This document shows, one piece after another, positions 1 to 64,000 of a stretch of 64,000 nt of DNA. A program made the translations under genes and the position numbers. The notes beneath the pieces were generated by a model that was not told the DNA's origin, did not search any database, and saw only the letters and a list, made by a program, of their open reading frames with translations. Origin of the DNA: Paraspadella gotoi (Eukaryota; Animalia; Chaetognatha); the NCBI GenBank assembly GCA_051294375.1, contig CM119263.1, positions 31,070,949 to 31,134,948 of the forward strand, written 5' to 3'. Numbering within the stretch: the stretch's first letter is position 1; each line of letters opens with the position of its first letter.

Positions 1-1159
1 TAGCTCAATCACATACTTTTCTACCCACACACAAAATTTTTTAGGAGCTTTCAAAAGATATTAATCTTGATACCTTTATATAAAGTTTTGTAAAAAAATA
101 GTTAAAAAGTTAAATAAACAGATTGAAAAAAAATGGAGTTTTAAAATGAAACACAATTTTGAAGACAACTTTTCTCCATTCAGTATCAAGTCAAATCAAA
201 ACCAATCAATATAAAATTTGGATAAATAAATGATTTAGGTTTTTATTACAGAAAAAAGTTTCAAATGAAAAATTTTTTTACAAATTTGCAAATGACGATT
301 TTTTACTAGGGTTAAGGTTTTAGCTTGGCATGAGATAGGGTTAGGGCTAAAAAAATGGCCAGCTGTAAATGATGTAAGATTGTAAATAAGATAAATTAAT
401 TAGGGTTAGGGTTTTTATTGGGGTTTATTCAGGGTGAATAGGAAGGCTTATTATATCCCCATTATTCCTGGCCAGTCCCTTTTCCAACCCTAAACTTGGC
501 CAATGTTTTTTGTCTATCACTTAGTCCGACCTTAATATAAAAAGATTGATTGGATGCCCGAGTATGGTTATTCCTTTCAGGCATATAATATACTATGAAA
601 GAAGTAAACTAATATGACAAGTTTTATAGTTTATTTTTGAATTCATTAATTAAAAAGTTAAAAATAAAAAATATAATATTAAAGTAATTTAGTTTTTTAT
701 CTTTTAAATGAGATATCATTAAACCATATGTAACAAAAATTATATAAAAAATATATAATATNNNNNNNNNNNNNNNNNNNNNNNNNNNNNNNNNNNNNNN
801 NNNNNNNNNNNNNNNNNNNNNNNNNNNNNNNNNNNNNNNNNNNNNNNNNNNNNNNNNNNNNNNNNNNNNNNNNNNNNNNNNNNNNNNNNNNNNNNNNNNN
901 NNNNNNNNNNNNNNNNNNNNNNNNNNNNNNNNNNNNNNNNNNNNNNNNNNNNNNNNNNNNNNNNNNNNNNNNNNNNNNNNNNNNNNNNNNNNNNNNNNNN
1001 NNNNNNNNNNNNNNNNNNNNNNNNNNNNNNNNNNNNNNNNNNNNNNNNNNNNNNNNNNNNNNNNNNNNNNNNNNNNNNNNNNNNNNNNNNNNNNNNNNNN
1101 NNNNNNNNNNNNNNNNNNNNNNNNNNNNNNNNNNNNNNNNNNNNNNNNNNNNNNNNNNN

Positions 1160-1369
1160 TTTTTTAATTTAATAATTATAATCTTATTTTATTTTTATGC
1201 AGCTGGAGCCGGGCATTTTTATTTCGCCTCCGGCTCCAGCTCCGGCTCCGGTCAAAAATTTTTTTTGGCTCCGGCTCCAGCTCCGGCCAGATAAAAATTC
1301 TGGCTCCGGCTCCGGCAAAAAAAGCTCAGCTCCGGCGACTCAAGCTCCGGCTCCGGCTCCACATCCCTG
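1160..1369. mobile_element. End of a non-autonomous DNA transposon (MITE) with (GCTCCG)n subterminal repeats, truncated by the N gap
   Basis: Repeated GGCTCC(A/G)GCTCC units end in ACATCCCTG, which reads CAGGGATGTGGAGCCGGAGCC on the minus strand (hAT-like CAGGG terminus). It interrupts the BEL gag ORF and supplies its apparent SRSRS tail. Confidence 0.55.
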
Positions 1370-3364
1370 TTGCTGATGCCTTTGAATCTTTCTCCAACTG
1401 TTTCCCTGACTGCTGCTGCTGGGTCCCAGGCTTTTTAAATCCCTTAGCCACCTTAGAAGCAGTTTCTGAAAACTGCTTGGCCTTAGAATCAGCAGTTGCC
1501 TGTACAATGTTGACCTTAGCAGTAGCAGCAGCCTTGGCCTTGGAAGGGCTGCTGGATCTTGCTGCACCTTTTGACGCAAAAGGAGATTCCATCTCCAGAA
1601 CTCTGTCATGAATAAAGGAAATGAAAGCAGCAAACCCAGCTGTACGATTCAACCGTACCGTCATGTTATGGTGATATTTCTTCCAAGCTTCTCTGATGAT
1701 GGGGACGCGTCTTTCAATGATTCTCCGCAGGACGTAAATGGAATCAAACTCTTTATAATCATCATTGATTTGAGCTACCTTTGCCAACCATTGGAGATCC
1801 CAGCAAAATTCGCACAGACCATCATGGTCAGAGGATTTGATCTCCCCCTTCTTCAGGAGCTCTTCCAATTTATCCAAAGCAGTACATTTCTTGTAGCCCC
1901 AATATTCACGTAACCTTGTCTTTGCAAGTTCCAGAGCTTCGTCACCATTGGCATGCTTCTTAAACTCTTGGATCGCCATATTAGCCGCTCCCTTAGTCCA
2001 CTCCAACAATTCAAAAAATTTGTCATGCCCAGTCATGCCAGCAGGAAAGGCTCACAACCTGCTGGTGTGCCCGACCACTTTTCTGCCTGAGATGGATGCT
2101 TACGTTGTAAAGTGCTGCCGCCAACTATATGCAGCAGGGCACAATCCTGGGCACTGAAGTGTTGAGGGACTGGAGGAAGGGCTGCACCAATTACAGGCGC
2201 TGCTGTGGCTGAAACCAAAGGAAGAGGATTAATAGGAGGAACCCAAACCCCTGCCAAAGGATTCAGAGCAATAGCACCTGGTGAAGGATCTTTGAAATCG
2301 ATGTTTTCCTTTAAAGAATTTTTATTTACTGCCGTTGGAGCAGCAGCATCACCTCCATTCGTAGCATCAGTCACGGAGGAGTGCTTTGACGTCCAATCCG
2401 CGACCATATCCTGTGTAGGTTGAGGAGGATCTGCAAGAAGAGGTAATTCTTGTTCATTATCAATAGCTTCAACAGCATCAATTCTTGCTTGCAGGTCAGC
2501 TTGAATCTTCTTTCCTTCTAATTCTTTTAACTTCAGATCTCTTTCAAATTTTTGTTTCTCTAAAGCAGCATTTAAAGCTTGATTCTGTTCAAAATCTTTT
2601 TTCAATATATCAACCATTTCTTGGTCAATAGCCTGTGTAGCTTTAATTGCTGCTAACTCAGCTTTCATAGATTTAGCAGACCTGCTACTCTTACCAGACC
2701 CATGCAAATCTCTTCCAGAACCAAATCTGACTGACCTCCCTTCCCTCTTTGTCCCTGATCTCCTGCTAGGGTGGTTGGAATTCTCGCGAGCAGCATCACG
2801 AGGGCAGCTTGAAGCCCGGCCAGTTCCTGTAGCAGCCCCTCTGGAGCCACCACAAGAACCAGCCAGGCTGAGCTCACCCACAGTTCTGCCACTTGGCGGT
2901 AACCCCAGTGCAGGTGCACCCTCCACTTCAGACTGAGAAGGCCCTTCTAAATCATCATCATGACCAGTGACAATCACCTTGGGCCTTACATCAACCTGAG
3001 TGGTAGGAACACCAAGCACTCCACCAGCCGTATCAGGGAAAAAAGATCTGGGAGGAGGACCATAACTTGGGCTCTTTGGAAACCCTCTTTGCTGTGCCAA
3101 GCTATCCCAAGCAAGAAGAGTAGCTTGTGCTTGATTCACTTCATCTCTGTTAGCTTTAGCTTATTTTGAATCCCATGTCGTCACGCTCGTCCCTTCCAAC
3201 ACCATCAGGGCGGCATTGACCCACATCCGAGGGTTGTAATCCGGAATCTTCCCTTCTGCGACCAGCTTCAGCTCCGCGACCAACTCCAGATGCGCCGCCC
3301 GAAGCTCATCATTGGGCTGACTGTTGCGAGGTGACCGACCAAGGCCCGAGCCAAGTGAAGCCAT
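1370..3364 (-). mobile_element. Decayed BEL/Pao LTR retrotransposon gag region
   Basis: ORFs 3364-3161 and 3139-2033 share a frame, separated by one stop; a frameshift leads into 2036-1370. A coiled coil is followed by EKWSGTP...KFFELLEWTKGAA...ALELAKTRLREYWG...IKSSDHDGL...VPIIREAWKK, which fits BEL/Pao gag (DUF1759-like). No pol seen. 3365-4264 may be 5' UTR/LTR, but the termini are unresolved. Confidence 0.7.
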
Positions 3365-4983
3365 CTCGAATCTATGGGGAAAGGAAAAAACCGAAATTTA
3401 AAGGGGAAAAGGTTAAATAAAAATAAGTCAAAATCGTTTAAAGGGCGAGCGTCGTCGTCTAAACGAGATGCTCAAGCCGTCATAATCTTTGGCTGAAGGT
3501 GTGAGAGACGGAGAGATTCTTGACGATCTTCACCACCAGCGTCGTAAATGAGACCGAATCTTTTGCCTCCAATATTATGAATCTCCGCGCGTCGTGATTT
3601 TTACCAAGAGAGAAAGGGAGAGAAATATTAGTTTCACCAGCGTCGCGTTTTGGCGAATAAATTCGCGTCATAAAAAGGCCAGGAATCAAAGTAAAATTTT
3701 CAATCGAATTTCAAATTCTCACCTTTTTTAAATCTCTCACCTCGGCGAAGACGCGGTAGCGTTCCAGCTCCGTTTCTAATGTTTGATCTTGCTGCCTAAA
3801 AACCTAATATCTCGGCCAGGAATCCGAAAGTTAGCGTTAGTAGTATATTGCATTACATAAAAGGCACGAAAACGAGTAAAAACAGGATAAAAACATAAAT
3901 AAAAACAGGATAAAAACAAGATAAAACAGATAAAAATTCGTGCATCAAAGTAAAACCATTATGCAATTGTAAAATGCATGTTTTAGAAACGGTTGGCTGT
4001 CCATAGGGGCAAGATCGGAGCGTCTCAATAAACCCCCGGCCAACGCGTTTCCTTGATGGCTTCGCGTGAAATTCGCGGGAAAAAAGGTAAAATATCTTTT
4101 CCCAATTCTCGACGGTGATTGGTCGAGGCCCGCCAATCCAATGCTTGCATTTTGCGATCCAAAACGCGAAGGGGAGCCTCGCGGCCCAACACAGATACAT
4201 GTATAATTATAATATTTTAAATTAAAGGGTAGAGGGACCACATTGCTATTAATAGAAATAAACAAGTTTGAGAAAACAATGTCGGTTCTGCCTACGATAA
4301 TTAGTTAATTAATTAATTAGTTAATCGATTAATTAATTAATATTTTTAAATATGTAATAATTAATTATTAAATTTTATATTCAACTTATCATCATCATGT
4401 CCTTAAAAATTGGTTAGGACAGTTATTAGAATTGTCTTGTTTACATTTTATCAAAACAAACAAATATCCTCTATTTTATTTTATGTGTCCTTCTCTCTCT
4501 CTCTCCTCGACTTCTCTCTCTCTCTCTCTCTCCTCTCTTTTTTGCAATTGCGATGCTTATCTTATCTTTTTAAGATTTTTTTAACTTGGCATCATTTTTC
4601 AACATTAATTATATTAATTAATTAAAACATTTATTAAGTAATCATTAATATTAGATTCAAGTAAATGTGACTTATGTTTTTTTCCATCTAAACTCATTCC
4701 ACTGGCACATTTCCGTCAAAAGCTTTATATAATTATTATATATTAATAAATATTTAAAAGCTTCAGTGCAATAACCCAATGAACTAATTTCAAAAAGTTA
4801 CATTGGAAATCGATTTTAGTAGAAGGAAAAAAGAAGATTTTTTTGAGAGAATTAGAAGTTATAAAAAGTGTTCAATTTTGGCCGCGCTTACTAAAGCAAT
4901 ATATTGGCATTGGATTAAACAATGTATATCGGAAAATAATTTTTATCAAATTTTATGCTATTTTGTTAAGTAATTTTAAAGTA

Positions 4984-5900
4984 TTTTTAGTCGGATCTGC
5001 TTATCAGCAGATCCCGACTCCTAATGATTCATTTGTCGGTCCGTCGGTCCGCCACCTCAATATTGTCGGGGCATCACTTATATTCATGTCAGAACATCGA
5101 ATTATGATAAATTATGCAAAAAATAACGATGTCCGTCCGTCGTCCGTCCGTCCGTCCGTTCCGTCCGTCCGTCCGTCCCACCTTAGCAAAAACACCAATT
5201 ACTGCGTGATGGGTGGATGGATCGGAATGAAATTTTGTGTGTAGGGTAGGGAAGTGTGTATCGTCGCGAGTGGAAATGAGTTTAAATGGAAAAAATGAAA
5301 AAAAATTATGTCACTATTTGAACACCATTACTCAAGAGTGGATAGGGCGAATTGACTTGAATATTTTGTATTCTGGGTAGATGTGTGTGATTGAGCTGGA
5401 AATCAAGTTTCGATGGAATCGTATTTGAGTGGAAAGAGTTTAAATGGAAAAAAACAAAAAACACTGTTTCACTATGTGACACACGCTTCTTTTTTCCTTT
5501 TATATTAAATTGTAAATGAAAGGATGTAATTAATAATCAAATAATTAATCAGTTAATTAATGAATTTAAGTCCAATTAATTAATCAAATAATTATATTAT
5601 TAGTCATAAATCCGTCCCTTCCGTCCATCCTTAGCAAAAAGCTCCAATAACTCGTGATTGGTGGGTTGGATTGGAATGAAAATTTGTGTGTGGGTAGGAC
5701 AGTGTGAGATGAAGCTGGATATAAAGTTTCGATGGAATCGTGCGAGTGGAAATGAGTTTAAATGGAAAAAAACATAAGTTGCACTTACTAATAAATACTC
5801 TATTTAACCATAATTGGATGGATATTTTGAGTTAAAATTTTGTGTGTGGGTTGGAAAGTGTGTGACGAAGTTTCGGTGGAAACGTACGAGTGGAAATGAG
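4984..5900 (+). mobile_element. Helentron-associated (HINE/DINE-1-like) non-autonomous element
   Basis: T-run, then hairpin GGATCTGC-TTATCA-GCAGATCC, a (GTCC)n microsatellite at 5131-5178, and internal repeats of GGATCGGAATGAAATTTTGTGTG...GAGTGGAAATGAGTTTAAATGG. Confidence 0.6.
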
Positions 5901-7149
5901 TCTCTCTCAGTCTCTGTCTGTCTCTCNNNNNNNNNNNNNNNNNNNNNNNNNNNNNNNNNNNNNNNNNNNNNNNNNNNNNNNNNNNNNNNNNNNNNNNNNN
6001 NNNNNNNNNNNNNNNNNNNNNNNNNNAAAGGACTCCAAAGACGACGCGCGCTTCTTTAAGGCTCATTTGAGCGCATCATGAGGCGGGATGCCGGAGCGTC
6101 CGCTTCAATGCTAAGTACCTTTCTGTTTTGCTGAACGCTCCTCCGCCTCCATGAGTTGAGGCCCTTCCGCTCGCGAGGGGCCGGCTGACGCACGTCGGAC
6201 GCACGCCATCATTGACGATCTTGCCAAGCCCCTGGAGACGCACCTCGTCGGGGTTTTGGCGGCGATTTTTTTGCTTTTGCGCCCTCTCCCGGAAGTCTCG
6301 GCGCTTAGCTTGTTCGGACGCTGCCCCCTTCGGATCTCAAGACACGGTTCTGTGCAGTTCTCCGCCCTCCACGTCGCATTCCTTTTTACGGAGACCGCCT
6401 TCCACTGAACGTCACTCACAGCGTTCCATTCTTCGCTTCTCCGCCCTCCGGGGCCCTGTTCTCGCTAGCCGCAAAGCGAGTGGGCGATGCAGTCCGCGTA
6501 GGTCCCCGCTCGCCGTCCCCTACCGTGGCCCTCGCAAGTCTTCGCCTCCTCCCAAGCGTAGGAGGCGGGGCTCCAGGGACGTCATAAGTACGCCCACATT
6601 TAGATCGCCGCCGAATCAGCTCTGTCGGCCGTTGCCTCGCTCTGGCCGTCAGTGTTCTCCACTGGCCCGGGCTTTCGTCCCATGCGACTGGTTTTTTTTG
6701 CGGCGGTTTCTCATCCCCCCCTTTCTACGACGTATCCGGTCAAGGCTGGGCCGTGGCGCTTGCACCCGGAGAAGTCTTCGCGGATTCCCCCTCTTGATTT
6801 TCTGCTTGGTTTCCACGAGTGATTCTGTCTCGATCGGTCCGGATCGTACTGATGGTAGGCGTACGGGTGAGGCCGGAAGAGAAGGCGGGTGAAAGAGGTT
6901 CTTCCTCTTTCGTTTTTTCTCTCGGCGAGATGTCGCGTGTTGCAGAGCAATTGCCATCTTTGTTGGTGGGAAAAAGAACCATGAAGAATCCCGGTTCCAT
7001 TTGGAACCATAAATTTTTGATTGATGATGGATGATGATGACGATTGGTGATGATATAGATTTAGATTTGATTATATTTATTTATATTGATACAACTACAT
7101 TATAGAGGCGATGAGTTAAAGTATATGATTAAAATTGCTTCCATTTCAG

Positions 7150-10100
7150 ATCGTCTGCGCCGTCGGATGCGAAATCTTTTACTTGGAAGTCGACGATGAC
7201 ATTCGCCTCCGGGGATCAGTGGAGATGGCGCACGAGGTCGCCTGCCTCGACATCGCTTCTTGGCCTTCGGAGGCTGGAGATTCAGTGGTAATCCCGATGA
7301 TGATGATGATTACGTAAATATTTATCATTCATCCTCTCTCTTCATCCTCTCAGCGAACCCTCTGCGCCGTTGGTCTGTGGACGGAGATCTCGGCGCGGGT
7401 GTTGGCGCTGCCGTCGCTGGAGCAGCTGCACACAGAGATGTTGGGCGGAGAGATCATCCCGCGTTCGGTGCTGATGACGACCTTCGAGGGAACCCCGTAT
7501 CTGCTCTGCGCTTTGGGTAATTCTACTTTCCATTTGCATATTGTCGTAATCGACAAAAAAAAATAAAAATACGGCGTAATCCTATTAGTCACAAGTTTAG
7601 CGATATTTATGTTTCTTCGAGAGGCTAGCGCAGTTATCATACGTCACCTCGGTCCACTCTTACTTAATTTTATTGGCGCTTATATCTTATTTTTTAGAAA
7701 ATCAGAATTTTTTTCTTCTCACATTTGACTATTTTTCATAATATAAATTTCTGGATTTTAAATGTGATATTGTACTACATTAGAATTTAAGTAAGTAGAC
7801 AGAGATGTTAGTATGTACATGTAGTCGGGCATTGCAATATGTTCACCCCATCTTTAAGGCCTGGGATCACTCGCCAAAAGTTATAAATAGGGTAACACAA
7901 AGCTTGGATTTTGAAAGTAGAGGTCCAGTCGATTCCGAAAATGTATTCACTTTACTATTTCTTCAAAAACCGTTGGTGTTTTTTTCTAATTTTATATTAC
8001 TATATAAAATAAAAGAAACCTATCGGAAGAGTTGCAGCCCAAACGGCGAAGCGGATTTTGATGAAATTTAACATAATCTTACTTGAGGTGAAGGTCCCCA
8101 ATTCTATGAGAGGGATTTTCCAAATTCACTTTTCTTCATAGAAAAAAAAGATAAGGAAATTTTGGCGTTAAAATCTAAATATCTTGAAAACGAATAACAT
8201 TTTCAAAATCCCTCTCATAGAATTTCTCTCACATTTTCCGATACTAACGAAAAATAATTTTTAGTTATATTTTTTTCAAACAGTTTTCGCTCCAACTACT
8301 TTTTTGTTTATTTATTTATTTTTTTTTTTTTTTCTGTAGATTTTAACAGAATGAAAGTCGAGCAAGAACTTTAAAATCGACGATGCTTTTGTAAATCTAT
8401 TTTCATTTCTATTTTAAATGATAGGCTTTACCGTTCTCTCTGAAGTTTTATGCCAATTTTTTAATTTTTTTTTTAAAAATTTAAAAAAATGCTGAGAACC
8501 CAAAACACGGACGAGGAAACAAGGAGGAATGCTGCAAGGGGTTACTTATTTTGCGTCTGTGGCAAACGGTCAAGCTTTAAAGCCAGTTTTGAATGTGGGG
8601 AACAGAAACTAATTGGAAGAGGAGAGCATAACGATTGTCCATAGCAGTGGAATCAGTGACCATCTATGGCACCATAGAGAGTTTCTATTTCAAGAGGATC
8701 GATTGCAGATGCCAATGGACGATTGTCTTTGACTTTTAAAAATTGATACAATTTTTGTATTACTCTTTTTAGTAAAAAATGGTATTAGGCATCAATTAAA
8801 TATGTATTTTGCACTCTCTCTACATAAACGTTTATATTGTTCATCGCTTAATTTGAATCCAATTACATCATAAAGAATGACTAGGTTTTAGGTACTAGTA
8901 TTACATCTGAGGTAGCTGATGTTAAATTGAATAATAAAGAATTAAATTCGCTTTTAAAAATGACTTTACCGTCTTGAATGAAATTTTTTAAGTTTACCGA
9001 TAAAAAAACTTGCCGATTTTTGGGTGCTCTTGAAGCTGAACCTTAGTCAAATTTGAAGTTTTTTTATTTGAAACACGAAGGAATATACTTCTTTTGCATA
9101 AAAAAATTTGTATAAAGCATTTTATCAATTTCTTGATGTTGAATGATCCCAGGCCTTAAGCATATAACCTTCATATAACCCGGTGGCTCATTGAGTAATA
9201 ACATCAGCTCATGACTGTAATAATTAGCTTATTAATTAAATCATCAGTTATTCTATGAACCGCCAAAATATATAAACTACTAATAAAATATTTTTAATTA
9301 CAATGACCATTAGGTACCGGGATCGATCCCCAATGGTACCTTCCCTGTGGGAACCGTGAGGACGACCGTAAACCGCCTTGGGGGCCTGGAAAACCCCCAA
9401 GCCTGGTTCCAAGCCCATGCCCCATTCCATTGCTGCTGGGGGGGCACGGAAGTTACGGATAGTAGTCTTCAACTCACTTTGCGCCTTTTCCCCATACATA
9501 TTACAAATATTGAATTTATATGTAGGGGACGGCTCTTTGTTCTACTTTCTCCTTGACACGGCGACGGGCGTCCTTTCCGATCGAAAGAAAGTCACTCTGG
9601 GGACGCAACCTACGATCCTTCGAACCTTCAAGTCCAGCGGCGCCACCAACATCTTCGCTTGTTCCGACAGACCGACCGTCATTTATTCGTCCAACCACAA
9701 GGTGGTGGGGGAAAGTCCGACTTTCTATAGTTTCTCAAGTTTCCTTCAAGCTAACGAAACTCTCTCTCTCTCTCTCTCTCTCATCGGATCTCCCTCCCTC
9801 TCCCCTTCTCCCTCCCTCCTTCTTCCCTCTCTCTCTCTCTCGTCACATCACACACACAGCTCCTCTTCTCCAACGTGAATCTCCGCGAGGTCTTATTCAT
9901 GTGCCCCCTCAATTCTGCCGCCTACCCCGACTCGATGGCGCTGGCCGACGACGCCGCCCTCACCATCGGCACCATAGACGAGATACAGAAGCTGCACATC
10001 CGCACCGTCCCTCTGGCGGAGAGTCCAAGACGAATCGCGTATCAAGAGTCGTCGCAGGTTGGTTCATTGAGAGAGGTTGCGGGAATAGGGAGGATTTTGG

Positions 10101-13100
10101 CGGGAATAGTAAATGAAGGGTTTGACATCACGCGCTTTCTTGCATGAATTTTTAAATTTGATCAAAAGGTAATATATTGAAATACCGGTCAAATGCGTTT
10201 TTCTTCATCGTCAGACGTTTGGTGTGATTTCTATTCGGCTCGACTACTTTGACGGGACGCAACCGCTGCCCTCGCGACCCTCGGCCTCGACGACCGCGTT
10301 AAACACCACCTCCAGCGCCAACACCGTCAAAGCTGGATCGGCTGGACCCGGTCCCGGAGAATTACAGGTGACCTTGACAATTATGACAATGTAGACTTTG
10401 ATAAATACTAAAATATATCGGTTATTTTATTTATATTATCTTATTCATCCTTGTTACTTATAATTATTATATGTGGACGCACGAAAAATTTTAATTATTT
10501 TCCAGGCGAAAAAGCATTACTTTAGTTTCCAAAGAATACCTTCTGTCTTGTTTTTGTTTCCGCTCATTAATTATTTAAATTTAAAGTTTAAATGGTAGAC
10601 TTTGAAGCTTCGGAAGTCATTCGATAAGTTAATAAATGTAGTTAATAAATCCTCCACTCTTATTTCTCTTGAGGTCGGCGACGAAGTTGAAGTTCATTCG
10701 CTTCTCATCATCGATCAACACACTTTCGAAGTCTTCAACGCCCACAGATTAATGCAGAACGAGTTTGCCACAGGTGACTCAAGTTGTGTTGGTTTGGTGA
10801 CTGAATTGTATCGAACTTTCGATGGAGAATTTAAAAAAAAAAAGAATGTAATCTCTTTTTTGTTCAGCACTTATTTCGGCCCAGTTCAGTGACGATCCTC
10901 TTCAGTATTTCGTCGTCGGAACCGCCTTCATCTATCCCGAAGAACCCGAGCCTAAGCAAGGAAGGATCCTCTTGTTTCACTATGCCGACGGAAAGCTCTC
11001 CCAGGTAAGTCTTCAATTTTTATTTGTTAATCATTATCATTGACGTAAAGTATAAATAATTATCGATAAACCGAAAAATATTAATAATATTAAACTCTGA
11101 AACCAAAATGAACCTATCGAACTTCATTACTACGAATGTTAATGAGATTGAGAGATTAGACTTTTGCCACTCCCACTATACGTCGCCAGGTGGCGGAAAA
11201 AGAGATCCGCGGCGCCGCTTATTCTTTGGTGGAATTCAACGGGAAACTCCTCGCCTCTGTCAACTCGACCGTTCGACTCTACGAGTGGACGAGCGATAAA
11301 GAACTGCGGCTGGAATGCTCTCACTTTAATAACATCATCGCTCTTTACTTAAAGACAAAGGGTGAGTTTAAGTCAAATTTCCATTAGAATTTATAATAAT
11401 TTTAGTATAAAAATAAATCTATTCATTTAGATTTGACTTGTCTTACTCTTAGTACGAGGTAGTGTTGTGGTGTGGTGTCCAAAATTTTTGGTACTCGCGG
11501 AGCAACTCTATAAGTCACTTTTCAGTCGGTCTGTTGATCGGTATGTCTGTCCGTTAAAAATGCATATAATTCGCTTATAAGTTATAGTTGGTTGCTCATT
11601 TGTTAAAACAGGAAAAAACTCAAATCTAAGGGACTGCTAGCGCCGCTTTCAGGAAATACTAAAACTATAAGGAATAAAAGACTCGATGTATAAATACAAT
11701 GGCTAAGAAAGTTTTTTACTCATATCATGTCATAATATGAAATTGGTACAACCAATATAATTAAATATGATTAAAGGGAAATACATATGAAAATAAAGTC
11801 ACTGCGGCGCAACAGATTGTATTCACCGTTCTTGTTTCGACATAAGAATTCGGTTCAAATTTTTTTAGTCAAATGTCCTATATTGCAATATGTAAATTGA
11901 TTTAAGTCGCGAGTCCTATTTTTTCAAAGGCGACTTCATTCTCGTTGGAGATTTGATGAGATCCGTCACCCTTTTGGCCTACAAATCTATGGAAGGCTCC
12001 TTCGAGGAAATCGCTCAGGTATTTTGCGTTGAAATCGATTGATTATTGATTGATTGATGTAATCATTGAGAAATAAAACGCCATTTAATTGAAACGCAAA
12101 TAACGTGATTTGAGGATTTCAACCCGAACTGGATGTCGGCGGTGGAGATTCTCGACGACGACACTTTTATCGGCGCCGAAAACTCATACAATCTCTTCAC
12201 TTGTCAAAAGGATTCCGCCGCCGCCACCGACGAAGACCGACAGCATTTGCAGGTTTCGTTCGGGAGAATTATTTCATTTAGAGATACCTTAAACCACCAA
12301 AACATGTCCAAAGTCAGGGGCAAGAAAGCTTATTTATTAAATGAATGCATATTTTTTATATTGTTTGTATCAATTTCATAGATTAAAATATAATAATACA
12401 TTTTATTTATTTATTTTTTATTAGATTATAACAGAGGGATATCTCTGTAAGAGAATGGTTATTGGTTACCCTAATTATACATGACATCGGTTAATATAGG
12501 TTCAGTGGATATTTAATTAGTGACTTAATGGTAGGGGGAGGAGCAATACTTAAAATAAAACTATTTTATTTATTATCCCAGCGGGGACGTTTTTAAATGA
12601 CGTAGTAGTATAATTACAAGATTTTTAAGCGCCATTAAGCCCAATGAAATTACCCTATTCTTTGCGCCATTCGAATAAATCTACTGTAATATGCAAATTA
12701 GGTCGAACAAAAAAAAATTACAAAAATTGGAAGTTTTAGATCAACTATGATAAATAATGACTATATCTAATGATAAACTAGTTCAAAGTAATCTATACTA
12801 GCTAACTAACCTCTAAATTACCAACTTTTATGAAATAATTATTATCTAAAAAGACTAATAACCTGACTCCTAGCTATGTAATTTCCTTTCTTTTCGTTGC
12901 GTTTCGGAATTTGTGTACCAAGCAGAGATTTTTTATTTTAACTCCTAGCAAAAAACTAAACAACAAATTTATTTCAAATATTATTGCTAACAAGAGAATT
13001 AAGACAACGTCATAAAATCAAGAACATTAACAAAGTCATTCATTTCAAATGTTTTCAATATGTATCTTTGTTAAAGTAACTAAGTCATTTTTTTGGGAAA

Positions 13101-16100
13101 GGAAGCGAAAGAATTACATGGGTATAAAACTTTAAAATACAGTCTTTGTTTTATTTCTTTCATTTCGTTGCGTAGGTAATAAAGTAGTTTTTATTTTTAT
13201 TTTATACAATGAATGTAATTAGTATGAAAAACGGACATGTTTCGGCTATATTGTTAGCCTTATTTTCTCTTTCTCTCGGATCACCGGACGGCCGATCTCG
13301 AATTCAAACTCGCTGGCATAGAAAACCAATCAATTTTTCTGCAGTAAAAACTACAAAAATTGCTGCGCAAGTCTAGATTAAAAAAAAAATCTAAACAAAA
13401 CATAATAAAAAATTGTTCAGTAAATGGTCAGTCTTTTCACGTGACATTATATGACCATTTCTAGCCGCTTTTTAAGTCGCTGGCTGTAGAATAACTTACC
13501 CGAATCACAAAAATCAGCACGAATGATTTCCCCTCGATCATTTTACTCTCTCCCTCTTTTTCCTACCTCAATTTTAACTGACCCCGTACGATCACGTCTC
13601 TTTTTCCCGGGTCAACGTTAACATTCTCATGAGGCCTATCAAAGGTTCATAATTGTTTTTCTATAGAGTAAAATCTGATAATATTTTCTCATTCAAAACC
13701 GTCATTTAATTTTCGCCATTTATCTCTAATAAAAGCCCTTGATTTACATCCAAGATTTCCGAGTATGCGGAACCACAAGAGTATGTCCAACATTTATTTC
13801 TTCGATATTACGGCTCCGTTCTTCGATCGGCAACATTTTTTAAAACTTTTTCTCTCGGATTCTCCCCTCTCGAAAAACGCACGATCACGCAAGAGATCGT
13901 ACAGGCTTGAGGTTTTTTTTAATCATAATTAGTTAAAATTGATCATTCGTGAAGAATCAAATTTAAAAAACTTGTGGGCCTTCAGGAACCGTAGTTTTTA
14001 CTGTAAAAAATTTTTATTATTTTCTATGCCTCGAGGGTCGCGCGTTTGATGCGTCGGCCGTAGGATGAATAGGCTTTGAAAACAAATTTAACATGGAGCA
14101 AGGATTTCTAAATTTCAAAGAATGTAAATGTTGAATAAATGACGAATAAATCGTGAATAAGTTTTTCATAAAGAATAAATGAATGGCCAAATAAATGTAC
14201 AAAAAAATTGTTTTGAAAATCCTTAGATTCCGTAAAAACTATGGTTTCATATGGCCGATCTTTTACTGATAAACGATTATGATAAAAAATGTCATGAGAA
14301 AGCTACTAGAACGGTAAAAAGACTGGGTTGAAAAGGTCAACTGAAACGACCGAGGAAAAATGACCGGTCCCAAAATCTTTCAATTACTTAATAATTATTT
14401 ATCTTATTGAAGGCAGAATAATCAGGAAACTTTGTTTACAAACAACGATTTATTTAAAACGGACATGTTTTGGCTCTAATTGCAAGACTTCATCAGCGCG
14501 AAATACGTAGATTGTAATAATTTTTTTGGAGAGAGAGAGAAAGGAAAAAAGAGAGAGAAATACAAAAAAATTTAGAGAGGAGAGATATTAGAGATGAGGA
14601 CAGCTGAAGATAAGGTCAGATAGGAATGGAAGAACAATGTTGCACCGAATTGTATGTCTCCAAGAGGCATAAAGTATGACGAACATAAGATGGGAGGCGT
14701 TTTTACGATCTTTTCCTAGATGTTAGTGTAGCAGAATAATTTGTGGTTCATTTCAAATGAGATTGAGTTCTTCAATCTCATTTACATATTGTAGTGGTTT
14801 AGACCATTTCTCATATCTTTTCATACAGTTTTCATAATAGTCTTGTTTTATGGATTTAGCAATAGTTTTAATAGATTTTAATAATGATTTAGTTTTCCAA
14901 TTATTATTCAAATATTTCATAGTAGTATTGTTGCTTTATAAATGGAAGTATTTTTCTTGTTCAAGTAGAACAGCAAAAAGAACAATGCGAGCATTCTACC
15001 ACTAACCATAAGGTCAACAATAAATAATAATATAAGATGCCCCCCGTTAGATTAGCTACTGTAATACTTCAGTATCTAAAATCTAAATGTTCAAGTAAAA
15101 TTTAAGAACTCGAAAACAATTGAAGAGCCTTTTGTTTTCAGATAGTTCCGCTAGGGAAATAACAAAGAAATAAAGAGAAGGAAAAAAATCATATTAATTT
15201 AATCGTTTTAAATTGTTCGCAAAGAATTGTCAACATATTTTGTTCAATTGTTATGGTAATTATTTTATAAAATGTTAGTTACATCTAAAATTTACGTCCC
15301 CGCTGGAATCGAGCGGTGCTCCGACCCCTATTAATGGTTTGAAGGCTACTAGACTGGCTTCTTGGTAAGACTAATGAACTAGAGAGTTAGGCTTGCAATG
15401 TATTCAAGTATAGACCTAAGATAGCATTTACATGTTATTATCTTAATGAGTGCTAAACCTAAGTGTTGAGCTAGTCGACCCTTGTAATCCTAGCTGACTA
15501 AGGGGTACTTCTCTGAGAATGTTTTTCTTACTAAACATAGAAAGGTCAGCTGGAATCACAAGAATAATTAAAGTTGTAAACTAGCAATTATGATTGAGGA
15601 ACTCGATCTCATTTCAGATAATTCCCAAATTAATCTGCTTCAGAGCGTCACAACCACAGGAAATTAAAACGTCCTCGTTTTATAAAGTTCTTGACAAAAC
15701 GCAATGGATGAAAGTTCCTTTATTGTATGAGAGAAACGATGAGTGGTTGGCGATAAGATGACCACAAATTGTAGATGAGAAATTAACGATTGATGAAAGG
15801 TTGGAGATAAGGAAAATTTGATGATGAAAAGATCACAAATTGAAGATGAGGTGAAGAGAAAATTGGAGATGAAATGATCGCAAAAATTAGAAACCAGTTG
15901 TAGAAAATAGATTAGAAGATAACGAATGTTTCTTTTATACAAATTTAATAAAAATTAGAAAACACTTACCAATGGTGCCGATCAAAGGCAGGCAAGGCTT
16001 GATATCGTTTTGGAAATTTATAAAATGTGGTACCCCTTTTTTGTGACCAGAATCTGTTCCCACCAAAGTACTCGATCGAATTTTATGAAATTTTACATAT

Positions 16101-18186
16101 ACAGTCCTAATGACGATATAAATGGAACTATCGAGGCGAATTTTGATATTCAACCCCTGACAAGAGATACAGGGTCCTGGGGCTGGACCCCTGGGGGGCC
16201 AAAAAAGGCTAAATTTTTTTTTTTTTTTTTTTAATATTGACGTCTTAAACATGTAAAAAAACATTTTAAAACTAAAATTGATAAATTTTCAATAATTAAG
16301 CATTTTTTGAAGATGCATGGTTCATCGTTTTACTTCCAATTTTCCAAAATTATTCCAAATCTGACTTGAACAGCTGATGTTCATGTAGATGAAAATTAAG
16401 GTAAACTAACATTTTTGAGGTAATAAATAGGTTTTTGTGTAAGAGTAAACGTCTGTGCAACTGTTCAAAACAAATATATTTGAAAAATTTGTAAAAAAAT
16501 TTTGACCATTTTTTGCCCCAATGTGTGACCCCCAGAGGGCCCATATCTCGGCTCAGGGGTCAATTATTGAAATTCGCCTCAATATTTCTATTTGTATTCA
16601 CATAGAGATTGTTCATTCCAAATTTCAATAAATTTGGTCCAGTAGTTTTCTCAGAACGTGTTCTGGTCACAAAAAAAGGGTACTATGGCAACAGCCGGGT
16701 TGCCTGTGATGCCCATTGGGATGGGGCATCTCACTGTTGGCTTTGGGGGCTTCCGACCCTCAGTGACGCCTCCAGTCACTGGCGCGGTTACCCTAGGACG
16801 GTCTCGCTTTGCCAACGCAGAGGGAAGTCGTTAGGACTGTGGATGGAACACTATGCCTGGGATGGTGTGTTCCCCCTCTGAGCCAATGGATTTGGCTGAA
16901 GGATGGTGGACGTGAGGCGGTGTGAATATACCGCCACAGTACCACATTTTATAATATGAAGCCTTCTGTATATAATAGAAAGAAAAATAAGGAAAGAGAG
17001 CTTACCAATGGTGCATTAAAGCAGGCAAACCAAGATGGGAGAAAAGAATGAATCACGAACAAAACTATTGATATCTGGAATATTTTAAACCTTAGGGCAA
17101 CGGGGAGACATGTATGATGCCCTGGGTGTGAGGCATCTTCCATGTCACTGGCGTGTTTATGCCGACACCATCACATTTAACCAGCGTGACCGTGAGGGGA
17201 ATGAACCCGGAACTTACGCTTGGTGAACGAATACTTAGCTATCCAAGCCAATGGGACGAGCTGAGCTATACGGAAGGCGAATTCGCCACAACCTACTGCT
17301 TATCAAAATAAATCAAAATACGACGACATATAAATAAGATTGAGACACAAACTCTGCCACTTGATTCCATTTCTTTCCCTTCTTTTCTCCCCACCCTCTC
17401 CAGGAAGTTGGCCTCTACCATTTGGGCGAGTTTGTCAACGTCTTCCGCCACGGTTCCCTCGTCATGCAGAACTTGGGCGAGTCAGCGATGCCGACCCAGG
17501 GCTCCGTCCTCTTCGGCACCGTCAACGGCACCGTCGGACTCGTGACCCAATTCCCCGCTGAGCACTTCAACTTCCTCAAGGAGATCCAGGACCGGCTGGC
17601 CAAGGTCATCCGCAGCGTGGGCAAAATCGAACACGCCTTCTGGAGATCGTTTCACACCGAGAGAAAGACGGAGCAGACGAGCGGATTCTTGGACGGAGAT
17701 CTCATCGAGAGTTTCCTCGATTTGAGTCGAGACAAGATGTTGGAAGTCTGTCAGGGGCTGCAGGTGATGTAAGGGAGGCTGCAGGTGGCAGGTCTGCAGT
17801 TGATGTAGAGGAGGCTGCAGGTGATGTAGGGGTCGGCTGCAAGTAGCAGGGATGCAGTTGTAGGAGAGGGGGAAGATGACGAAAAATTGGATGCTCGCTG
17901 ACGGAAAAGAAAAATGTAAATATTCGGTTGTATTAAAAATATGAAAATTATAAAAATGTTTTAATTTATCGGTCTCCTTCATTTATCATTTTGGGCTCTA
18001 TTTTTGATATTTGTTATTAACTTTATATTAATTATACGTTCCCTTTCTTCCCCATTTTTTCAGATTCCCTTTTCGACGAGTACGGATTCTACGAGTCAAG
18101 CCACGCCCACCAACGAATCGTGCAAAAAGGAAGCCACGCCCGAGGATTTGATCAAAATCATCGAAGAATTGAATCGAATTCATTAA
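7150..18186 (+). CDS. DDB1: DNA damage-binding protein 1 (3' half; upstream exons not visible in the window)
   Basis: Exons 7150-7287, 7354-7516, 9526-9701, 9860-10057, 10215-10367, 10674-10773, 10868-11004, 11190-11361, 11930-12018, 12115-12252, 17404-17763, 18064-18186. Motifs [55 protein letters not shown]; C-terminus IIEELNRIH. Confidence 0.97.
7858..9155. mobile_element. Non-autonomous Kolobok-like DNA transposon in a DDB1 intron
   Basis: TIRs GGCCTGGGATCA...TGATCCCAGGCC with TTAA on both sides (RR/YY termini plus TTAA TSD). Internal inverted repeat at ~8100-8224. Confidence 0.7.
11484..11836 (+). mobile_element. Short HINE-like element
   Basis: T-run followed by GCGGAGCAACTCTATAAGTCAC and a degenerate GTCY microsatellite; 3' end ...TATTCACCGTTCTTGTT. 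Confidence 0.4.
12577..15307. mobile_element. Old CMC/EnSpm-like non-autonomous element carrying nested repeats
   Basis: Inverted termini CCCAGCGGGGACGT (12577) and ACGTCCCCGCTGGA (15307), each flanked by AT (2-bp TSD). No transposase ORF. Confidence 0.45.
16018..16954. mobile_element. MITE with long imperfect inverted arms; right TIR interrupted by a solo LTR
   Basis: TTATAAAATGTGGTACCCCTTTTTTGTGACCAGAA versus TTCTGGTCACAAAAAAAGGGTAC[insert]CACATTTTATAA; arm similarity extends ~200 bp. Confidence 0.75.
16684..16938 (-). mobile_element. Solo LTR (255 bp) of the TRIM-like family
   Basis: Homologous to both LTRs at 34533-35240; flanked by a GTAC duplication (16680-16683 and 16939-16942). Confidence 0.85.
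17085..17262 (-). mobile_element. Possible tRNA-derived SINE
   Basis: Minus strand has A-box-like TGGCTTGGATAG and B-box-like GGGTTCATTCCC at tRNA-like spacing; no full cloverleaf. Confidence 0.4.
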
Positions 18187-18378
18187 CAATTTTTATTTAA
18201 AAAAAAAACAAATAAACAATAAACATAACTGAAAGACTAACATAATTACATTACGATGTTTCGACGTTCCTCCCCCTCATCATCCCTGTTGCCATATTTT
18301 TTTTTTTATCTAAACAATGTTTTGTTTTATTTCTCTCACCAGAGGCGCTCGGATAACTAGTTTCCCACCTTAAAAACA

Positions 18379-20042
18379 ATGTGTACGTTAACTTTTTCGC
18401 TCATCTTTTTCTCCCAAACTCTCCTCTTTCCCACCGTCCGCCCACGCGCCATCCTTCCCACCGCGAAGGCACCACCGGACGATCCGCTTAAGCGTTCCGA
18501 GAACGTTCTTTTCAAGCGTCCCGTCGACGATCCCCTCCACTTCCCAATCAAACATGAAGACTCGCCCAAACCGTCCGACCCCGACCCTCGCCTTCAAGGC
18601 CTCCCAGCCCCCGTCGTCGATCAGGTCAAGAACGACAAAGAGATCGACGACCTTCTCCCTCCCGATCACATCGACGCCGTCCGCCTCGAACAGGACGGCG
18701 ACCTTAACCAGGATTTCCACAAGGAGGTTTGTGGCGGAGTAACTTGTGATTTAATTCAAATAAGATTTAGCTCTTCGATCTCATTTGCATATTGGAGCAT
18801 TTTAGATTATTACTTTTATTTTTTGATTCGGTAAAGATTTCAATTTCCAAATAATATTTAGATATTTTATTGTTTGTTTTGGTGGAAACAACGGCAAATT
18901 TATTAGAAATAACAAGGGAATGTTTCGACTAAGTTGATCAACTTCACAAATGGATGTACTTTTCTCATTTTGAAAGACTGCCTCATGGTTATTTTTAAAG
19001 GTTAGGATATTAAGATTTTAGCGTCGGTGTTAACCTCTGTAGTAGTATGTTCTCTTTCTGAGCTTAGTGCGAGCTTCTTCTACCAATTTTAAGATCTGTA
19101 AAGTGAGGAATGTTTCTGCCTCAGGTATTCCTCGGGAACCACGAGGATCTCGAGTCTCGTGGCGCCAACGAGACCGACAAACTCTTGGCCGTCATCTTCG
19201 ACAAAGTTGACGCAGATTCGGACGGCGCGTTGACGGAGCAAGAACTCGACGACTGGATCTCCGTCAAGATCAAGGAACACATCGACGAAGCCATTCGAGA
19301 GAACAAGGAGAAGTTCGAGACTCTGGACTCCGATAAGGACGGATACGTCTCCTGGAAGGATTATCTCAAGAACTTTCTCGTAGAAAGGAAGTTTCCGTCA
19401 GAGTTAGCGGAGAGACACACGGACGATTACGAGACGCTCAACTTGCCCGACGATCTTAAGGACAAAATCGCGCGATTTAGATTTAGGTCGGATTTGTTTG
19501 TTTGCCGTTGTCGTCGTCGTTTTTGTCCTTATATTTTTTTTTTTTTTTTTTTTTTGCTTTGTAGGTGGTCCGAGGCGGACGAGGAGCCCCAGGATAACCG
19601 ACTGACGGAATCCGAGTTCCTCGCCTTCATGCATCCCGAACACAGCGTGAAGATGCTGCAAATGTGGGTGACGGACATCATGCGCGGACTCGACGCGGAC
19701 GGTGACAATGAAATCACCGAAGCCGAGTTCGCCGCTTTGCCCGAAGGACAAGTGGACGAGCAATGGGAAGAGACTGATCGAAACTGGCAGGCGCAGCGTC
19801 GACGCGAATTCGTCGACGCAATCGATCTGAACGGAGACGGGAAAGTCACTAAGGACGAACTTACCCTCTACGTCGATCCTAAAAACTCCAAGCACGCCAA
19901 GGATGAGGCGCACAATCTCATCGAACTCGTGGACGCGGACCGGGACGACAAACTCTCTCTATCGGAACTGCTTGCCAGGAAGGACATCATTCTTTTTTCC
20001 AAGATGGTCGACACGGGACGGAGTCTGCACGACGAGTTTTGA
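18379..20042 (+). CDS. SDF4: 45 kDa calcium-binding protein Cab45 (CREC family)
   Basis: Exons 18379-18726, 19125-19486, 19565-20042. Signal peptide, [28 protein letters not shown], multiple EF hands, C-terminal HDEF. Confidence 0.95.
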
Positions 20043-21247
20043 GAGGGAAAAACATCTTCTTTTCTTTCTTTTAGATTTAGATTTATTTATGAAAAATTCT
20101 AGAAACGGACGCGAAGTTAGTTTTAGTTAAGGTGAGTAGTAGATAATAATTTAAATGATAGTAAATTTAAGTACTAATATTATAGTAATTTCTGAATAGT
20201 ATTCTTTCGCGATTCGATCGGAAGAAGAAAAGGGGATTGAAAAAAGAACTAGCCTAATTAATAAATATTTGAGACAAAATTAAAAGATGGCGCTTCCGAG
20301 TTTCCTGTGAAAGTGTAACACCCGAGGCTTGTTTTCGGCCAATTGAACTTTTAAATGAAAGATGCCATCTATTTTCTTTTATGGTTTTTCCCTCAAATGC
20401 TTAATCTGATGTTGAAAAAAGGGCTGTGTTAAGGGAAGAAAATTTCGCCTTTAAATTCCAAGGATGAGATTTCGACTCCTTTTGCAAAGGCCGTGTTTGA
20501 ATTGTGAGCTGGTCAAAGTTTTGATCGCGGTCAACCCTGAACTGTCGCGGATGTGGGCGTAAAGGAGATCACTTCAAATTGTACAAATACAGGATTTTTT
20601 GGTGTCGTAACTGAAACAAAGAATGAATTTATAACTGTTTGGATTCAAGAAAATCACTCTGCGGGAAGGCTGGCTGTAAAATAGTTATATTTTTGAATTG
20701 TAAGTGAAGAAGTACTTATGTAGCAGATTATTATTATTATTATTATTATTATTACTTATTAGTCTAAGGCGTTAGCATATGTAATTTTTTATTTGTTTTG
20801 ACGGTAAAGAAATATTTTTATATAATTAAACTACTTTTTTATTTTGTTGCTGTTTTTCGTTACTGAATACTGATGGTGATACCAAATAAATCGTATTTTA
20901 AGATTTCCATTAGAATTAATTATTGTATGAATCCGGAATCTGAATATTTTGTATCTTGAAAAGAATAACCTTAACGTCCATACGATTACAAAACATCATC
21001 CCACCTTTGTTGATTTTTAGCGAATTTTTTCCGAATTCTCCATCGAAATACATATTATGTACTCGATCCCGATTTGAGTCCCAAATCGGATGACTTGATC
21101 CTCTTCGTTCTTCGATCGAGATCATTTCCATCAACATTGCTCGATCGCACTAAAGTTTTGTCGCGCTTTGAAGACAAATCCGTGATTAGCGAGAGAGAGA
21201 ATCCTTTATTTTTCAGTTGCCTCGCGTCCCTCGATTGGATAAACTCG

Positions 21248-21287
21248 GAAGAAGAAGAAGAAGAAGAAGAAGAAGAAGAAGAAGAAG
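21248..21287. repeat. (GAA)n microsatellite in the probable SLC39A9 5' UTR
   Basis: About 13 GAA units. Confidence 0.9.
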
Positions 21288-21453
21288 CCGATTCCCTTTG
21301 AGTTAAGATCTAAAAAAAATGTGTGAAAGAACTTAACACCTTTCGCTCTCAGAGAGACAGAGACGATTCCCCGGCCGGCCGTCGGCTAAAGAAACTATGA
21401 ATTTTTGAACGAACATATTTTTAATCGATTAATAAACTTAACTAACGGTCGTC

Positions 21454-23788
21454 ATGGAAACCCAAACTGCCACGGAGGTCTTTTCCAACTCTTCCACCAT
21501 CGTCTTGCTGTCGTTGGCGATGCTGTTCGGGTGCTACTTAGCCGGAAGTATTCCTCTAGGTATATGTCCAAGCATTGACAGCAGTCGTTAACCCTCTTTA
21601 TATTTAGTTATTAGCATTTGATTAATTTATTTGGGGAAGCCTTTTCGCTCTCCGAGGATCGCCTCCATCTTGTCTCGGTGCTCGGTGCGGGTCTCTTGAT
21701 CGGTACGGCGTTGGCCGTCATCATCCCCGAGGGTGTCAACGCCCTCTACATGGACACCGCTCTCCATGACCAACACCACCACCATCATGACCTTCATTTC
21801 AGTCACGAGCACGCTCAAAGGTATCACCGCTCCTTTCTCTCACAGTGGATGAAGGTGAACTTCACAAAACTTGTCTTTTTCTCCCAGTGTCGTGTTGGAG
21901 CCAACGGATTCTCCGAAAAGAAAAGTCCTAGGTATTGCAGAGTCGAAGGTTTTTATTTTTAGACGAGAAAAGGAGAGAAGTTTAAAAAGATCATTTTCTG
22001 TTTAACTTTTTGGTCCAGCGGACAGCATTCCTTCTAAAATCGAGTTCAGTCAAAAAGAAGAACCCGTTAAAGAAATCGGCGATGTACATTCATTAATAGG
22101 TGAGCAGATGAAAATACAAAGTCAAGGGCAAGATAGCTTAAATATTTTAAATGAATGGATAATTTTGATATTGGTCGTTGTGGCGGTATAATCGCACCGC
22201 CTCACATCCACCATCGTTCAGCCAATCCCATTGGCTCGGTGGGGGAACGCACCATCCCAAGCGTTGCGTTCCATCCACAGTCCGAACGTCTTCCCTCTGC
22301 GTTGGCGAAGCGAGACCGCTCGAGGGTAACCGCGCCAGTGACAGGAGGCGTCACTGAGGATCGGAAGGCCCAAAGCCAACAGTGAGATGCCCCATCCCAA
22401 TGGGCATCACAGACAACTCGGCTGTTGCCATAGCGTAGCAATTTCATAAATAGAGTGATTATTCTTCTTGTCTCCACCAAGGTTTAACGCTAGTGTTGGG
22501 CTTCATCTTCATGATGTTGGTGGATCAGTTGTCGGCGAGCGCCGGACATTCTCACTCCGGCGACGGATCATCATCCTCTTCCTCTTCCAATATCACGGCG
22601 ACTCTTGGTCTCGTCGTCCACGCAGCCGCCGACGGAATCGCACTGGGTGAGGAAGAAGGATGGTTTATGGGGAAAGTGAAGGAGAAAAAAAGTTATCTGG
22701 GCAATATACATAGAATATGTGTATAGAGTATGTATATTATATATATTATACGTATATTATATAATATACATACATATCAAAATTGTAAAAAAATAAAATG
22801 AAATAATGAATGTAGCGTAAGAGGATAATCCATGAGTTATAATCTGAATTATTATCGTTTTATTTCAAGGCGCCGCTGCGCGGTCTTCTCACACTGATGT
22901 GGAGATGATCGTTTTTATTGCCATCATGTTGCACAAGGTAGGAAAGAGAGAAAGTGATTTCATCATCATCATCTTTCTCTACTTTTCATCTCTCCATCCC
23001 CCGCTCCCTTTTTTTGGCTTCCAGGCCCCCGCTGCTTTCGGCCTGGTGAGTTTCCTCCTCTCCGAAGGCCTCGATCGAGGGCGAATCAGGCGTCACCTGA
23101 TGATCTTCGCCGCTGCAGCGCCTATCACCGCCATCCTCACTTTTTTTGGTCTCAGTCAACAAGTAAGGCGGGGTGGGGGCGCGCAGGGTTGGGGTAAAAG
23201 GGGAATTGAAAAAGGGTCTTCCTCTAATTATACATAATCTTACGTAATCTTTGTTTAATTTTATGAGACGGAAACTTCTCAAGTGCGTTTTTTAAAAAAA
23301 AATAGTATTCAGTATTCTATAAACGAGTTACTTTTTAGTTTTTTTGGTTTTCTTAATAAATTTTTTTTATGGTTTCTTATTGCTGCCAGTTAACCTGTAC
23401 CCTTTCCACGTTTCTCACATTCAGAGCAAACGGAATCTATCTTCTAGTCACACGACTGGAGCTGCGATGCTCTTTAGTGCTGGCACTTTTCTCTACGTTT
23501 CTACAGTTCATGTTCTCCCCGAAATCGCGAGATTGAGGTCGGTGCTACAATATTTGATTGATTAGTACTTGAAATTTGTCAATTTTCATGTCAGTGAGAA
23601 GAATTGAAGTTTCTAGATTATTTATACAGTAAAATAAAACCTACAGGCCCAACAATCCCGGCAGCCCATCCTCGATGGAACTTGGAAAAGCCTCAACCGG
23701 CGTGGGTCATTTCAACAAGAAAGAACTCTTGGTCATCGTGGCGGGGGCCTTGCTTCCCATGCTACTCTCTTTGGGTCATCATCATTGA
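21454..23788 (+). CDS. SLC39A9: Zinc transporter ZIP9
   Basis: Exons 21454-21559, 21640-21820, 21888-21931, 22019-22099, 22482-22646, 22870-22937, 23025-23162, 23425-23537, 23647-23788. Motifs [45 protein letters not shown]; ends GHHH. Confidence 0.95.
22179..22432 (+). mobile_element. Solo LTR (254 bp) of the TRIM-like family, inserted into another short repeat
   Basis: TGTGGCGG...GTTGCCATA flanked by TCGT/GCGT. The empty site can be reconstructed from uninterrupted copies of the host repeat at 42737 and 53459. Confidence 0.85.
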
Positions 23789-24528
23789 TCATTGATCAAC
23801 CATTTCTTCTTTTTAGTTTCACGCTGAAGTCTTACTTGTAGTAGTCGTAACTTATAAAGTATCCTCGCCTACCGATAGGCAGAGCAACTATGTCGATTTC
23901 TTTAAACTATACATTATTCAATATATACATACCAGATGTTTCTTCGTTGTTATTTTTGTGGTCCAGAATAAAATCTATATAGGTTCTGATCGATCGGAAT
24001 TTTCAATTTACTGTATTTTTTCCCCGTGGAGTAATGTGAGTCTTTTTGATTCCATTTAATTGTATCATTTCTAGCAGTTGTAAATTTTAGGTTGTAAAAT
24101 TAAATTAAAAATGCTGAACTTATATTTTTGAAAATTTATTCCAGGTTAAAATTTAAAACCTGGGTCTGTTAAAAGCCATAGAAGAAAACGAAATCAGCCT
24201 TGATACTTTTGTTGAGGAATACAGTATTTCTGTCGCGTGACTACGCAATTATGGGATGGGATGCATTTATAATATATTTATGGCAGTAAAATAAGGTTCT
24301 TAAAGATTCCTTCTGTTTTAAACAGAATTAAAATATCCTCGAGTCGTAAATTATTTTGATAATATTATTTTTAAAAGGACATGAAATTTTGCCATAGTCG
24401 GTGTCCTACTTCACAAAAACCCTGGCATAAAATGTCTTTGTTCAAAATTTTAGGCGGTAATGTTGAGTTGTTTTTAGTTGACCCGTTTCGTCTTCAGTTA
24501 TCCAAACTTTTCCGTAAAAAAAAAAAAG

Positions 24529-26026
24529 ATGCCAGCGGCTGCCTTTTGCGAAAATCACAGCAGCGACGACGCAGAGCCGGACAGCACCATGACCATCCTC
24601 ACTCTGGACGTGGAGGTACAGCAACGGCCGCAGTCTACGCTGCCTCTCGGTCTCCTCTCCGATTCGCTGAGCGCCTTTCTCCGCTCCGCCAATCAGCTCG
24701 CCGCTGTCCTCGCGCCTTCCGTCACCTTTCGTGCCGACGAACTCGCGACCGACCCGCTTCTGTCGGCTCACGTGGAGCTCGTGATTGTGCCCGACTTGGA
24801 CGCGCATCGGGCGACGGAGAGAGAGACGCTTGATCTTCGTCATTCCAACTTTGTCTTTCATCTTTACCGACTCAACGAGGCCGACGCGGAGGAGGAGATC
24901 CTCGACGGAGAGGAGGAATTGTCGGCCGGTGAGCTCTTTGTCGGGCGGCGTATTAAGTTTTCTTGTCGGTCGGGTTTTTTGGGGTGGAATAGTAATGAGT
25001 TGTCAGCCGGGGAAAGTTACTGGGTATTTAATGGCAGCGTTAATAAATGAATAAGTAAATAAATCAAATAAAAAAGTGGACAGTTTAAAAAGAAAGTGTT
25101 TTGATGATCTTCCTTTAGCCAACCACTTCATGCTTCCCTGCAAAGAGTTCGACGGCCTCTGGGAGAGCCTCGTTTTCGACTCTTCCCTCAAGAACGACCT
25201 TGTCTCCTATGCGTCCACTGCTCTCGCTCTCTCCGACTCTGGCGTCGACCCCAACCTGGTCACCTGCAACCGCATCATCCTCCTCCACGGTCCGCCCGGC
25301 ACGGGCAAGACTTCCCTCTGCAAAGCCTTGGCCCAAAAGCTCTCCATTCGTCTCTCTCATCGTTACGACTTTGGCCAACTCATCGAGATCAACTCCCACT
25401 CTCTCTTCTCCAAATGGTTCTCCGAGAGCGGGAAATTGGTCATGAAGATGTTCCGCAACGTGGAGGAATTCATCGAGGATCCCAAGGCCCTCGTCTTCCT
25501 CCTCATCGACGAAGTGGAGAGTCTGACGGCGGCGCGAAAGGCGGCCTGCAGCGGGAACGAACCCAGCGACGCCATTCGCGTCGTCAACGCCCTCTTGACG
25601 CAGATCGACCGCGTCAAGCGTCACCCTAACGTCTTCGTCCTCACCACTTCCAATCTCTCCGGCGCCATCGATCTCGCCTTTGTTGATCGAGCAGACGTCA
25701 AACAGTTCGTCGGGCCGCCTTCTCCCGCCGCCATCTCCGCCATATACCGGTCTTGTCTGGAAGAGCTCGTGGCCCGCGGATTGTTGGGCGGCGGAGTCGG
25801 CAACGTGGCGCCCTCTTGGCAGGCGCTGTCTCCCTTCATGCTCGACGACGTCTCGCGGAAAAGCTTCGGCTTCAGCGCCAGAACTCTGAGGAAACTTCCC
25901 TTCATCGCGTTGGCGCTCTTCGGCGGCGGAGGAGGGAGGATGACGATCGAAGAATTTCTGCAGGCGTTGGAAAAGGCTGTGGAGAGACAGCTGATGGAGA
26001 GAAGGAACATTGCCGACGCCGTTTGA
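24529..26026 (+). CDS. TRIP13: Pachytene checkpoint protein 2 AAA+ ATPase
   Basis: Exons 24529-24928, 25119-26026. NRIILLHGPPGTGKTSLCKALAQKLSIR, EINSHSLFSKWFSESGKLV, EPSDAIRVVNALLTQID. Confidence 0.96.
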
Positions 26027-26326
26027 GAGGAAAATATATCCAGGCTTAAAGAGGAAGGAAAATTTGATTAAGTTCTTACGTTGTCTGTTATAACATGTTA
26101 TCTTTTTTTTCGTTATATATTGACCAAATTGATACCTTGTCTTTTTTGTTAGTTGATCAACCAACTCATTTATTTTATTATTTCATCGATTAACTTCATA
26201 TCTTTCCTGATTTTTTTTTTAAGATTCGCGAAGTTTTGTAACAATTTAGTTAACAAATACAACTATGGGAGAGGATTAAGACTTGAAAAAATAAAAACTT
26301 AACTAGTTAAGAACTTACCTGAAAAC

Positions 26327-27215
26327 ATGTCTGGCATCAAGAGCCTCGTGGCGCTGTCCTTCGCCGCCGCAGTCGGTCTCACTTTTCTCTTTCTCGCCTG
26401 CGCGTTGCACGAATACGGCACCTGGTGGCCGCTCTTTGTTCTCTTCTTTTATGTTCTCGCCCCCGTCCCTTGCATCTGCGTCCGACGCTTCGCCGAAGTC
26501 GATTCGGCCAGGTACGATGACAGAGGGTGATAGAAAGAATATGTAATTGAATGAATGAATGAATGAATGAATGAATTAATGGATGACGAAATAATTATCT
26601 TATTGGTATTAATTAATAAGGAAAAACTAGCTCTGTTTCATTCAGAGACGATCTATTTTTTAGAGGAATTGCCCTTGGAGAGTAAATTTCTTCTTATTAT
26701 AGTCACTAGTCAGAGAGATCTGCAAAGATAAATAATTCTTCAATCAAAGTATTTTGATTATTAATTAATGAAATGTCTATCTCAAAAATGTATTATTATC
26801 AAACATAAATATTAAATCGACAGAAAATCTTAAAAATAAACTTGTAACGCAACCGATTAACATTACAGAACATAATCAAAACACGATAATATGTTAATGA
26901 GATTGAGGAACTCAATAAAAAACGACTGAATAAAAGAACAAATGAATAAAAGAAAGAATGAAATGAGGAGATAAATAAATCGCTCCATCTCCCCCCCATC
27001 ATCTCTCCAGCAACGCTTTCGTCGAGACAAGCCTCTTCATCACGGCCGTCTTCGTCATCTCGGCCTTTGGTCTCCCCCTTGTCCTCGCCCACTCCAAGGT
27101 GATCGCGTTGGGCGCATGCGCACTCGTCATCACCGGAAATCTCGTCGTCTTTGCTACGATGGGCGCCGCCTTCTTTCTCTTCTCGCGCAACGACTTTGAC
27201 TATTCCAGTTGGTGA
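26327..27215 (+). CDS. LEPROT: Vps55/leptin receptor overlapping transcript family protein
   Basis: Exons 26327-26511, 27011-27215. [12 protein letters not shown]...[16 protein letters not shown]...[12 protein letters not shown]...DFDYSSW. Confidence 0.92.
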
Positions 27216-27664
27216 TTGGAATTCACAGGATTCACAGAGTAGTTCACTTTCTTAGTTTTTTCAATGTCCCAACGGAGATCTGCGGTATTCACCACTTCTT
27301 TTATATATTTTAATTTTCACTGTATGATTTCACCGTTTCGGTGAAATGGCACTTTATTCATCTTGCTTTTTTGTTTTGTAAATTATCACTGTTTTTTTTT
27401 TTTATTCTGTACTAAGAGAGGCGCTGTGATTTGAGTTAATTCGGTTATTACAGATTGTCCCACCCTCTTCTTTTAATTTTGAGCTCATCGAAAAAATATC
27501 CTTGGATATTATTTAAACATCGCTTTTTTGTCTTCTCATCTTTTAATCACATTTTCAATCTGTAGTCGATTCGAGCGAAATTTTACTCGAAAAAGTAAAG
27601 CGTTTTTAGAAAAAAGTGAATTCGCCACACCAATTCCGATTCGAACCCGCGAATTTTCGGGATC

Positions 27665-29896
27665 ATGTCATCTCGCGCTCTAAAGAAACTGTACGGAAAA
27701 TCCGAGCTCGAAACTCTCTCCTCTCAATTGGGAGAAGCCGACGAAGATGCCGACGAAGACGACAAAGCGTCTGCTTCTCTCGGAAAAAAGAAACAAAAGA
27801 AAAAGACGAAGAAAACGTTCAATTTTGCCGACGTCGGCGCCATCTTGACTCCGGCCGATGCCTCTTCCGACGCGGCCGACGAAAATCGGGGCTCCGACTC
27901 TGAGGCGGAGACGAAATCGTCGGCGCTCGTTCGCACTCAAGTCTCTGGAGGCGCGAGGAGAAAGAAGAAGAAGAAGAAAAAGAACAAATCGAAAGGCGAC
28001 GTAGAGGAATGCGATGACAACGATGATCAAGAAGACATCGACAAAGTCATCGAAGAAGTGTGCGGCACCGATGCTACGGATGCGGCGCGGCACCGCGACG
28101 TCGCCCGATCGATGGAATCGTTCGAGTCTCTTCTCGCCATCGAGCGGCGCCATCTCGATCCAGACAACGAGATGAAGAGAATCTTCGGTTCTAAAGTCGT
28201 CAGCGCCGAAAAAAGAGAGCAGCGGCGTCGCGGGCGTCGACCGGCGCCGTCTTTTGTCCGCCTGGTGGCAGTGCAGCCCACCTGGCCGCCAGTTCGAGGC
28301 TCCGGACTCTCCATGGAATCTTTATCCTCGACGTCGTCGGGAGTCGCTCATTTCGCCCTCCGTCACAACGCCTCCTATCGTAAAGTCCAGAACGAGTTTT
28401 GGGACGCCGTCGACTCGTTGCGTCCAGAAGCCGTGATGGAGCTCGTGCGACGTCATCCCTACCACGTTGACTCTTTGCTGCAATTGGCCGAGATCTGCCG
28501 CATCCAAGAGGATTCCGCGATGGCGGCCGAGTTGATCCAACGCTGCCTCTACGCCGTCGAATCCGCCTTTCACTCCTCCTTTTCTCTCACCTCGAGCAAG
28601 AGTCGCCTCTCTTATCGCCTGCGAGAAAATCGCGGCTTCTTTCTCGCCCTTTTCCATCACGTCTGGTACGTGAGCAAGAAAGGCTGCCACAGGACGGCGT
28701 TAGAGTTCTGCAAGTTGCTGCTCAGTCTGGATCCTGCGGAGGATCCACTGGCGACCCTGTTGATGATCGACTTCTTCGCTCTTCGATCGCGACAGCACGA
28801 GTTTCTCCTTCGCTTCTACGATGAGATGGAACCTTCGAGAAATCTCTCTCAACTTCCCAACTTCGCCTTCTCCACGGCATTGGCGAGATTTCGATCCGCG
28901 ACGTCGACGGAAGACTCGGACGCCGCCGACGCGGCTCTGCGGCGCGCGCTCCTCCGCTATCCCACCGTGCTGCATCGACTCCTCGACAAGTGCTCCGTCA
29001 ACCCCGACTCTCGCGTGGAGAAGCATCCCCACTTCTCCCTCGGCCAAGAGGCTTCTCTGCCCGCCCCCTTCAACCTTCTCGTCAATCTTTACGCGACTCG
29101 GTGCTTTCATTGCTGGAAGGATCCTGAGGCGCTCGAATGGTTGGAGCGAAACACCCGGACTGTAATGGACGAGATTGACGCGGGTGAGCACGCCGAGTCG
29201 GTCGCGGAGTTTCGCTTCAAAATCGCTACGCGCTATACCAAGACGCCGCGTAACGTGCAGCGTCACGTCGTGGTGGCTGACGTGAAAGAGGCGTTGTCGT
29301 GTTTGACCAATTCGCTTCAGTCAGAGTCGCTGACGACGACGGATCCCCTGCCGCCGCTGGAGGGAATTAATGCTTACGAGCGCCCGCCGCCGCAGGAGAC
29401 GCGGGGCAGCGGCAGCGGCCTTGGCGAGGGTGGACTCGTCTCTATGTTCCTTCGATCACTGATGCCTGGTTTCGATTTGCTCGTTCAGCCGGCGCCGGCT
29501 CAAGACGCGGCTCCCGACGCGCCTCAAAACCGGCGTTACGTTCAAGGCCTTCCGCCGGAAGAGTACGACGCCCAAGTCGCCGCCGCCATCGCCGAGGCGG
29601 ACGAGCTTCGCGATGCCGTGGCCGAGGGTGGCGCCGTCGGCGACGCCGACTTTCGCGGAGGAACTGAGCTGCGACTCGGCGTCAACACATTGCTCGACGC
29701 CTTGAGAGAATTGCTGACGAATCTGCAGCCAGGTGGCGCCAGCGCGGGCGTTGGCGTCGACGATGACGATTGGAGCGACGATCCTTTGGAAGATCGAGCG
29801 GCTCGTCAGAGGATGTCCGACGACGGCGATAGAAATGGAATCGTGGACGACGACGATGACGACGACAGCAGCAACGAGATGGAACAAGTGGAGTGA
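27665..29896 (+). CDS. TCF25: TCF25/Rqc1 ribosome quality control factor (single exon, 743 aa)
   Basis: MSSRALKKL start; HLDPDNEMKRIFGS, HPYHVDSLLQL, GCHRTALEFCKLLLSLDP, RNLSQLPNFAFS. Confidence 0.95.
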   Translation: MSSRALKKLYGKSELETLSSQLGEADEDADEDDKASASLGKKKQKKKTKKTFNFADVGAILTPADASSDAADENRGSDSEAETKSSALVRTQVSGGARRKKKKKKKNKSKGDVEECDDNDDQEDIDKVIEEVCGTDATDAARHRDVARSMESFESLLAIERRHLDPDNEMKRIFGSKVVSAEKREQRRRGRRPAPSFVRLVAVQPTWPPVRGSGLSMESLSSTSSGVAHFALRHNASYRKVQNEFWDAVDSLRPEAVMELVRRHPYHVDSLLQLAEICRIQEDSAMAAELIQRCLYAVESAFHSSFSLTSSKSRLSYRLRENRGFFLALFHHVWYVSKKGCHRTALEFCKLLLSLDPAEDPLATLLMIDFFALRSRQHEFLLRFYDEMEPSRNLSQLPNFAFSTALARFRSATSTEDSDAADAALRRALLRYPTVLHRLLDKCSVNPDSRVEKHPHFSLGQEASLPAPFNLLVNLYATRCFHCWKDPEALEWLERNTRTVMDEIDAGEHAESVAEFRFKIATRYTKTPRNVQRHVVVADVKEALSCLTNSLQSESLTTTDPLPPLEGINAYERPPPQETRGSGSGLGEGGLVSMFLRSLMPGFDLLVQPAPAQDAAPDAPQNRRYVQGLPPEEYDAQVAAAIAEADELRDAVAEGGAVGDADFRGGTELRLGVNTLLDALRELLTNLQPGGASAGVGVDDDDWSDDPLEDRAARQRMSDDGDRNGIVDDDDDDDSSNEMEQVE

Positions 29897-30261
29897 AGTT
29901 AGAAACTCCATCCTTTCAAGTTTTGATTTGATCTGAAATTTTCTCGGTTTGCAATGTCGGTTATGGTTATATAGAGGGTATATGTTTTCTGTGATTCAAT
30001 GTTTGTGCTGAGGAAAACATAATTAAGGCTTTTTTTTTTCTACATACTCTGACGATTTTTTTTTTCCAAGTTTGACAACTGAATTAATCTTTAGAATCCA
30101 CCCAGACTAAAATTTATTTATGAGTTTCATTTTAAAATCAGCTGTAATATGCTAGGACACGTTGCCTGGACATATTATTAAAATTGATTAAAATTTTTTT
30201 TTCCAATTACTAGGTAGTAATTTAGTATAAAAAAACAAAAAAACCTATAAAAAGAAAAAAA

Positions 30262-32525
30262 ATGCCGCCGAAAAAGTCGAGCGCTCCGTCGAAGAAAACG
30301 GAAGAAAAGAAAAAGGAAAAAATAATCGAGGTTTGGATTAAAACGATTTTTTTTTTAAATATTTAAAAATATAAAATACTTAATTCATTTTGATTCACCA
30401 GGACAAAACGTTCGGGCTGAAAAACAAAAAAGGCGCAAAGCAGCAAAAATTTGTGGCCCACGTTTCGCAACAAGTAAAGCATGGAGGAGGGAAAAGCGCC
30501 AAGGAGCTCGCCAAACAGGAAGAGGAGAAGATGAAGAAAAAGGAACAAGCAGGTCATTTCTTTCTTTTTTCCTTTTTTTTTCTTTTTTTTTCTTCTTTTT
30601 TTGGAATAAAATTCCAGAGAACCAATTTTGTTGAGGCAGGTGCAGATAAGAGGTGTAGACTCTCTATGCAAAGCCATACTATTATAAAACCATAATATTG
30701 TCAATTATTGACGTTAATTGTAGAGAATGGAATGAGCTTTGCCAATGGCCAATGGCCAGGGGCCCTCCATAAAAATTGGTGGAGTTTTCAAGATGTCACT
30801 CTGGATGATGAGATTGGAATTGACTTTCTCCTCTTCTCCTCTTCTTAGCCAAAGCGAAAGATGAGCTCAACGTTCTCTTCAAGCCGGTCCAGTCGGTCGG
30901 CAAAGGCGTCGACCCTAAATCCGTCGTCTGCCTCTTCTTCAAACAGGGACAGTGCACCAAGGGGGAAAAGTGCAAGTTCTCTCACGATTTGGCCGTCGCT
31001 AGGTCAGTTTAATAAAACCTTGATCTGAATAATTCATGAGACTCGATCGATTTATTAAAAAGACGACGATGACACTTTTAATAATTTACTACAATATGCA
31101 AATTATATTGCTCAAAATATTTCAATTAAAATCGAATTAACGATTGCAAATGGCATGTAATTCTGCGAGTGTAAGTTTTATTTGAACTATGTACCCACTC
31201 ATCATTCGTGAAGTCACATATTCCTTTATTATTATTATTGTTTATTATTATTTATTATTCTTAGGAAAAACAGTTTTTAATGGTCAACAACGATCGCTGA
31301 AGAAGACTCTTAATAAAGAGATGAAACTTGTCCGACTTATATCTAATAATAAAAATCGTTGTTGACCATTAAAAACTGTTTTTCCTAATTTATAAACACA
31401 ACGAAAAGAAAGAATCATAACAATATTTATTATTCAAAAATTTGGTTGATCCGTTCAGAAAAACGGAGAAGCGCAATGTGTACTCGGACGAACGGGAAGA
31501 GAAGGACAACATGGACGATTGGGACGAAGCTAAATTGGCCGAAGTCGTGCAGAAAAAACACGGAGAGAAAAACGGCCTCCTTCCAAAGAGTTCAATTATC
31601 TGCAAGTATTTCCTCGAAGCCGTTGAAGGCAACAAGTACGGATGGTTCTGGGACTGTCCGAATGGGAACGAAAAGTGTCAGTACAAGCATGCGCTTCCAC
31701 CTGGTGAGAAATTAGGGTTTGAGGGGGGGAAGGCGGCTGAGAGAGAGCGGGGAATTAGTAGTATTCATCTTTTTTTTTTGCCCACGCCCCCAAGGCTTCG
31801 TCCTCAAACGCGACCGGAAGAAGATGGAGGAGCAACGGGAGACCATCTCCTTGGAAGACCTCGTCGACAAAGAGCGAGCGGCGTTGGTGGGAACGGATCT
31901 GACCAAGATCACCCTCGACTCTTTCCTCAAATGGAAGAAGCGAAAATTGGAGGAGAAAAAGTCGAAAGCGAAAGCGGAAGCGAAGAAGAAAAAGGCGGAA
32001 GCGGAATCGGGAAACTTGAGCAAACTGACCGGACGCGATTTGTTCAACTTCAAACCGGATCTGGCCTTGGGCGACGACGACGACGCCGCCGATGATTTGG
32101 TTTACGAGAGAGAATCCGATGATGAGGAGGATGAAGATGAAGCGGGAGCGGAGGAGGGAAAGCCCAAAGTCAAGTCTTCCGTCAAGGAGATCGACATCGA
32201 AGAGTTGGCCGCAGCAGCCAGGGAAGTCGAGGCCGATAAGATCACCGTCGCTGGAGCGGCGGCGGCGACTGCAGGTGCTGGTGATCGTTTGGATCCCGCC
32301 CCGCGATTCGTCGCTTCGTCGAAAAAGGAAGACGATATCGGCGCTGCGGCGTCGGCGGCGGCGGAACTGGATCCGGCATCGCTCGGCGCCGTCGGCGGAT
32401 GCGACGCGACGCCGCTCCCGACGCCGGCCGATCTCAACGGCGTCCACGTGGACGAAGACCTTTTCGACGCCGACGATTTGGACGAAATCGACGAAGAGTT
32501 GGAGACGCTGGACATCGGATCGTGA
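30262..32525 (+). CDS. ZC3H15: CCCH zinc finger protein 15 (DFRP1/Tma46)
   Basis: Exons 30262-30330, 30402-30552, 30849-31002, 31459-31703, 31795-32525. [56 protein letters not shown]. Confidence 0.96.
31261..31423 (+). mobile_element. Penelope-like mini-insertion with a degenerate type I hammerhead ribozyme
   Basis: 34-bp inverted arms (31261-31294 and 31355-31388) surround CTGAAGA...GAAAC-TT-GTC; TATTTATTATTC direct repeat at 31249-31260 and 31424-31435. Confidence 0.65.
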
Positions 32526-33218
32526 CGAAGCGCGACGATGACGAAGGCCACGGAGCGTCGCGAGTGACGATGGAAAGATTTGGCGCGAAATGAAGAAAAG
32601 AGTAACAACAACAATGTGCCGAATTTTTTTTTCCATCGAAACTTGTACCATCCCAATTCAAATTATCGCCCTAATGACATTCATAGCGCCAATGATTTAA
32701 TACTATTAATATGAATAAGTTTTTTTTTTCGCTTTCGCCCGGTTTTTCCTACACTCGAACTAATACTTCTAAAGTCTAGTTAAAATGTCCGTAAATTTTA
32801 AGGCGTTGAATCTTTTTTCTTTTCATGTTAATTTTGCGGTTTTTTGAAAGAGAGAAGAGAAGCGTTGAATCGTTTTAATCTTCGGATGCCCCGATTCCCT
32901 GATTGCCTTTCCTCGAAAAAACTCTTGAAATTCCATCGTAGCTAAAAAGTTTCAACTGACTTTTGGATCGAAAGAAGCGAATCGCTTTTCAACACAATCT
33001 TAATTTTTTTTTAATCTAGAAAAAAAGGAGTCCGTTAATTGCGTTTAATATCGTATCGAATTAGGCTTGTTAATAAGAAAAATTATTTAATTTTTTTTCT
33101 TTAATTTTATTTATATGTTTGGTTCTTCTTTTTTTTCTATTGTGTTTGGGTTTTTTTCTGAAGTCTCCCGCTGGCCGGAACCTCGCATGCTCTTGACATC
33201 CTTAGCCCCGCGACTCGC

Positions 33219-36200
33219 ATGAGCGTGGGTCCGCTCATGCGCGGCCCTCTTCGGCGCGCCTTCGCTCACGCCTACCATCATGGAGACCCCAACACGAGGT
33301 TCCGCGACGCCGTCGCCACCGCAGCCGCCGCCGCGGCGTTTCCTTCTAGTCAAACCGCGTCGTGGACGCGCCCGCCGCTTCGCCGAGCGACGGCGGCGGC
33401 GGTGACGACTTCGTCTTCTTTCGAGACGGACAAATTGACGGGCGACGCCAACGCCAACACCAACGCCAAATCGTCGTTTTCGTTGCCGAGACTCGGCGCC
33501 ACGCCCAAATCACTCTACCAGGAGAGGATCTCCAGCGGAGAATTGAACAGCGACCCCAAACAGGTCAACGTCGTGGACAGACTCGACGCCCTACACAAAC
33601 AGTTGGGCTCCTACAGTTCGTTTCCGCCGGTCAGCGACGCCATGAACTCTTTGTTGAAGTGAGAATATTTTTTTTTGGGGGGGAGAGAGCGAGAGAGAGA
33701 GAGAAGACCTGAGGTTGCGCGTTGTTTTGTTTGTTTGTTATTCTAATTAAATTTAAATACGTAGACTTATATAAATGTTATAATGTCAACAAGTAAAGCA
33801 ACTCTAAAGATTAATCATAGCGCATTTTATATTAATTGACCTATTCTTCAACTTTCACCCAATTACTCCTCCTCCTCCTCCAGAATGATCGGCATGAAGA
33901 AAGAGCGCTCCGTCTCCACCGCCTTCCACGATCCATCCGTCCCTCGCGGCGTCTACATCTACGGATCCGTCGGTTGCGGGAAGACGATGCTGATGGACCT
34001 TTTCTACGCCACCTGCTCCAGAGTCTCCAAGAAGCAACGCGTCCACTTTCACTCCTTCATGATCAACGTACACAAGAAGGTGCATTCGTTGAAGAAGGAG
34101 ATAACTCCCCGGACGTCGCAGACGGGAGGGTTCGATCCCATCCCCGCCGTCGCCGCCGCCATCGCTAATAAATGCACATTGATCTGCTTCGACGAGTTTC
34201 AGGTTTTGGGCGGCTGAGTTTAAAGGGGCTTATTTTGGCTCAACACACCGCGGCTTGACTCGTTCTAGGTGACGGACATAGCGGACGCGATGATCCTCAA
34301 ACGTCTCTTCGGCGAGCTGTGGAAGCACGGGGTGGTGGTTGTGGCAACGTCGAACCGACACCCCCGCGATCTCTACAAGAACGGGCTGCAAAGATCAAAC
34401 TTCTTGCCCTTCATCGATCTCTTGCTTTCCCACTGCCAGGTTTGAGGCAACAAAGAAACTGACATTCTCATTTGTAAACATAAAAAAAATACGTGCCATA
34501 TTGATCTACCAATTAGGATATAAAGTATACGTTATGGCAAAAGTCGCGCTGCCTGTGATGCCCATTGGGATGGGGCATCTCACTGTTGGCTTTGGGGGCT
34601 TCCGATCCTCAGTGACGCCAACGCAGAGGGAAGTCGTTAGGACTGTGGATGGAACACAATGCCTGGGATGGTGTGTTCCCCCTCTGAGCTAATGGTATTG
34701 GCTGAACGGCGGTTGACGTGAGGTGGTGTAAGTATACCGCCACAGGATCCCCGGGCCAAGACATCACTCAGGTTCCTCAAGCCTGAGAGGTGTGTGACAA
34801 GACAGTTACCCGAGTGGTAGAGAGAGAGAGAGAGAGAGAGTGCGAGTTGTGGAGGCATAGGTGTTTGTCATAGCATACCCCAGGGGCATAGTCGTTTGTC
34901 ATACTTACCCGAAGTCGGCAGGGCATAGGCATTTGTCGTAGCATACCCTGAGAAGGTTGCGTGTTCGATTGTAGGGCTCACAACTTATGGCAACAGCCCG
35001 GTTGCCTGTGATACCCATTGGGATGGGGCATCTCACTGTTGGCTTTGGGGGCTTCCGACCCTCAGTGACGTCTCCAGTCACTGATGTGGTTACCCTTGGA
35101 CGGACTCGCTTTGCCAACGCAGAGGGAAGTTGTTAGGACTGTGGATGGAACACAACCCCTGGGATGGTGTGATCCCCCTGTGAGTCAATGGGATTGACTG
35201 AACGATGATGGACGTGAGGCGGTGTGAATATACCGCTACAACGTACTTATTCGTAGTATTTCATTTATTTGTAGCAGTAATTTTTTAATAATTACAACTG
35301 TTAATGTCCGATCCCCTAACAATTAAAGGTGGTGCACCTCAACTCAAACGTCGACTATCGCGTCCAATCCGGCGTCTCGGCCGGCAACACCTACTTCCTC
35401 ACTTCGGTTGGCAACGCCAACGCGCAGATGGACAAAACCTTCCGCGAGTTGTCTGCCAAGCAATACGACACGGTGGTCAAACCGGCCACCGTCCGAGTCA
35501 TGAATCGATCCCTCGTCTTTCCCAAAACCTGCGGGACTTTGCTTGACACGACATTTGCCGAATTGTGCATCAAGCCGTTGGGAGCCGTGGATTACTTGGC
35601 CATCGCTAAGGAATTCAGCGTCGTTTTCGTGCGAGGTCCGGTTCTTGGTTGAGTGGCAAAGGGAATGGCAATCAGTTGCATAGAGTAGAAAATGTGTGGC
35701 TAAGAGTGGCTAAGAGTTTCCAAAAAAGTGGCGAAAAAGAGCATGAGAGATTTGAGAAATGGTAAACAATATCTGAGATGTGTCAAATAGTAGCAAAGAA
35801 GTGGCAATTTTCTGCGTCCTTCAGTGCAAAGATCTCCTTACTTTTTCTCCCGCTCCCGTAGACATTCCTCGCATGACGCTGAAGGACAAGTCGGCAGCCC
35901 GGCGCTTCATCACCCTCGTTGACACCCTCTACGACGCCAAGATCCGCCTTGTCTGCAGCGCCGCCGATCACCCGGAGAAACTCTTCTCCAACGTAGGTGA
36001 CGACTCACTGCAGGTGAGGCTCTTAACACGGGGGAATTTGTGAAGTCGGTCGGTCTCGAGCCTGGTCATTGCTCTACGTCCAATAGTAGTTCTAGTTGTT
36101 TAATAACGTGAATTTTATGTTCAAAATTGTTCATTTATTTACAACAAGTTATTTATATTTGACTTTTTTATATTTAGGAACAAACTTCGTCCCGAATGCT

Positions 36201-37143
36201 GCGTGACGATCTCAAGTTGGGAAATCAGGTGAAGAAAAAAATATCGATTTTGTCGATTGAATGGAGGGGGTGGCGGGGAGGGGTGAGCCTGTAGGGGGTG
36301 GCGGGGAGGGGTGCGCCTGCTTTTAAGAACGCAATAGCTTTAACTTTTAACTCGCGAGCTCCCTTTTTCTTTCATCACTCTAATAACGACAACGGCGAAG
36401 ACTTTCCAGTTATATTCAATCGTTTATATGTCTATGTTTACGAACCATCGCTTTGTTAACAATTTTTGTCATCAAATACAACCCCACCCTCGAAAAGGGA
36501 AGTTATTCGGGCGAGGGACACGAAGAGGTTTTCGCCTGGAGTCGAACCGCGTCGCGGATGAAAGAAATGCAGACGACTTCATACTGGAGGGCTTCGGAAA
36601 TGCGGCGCCGCTGAAGGCGCCAATTGCTGCGGCGCTGATATGAAAAATGCCGCTGCTTCTAAGGCTGAATTAGCGACGGCGCTGACAAATTTTCGTTTCG
36701 GTCCGAAATCGAAATTCCGTCGTCCAGTCTGAGGATTTAATGAGATTTTCCTTCCCTTCTCTCGCTCACCTTCTCTTTTTCCCTCTCTCCTTCTATTCCC
36801 CCTCTCTCCATCTTCTCCCCTTTTCTTTTTCCCTCTCTCCTTCTATTCCCCCTCTCTCCATCTTCTCCCCTTTTCTTTTTCCCTCTCTCCTTCTATTCCC
36901 CCTCTCTCCATCTTCTCCCCTTTTCTTTTTCCCTCTCTCCTTCTATTCCCCCTCTCTCCATCTTCTTCCCTTTTACCCCCTCCCTCCTTCTTCATCCAGG
37001 ACGTTTCGGTGGCTGCGATCTTCACCGGAGAGGAGGAACTCTTCGCTTTCGATCGCACAATTTCCCGATTGGCTGAAATGCAGAGCGCGCACTACTGGAT
37101 GGAAACGGACGAGAAGAAAGAATACGAAGACGATGGCTTTTGA
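33219..37143 (+). CDS. AFG1L: AFG1-like mitochondrial ATPase (LACE1)
   Basis: Exons 33219-33658, 33884-34202, 34269-34439, 35329-35635, 35862-36013, 36178-36228, then 37000-37143 (canonical) or 36498-36614 (alternative). [61 protein letters not shown]; Arg-rich presequence. Confidence 0.95.
34533..35240 (-). mobile_element. TRIM-like non-autonomous LTR retroelement (708 bp)
   Basis: Direct repeats 34533-34744 (with a 43-bp deletion) and 34986-35240 flank a 241-bp non-coding interior; ACGT on both sides. Confidence 0.85.
36498..36614 (+). CDS. Alternative (duplicated) last coding exon of AFG1L
   Basis: AAG acceptor, phase 0; [38 protein letters not shown] is homologous to exon 37000-37143. 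Confidence 0.7.
   Translation, partial: GSYSGEGHEEVFAWSRTASRMKEMQTTSYWRASEMRRR
36771..36970. repeat. 50-bp pyrimidine-rich minisatellite, four copies
   Basis: Unit TTTTCTTTTTCCCTCTCTCCTTCTATTCCCCCTCTCTCCATCTTCTCCCC. Confidence 0.95.
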
Positions 37144-37702
37144 GCCGATAGGCCATTTTTTTAGATAGAAAGCAGATAGCGAAATGTTGACATTCTATAT
37201 CCGGGTCAATCACCAAAAAATAAACCCCTTTTTGTTATGGAATTGTATTTGTTAGTAATACGAGATTTACTACTCTTTTTTTTAAAGCGCATCCTTGTTT
37301 TTGGCAATGAACTATTTTTTTGCATTTGCAGTAGAGACTTTAAAAGGGTTTGTTCCGACGTTCGATATGATGTGATTTAATCAGGACTGCGGCAAAAGTG
37401 ATAAGCGACGAAATTGTTCCGACGGATTTTTTTACCGGAGTTACCCATTTGCCCCAATCACGGCGACCAATTTTCCACTCCTACCAGTACCCGTGTTTTT
37501 TTGTTTTTTTTATACATATTTTGCATTTTTAGGAGCTATAAAAAAGCTATTGTCAATAACACTGAAACCGTCCTTAGTCTTTCCGCGATGTTGTAACCAA
37601 AAAACTAGTGGCCGACCGACCGACCATCCGCCGTTTCTGTCTTCGTCCGCGATCCCCAAAGAACAACGACAACCACCGATACAACACCTCCAGCGATTCC
37701 AA

Positions 37703-43098
<5,396 letters not shown>

Positions 43099-44413
43099 GG
43101 AAAAGGATTAGGAGAAGCCTTCCACTCTTTTCTCTTATCGTTTAACATTTTTACTTTCGGCTCGCGAAAGAGGAAGAGCCCTCGTAAAATTCGCGAATCA
43201 ATGTTTGTCTTGAAATTGTTGAGAATACTCTCCTTGTTGTTGGTTGTTGTAAGATTAAGCTCAGTCTGCAAGAATGGATATGAAATTGTGAATCTGACCT
43301 CATTGTGAGAAAATGGGTTTAGGAAAAAAAAATCCCCCCCATGTGTAACATGTTAACTTTAATATGATAAATAACTATTTCATTGTTTAACATTTATCCT
43401 AATTGACGAAATCGTTAACGAAAATTTGCTTTCAAATTTTTAACTAAGCTAAGAACATTAAAAAAAAAACCATATAGTCTAGTCCTACACTTTTTTTTTT
43501 TGAATGTGCTAATCGATGCGAAGTCTTGTATTTCCTATATACAGCTAACTTTCTCGCCTCGTTATAAACTTGTTACGTTTATTTTACAGATGGATACCAT
43601 TCCATTTTTTACCAGTTTGCCTTGTTATCATGTTCATACTTTTTTTGCTTTATTTTTCGCCTAATTTAGCAGGTTCCCCAACACGTAGACATTTTTAGTC
43701 CTCTTAGGCTTTTCGGCTAAGGCAAGCCAGTAGGCAGTAGCTTTTTTCTCATTTAAAACTTCCTACACCATGCTAGAATTATACTTATCTATTTTTATGA
43801 ATTGCCTATTATTTGACCGTACTATGTAAGTTCAATCAGCAAAATGAAATTGAAAAGAAGCTAATTAGTAATTAGTGAAATATAGATGAGAAATTGTCGA
43901 GTATCCTAAAGGTGAACAGTGAAGTCACGAGATCCAATTATTAAAGAAGTACTTACCTCGATGAACCGAGTCGACGGAACAGAAATTCACATTTATAAAA
44001 AACGGACAATGGGCGTTTGAGGGATTCGATAAAGCCCGTTTTCGTACCGACCCGAAGTCTCATTAACTTTCGGCTCCACCCTCTTGATCCTAATCGCCTT
44101 TTCACTCTTTTCCGTCCTATCATCTCCCATTTCTCATCGTTGTTTTATGCCGCGGAAAATTTATTTTATTGATATGATATATTGGCCTTCCAATTTATAT
44201 TCTACAGAATGAATAAATGATTTTAAAACGAATAATTTTAAAACTAGAAAACTAATGTGACGCCATGTTTCGGCCTCCGTCAGACAAGAACCGTCTCATC
44301 GGCGACTCTCAAAGCGCGCGTCTCATATCTCGATGATGACGACGACGACGATGTTGGTGATCTGAAAAAAAAGTCTCGCTTGGATCAAGTGACGGAAAAA
44401 AAAAGAGTTGAAA

Positions 44414-46621
44414 ATGCGGAAGAGTCATTCCTCGTTGTTCGTGGGTCTCATCCTCGGCCTCTTCTTTGTCCCCTTAATTTTCATTCACGTCAACAAGTGC
44501 ACTTTGGACTCCAATTCCTTACCAGAATCTGCCTCTAGAACAAAGTCAGTTTCTTCCGTTTATACATATTTTTAGGCATGCGCGGATCGATTTAAATTCA
44601 GACACCATCTTTTTATTTAGATACGTCTTTGACAGCGGCGGAGGCGGCGGCGACGGTCAGATCACCTACAACAGAGACTTACCTTTGATCTTCATCGGTG
44701 GAGTTCCACGCAGCGGAACGACGTTGATGAGGGCGATGTTGGACGCGCATCCAGACGTTCGTTGCGGAGAGGAGACCAGAGTCATCCCCAGGTCTTGATT
44801 GTACCATCGATAATCGATAATGATAACAATCGATAATAAAAGCAATTTGTCAGTTTACTGTATATTAGATTTATTAACAGGTAATTTTGGCAATTTATAA
44901 ATTTGTTATTTAGAATGCATTGTACAATGTACATACTTATTGTTAGAAAATGTTCCAACAACGGAAGTTCGGAGCTCAACAATCACATTACATACATGAT
45001 ATGCCAATCACTTTCCTATCAATATCACTACACAATCACATGTCATCTATTCATCCCTGTCCCCTGTCCCCATTTCAGACTTCTAAGCATGAGGGGTCAG
45101 TGGGAAAAATCGGCGAAAGAATCGAAGCGACTCGCGGAGGCGGGACTCACCTCCGAAGTCCTCAACGCCGCCATCTCCGCCTTCATCCTCGAAATCATCG
45201 TCCGTCACGGAGAACCCGCGCCCAGACTTTGCAACAAAGACCCTTTCACGCTCAAGAGTACCGTTTTGCTTAATCAAGTGAGTAGAGAGCGAGAGAGGGA
45301 GAGAACCCACGTCCAGACTCTGCAACGAAGAATAAGAGAGAGAGAGAACGATCGAGAGAGAGTGCGCGTTGACTGGCGTCCCCGTTCATTATTCTTCTTC
45401 ATTATTTTTCACAAAATCCCGCTTTTCTTTTGTTCACAAAACGTGAAGATGTTTCCCAACGCGAAATTCCTCCTGATGATTCGCGACGGCCGCGCCTCCG
45501 TTCATTCCATGATCACCCGCAAAGTCACCATCACGGGATTCGAACTCAGTTCGTATCGTCAGTGTCTCACCAAATGGAATCAAGCCATCGACCACATGTA
45601 CAACCAGTGCGAGACGGTCGGGCCGAGCAGGTCAACTAGTCACATTTATTTTTTTAAACATTTGTTAACGAATTTTAAAATCAAACACGCTTTGCTTTTT
45701 TACACCTTTGTCGCTGTCTGTAGAAAAGAGGATAGACCTCAACGAGTCCATAGTATAAGTTAGTATTAGTTAGGGGATGTCTCTCCTCTTTTTACTTTAT
45801 AGATTCACTTTCACACTTCTCATTTCACACTTCTCAGATGCCTCCCGGTTTTCTACGAGAAGTTGGTCCTTCGCCCTTCCGAGTCAATTCGCAAAATTCT
45901 CGATTTTCTCGACATTCCCTTCAACGAATCCGTCCTTCATCACGAGGCGAGTCGCTACTACAGAGTTGTCGTCGTTGTTCTTGTCGTTGTTGTTTGTGTC
46001 TTTACTGAAGTTTATCTCGTTCTTCAATCATCAACTATTAATAAAAAATTGAAAGAACTTTTTTCCCCAACTTTTGGTAGATGTTCATCAACAAGCCGGG
46101 AGGCGTGTCTCTCTCGAAGGTGGAACGATCAACTGATCAGGTTATCAAACCCGTCAATCTTGACGCTCTGCACAAATGGGTCGGACAGATGCCGAACGAC
46201 GTCGTGGCGGATATGCCCAAGATCGCCCCCATGCTCGAGACTCTCGGCTACGATCCTCGAGCGAATCCCCCGATATACGGAGATGCGGAGAAGCGCGTGG
46301 AGGAGGTAGGTCTGTCGGTCTTTTGATCTGTAGATCTGTCTGGCGGTCGGACGATCGTTTGCTTGAAATTTAATTAATTTAATTTAATTAATTTGATTTA
46401 AGGATTCTCACGCAAAGATCCACTTATATTATTTAATAATCACGTAAGTGACATTAACAACTATCGAAAGAGACTCCTCCCCTTTCCATCAGAACACCAA
46501 AGACATTCGGATTCACGAACATTTTTGGGAGAAGAAAGCGAAAGACGTGAAGGGAGAAGAGAGAGAGAGACCGTCGGCGAGAGGAGACACCGTCTCAATT
46601 CGGCCAAAAGACTCGCATTGA
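44414..46621 (+). CDS. TPST: Protein-tyrosine sulfotransferase
   Basis: Exons 44414-44544, 44621-44791, 45079-45277, 45449-45630, 45838-45946, 46081-46305, 46493-46621. N-terminal [49 protein letters not shown]. Confidence 0.96.
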
Positions 46622-47375
46622 ATCCAAACTCACTTTTTCGGGAAAAGTCCTTTTTTTAATTTTAAATATTTTATAATAACTAAAAAGAAATGGTAGCAAA
46701 CGGTGATGGCTTTTGTTTACCAGTAATAATATACAAGAATACGTTTTGTTAACATACGTATTTCAATCGAGAAAAGATTTAACAGTTTAATTTAAAACGA
46801 GTAAAACTTGTTGATATAATAAGAAAATTGAAAGAGTGAATTTTGGTTGTTTTTTCATCAAAACTTCGAGATCAAGTGACGCGAGAGAGAGAGAGAGACA
46901 GAGTGAGCGAGCGAGTTGTTAAAATCTACTTCGTGACGATGGCCGACTCATCAGTTCGCAGTCACCAGAAGTTCACTTTTATTTATAACTAATTATTACT
47001 ATTTGTAACCATTTTTGACGTTTACCCACTTATTTTATTATATTTTTTTGACCTAAACGCGTTTTATGCGTTACTACATATGAGATTAAATTATGGACGA
47101 ATGATGTTTGAGATATGTTCCAAAAATGGAAACTTATCTCCGCCCCTACCCCCCCCCAAAAAAAAATAAGTTGTGATATCGTTGAAAATTATCTTCATAT
47201 AATTTTTGTTTAGTAGATTTTTGTAATTCCGTCATCTCTTTTCAGATAAAATCGATCCTTTTTTTTTCAGTTGGTAACATGGAGCAATTCATGGGATTAT
47301 CCTTTGCCTCGAATTTCGACTTGTCCTGTCATTTTAATTAAATTAAAATGTTTGTTTATATAGTAATACTGACTT

Positions 47376-47581
47376 AGTGAAAAAACGAAAGTTTTTATTG
47401 GCATAAAAAACGATTTTTAATAACAAAGAGGGACGGATATGTTTCGAATCTTAAGTTTTCGAGTCTTCATCAGCGTTTTTTTTTTAAATTATTGTTATTA
47501 AAAATCGTTGTTTATGCCAATAAAAACTTTGGTTTTTTCACTAAATCTAAAAATACAACGAAAAGAGAGATTATACACAAT
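47376..47581. mobile_element. Penelope-like mini-insertion with a type I hammerhead motif on the minus strand (47433-47476)
   Basis: About 50-bp inverted arms; minus strand reads ACG-CTGATGA-AGACTC...GATTC-GAAAC-AT-ATC-CGT; 13-bp direct repeat GTAATACTGACTT at 47363 and 47582. Confidence 0.7.
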
Positions 47582-48532
47582 GTAATACTGACTTTATAAT
47601 ATATTATTTATCAATGTTTGTGAGAGAATACAGTATGTATCCTATGATTCACAAAGACTATTTTATTTAACGTATGCTGCGAAAGTTTAAAGTAAGCATT
47701 ATAAAAATGTTATGTCTAGGCGAATTGAGGTTTTTTTTTTTTTTTTGCATTTCAACTGGAAGGCCAACATGATGGGTTTTTCAGTTAATTAATAAAATTT
47801 ACAAGCCAAATTTAGTTGTCAGGTCAGAAACTGGCATCCATTGAAAGATGAAAGCAGAGACATATCATATTCTCAATAAACCTCATTGTCTCTGGCATTC
47901 ATTCTGGCACGTTTTGAGATTAGCTGATCTTTTGGCGAACGGAGTTTGCTGAACAGGCTGTTTATAACCTTTTACGGCTGCCATCACTGTCTAAATAAGG
48001 TTACTGTTACGTGTACCGAGATGATCTTTGGCAAGACAATTCAAACTTCTAATATTTCTGTACAATTTATTTATTTTATTTTATCGTTCCTTGACTCGTC
48101 TCTAACCATGTTGATTATAAATAAAATACAAGTTTATAAAAATTCACTTTGTATTTATGTGAAATGGATGCAAAATTGTTAAAACAAATGTTTTTTAGCT
48201 TCATGTGATGATATCACAAACTCAGAAGGGACTAGTACATAAAAAACATTCAAAAACAAAGAAATATTTTTGAGCAATTTCATGATGAGGGAAAAAATAT
48301 GATTTGACTTCTGAGACACAACAGTAGGCTATTGTAAGTTTGCAAGAAACCCTTTGTTTAGGAATCGGTGATAACGAAATGTCCATGAGATAACTTGACT
48401 CTATTGAATGACCTTACCAGCTACAATCATGTCTTCTCATGAGTCGAAAGATTTTTCCTCCCTTGCTCAATGATTGCTCAAATAACCCACAAAGAAAATC
48501 TGAGATTAGTAAATCATTAGGAAATGCCGAAT

Positions 48533-51337
48533 TCAGTACAAAATCTTCGTGTCTCTAGTTTTGTATCCGACCGGCGGAGGGCTTTTGTTAAGACTGTCGA
48601 GGTTTTGTCTCGGGACATAAAATTGGGTTACGCCATTTCCTTCCCCCGAAGGAGAGAGCAACAAAGTTCCGTTCTTTACTCTCTTTAGATCTTGAGGGAC
48701 GAAACGCGCCGCAGAAATTCTCTGCGACGCCGCGGCTCCCTGCCGCTGGAAATGATCGTAGGTCGCCGATGCTGCCGCGTCGCCTCGTGCAGTATTTGCG
48801 GCGTGAGCGGCGAACGCTGATTTTCTCGCGAGGATTTTTGACGAGGGCAGCGGCGGTGGCGCGGCGGCTGGTTCCGGAAGCCCTGGGATCGAGCCGAGAC
48901 TCGAGACGGGCGATTGACGACTCGGCGACGGATCTGAACGATTCGATCGAATCATCACTGAATCTCGATCCTCGGCTGCTCCGCCGAGTTCCAAAACCTC
49001 GGGAGACCGTTCCAATTTATACTCGGGGTCCTGTGCGTAGAGGGACAAACGCGACCCAACTCTGTCGCCGACGATGATTCGGTCCGAATCCGCTTGGTCC
49101 GAACGCAGAACTTCCGTCTCCCCGTCGTCGAGATCCAGCGGTACGTTCGAAATCCCCTGTCCGATCTCCTTGTCCTGAAAAGGCCGATGCCCCGCGCGAT
49201 CGAAACTCTGCAATTCTTCCAACGAAGGAATGATCGTTTGCGTGATAGTGACGGGCGACGCGTTGGCGAAACTCGAAGCGTCGCTGTTCGGAGCTTCGAG
49301 GTTACCGTCCCTCATTCCCTCCTGCCTTCTTGCGGTCGCCACCGCCACGTCCTCCGTGACGATATCGGGCGCCCGAACGTCGTTCGGTCGGACGATGCCC
49401 GGCGCCAAGTCGTCGGGCAGTTCGTAATGAACGCCCGTTTCAACGGTGAGGCCGTTCAAGCCTCGCAAGAGACTCGGATCGAAGATCGGGTACTCGCACT
49501 TGGCGATCTCTTCCGCCATTTCTTGATGAGATTCTTCCAAACGACTGGCCATTTCGTCCGGATTGGGATGAATGTAGAGAACCTGATAAGAGGCGATTCG
49601 GAAATGTCGCGGTTTGTGTATGAAATTTGAAGAACCAAAAGGCTAAAAATTATCCTCACTTTGGGCAGGCTCTTTCAATACAGCAAAACCCACCAAGTTT
49701 TCGAACACATAGGTGCCTCTTTGTCAAAGTCTTTCACAATTTCTCAGTTCCTCTTGGCTCTACTCACTTCCAAACAGATTTCTTGTTCCTTCGCTGCCTC
49801 CGATAAAATCTTGACTGCATCCAAATGCGGGAGATCGCGTAAGTCTCGTCCGTTGACGTAGAGGATCCCGTCGCCGACTAAGAGATTCCCGCATTCGGCG
49901 GCCGGCGTTTCCGGATGAATCTCGCTGAGGATCGGTCTCATTGTTACTCATTTAATCTTGACAAATTAGGCTTTTTACTTATAATATTTGTTTTGAATAC
50001 AAGGAGTAACGTTTCTTGATACCTGATAAGGATGGGCACGCCGTGTTCCATTCCTCCAGTGATCGAGAGTCCGAGACTTTGATGGTTCGCTCCTTTTTTA
50101 ATCACCGCCGTTCTCATTTGGTTTTTATTCACTTCGGGTCCTTCATCTTCATTTATTTGCGACGTTGAGGTGATGCCGTTGTGTTTGCTTCTACAACGAT
50201 CGTCAGCAATCATTAAACGTTTATTTTTTATATTGAATCGGAATTAAATTGAGGTGTCAGACCGATATAACAACAATCGAAACATCGACTCACTTGCAGA
50301 GGCGAATAACTGTCTTGTGTCTGTGTAAATTTATTTCTGCCTCGAGTTGATTCCACATTTTCTGTTGCACCTCGGGGTCCAACTTCATCTCTTTCTCTCT
50401 CATCACCAACTGCAATTGCTGAATTCTTCCCGCCAACTCTTTGTCCAGATATTTGGCTCTCATTTTCGCTCCGGTCGCCTCGCCTTTCAGTTTAACAAGG
50501 AAATTTACATAATCATCCTCTTCTAATGATAATTTTATTCCATTCCATCTCACCTCTCAAAGTCAAAGCCTGTTGTTTCCAAACCGCGTTTTCTCGCTTG
50601 GTTTGATCGAGTTCTTCAATTAGGCGAAGTTTGTCGATCGTCTCGGCCGAAGTCGAGTCGGATTTGAGCGACTGTCGCGAAGCTAACCGCTGACGAACCA
50701 CTTCGGGATTGACCAACCCGTTGCGCAGCGGGGATGAAGAATTTGGGTCCTTTAGACAGATGGAAGACTCTGGCACATTGTAGAGTTGGAGTTGCGCATC
50801 GTGCACCTTTTTTCGTCGTCCCGTGAAAATAGTTTTGATTCATGGCTTAGAATTTTGAAATTCGATATCTGTAAAGATTTTCTCACCTGGTAGACCAAAT
50901 CGTCTATCTGCCTTTCCAGCACCGTCTTTAGCGACCTCAATTGACAGACCTCGGATCTTAGTTCCACCAGTTGCGTCTCCAAATGAGAATTTTGGTGAAA
51001 AATTGATTCGCTTTTGTGGCAAAGTTGGGCGAAAGCCGCCGAGAGCCTTAAGGGGGAGAATATTTTTCAATTCATCATAGATCAATCAATTGCATCCGAG
51101 TCCTCTGGACTTCACATAATCAATCAATCAGCAAGCCGCGGCGATACAGTTATTACAGTAAGTTTTGGACAAGATCCCCCAGCTTTACCTGGCCATTCTC
51201 TCGCGGCCCTCGTAGGTTATGTCTTGTTGTTCCTCCTCCACATCCCCCAACAAGAGATCGAGATCGACAAAGGATTTGTCAAACTCTTTTTCTAGCACCT
51301 CCAACCATCGGAAGCACATCGCTCCCGCGCCGCTCAT
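48533..51337 (-). CDS. GOPC: Golgi-associated PDZ and coiled-coil protein
   Basis: Exons 51337-51189, 51046-50887, 50806-50554, 50483-50294, 50190-50023, 49924-49768, 49582-48533. [59 protein letters not shown]. Confidence 0.93.
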
Positions 51338-52998
51338 TGTTTTTCTCAAGGTGGGGCTCAATTTTGAGCGGAGAGGTGCATGTCACCAAGATTGCGTCTG
51401 TGTCGCGTCGCGTCGCGACTATGGCGTGAAAGACGAGTTTTATTTAGTAAGGATTAACGGTTTTTTGTTTCGTCTAATAACAAGATTTGTATTAATTAGT
51501 TTTAAATGATTCTAATTAAATTTTATGGTGAAATTGTTAATGGGATATAATTTTAGATAAACTGACAATTGATAATTTCTTGTAGTTTAACTTGCCGGGG
51601 AGTGGCATCAATCAGCTCAACAACGTCTTTTCCCAACAGTTAACCTGTTAACCTGTTAAAATTCTTGCGGAATTCAGGTGTTTAAAGTACCTGAACTTTT
51701 AACACAAAAAAGTGTAGCTATTCCTGTATCTACAGTTCTTCCAGCTGTTGACGTGGTGACTATCTAATGACATACATACAATGTGAGACATCTCGTGGAA
51801 TGTCATAAAACAGAAGCAGCCTATAATGGAAGAACTAAAGCAGATCGAAACTCCAAAAAATTGCATAACCAAAAGCGAATGAACTGTATTTCGGTTACAA
51901 CATGAGGTACACAGAAATGTATTGTCTTTTGTCGACGGAAGACAACGCCACCAACTGGGGAGAAAACCATCTGGCCTCGCCTGCGATTGCAACCTGATTC
52001 ATCAACGTTGTAACCCGTTTATTGTACTCAAGATCGAGAAAGTTCATAGCGGATACAATTTGGAATACAAGTTCGTTGAACTTTAGATGTTGTAAAACAT
52101 GAAAAGACTCGTTGGGTGTTAATGGAAATAAATTTACTTTTTCAACGAAGATTTTTTCATTAGTTTTTTCAGATTAAATTTTCACCATTTTTTTCCTTGT
52201 TTGAAACTAAAACCAAAAACGGCTGACGAAATCATGACTGGTTGACTTTCAATCTCGATTTTTATTCTTTTCTTAAAGAATGCTATAAATCGGTTATGAA
52301 ACAGTTTACTGGTCACGTGGCTCCTTTAAAAGAGAAACATAATTACTCAAATTATAGCACTGAAAAAAAAACATCAGTAATTGGTTTTAAAAACTTATTA
52401 AGTTAACCGAACTAGCCAACATAAATTTTTGACTCTCTGACTCTTCGGGGAGGAACAAATTACTTTAAAGCATTTGATGAAACGAAGTTTTTTTATTACA
52501 AGAGCGTAAAAATCGATATTTAACCTCAATCAGTGATGTATTCCGCATCGAAATTCAATGATGATTCCTGAACCAATTGTCAAAAAGAACAACAACTATC
52601 TCTGTTTCGAATCTGATTCCATTCAACTTCGTCGTCGTCATCTAGAATCGAGAGGAAGACGAAAAGACAAAGAGAGAAGAAAGTCTTTGTTTCTCTGATC
52701 GCGGATTGGGGACCGATCCGCTCTCCCTTTCTCTCTCTCCTCTCCCTTTCGATCCTCATCCACCAGAAAGGATCGTGAAAGGGGAGGAGATTTGAGGAGA
52801 AAATAAAAGAGAAAAACCCAGAACTCTGCAGCGGCCAACAAAAGGTTTGGGGTTCAACTTGGTGGATCGAATCGTCGTCGCCTCACACTCCTCGATTTCC
52901 TCGCCCAAAAAAAACAAAAAAAAAAAGACAAATCGACCCATCGACTTTTCATGACCGCCTGATCACGGTGCCAAAAAAGTTCCGCCTCCCAAGTCACG

Positions 52999-54680
52999 AT
53001 GGGACTTTTATTCTCCAAAATTTGGAGTTTGTTCAGCAACGAGGAGCACAAGATCATCATCGTCGGACTCGACAACGCGGGAAAAACAACGATTCTCTAT
53101 CAGTTGCTCATGAATGAAGTCGTTCATACTTCGCCAACTATCGGATCAAACGTCGAAGAGGTCTGTTTTATGTCTAATTGGTGCAACTAATATGAAATTA
53201 TATCCATTAATTTAATAAACAAGCTCTCTTTCCTCCGGATTTTAAATAGCTATGATTGCTACGAAATTAGTTATATTTTAGTTATAACATAGTCTTTTCA
53301 TACAATTGAAACATTCTTTGAAATATTATACCACTTCATTGATGGGGAAGCCAGGTACTCAGGCCTGAGTCAGGGAGTGAATAAACGAGACTGTGAGAGT
53401 GAGTCTTGATTGAAAGATTGCAGGGACCTGCTATGTCAATTTCTTGTAAGAGTGATGGAGGCCTTAAACCACTAAAGCCTGTCCAAAGTCAGGGGCAAGA
53501 TAGCTTATTTATTAAGTGAATGGATAATTTTTATATTGGTTATACCAATTTCATAGCAAAAACCGGCAAGTTTTAGTTCGAAATTCTGTCAATTTCACTG
53601 GTCTTCTTTGATACTGAAGTTGTATGAAATTTGTTTAACTGTCTCCATCGTAAAAAAGGGGGGCTCTCTCTAATAGTAGAATACTGAATATTTTGTATTT
53701 TGCACTGGTATCAAACTACAGATATACCAAGGTTATGGCAATCAATCTCGCTATCATTTTTGGATAAGCTCTTTTCATTTTCATTTTCTTTTCATTTCAT
53801 TAAACTCGTGAGGGCAGTAAAAGTAATACAATCATAGATCCAATACGTTGTGTTCTCATCCAATCCAGGTCATCTGGAAGAACATTCACTTCTTCATGTG
53901 GGACATCGGGGGTCAAGAGAAAATCCGCAAAGATTGGTACACGTACTACACGCACACAGAGTTCGTCATCGTCGTCGTCGATTCCACGGATCGAGAGCGA
54001 CTTCCGGTAACGAAGGAAGAACTCAGAAACATGTTGCGCCATGACGACCTCAAAAAAGCCGCCGTGCTTGTCTTTGCCAACAAGCAGGTAAGCATATGAA
54101 TTTTAGGAGTAATTAGTATCCGTTTTGACGGCTGTGATCCTTTACAAAGAAAACTACATATGTGAGCGACTTTAATGACCTTCGTAATATATTCTATGGA
54201 GAACCGATTTTGCATAGTATTTTAATTTTGTTGATTTTGTTTCTGCCTTTTATTTAGAAATAAAATGAATAGTTTTGAATAGTTTACAACAACGACATTT
54301 TTGTCATTGTTGCAAACAATACAAATTTATCAGCTTTTATAAATTTTGTTGAAAAAAATCTTAATTTTTCGAGCAACACGTACTTATATATAGGGAGCAA
54401 GCAACTCAAAACATAGACAGTCATTATTGACAATCGTTGACGGTCTCTTTATTATTTTTCTTTATTTAAAAAAAAAGCAACAGGTTTACAATGAACATGA
54501 TAGTTTTGTTTCCGATTCCAGGATATTAAAGGTTGCATGACAGCGACAGAGATTTCCAACGAACTCTCGCTGACGAGCATCAAAGATCATCGATGGCAGA
54601 TCCAATCTTGCTGCGCCTTGACTGGAGAGGGACTTTATCAGGGAATGGAATGGATCGTCTCCAACATTAGAAGAAGATAG
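52999..54680 (+). CDS. ARL5: ADP-ribosylation factor-like GTPase 5
   Basis: Exons 52999-53160, 53869-54087, 54522-54680. [50 protein letters not shown]. Confidence 0.95.
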
Positions 54681-56218
54681 CCCAACCCTTCTTTATTTTT
54701 TTCCCTCATATTTCTTGCTCTTGTTGTTTTCACTCGCTATTTGTAATTATATTATAACAACAACAAAAAATATTCATTTCACTTTTTCACTCCCGCCAAA
54801 TTACATCGAGTAGGGTTAATAGTCCGCTTAGTACGTCCTGATTCATTGCTCACTTTTATTTTTAAATGATACATTTTGTATTTTAATATTTTACTTTGAG
54901 ATTAAGACCGAAATGGGATGGAGTGCGAGTTGGGAGTGAGTGAGATTTCAAGAATGAGAAGAAAAGAACGTGAAAACTTTATAAGTCAAAACAAGCCATT
55001 TAATATTTATGCAATATTTATTAGCGATTTAATATTTATGCAATAATTAATTCCTCAAGTAATGACAAAGAAACTTCTGCTGTTGATCCCCCCTTTGGAG
55101 CCAAGTTTTCAGTGTTCAATGCGGGTAAACGACATTAAGATTTTTTCGTGATTTATTTGTTTTTGAAACATAAAATGCTTCCTTAAAAATGGCCTGAGAC
55201 AAGGAAAAAAATAGGCAAAGAGTTAAAGCGAGAAGAGTAAGGGCTTGATTCTGAATTCAGTGGCTAAATGAGAAACATTTTAAGCTTGCAATCAACCTGG
55301 TAGAATGTAGAACGAGTAATCAGTAATATGTTCTTGCGGCATTTTGAAACTTGGTAATAAGAATATAACGTCCATATAATATCCTTTTCTATGTTGCTTA
55401 AGCCAAAAGCTGATACACCCTTTTCTACACGTATTTATTAAGCATGAAAAAAATTAAAGTAGCTTAATAGATTAATAAAAGAGAGATATTTTTTCAGTCC
55501 CTTTCCATGTCAATGTCTAATGAGCTTTTATACTTTAATTAGCCATTACGGATTAACTCGCTTTTACTCTTTAATTAGCTAAGTGTCTACTACATATTGA
55601 TTCCACGTCCGTCAGCCTCGAGTCTTGAAACAAAACGACAATCGAGTCTTTGCCACGACATGGATTTTTTTTCTCCTTTTTGCGTTTCTCACGAAATTAT
55701 CCAAGTTTAATGCCATTAATCCTATTTAATTATTGATCTCGGGTCTTATTTAAGGGGCTGGGGTTGCTTTGTTTTCTTTGTTGTTGTTTTGACCATCTCA
55801 TGGACGTTTTTTTAGTCGCGAGATGAAAACTCGCGTTTTTGTTTTTATTTCCGCATAAAAGACGAAGACGACGAGATTCCGCTTTTTGCGTCTCAACGAT
55901 AGTCAAGGCTTTTCACATTCATCATCATCATCTTCAAAGTTCACGCGTTCAAGTCCCAAGACCGACGAGAGAAACACAATTACTATATATTCTAAATTCT
56001 AATCCGACTTTGACATGGTTGCAATTTCGAATTATGTAAACAATGCAACAGTCTAATTTCTAATGTCTTTTTCTTTTGCAGAACCAAACATCCAAATTTG
56101 GAAAAATCTCTTTATGCCTTGTGACAATTCCTTCCAACCCTTGTGACACTTTTCGTCTTTATCATCGTTTGTCTCGTTTTTCTTTAATTTCTCAAAATCT
56201 CCCTCTCGGCCAACGAAG

Positions 56219-56812
56219 ATGTCGGCCAGCGATGAACTCAGCCAAAAACTTGCCAAACGCAACCTCATCAACGAAGGAGGTGCGGAACCTCAGCTCAACA
56301 AGCGCGTCCCCATCAGCGCCGAGTTCAAGGAGTTCTCCATCAAGGAGATTCAAGGCTACACGGCCACCTTCAAGAAGTGGGACGCCAACGCCGACGGCTA
56401 CATCGAGTTCGAGGACCTCAAGCGGATGATGGAGAAGCTGGGGTGTCCGCAGACGCACCTCTCCCTCAAGGCGATGATCAAGGAGGTCGAGGAGGAAGCC
56501 AACCCCGGCAACATCTCCCTCCGGGGCTTCCTGCTCATCTTCCGCAAGGGTCGCGCCGGAGAGCTGGAGGAAGGCAGCGGCTTGCGCGACCTCTACGAGC
56601 AGCTCTCTGAGATCGACGTGGCCAAAGAGGGCGTTGCAGGCGCGGCCTCTTTCTTCGAGACCAAAGTCAAGCAACAGTTCGACAGTTCCAGGTTCGAGAA
56701 CGAAATCCGCGAAGAACAGGAGGCGAAGAAGAGGGAAGCTCAGGAGAGGAGGGACAGACAGATCGCCTTTAAGAAGAAGGCGGGTCTCTTTGAACAGGCC
56801 GCCGCTACTTGA
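56219..56812 (+). CDS. EFHD2: EF-hand domain protein D (swiprosin)
   Basis: Single exon; ELSQKLAKR, MMEKLGCPQTHLSLKAMIKEV, EIDVAKEGVAGAASFFE, FENEIREEQE. Confidence 0.92.
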   Translation: MSASDELSQKLAKRNLINEGGAEPQLNKRVPISAEFKEFSIKEIQGYTATFKKWDANADGYIEFEDLKRMMEKLGCPQTHLSLKAMIKEVEEEANPGNISLRGFLLIFRKGRAGELEEGSGLRDLYEQLSEIDVAKEGVAGAASFFETKVKQQFDSSRFENEIREEQEAKKREAQERRDRQIAFKKKAGLFEQAAAT

Positions 56813-57501
56813 ATACGCCGCTTGACTCCGCCATCAAATCTCGTTTAGGGAATTCGGGTCTGAACGAATGTATTCCGCTTATTTTTTATTTTTTATTTTT
56901 TGAGGGGGGGGGGCTGGAGCTTGTAAATTTTTGACTTTTCGATGCACCCGTAGTAGGTGGTACCTGTAGTGAATTTTTCAAATGGAACGTTTTCAAGCCT
57001 GAATTAGGGGTAATTGTAAACTGCCAATTCTAAGAAAATTCTATAATTCTTAAGCTACATAAAATTAATTCCAAATTTTTCTTACTACTTAGAGGTATTT
57101 TTAGTCTGGATGTTAGAGCTATTGTTAGTGAGGCCCGTACCCTGTAATGCCTAGTATTTTAAAGGCTCAATAACGATCTTAATAATTTTTAATATTGCAT
57201 GAGTCGTTTGAAAGAGCCACATTTTACTGTAGGTTCCAAGAGCTTGCTTGTTTTAACTGAAGCCCATCTGCATTTTGCATCTTTACTAACTGGGTAACAA
57301 CAACAACAAAAGTTCATTCCATTGCTAATTTTTTTTTTATGCTGTGACGTGAGACGAAAAATTATATTAAAAGATATTTCGAAAAATCGTCGCCGCATCG
57401 CTGGATTTTCATGTCCTTGTTTTCATTTATTAATCTTTCTGCAACCAACAATCGAAATTTCTCGATCTGATTTACAGATTTTTTTTTTTGATAATTTTGT
57501 T

Positions 57502-57590
57502 TCTCTCTCTCTCTTTTCTCTCTCTCTCTCTCTCGTTTACTTTCTCACCTAAATAGTTAGCCCCGTTCCGAGCACGGTGCTACCGACTAG
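57502..57590 (+). mobile_element. Possible tiny Helitron remnant
   Basis: (CT)n, then hairpin CCGT-TCCGAGC-ACGG a few nt before CTAG|T. Confidence 0.35.
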
Positions 57591-57789
57591 TCTCTCACCC
57601 CCCCTAGTTATTAACAAAGTTCGTACACTATTCCAAAAAATAAAAAAAGAAATCTCTCTTATTCCAGTAGTATTGTTTTTTCTCCCCTCTTCTATATATT
57701 GTTCTCGTTACTACTGATTTTAATTCTTCCCGCCCGCGACCGACTCAGTCTGCGTTCATGTATGTTGTTACTCTTTTACTCTCGTTAGG

Positions 57790-60094
57790 ATGAAAGAGTT
57801 GAAGGGACATTTCCGTGATTCCCTTCTCGCGATGCAGACGTTAAGAAGGGAACGTCTCCTTTGTGACTTGACTTTGGTGTTCGACGACGATCGGGCAGTT
57901 GCGGCGCACAAACTTGTCCTCGCCGCCGCCAGCCCTTTCTTCAAGCGCATCTTGACTGATCCGTTACTGGGAAGCCCTTCCACCATTAAGGTGTGGACAG
58001 GATAACCTTATTATATTTTAATAAAAATCATTATGAATTAATTTTATTAAAGCTGTGGTCACGAGTGATGACGTATCAGCTTCCTATTTGTCGTGTAAAT
58101 AAATTATTACGAGTGACAAGCTTAAAGAGGAATCAGCTTTTCGCGATAAGAATTTTTTAAAGTCAATTAGAATTATATAAATATTTTTAAAAATATAAAA
58201 GTGATAATTAATCAAATCACGACAATATGCAAATTAGATTAAGGACTCTATCCTATTTTGATTTTTAAGCCACAATTCATACCTCCATCCAAAGGTTCAA
58301 GGCGCCTCTGCCGAAGTGGGTCAACTCCTCGTCAACTTCGCCTACACGGCAAACCTGGATTTGAGAGCGGACAACCTCATGCTCATCCTGGACGGAGCCG
58401 AGAAGCTGGGTTTCAAGCAGGTGGAGACCCTTTGCCTGGAGGCCTTGGCCAAGTCCTCCGAATCCGTTGTTTTCCCCGAAGTCGCGTCTTCCATCGTCGT
58501 CTCCGAAGACGCAATAAACGATCCAACCGCGGAAGCGATTCTCCCTTTGCATTCGCCGGAGAAGAAAGCGATCGTCCAGGATAGCCGCGCCGGAGACGGA
58601 CGTTCGATGAAACGGACGGAACAGCCGGGATTAACCACGAAGCAGACTCCGACGCCGACCATTTTCAATTCTTTGACAATAGCTCGTCCAAATGATCAAG
58701 ATATTACTTCCACCTCGGACGTCGTAAAGTCTTCTTCCAAAAAGACAGAATGCGAGAAAACGTTGTCTCCAACTAAAATGAATTCCTCACCGGCGACGAA
58801 AGGGCAAAAGGCGCCGGATTCCTCGGCGTCAAACTGCGATCGAAATATCGGAGAAAATGAGAAAATTAAATGGAAAAAGTCGAAGGCGTCGGCGAATTTC
58901 GCCAAGAAACTCGAAAACATCGAAGATTACGAAAGCCGCGCTTCTCTCGAACACAAAGAGATTTTGACTTTGTGGCGTCGAGAACCAACGCGACAAAGAA
59001 ACGTTTCTTGCGCCATCTGTGGCCAAATGTGCGATGGAAATTTCCTCCAATTCGTGGATCATATCTTCCTCGCGCATCCGATTAACTCTGCCGCCTCTTT
59101 GCCCGTCTCTGCCCCGGCCTCTCTGCCTTTGCCCGCCTCTTTGCCCGCCTCCGCGAAAACCCGCCAAAAAAAGCCCCACTCTTGTCCTCAATGCGGAAAA
59201 CTTTTTAAATTCAAGCAAAACTTGAGTCTTCATCGTCGCAACGAACACGCCATTACGTATCCTACCTTTTCGTGCGGATTCTGCGGGAAAAGTGGATTCG
59301 CTTCTCGACAGAGTCGTCGCGATCACGAGGACCTTTGCGAAAACAACGAGACGGAGACTCATCTGAAACGAGGACAATCGACGGAGCAGCGGACGCCAGA
59401 TTCGGTTCCGTGTGAAAAATGCGACGTCTTTTTCTCCAGCGTCGAAATCCTGAAGAGACACTGGACTCGGGTTCACAAAAGAAATCAAAAAGTCGCCTGT
59501 CATTTGTGCGGAAGGGAAATCAACAAACTGCATATGCTCGCCCACGTGCGTTCCATCCACATGGGCGTAAAGGAGAAGCCGCAGCCTTGCGGAGAATGCG
59601 GCAAACTCTACAATCGCGCCGCCATGAGAATTCACAAGAACCGTGATCATCGCGGGGTGAGATTCAAGTGCCCCGAGTGTCCCGCTACGCAATCTGTTCT
59701 TTTCCCGACCCAAATCATGCTGCGGCGCCACCGCGAAGCCGTGCATCAGCGTCGCCGCTTCCGCTGCGCCGTCTGCGGAGCCGAGTTCGTCGATAAGTGC
59801 AGCTGGCGAACGCATCATCTCGCTGACCACGAGGGACTTCGTCATCCATGTCAACTCTGCGGCAAACAGTTCAAGCGGGCCGCGGATCGCAAACAGCACG
59901 TCGCCGAAGTGCACGAGGGAAAGCGGTGGACCTGTGCCTACTGTCCCAAGTCCTACTCGCAAAACGGGAACTTGTTGCTTCACGTCAAGGCCGTCCACCT
60001 TGGGATCTATGGACACAAGTGTCCTCATTGTGGAAAGGGGTTTACGAGACCCTCGATCATGCGGGATCACGTTTCGAAGGAACACGGGGACTAA
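57790..60094 (+). CDS. BTB/POZ and C2H2 zinc finger protein (paralog A, 2 exons)
   Basis: Exons 57790-57990, 58295-60094. LCDLTLVF...AHKLVLAAASPFF...FAYTANL; long C2H2 array. Confidence 0.92.
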
Positions 60095-60205
60095 CGGAGA
60101 GAGAGAGAGAGAGATATAGATTTTTTATTAAAGATTTGTTATCTTTATTTTTCTTATCAATTTTCCAGTTAATATCACGTTTTTTCTATTAAAATCATCG
60201 CCTTG

Positions 60206-63200
60206 ATGGCGTCCGGCGTTTCGCTGGCACCGACCGGCGCCGTTTACGTTCCCTCGATGACCGTGAGTCGAAGCGACTCTTACTTCTCGGACGCCTTCGC
60301 CAAGATAGACCACATGCGCCGCTCGGGGTCGCTGCTTTGCGACGTCACCATCGTCTTCGGCACGGGGACGCAGATCAAGGTTGGTTGGATATTGGATATT
60401 TTGGTTGGATATTCTGTCGTTTGGATACTTGGTTGGTCAAGTAATATTTGTTAAATTGAACATAATTTGGTTTCTATTTAGTAGTTTGTATATTTAAATG
60501 AATGGATTTGAATGTGGTTTGAAAATTTTTATAGGTTAGAATCGTATGTAATAATTTGGTTTTTATATTTGTTTGGTAGTTTGGATTTGTTGGTTTAGTT
60601 ATTTGGTTGCATTTTCAGTTGATTATTTGGTTTAACACATATTTGAGTGTTTGGTTCGGTAAGTTAATTCTATAAGCCCTCTCTCCCTCCCCATGACCTC
60701 TCTCCCAAGGCCCACAAGTTGATCCTCGCCTCTTCCTCCAAATTCTTCCGCACTCTCTTCGTGGATCCCACGCTCGGCTTCAGCTCCGTCGTTAAAGTTC
60801 AAGACTCGAGCGACGAAGTTGGGAGAATGTTGATCGATTTCGCCTACACGTCGCAACTCACCCTCACCGAGTACAACGTAATTGACGTCTTGCAAGGTGA
60901 TGGAGAGTGGGGGAAGGTGACATTGTCGTAACTCGGTCAAAGCACAATGTCGTCGACGTATTATAAAGCAAGGGGAGAACAGGGAGTACAAGGACATTGT
61001 AATTTTTCAAAGCCAGGGGAAAGTTTTATCGGAAATCAGTTATTAATGTGATTTTGGAAAAGAAAGGGAACGGGTGTACTACTTACAATGTCATTAGGTT
61101 TTGTTATCGCCACTCACAAGGACGTCAATGTCTTGCGAGGCGAGGGAAACCAGATTCCCTTTGCTGTGCTATTTTTTTGCTGTCACTCGTTGATTAATTA
61201 AGTTAAAATATTCAAGTTTTTGACACATTCTTCATATTTGTTTTTCGCAGGCGCTCAAAAACTTGGGTTCGATCAAGTGGAGTTGCTCTGTGTGGAATCT
61301 CTTCGGACCAAATTCGATCTTAACCGCGTACAGGGGATGGACCTTCCGAGTCTCCTCGATCTACTCAATCGATTCGCGCCGACGGAATTTTCCAAGAAGG
61401 GCGACGCAGGTTTGACAATTGACTGAATTGACAGATTACTGATTGACAATTGACTGGATTGACAGATTGACTGCTGAATATTGACGAATTGATGGATGGA
61501 CAAAACCGTAAATTTAATATTCACTGAATATTATTCAGTCCTCATAAATCTGAGAGATCGCATCAACGAAGAAGCCAGATTGCGTAAAATTTTCTGTTGA
61601 CAATTATGTATAGTTTGTATACTATGTAATTACTTAACTCTCCTACTTTTCAGTGACGAACGATCATGTGATGTATCCTGCCGTCTCACTCCCCGTCGAA
61701 GGAGGAGGAGGAGGAGAAGAATCTGTCTCTTTGACCGAAGTGGCGAATTCAAAAGGGGAAGCCGTCGCCATCACGTCCGAACATCAAGCGGGTGAGACTA
61801 AACTAGACTTGACAGGACTAGACAATACTAGACTAGACTATTTGTTTACCTCAAGTTTCCCGCAATTTTAACGACTCAAAATTATGATTTTCTTGAAAAC
61901 TTTACGGACGAGCGTTTTCCTTTTTAAAAGTCGATGTTGCCAAGCAACCATGTTCCGCTTCAAGTCAACAACAACAACAACAACAACCCGTCTACGTGGA
62001 ACTGACCCCGGGTCACATCGTCTTCATGACGACGACCGGTTCCATTCGAAAGATCCGACTCAGCGAAGATCGAGCTGACGAACCACCGCGGACGCTCCAA
62101 TTGAAGCCGGGCGCTCTCGACGATATCTTCCACGACCTGGCCGACGAGGGGGTCAGTAAGGATTTATATATATATTTATATATACAGTTTGAATTATTTT
62201 ACTAATCTTCAGGACGTCGTTCTCTCCGGCGAGAAAAAGCCGAAGAAAAAGTCGAGCCGCGCGGAGAAAACGAAAAAGGAAGATGGGACGACGACTCAAG
62301 TCTCGGAATTCGAGCGAAAAGTCGGAGTCTTGACTCGATTCGAGGAAAACCTCGTCGATTCGTCGCGTGAATTCATCGCCGCCTGGCAGAGCGAACCTCT
62401 CAAGCGTCGCCGCGTATCCTGCGCCCTATGCAGCGCCATCGTCGACGGGACTTACCACGACCTCATGGAGCACGTGTGGACGGAGCACGTCCCGACAGAG
62501 GGCGGGCGAAAGGCCGATCACGTCTGTCAGTTCTGCCCACGCCGTTACGCCAATCGGGCCGACCTTGTGTGTCACGTGAGGAACGTCCACGAGGGGGAGA
62601 CGTTGGATTGTCGGGTGAGAGGTAGGGGAGAGGATATTGTGGGGGGGGGAGGAAATGAGGGTTGGTGGCAAAGAGAAAAAGAGAAGAAAAGACAATGTTT
62701 AATAAGAAATAATTTACTTTACTAATTTACTTTTTCAAAGGATTTTAAAATCAAGAGTGAAAATTAATAGATGAATAAATATATAATTATTTATTATTTC
62801 CTATTGCAGCATTGCGGCCGCAAGGAATTCGCCAACAAACGGAACCTCCGCAACCATGAAACCATTTGCGACCGCAACACGACCGCCTCGGAACAAGACC
62901 GCAAGCCTTTCTGCTGCGCCGAATGCCCACGGACATTCGCCCACGCGTGGGGCCTCAAGTCTCACGTTAACCACGCCCATTCCGACCACGCCCCTTCCCG
63001 CGTCGCTTGTCCCACTTGCGCCAAGACATTCGCCAACAAGAGCGTGCTGGACACTCACGTGCGCACGGTGCATTTTGGTGAGAAGGAAACACCGCGTCCA
63101 TGTCCAGACTGCGGAAAGCCCTACACGATTCGCGCCTTAAGGGAACACCGGAAGCGCGACCATCAGGGCTTGAGATACGCCTGTCCAGATTGCGCCACCA

Positions 63201-63933
63201 CCAAACTATTTACAACGAAGATCATGTTGTCCAGACATCGAGAAGTCGTTCATCAGAAGAGAAGATTCAGGTATGTTGATGGCTTGATTGGTTGATTGGT
63301 TGATTGGGGAACTCAGACGGAGCTCTTTGTTGATAATTTACACCGTGTAAGCTATACACAAGATAATAAACTAATAATAACTAACAAATAAAATGGCAGA
63401 TGTACGTTATGCATGGCCGAGTTTGTCGATCGATGCGCTTGGAAGTTACATCACGAAGCTGAGCACGTTGGAAAAAGATATCCCTGTCCCCAGGTGAGCG
63501 ATTGCGATCGTTAAGTGATACTCACTCAACGTTCTCATTTTTCTAAAAGTCCAAAATTCTCACACTTTAGTGTCAAAAACAATTCAAACGACCGGGCGAT
63601 GTCAGGAGACACATTAAAGAAGTTCACCAGCAATTTCGATACACCTGCCAGTTTTGCGAAAAAAGTTTCAGTCAACAAGCGAAATTAAAGTTACATATTC
63701 GATCGTTACACATGGGAAATTACCCTCATATTTGCAAGTAGGTTACACCGACTTGTTTTCTAAATTAAACTTTAACATCTAACGCAAAATAAATATTTTA
63801 AATCAATATTGACAGCATTTGCGGAAAAGGATTTCTCCGGCCCAGCGTCCTCAAGAGTCACATGGAAAAGCATCATCACGTCGGCGTCATTCCAGAGGAC
63901 ATGATTCTCCTTAAACCTCTTCCTTCAAACTGA
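60206..63933 (+). CDS. BTB/POZ and C2H2 zinc finger protein (paralog B, 10 exons)
   Basis: Exons 60206-60379, 60710-60896, 61251-61409, 61654-61791, 61931-62151, 62213-62614, 62810-63270, 63400-63493, 63571-63737, 63816-63933 splice in frame; BTB and finger array are colinear with paralog A. Confidence 0.9.
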
Positions 63934-64000
63934 ATTCTCCCCCCCCCCCATCCCACAACTCTTCTTTTTTTAACATCGTGTTATTTATTAGTTGTCAAGA

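What the first reader, a model, noticed from the sequence alone, without database searches (positions are those of the whole stretch)
36498..37143. AFG1L has two homologous alternative last exons
Seen: after the phase-0 donor at 36228 there are two in-frame terminal exons. Exon 7a is [38 protein letters not shown] and 7b is [47 protein letters not shown]. Both keep the EExFAxxRTxSRxxEMQxxxYW motif despite strong nucleotide divergence, which implies selection on both. Their tails have opposite charge (basic versus acidic). I do not know of such isoforms for AFG1/LACE1. Exon 7a has a weak purine-rich acceptor and no clear AATAAA.
Basis: partly seen in the sequence, partly recalled or inferred. 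Interest (0 to 1): 0.7.

Follow-up and report, generated by a model that had tools for sequence, protein, structure and literature searches.

The report
Second, conserved tail for mitochondrial AFG1L
In this invertebrate, the gene for the mitochondrial quality-control ATPase AFG1L carries a duplicated copy of its last coding exon that is spliced in as an optional exon with its own stop codon; related species keep the same second ending, which likely yields a protein variant lacking part of an animal-specific surface.

Summary
The two homologous exons are real and both are spliced, but 7a is not a last exon. Contigs of RNA run X1 show three GT..AG joints: 36228>37000, 36228>36498 and 36700>37000 (one run only). 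So 7a is a 203-nt cassette whose stop lies 86 nt before the final junction, and 7b then becomes 3' UTR. Unnamed relatives (75-78% identical core, one clade, possibly chaetognaths) have both endings: 7a-type in 7 of 11 distinct cores, 7b-type in 6, both in 2. 7b is the ancestral form. All 8 7a-type tails keep the terminal RTxSRxxEMQxxxYW motif and a basic end, but lack the Phe of the 'IFTGEEE' motif found in 97 of 99 other proteins; two also skip exon 6. That region is a roughly 33-residue insert absent from bacterial ZapE. This is a new member of a known class, tandem-duplicated exon C-terminal substitution. My searches found no AFG1L case. The scan noted the same class in other genes and genomes, never in AFG1L. 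Protein and function are untested.

The parts
33219..33658 (+). AFG1L exon 1, coding part from the first in-frame ATG; likely holds the mitochondrial targeting peptide (inferred)
   Evidence: X1 contig ends its block at 33658; exons 1-6 give an open frame of 480 codons
33884..34202 (+). exon 2 (Walker A GxxGxGKT; Walker B region CFDEFQ)
   Evidence: Pfam AFG1_ATPase E 9e-23; motifs located; joint
34269..34439 (+). exon 3
   Evidence: Pfam AFG1_ATPase E 5e-22; joints
35329..35635 (+). exon 4
   Evidence: Pfam AFG1_ATPase E 3e-13; joints
35862..36013 (+). exon 5 (phase-0 donor)
   Evidence: Pfam AFG1_ATPase E 2e-9; joint
36178..36228 (+). exon 6 (51 nt, phase 0-0), the 'MLxDDL' segment of the animal insert; its equivalent is absent from the 7a-type proteins P0007 and P0009
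36263..36319 (+). G-rich intronic repeat after the exon 6 donor; can pair with the C/T array beyond 7a, by composition only
36498..36700 (+). exon 7a: 203-nt cassette, duplicate of the last coding exon; weak AAG acceptor, donor TCG|GTCCGA
   Evidence: joints 36228>36498 and 36700>37000 in X1
36498..36614 (+). coding part of 7a (38 aa plus TGA); predicted isoform A is 518 aa
36615..36700 (+). untranslated 86 nt of 7a, between the stop and the last junction
36765..36974 (+). C/T tandem array (50 bp x 4.2) in the intron between 7a and 7b
37000..37143 (+). exon 7b coding part (47 aa plus TGA): ancestral end, predicted isoform B of 527 aa; 3' UTR when 7a is included
   Evidence: Pfam AFG1_ATPase positions 327-358, E 0.0013; joints
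37219..37224 (+). AATAAA, the only candidate polyA signal, shared by both isoforms (use not shown)

Best explanation
Exon 7a is a tandem duplicate of the AFG1L last coding exon that is spliced in as an optional, stop-containing cassette, so the gene likely makes two mitochondrial ATPases that share their first 480 residues and differ in the C-terminal 38 or 47. Shown: both splice paths; homology; 7a-type endings in relatives; 7b is the ancestral form. Inferred: the duplication predates the split between this species and its relatives. Both ends keep the terminal helix motif that bacteria also have, so both forms would fold as ATPases and be imported by the same N-terminus. Isoform A has lost the IF half of an animal (and fungal) insert of about 33 residues that precedes this helix; two relatives drop most of the insert by skipping exon 6. 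Isoform A also ends in a short basic tail. The most likely effect is a changed docking surface (inner-membrane lipid, partner or client binding) on an unchanged motor, set by 7a inclusion. Using a cassette keeps one polyA site, which would suit a gene lying in an operon-like cluster (speculative).
For: Three GT..AG joints with no contig cover of the introns before 7a. P0008 and P0139 are identical for 391 residues, then switch to B or A endings at the exon 6/7 boundary. Window and relatives form one clade, 100/100. In tblastn against the window, 5 of 5 A-type tails score best on 7a (one only marginally, 50.4 against 48.1 bits), and 2 of 2 B-type plus 2 of 2 outgroup tails score best on 7b. In the tail tree, 6 of 8 A tails, window 7a among them, group at 97/100. 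Invariant in all 8 A tails: A..RT.SR..EMQ...YW. pS 0.74 against pN 0.31 between 7a and 7b. Phe at -14 is present in 97 of 99 non-lineage proteins with the motif and in all B tails, and in none of the A tails. Span from the 'LIDxLY' motif to 'SR': 37-39 aa in 15 of 15 measurable ZapE-named proteins, 67-74 aa in 91 of 91 measurable others, 51 and 54 aa in P0007 and P0009.
Against: No protein-level evidence. Splicing rests on one run, as contigs with joint sides under 31 letters. The stop lies 86 nt upstream of a junction, the layout of an EJC-dependent NMD target (model described in PMC1756896, passage read). A tails are much less conserved than B tails (mean pairwise identity 0.67 against 0.89 over the 24-residue motif), which also fits relaxed selection. 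A as a single clade is not shown: P0006 and P0134 fall elsewhere on a long branch, only 21% of bootstrap trees hold A together, and the AU test merely fails to reject (p 0.47; 39 columns). Only 2 of 11 cores show both endings, and the relatives are assembled proteins without DNA, so their exon layout is unknown. Tail charge varies freely in other animals. The changed-docking step is inference only.
Confidence: 0.65

Rival explanations
1. 7a is mainly a regulatory poison exon: inclusion puts a stop upstream of a junction and sends the mRNA to NMD to tune AFG1L level. The coding likeness is a remnant of the duplication.
For: Stop 86 nt before the last junction; weak acceptor; faster evolution of A tails.
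Against: The open frame, the same ten invariant residues and a basic end are kept in 8 of 8 A tails while synonymous sites are near saturation. The 7a contig has depth of the same order as the skipping contig (400.7 against 323.9; a weak hint, as contig depth does not rank forms). A forms were assembled as full proteins in several relatives. That flies and worms do not use the junction rule is recalled, not checked.
Confidence: 0.12
2. Isoform A is made but is a functionally redundant or slowly decaying duplicate. It is held only to the residues that any AFG1L end needs for folding, and has no distinct job.
For: A tails diverge faster (0.67 against 0.89), and the segment before the helix is barely conserved among them (0.17 against 0.80). 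It is joined after exon 6 in some species and after exon 5 in others. Single AFG1L tails in other animals vary in charge.
Against: Retention across a clade whose cores differ by up to about 25%. A consistent polarity: basic end in 8 of 8 A tails, acidic in 6 of 6 B tails; Phe lost in all A, kept in all B.
Confidence: 0.18
3. The window's 7a is real, but the relatives' A-type proteins come from paralogous genes, separate duplications or chimeric assemblies, so the conservation is only apparent.
For: 5 of 11 cores show only an A end and 4 only a B end. P0127 and P0135 look chimeric and were dropped. A is not recovered as one clade. If these are chaetognaths, gene duplicates are common (PMC2481426, passages read).
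Against: P0008 and P0139 share 391 identical residues. The switch point matches the window's exon boundary. A tails prefer window 7a over 7b in 5 of 5 tests.
Confidence: 0.05

Closest known systems
Tandem duplicated exon substitution events that swap homologous C-termini (77 of 236 human events; PMC9741552, passages and one supplementary file searched)
   Same: A duplicated 3' coding exon gives two isoforms identical except for a homologous C-terminal region, and the event is old and conserved.
   Different: Here the upstream copy is a cassette that splices on to the downstream copy, which becomes UTR. AFG1L/LACE1 was not found in that paper's text or held supplement (the file is small and may not list every event), nor in the supplement of PMC8373072.
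AFG1L/LACE1/Afg1/ZapE ATPases (Pfam PF03969; NCBIfam NF040713; PMC7314023, introduction and passages read; PMC5216971, passages read)
   Same: Same family: Walker A and B, and the terminal RTxSRLxEMQ helix. Described as an inner-membrane ATPase linked to turnover of mitochondrially encoded complex IV subunits, to Oxa1 and to matrix proteostasis.
   Different: The diversification described in the papers read is by whole-gene paralogs (trypanosome ZapE1/2). No alternative homologous C-terminus was found in the searches.
Stop-containing cassette exons coupled to NMD (poison exons; EJC model as given in PMC1756896, passage read)
   Same: Inclusion places a stop upstream of the last exon junction.
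   Different: 7a encodes a full, conserved replacement of the terminal helix rather than a truncation.

Membership tests
AFG1L/ZapE ATPase | Match to PF03969 / NF040713 above cut-off | tested here: met
   Window exons 2-5 pass the Pfam cut-off singly; 7b matches weakly (E 0.0013) and 7a alone gives no hit. Relatives with A or B ends score 292-318 bits in Pfam and 343-359 in NCBIfam.
AFG1L/ZapE ATPase | Walker A and Walker B motifs | tested here: met
   GxxGxGKT at residue 174 and CFDEFQV at 248 of the spliced frame
AFG1L/ZapE ATPase | Mitochondrial location and ATPase activity | not testable with these tools
   Only an N-terminal extension with few acidic residues was seen
Tandem duplicated exon substitution (C-terminal) | Two adjacent exons of one gene encode homologous peptides | tested here: met
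Tandem duplicated exon substitution (C-terminal) | Each is spliced to the same upstream exon, and only one is translated per mRNA | tested here: met
   Joints 36228>36498 and 36228>37000; the stop in 7a excludes translation of 7b
Tandem duplicated exon substitution (C-terminal) | Conserved across species | tested here: met
   Met at protein level; exon layout in relatives not available
Tandem duplicated exon substitution (C-terminal) | Both protein isoforms detected | not testable with these tools
   no proteomics available
Alternative last exon (own polyA site) | The exon ends in cleavage and polyadenylation, with no downstream donor | tested here: not met
   7a is spliced at 36700 to 37000, and no A(A/T)TAAA occurs before 37219; a rare terminal form cannot be excluded from contigs
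Mutually exclusive exons | The two exons never occur in one mRNA | tested here: not met
   A 261-nt contig joins exon 6, 7a and 7b
Poison exon (AS-NMD) | Stop well upstream of the last junction | tested here: met
   86 nt; the 50-55 nt threshold is recalled
Poison exon (AS-NMD) | The inclusion isoform is degraded by NMD | not testable with these tools
   Contig depths are of similar order for both forms but cannot measure abundance

The most novel reading that the evidence does not exclude
A whole invertebrate lineage, possibly the chaetognath phylum, uses a duplicated exon to switch AFG1L between the standard animal form and a form that has discarded the animal-specific insert, in two relatives shortening that region towards the bacterial ZapE length. 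The two forms have distinct partners or membrane contacts. This would be a natural experiment that marks the insert as the client- or partner-binding module of an ATPase whose mechanism is unresolved.
Probability: 0.3. Interest if true: 0.65.

Novelty: new member of a known kind. Interest (0 to 1): 0.42.

Why it matters
[quoted passage not shown] A conserved natural isoform pair that differs only in the last helix region points to a specific element, the exon 6 'DDL' segment plus 'IFTG', which nearly all other animals keep and bacteria lack. It can be tested directly by swapping tails in yeast or human cells. As a splicing pattern it is an ordinary, known way to diversify proteins.

Tried and rejected
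No whole genome is held, so no within-genome paralog check was possible. A word-indexed search with 7a alone found no candidate (weak evidence). HMMER search of the 50% representatives with 7a gave one hit, P0262, a repeat ORF scored by summing 8 weak stretches; rejected as an artefact. Metagenome scans found no locus of this lineage: none confirmed, or at most 47% identical, so relatives' exon structure and codon dN/dS could not be obtained. Runs X2 and X3 laid nothing on 35840-37400 (no proof of absence). No listed run is on record as RNA; X1 is taken as RNA because of its GT..AG joints. No joint from exon 5 to 7a and no read-through past 36700 was seen in X1 (contigs drop rare forms). P0127 and P0135 looked like chimeras of other cores and were left out of all counts of cores and tails. 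P0001, P0187, P0192, P0198 and P0199 end before the tail motif, apparently by intron read-through, and give no tail. G-rich/CT-rich pairing across 7a is strong (-67.7 kcal/mol) but equal to shuffles (mean -68.0; 111 of 200 as low), so it is not a specific structure. The two AlphaFold models (A type: pLDDT 70.5, 18 sequences; B type: 82.9, 50 sequences) used different alignments, so the lower confidence of residues 365-397 in A is not evidence. Fold searches place the N-domain with DnaA/DnaC/IstB-type AAA+ domains (best Z 16.6); the C-terminal part was barely tested, and a few alignments that reach residues 406-414 are only a hint that the last helix packs against the ATPase domain. No Rfam match in the window. 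Taxon look-ups gave no names; supplements of PMC12460157 did not name these genes. The window row was invalid (exon 1 boundary off by one) and was redone. Passage searches of PMC6173133 and PMC3962487 returned only reference-list hits on EJC dependence. No complex prediction was run.

Full report
Gene and observation. The region holds an AFG1L-family gene on the + strand. Exons 1-6 (33219-33658, 33884-34202, 34269-34439, 35329-35635, 35862-36013, 36178-36228) give an open frame of 480 codons, with Pfam AFG1_ATPase matches on exons 2-5 and Walker A and B motifs. They are homologous beyond chance: 14/31 identical, E 7e-11. 7a is the only other place in the 64 kb that 7b matches (36.6 bits against 18.9 for the next hit). 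In the 24-codon core the two share 43 of 72 nt, with pS 0.74 and pN 0.31. This is a small sample, but it is the pattern of an old duplicate kept for its protein.

Splicing. One public run, X1, holds the stretch (RNA is the tool's guess). Its contigs show GT..AG joints at the introns between exons 2 and 6, and three joints here: 36228>37000 (depth 323.9), 36228>36498 and 36700>37000 (one 261-nt contig, depth 400.7), with no cover of the introns before 7a. So 7a is an internal cassette of 203 nt. Its stop lies 86 nt before the last junction, and when it is included 7b is untranslated. This explains why 7a has no polyA signal: the only A(A/T)TAAA up to 37720 is at 37219. Limits: one run, one study, contigs rather than reads, joint sides of 26-30 letters (under the tool's bar of 31), and depths that cannot rank isoforms.

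Relatives. A search with exon 2 returned nine clusters at 68-72% identity, all unnamed assemblies, well above every named animal. Their members were fetched. Over a core of about 275 residues the window is 75-78% identical to them, and together they form one clade at 100/100. Grouping by core (7 or more differences) gives 11 cores including the window, after dropping P0127 and P0135 as probable chimeras. A 7a-type end occurs in 7 cores, a 7b-type end in 6, and both in 2: the window, and P0008/P0139, which are identical for 391 residues and diverge at the exon 6/7 boundary. Against the window, 5 of 5 A-type tails score best on 7a (P0139 only marginally), while 2 of 2 B-type and 2 of 2 outgroup tails score best on 7b. 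A 39-column tree groups 6 of 8 A tails, window 7a among them, at 97/100. The other two lie on a long branch; A as one clade is neither rejected (AU p 0.47) nor shown (21% of bootstrap trees). I infer one duplication before these species split. No DNA of a relative could be fetched, so the cassette layout is shown only for the window. The taxon is not given. An animal clade with no named member and an operon-like gene cluster suggests chaetognaths, for which operons and trans-splicing are described (PMC12460157 and PMC2481426, passages read). This is my inference, about 70%, and is not tested.

What differs between the ends. All 8 A tails keep A..RT.SR..EMQ...YW, the helix motif also present in ZapE-named bacterial proteins (output). 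A tails evolve faster than B tails (0.67 against 0.89 mean identity over the motif). After the Trp, A tails are net basic (+2 to +4; 8 of 8) and B tails acidic (-2 to -5; 6 of 6), but other animals range from -7 to +6 (window values read). The sharper difference lies upstream. The Phe of 'IFTGEEE' is present in 97 of 99 non-lineage proteins that carry the motif (111 examined) and in every B tail, and in no A tail. So 7b is ancestral and 7a derived. That motif belongs to an insert. The distance from the 'LIDxLY' motif to 'SR' is 37-39 residues in 15 of 15 measurable ZapE-named proteins (16 examined), and 67-74 in 91 of 91 measurable others (109 examined), all 91 with a 'DDL'-type segment, which in the window is exon 6. 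Two A-type relatives, P0007 and P0009, lack the exon 6 equivalent as well (51 and 54 residues). In the B-type model the insert is a low-confidence helical region (pLDDT about 60) before two confident terminal helices. No solved relative was found by sequence, and the fold searches speak mainly to the N-domain.

Mechanism. Best reading (0.65): regulated inclusion of 7a swaps the protein's end, giving isoform A (518 aa) or B (527 aa). Both would keep the motor and its terminal helix and be imported by the same N-terminus. A lacks an intact animal-type insert and has a basic end, which most likely alters docking to the inner membrane, a partner or a client. Splicing, homology and conservation are shown; translation, location and function are inferred. 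Rivals: a redundant or decaying duplicate (0.18); a poison exon (0.12), since the stop lies upstream of a junction as in the EJC model (PMC1756896, passage read); and apparent conservation from paralogs or chimeras (0.05). Two side ideas are speculative. A cassette avoids a second polyA site in a gene whose last exon runs into the next gene on one contig. A G-rich tract and a C/T array flanking 7a could pair and favour skipping, though only by composition.

Comparison with what is known. Duplicated exons that swap homologous C-termini are a described class (77 of 236 human events; PMC9741552, passages). AFG1L/LACE1 was not found in that text, in its held supplement (with TPM1 as a positive control; the file may be partial) or in the supplement of PMC8373072 (main text seen only as a listing). 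Searches for AFG1L with isoform and splicing, LACE1/Afg1 and chaetognath with AFG1 (0 papers) listed nothing on such isoforms; subscription papers and bioRxiv supplements are outside the library. Family function is taken from PMC7314023 (introduction and passages) and PMC5216971 (passages). Earlier notes of this scan list duplicated last exons in other genes and genomes, and none in AFG1L.

Verdict. Real, spliced and conserved; architecture corrected from alternative last exon to stop-bearing cassette; a new member of a known kind. Interest 0.42, mainly because the isoform pair singles out a testable module of a poorly understood mitochondrial ATPase.

Noticed in passing
window about 9400-46300: A run of closely spaced + strand genes: CPSF_A-domain gene (DDB1-like, name recalled), EF-hand gene, probable ZIP transporter (recalled), TRIP13-like, TCF25, DFRP_C gene (ZC3H15-like), AFG1L, a kinase (aPKC-like, recalled) and a sulfotransferase. 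X1 contigs run unbroken from the ZC3H15-like gene into AFG1L, and from exon 7b into the kinase's first exon. This is operon-like, although a contig across two genes does not show one transcript.
   Followed up: partly
window 33120-33163: A T-rich tract ending in AG about 55 nt before the AFG1L ATG, inside a stretch that X1 covers without a splice: a candidate trans-splice acceptor.
   Followed up: no
proteins P0006, P0133, P0134: P0006 and P0134 have identical cores but clearly different 7a-type tails, while P0133 differs from P0006 at 2 core positions and 1 tail position. That species may have a third copy of the exon.
   Followed up: partly
proteins P0002, P0004, P0005, P0008, P0128: B tails of the relatives have Trp in 'FAW' like most A tails, whereas window 7b and most outgroups have 'FAF'. 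This may be gene conversion between the tandem exons.
   Followed up: no
window 36263-36319 and 36765-36974; also introns at 33659, 34203, 35636: Several introns have G-rich 5' ends and C-rich 3' ends that can pair; the pair around 7a is the strongest but is explained by composition.
   Followed up: partly
window about 34540-35240: Intron 3 holds a high-copy, partly duplicated repeat with contig depth of 9,000-23,000 in X1; similar text appears near 16606-16881 and 22202-22483.
   Followed up: no
window 1326-3160 (- strand): Two long ORFs (241 and 375 aa) that look like a retroelement gag region by eye; not searched.
   Followed up: no
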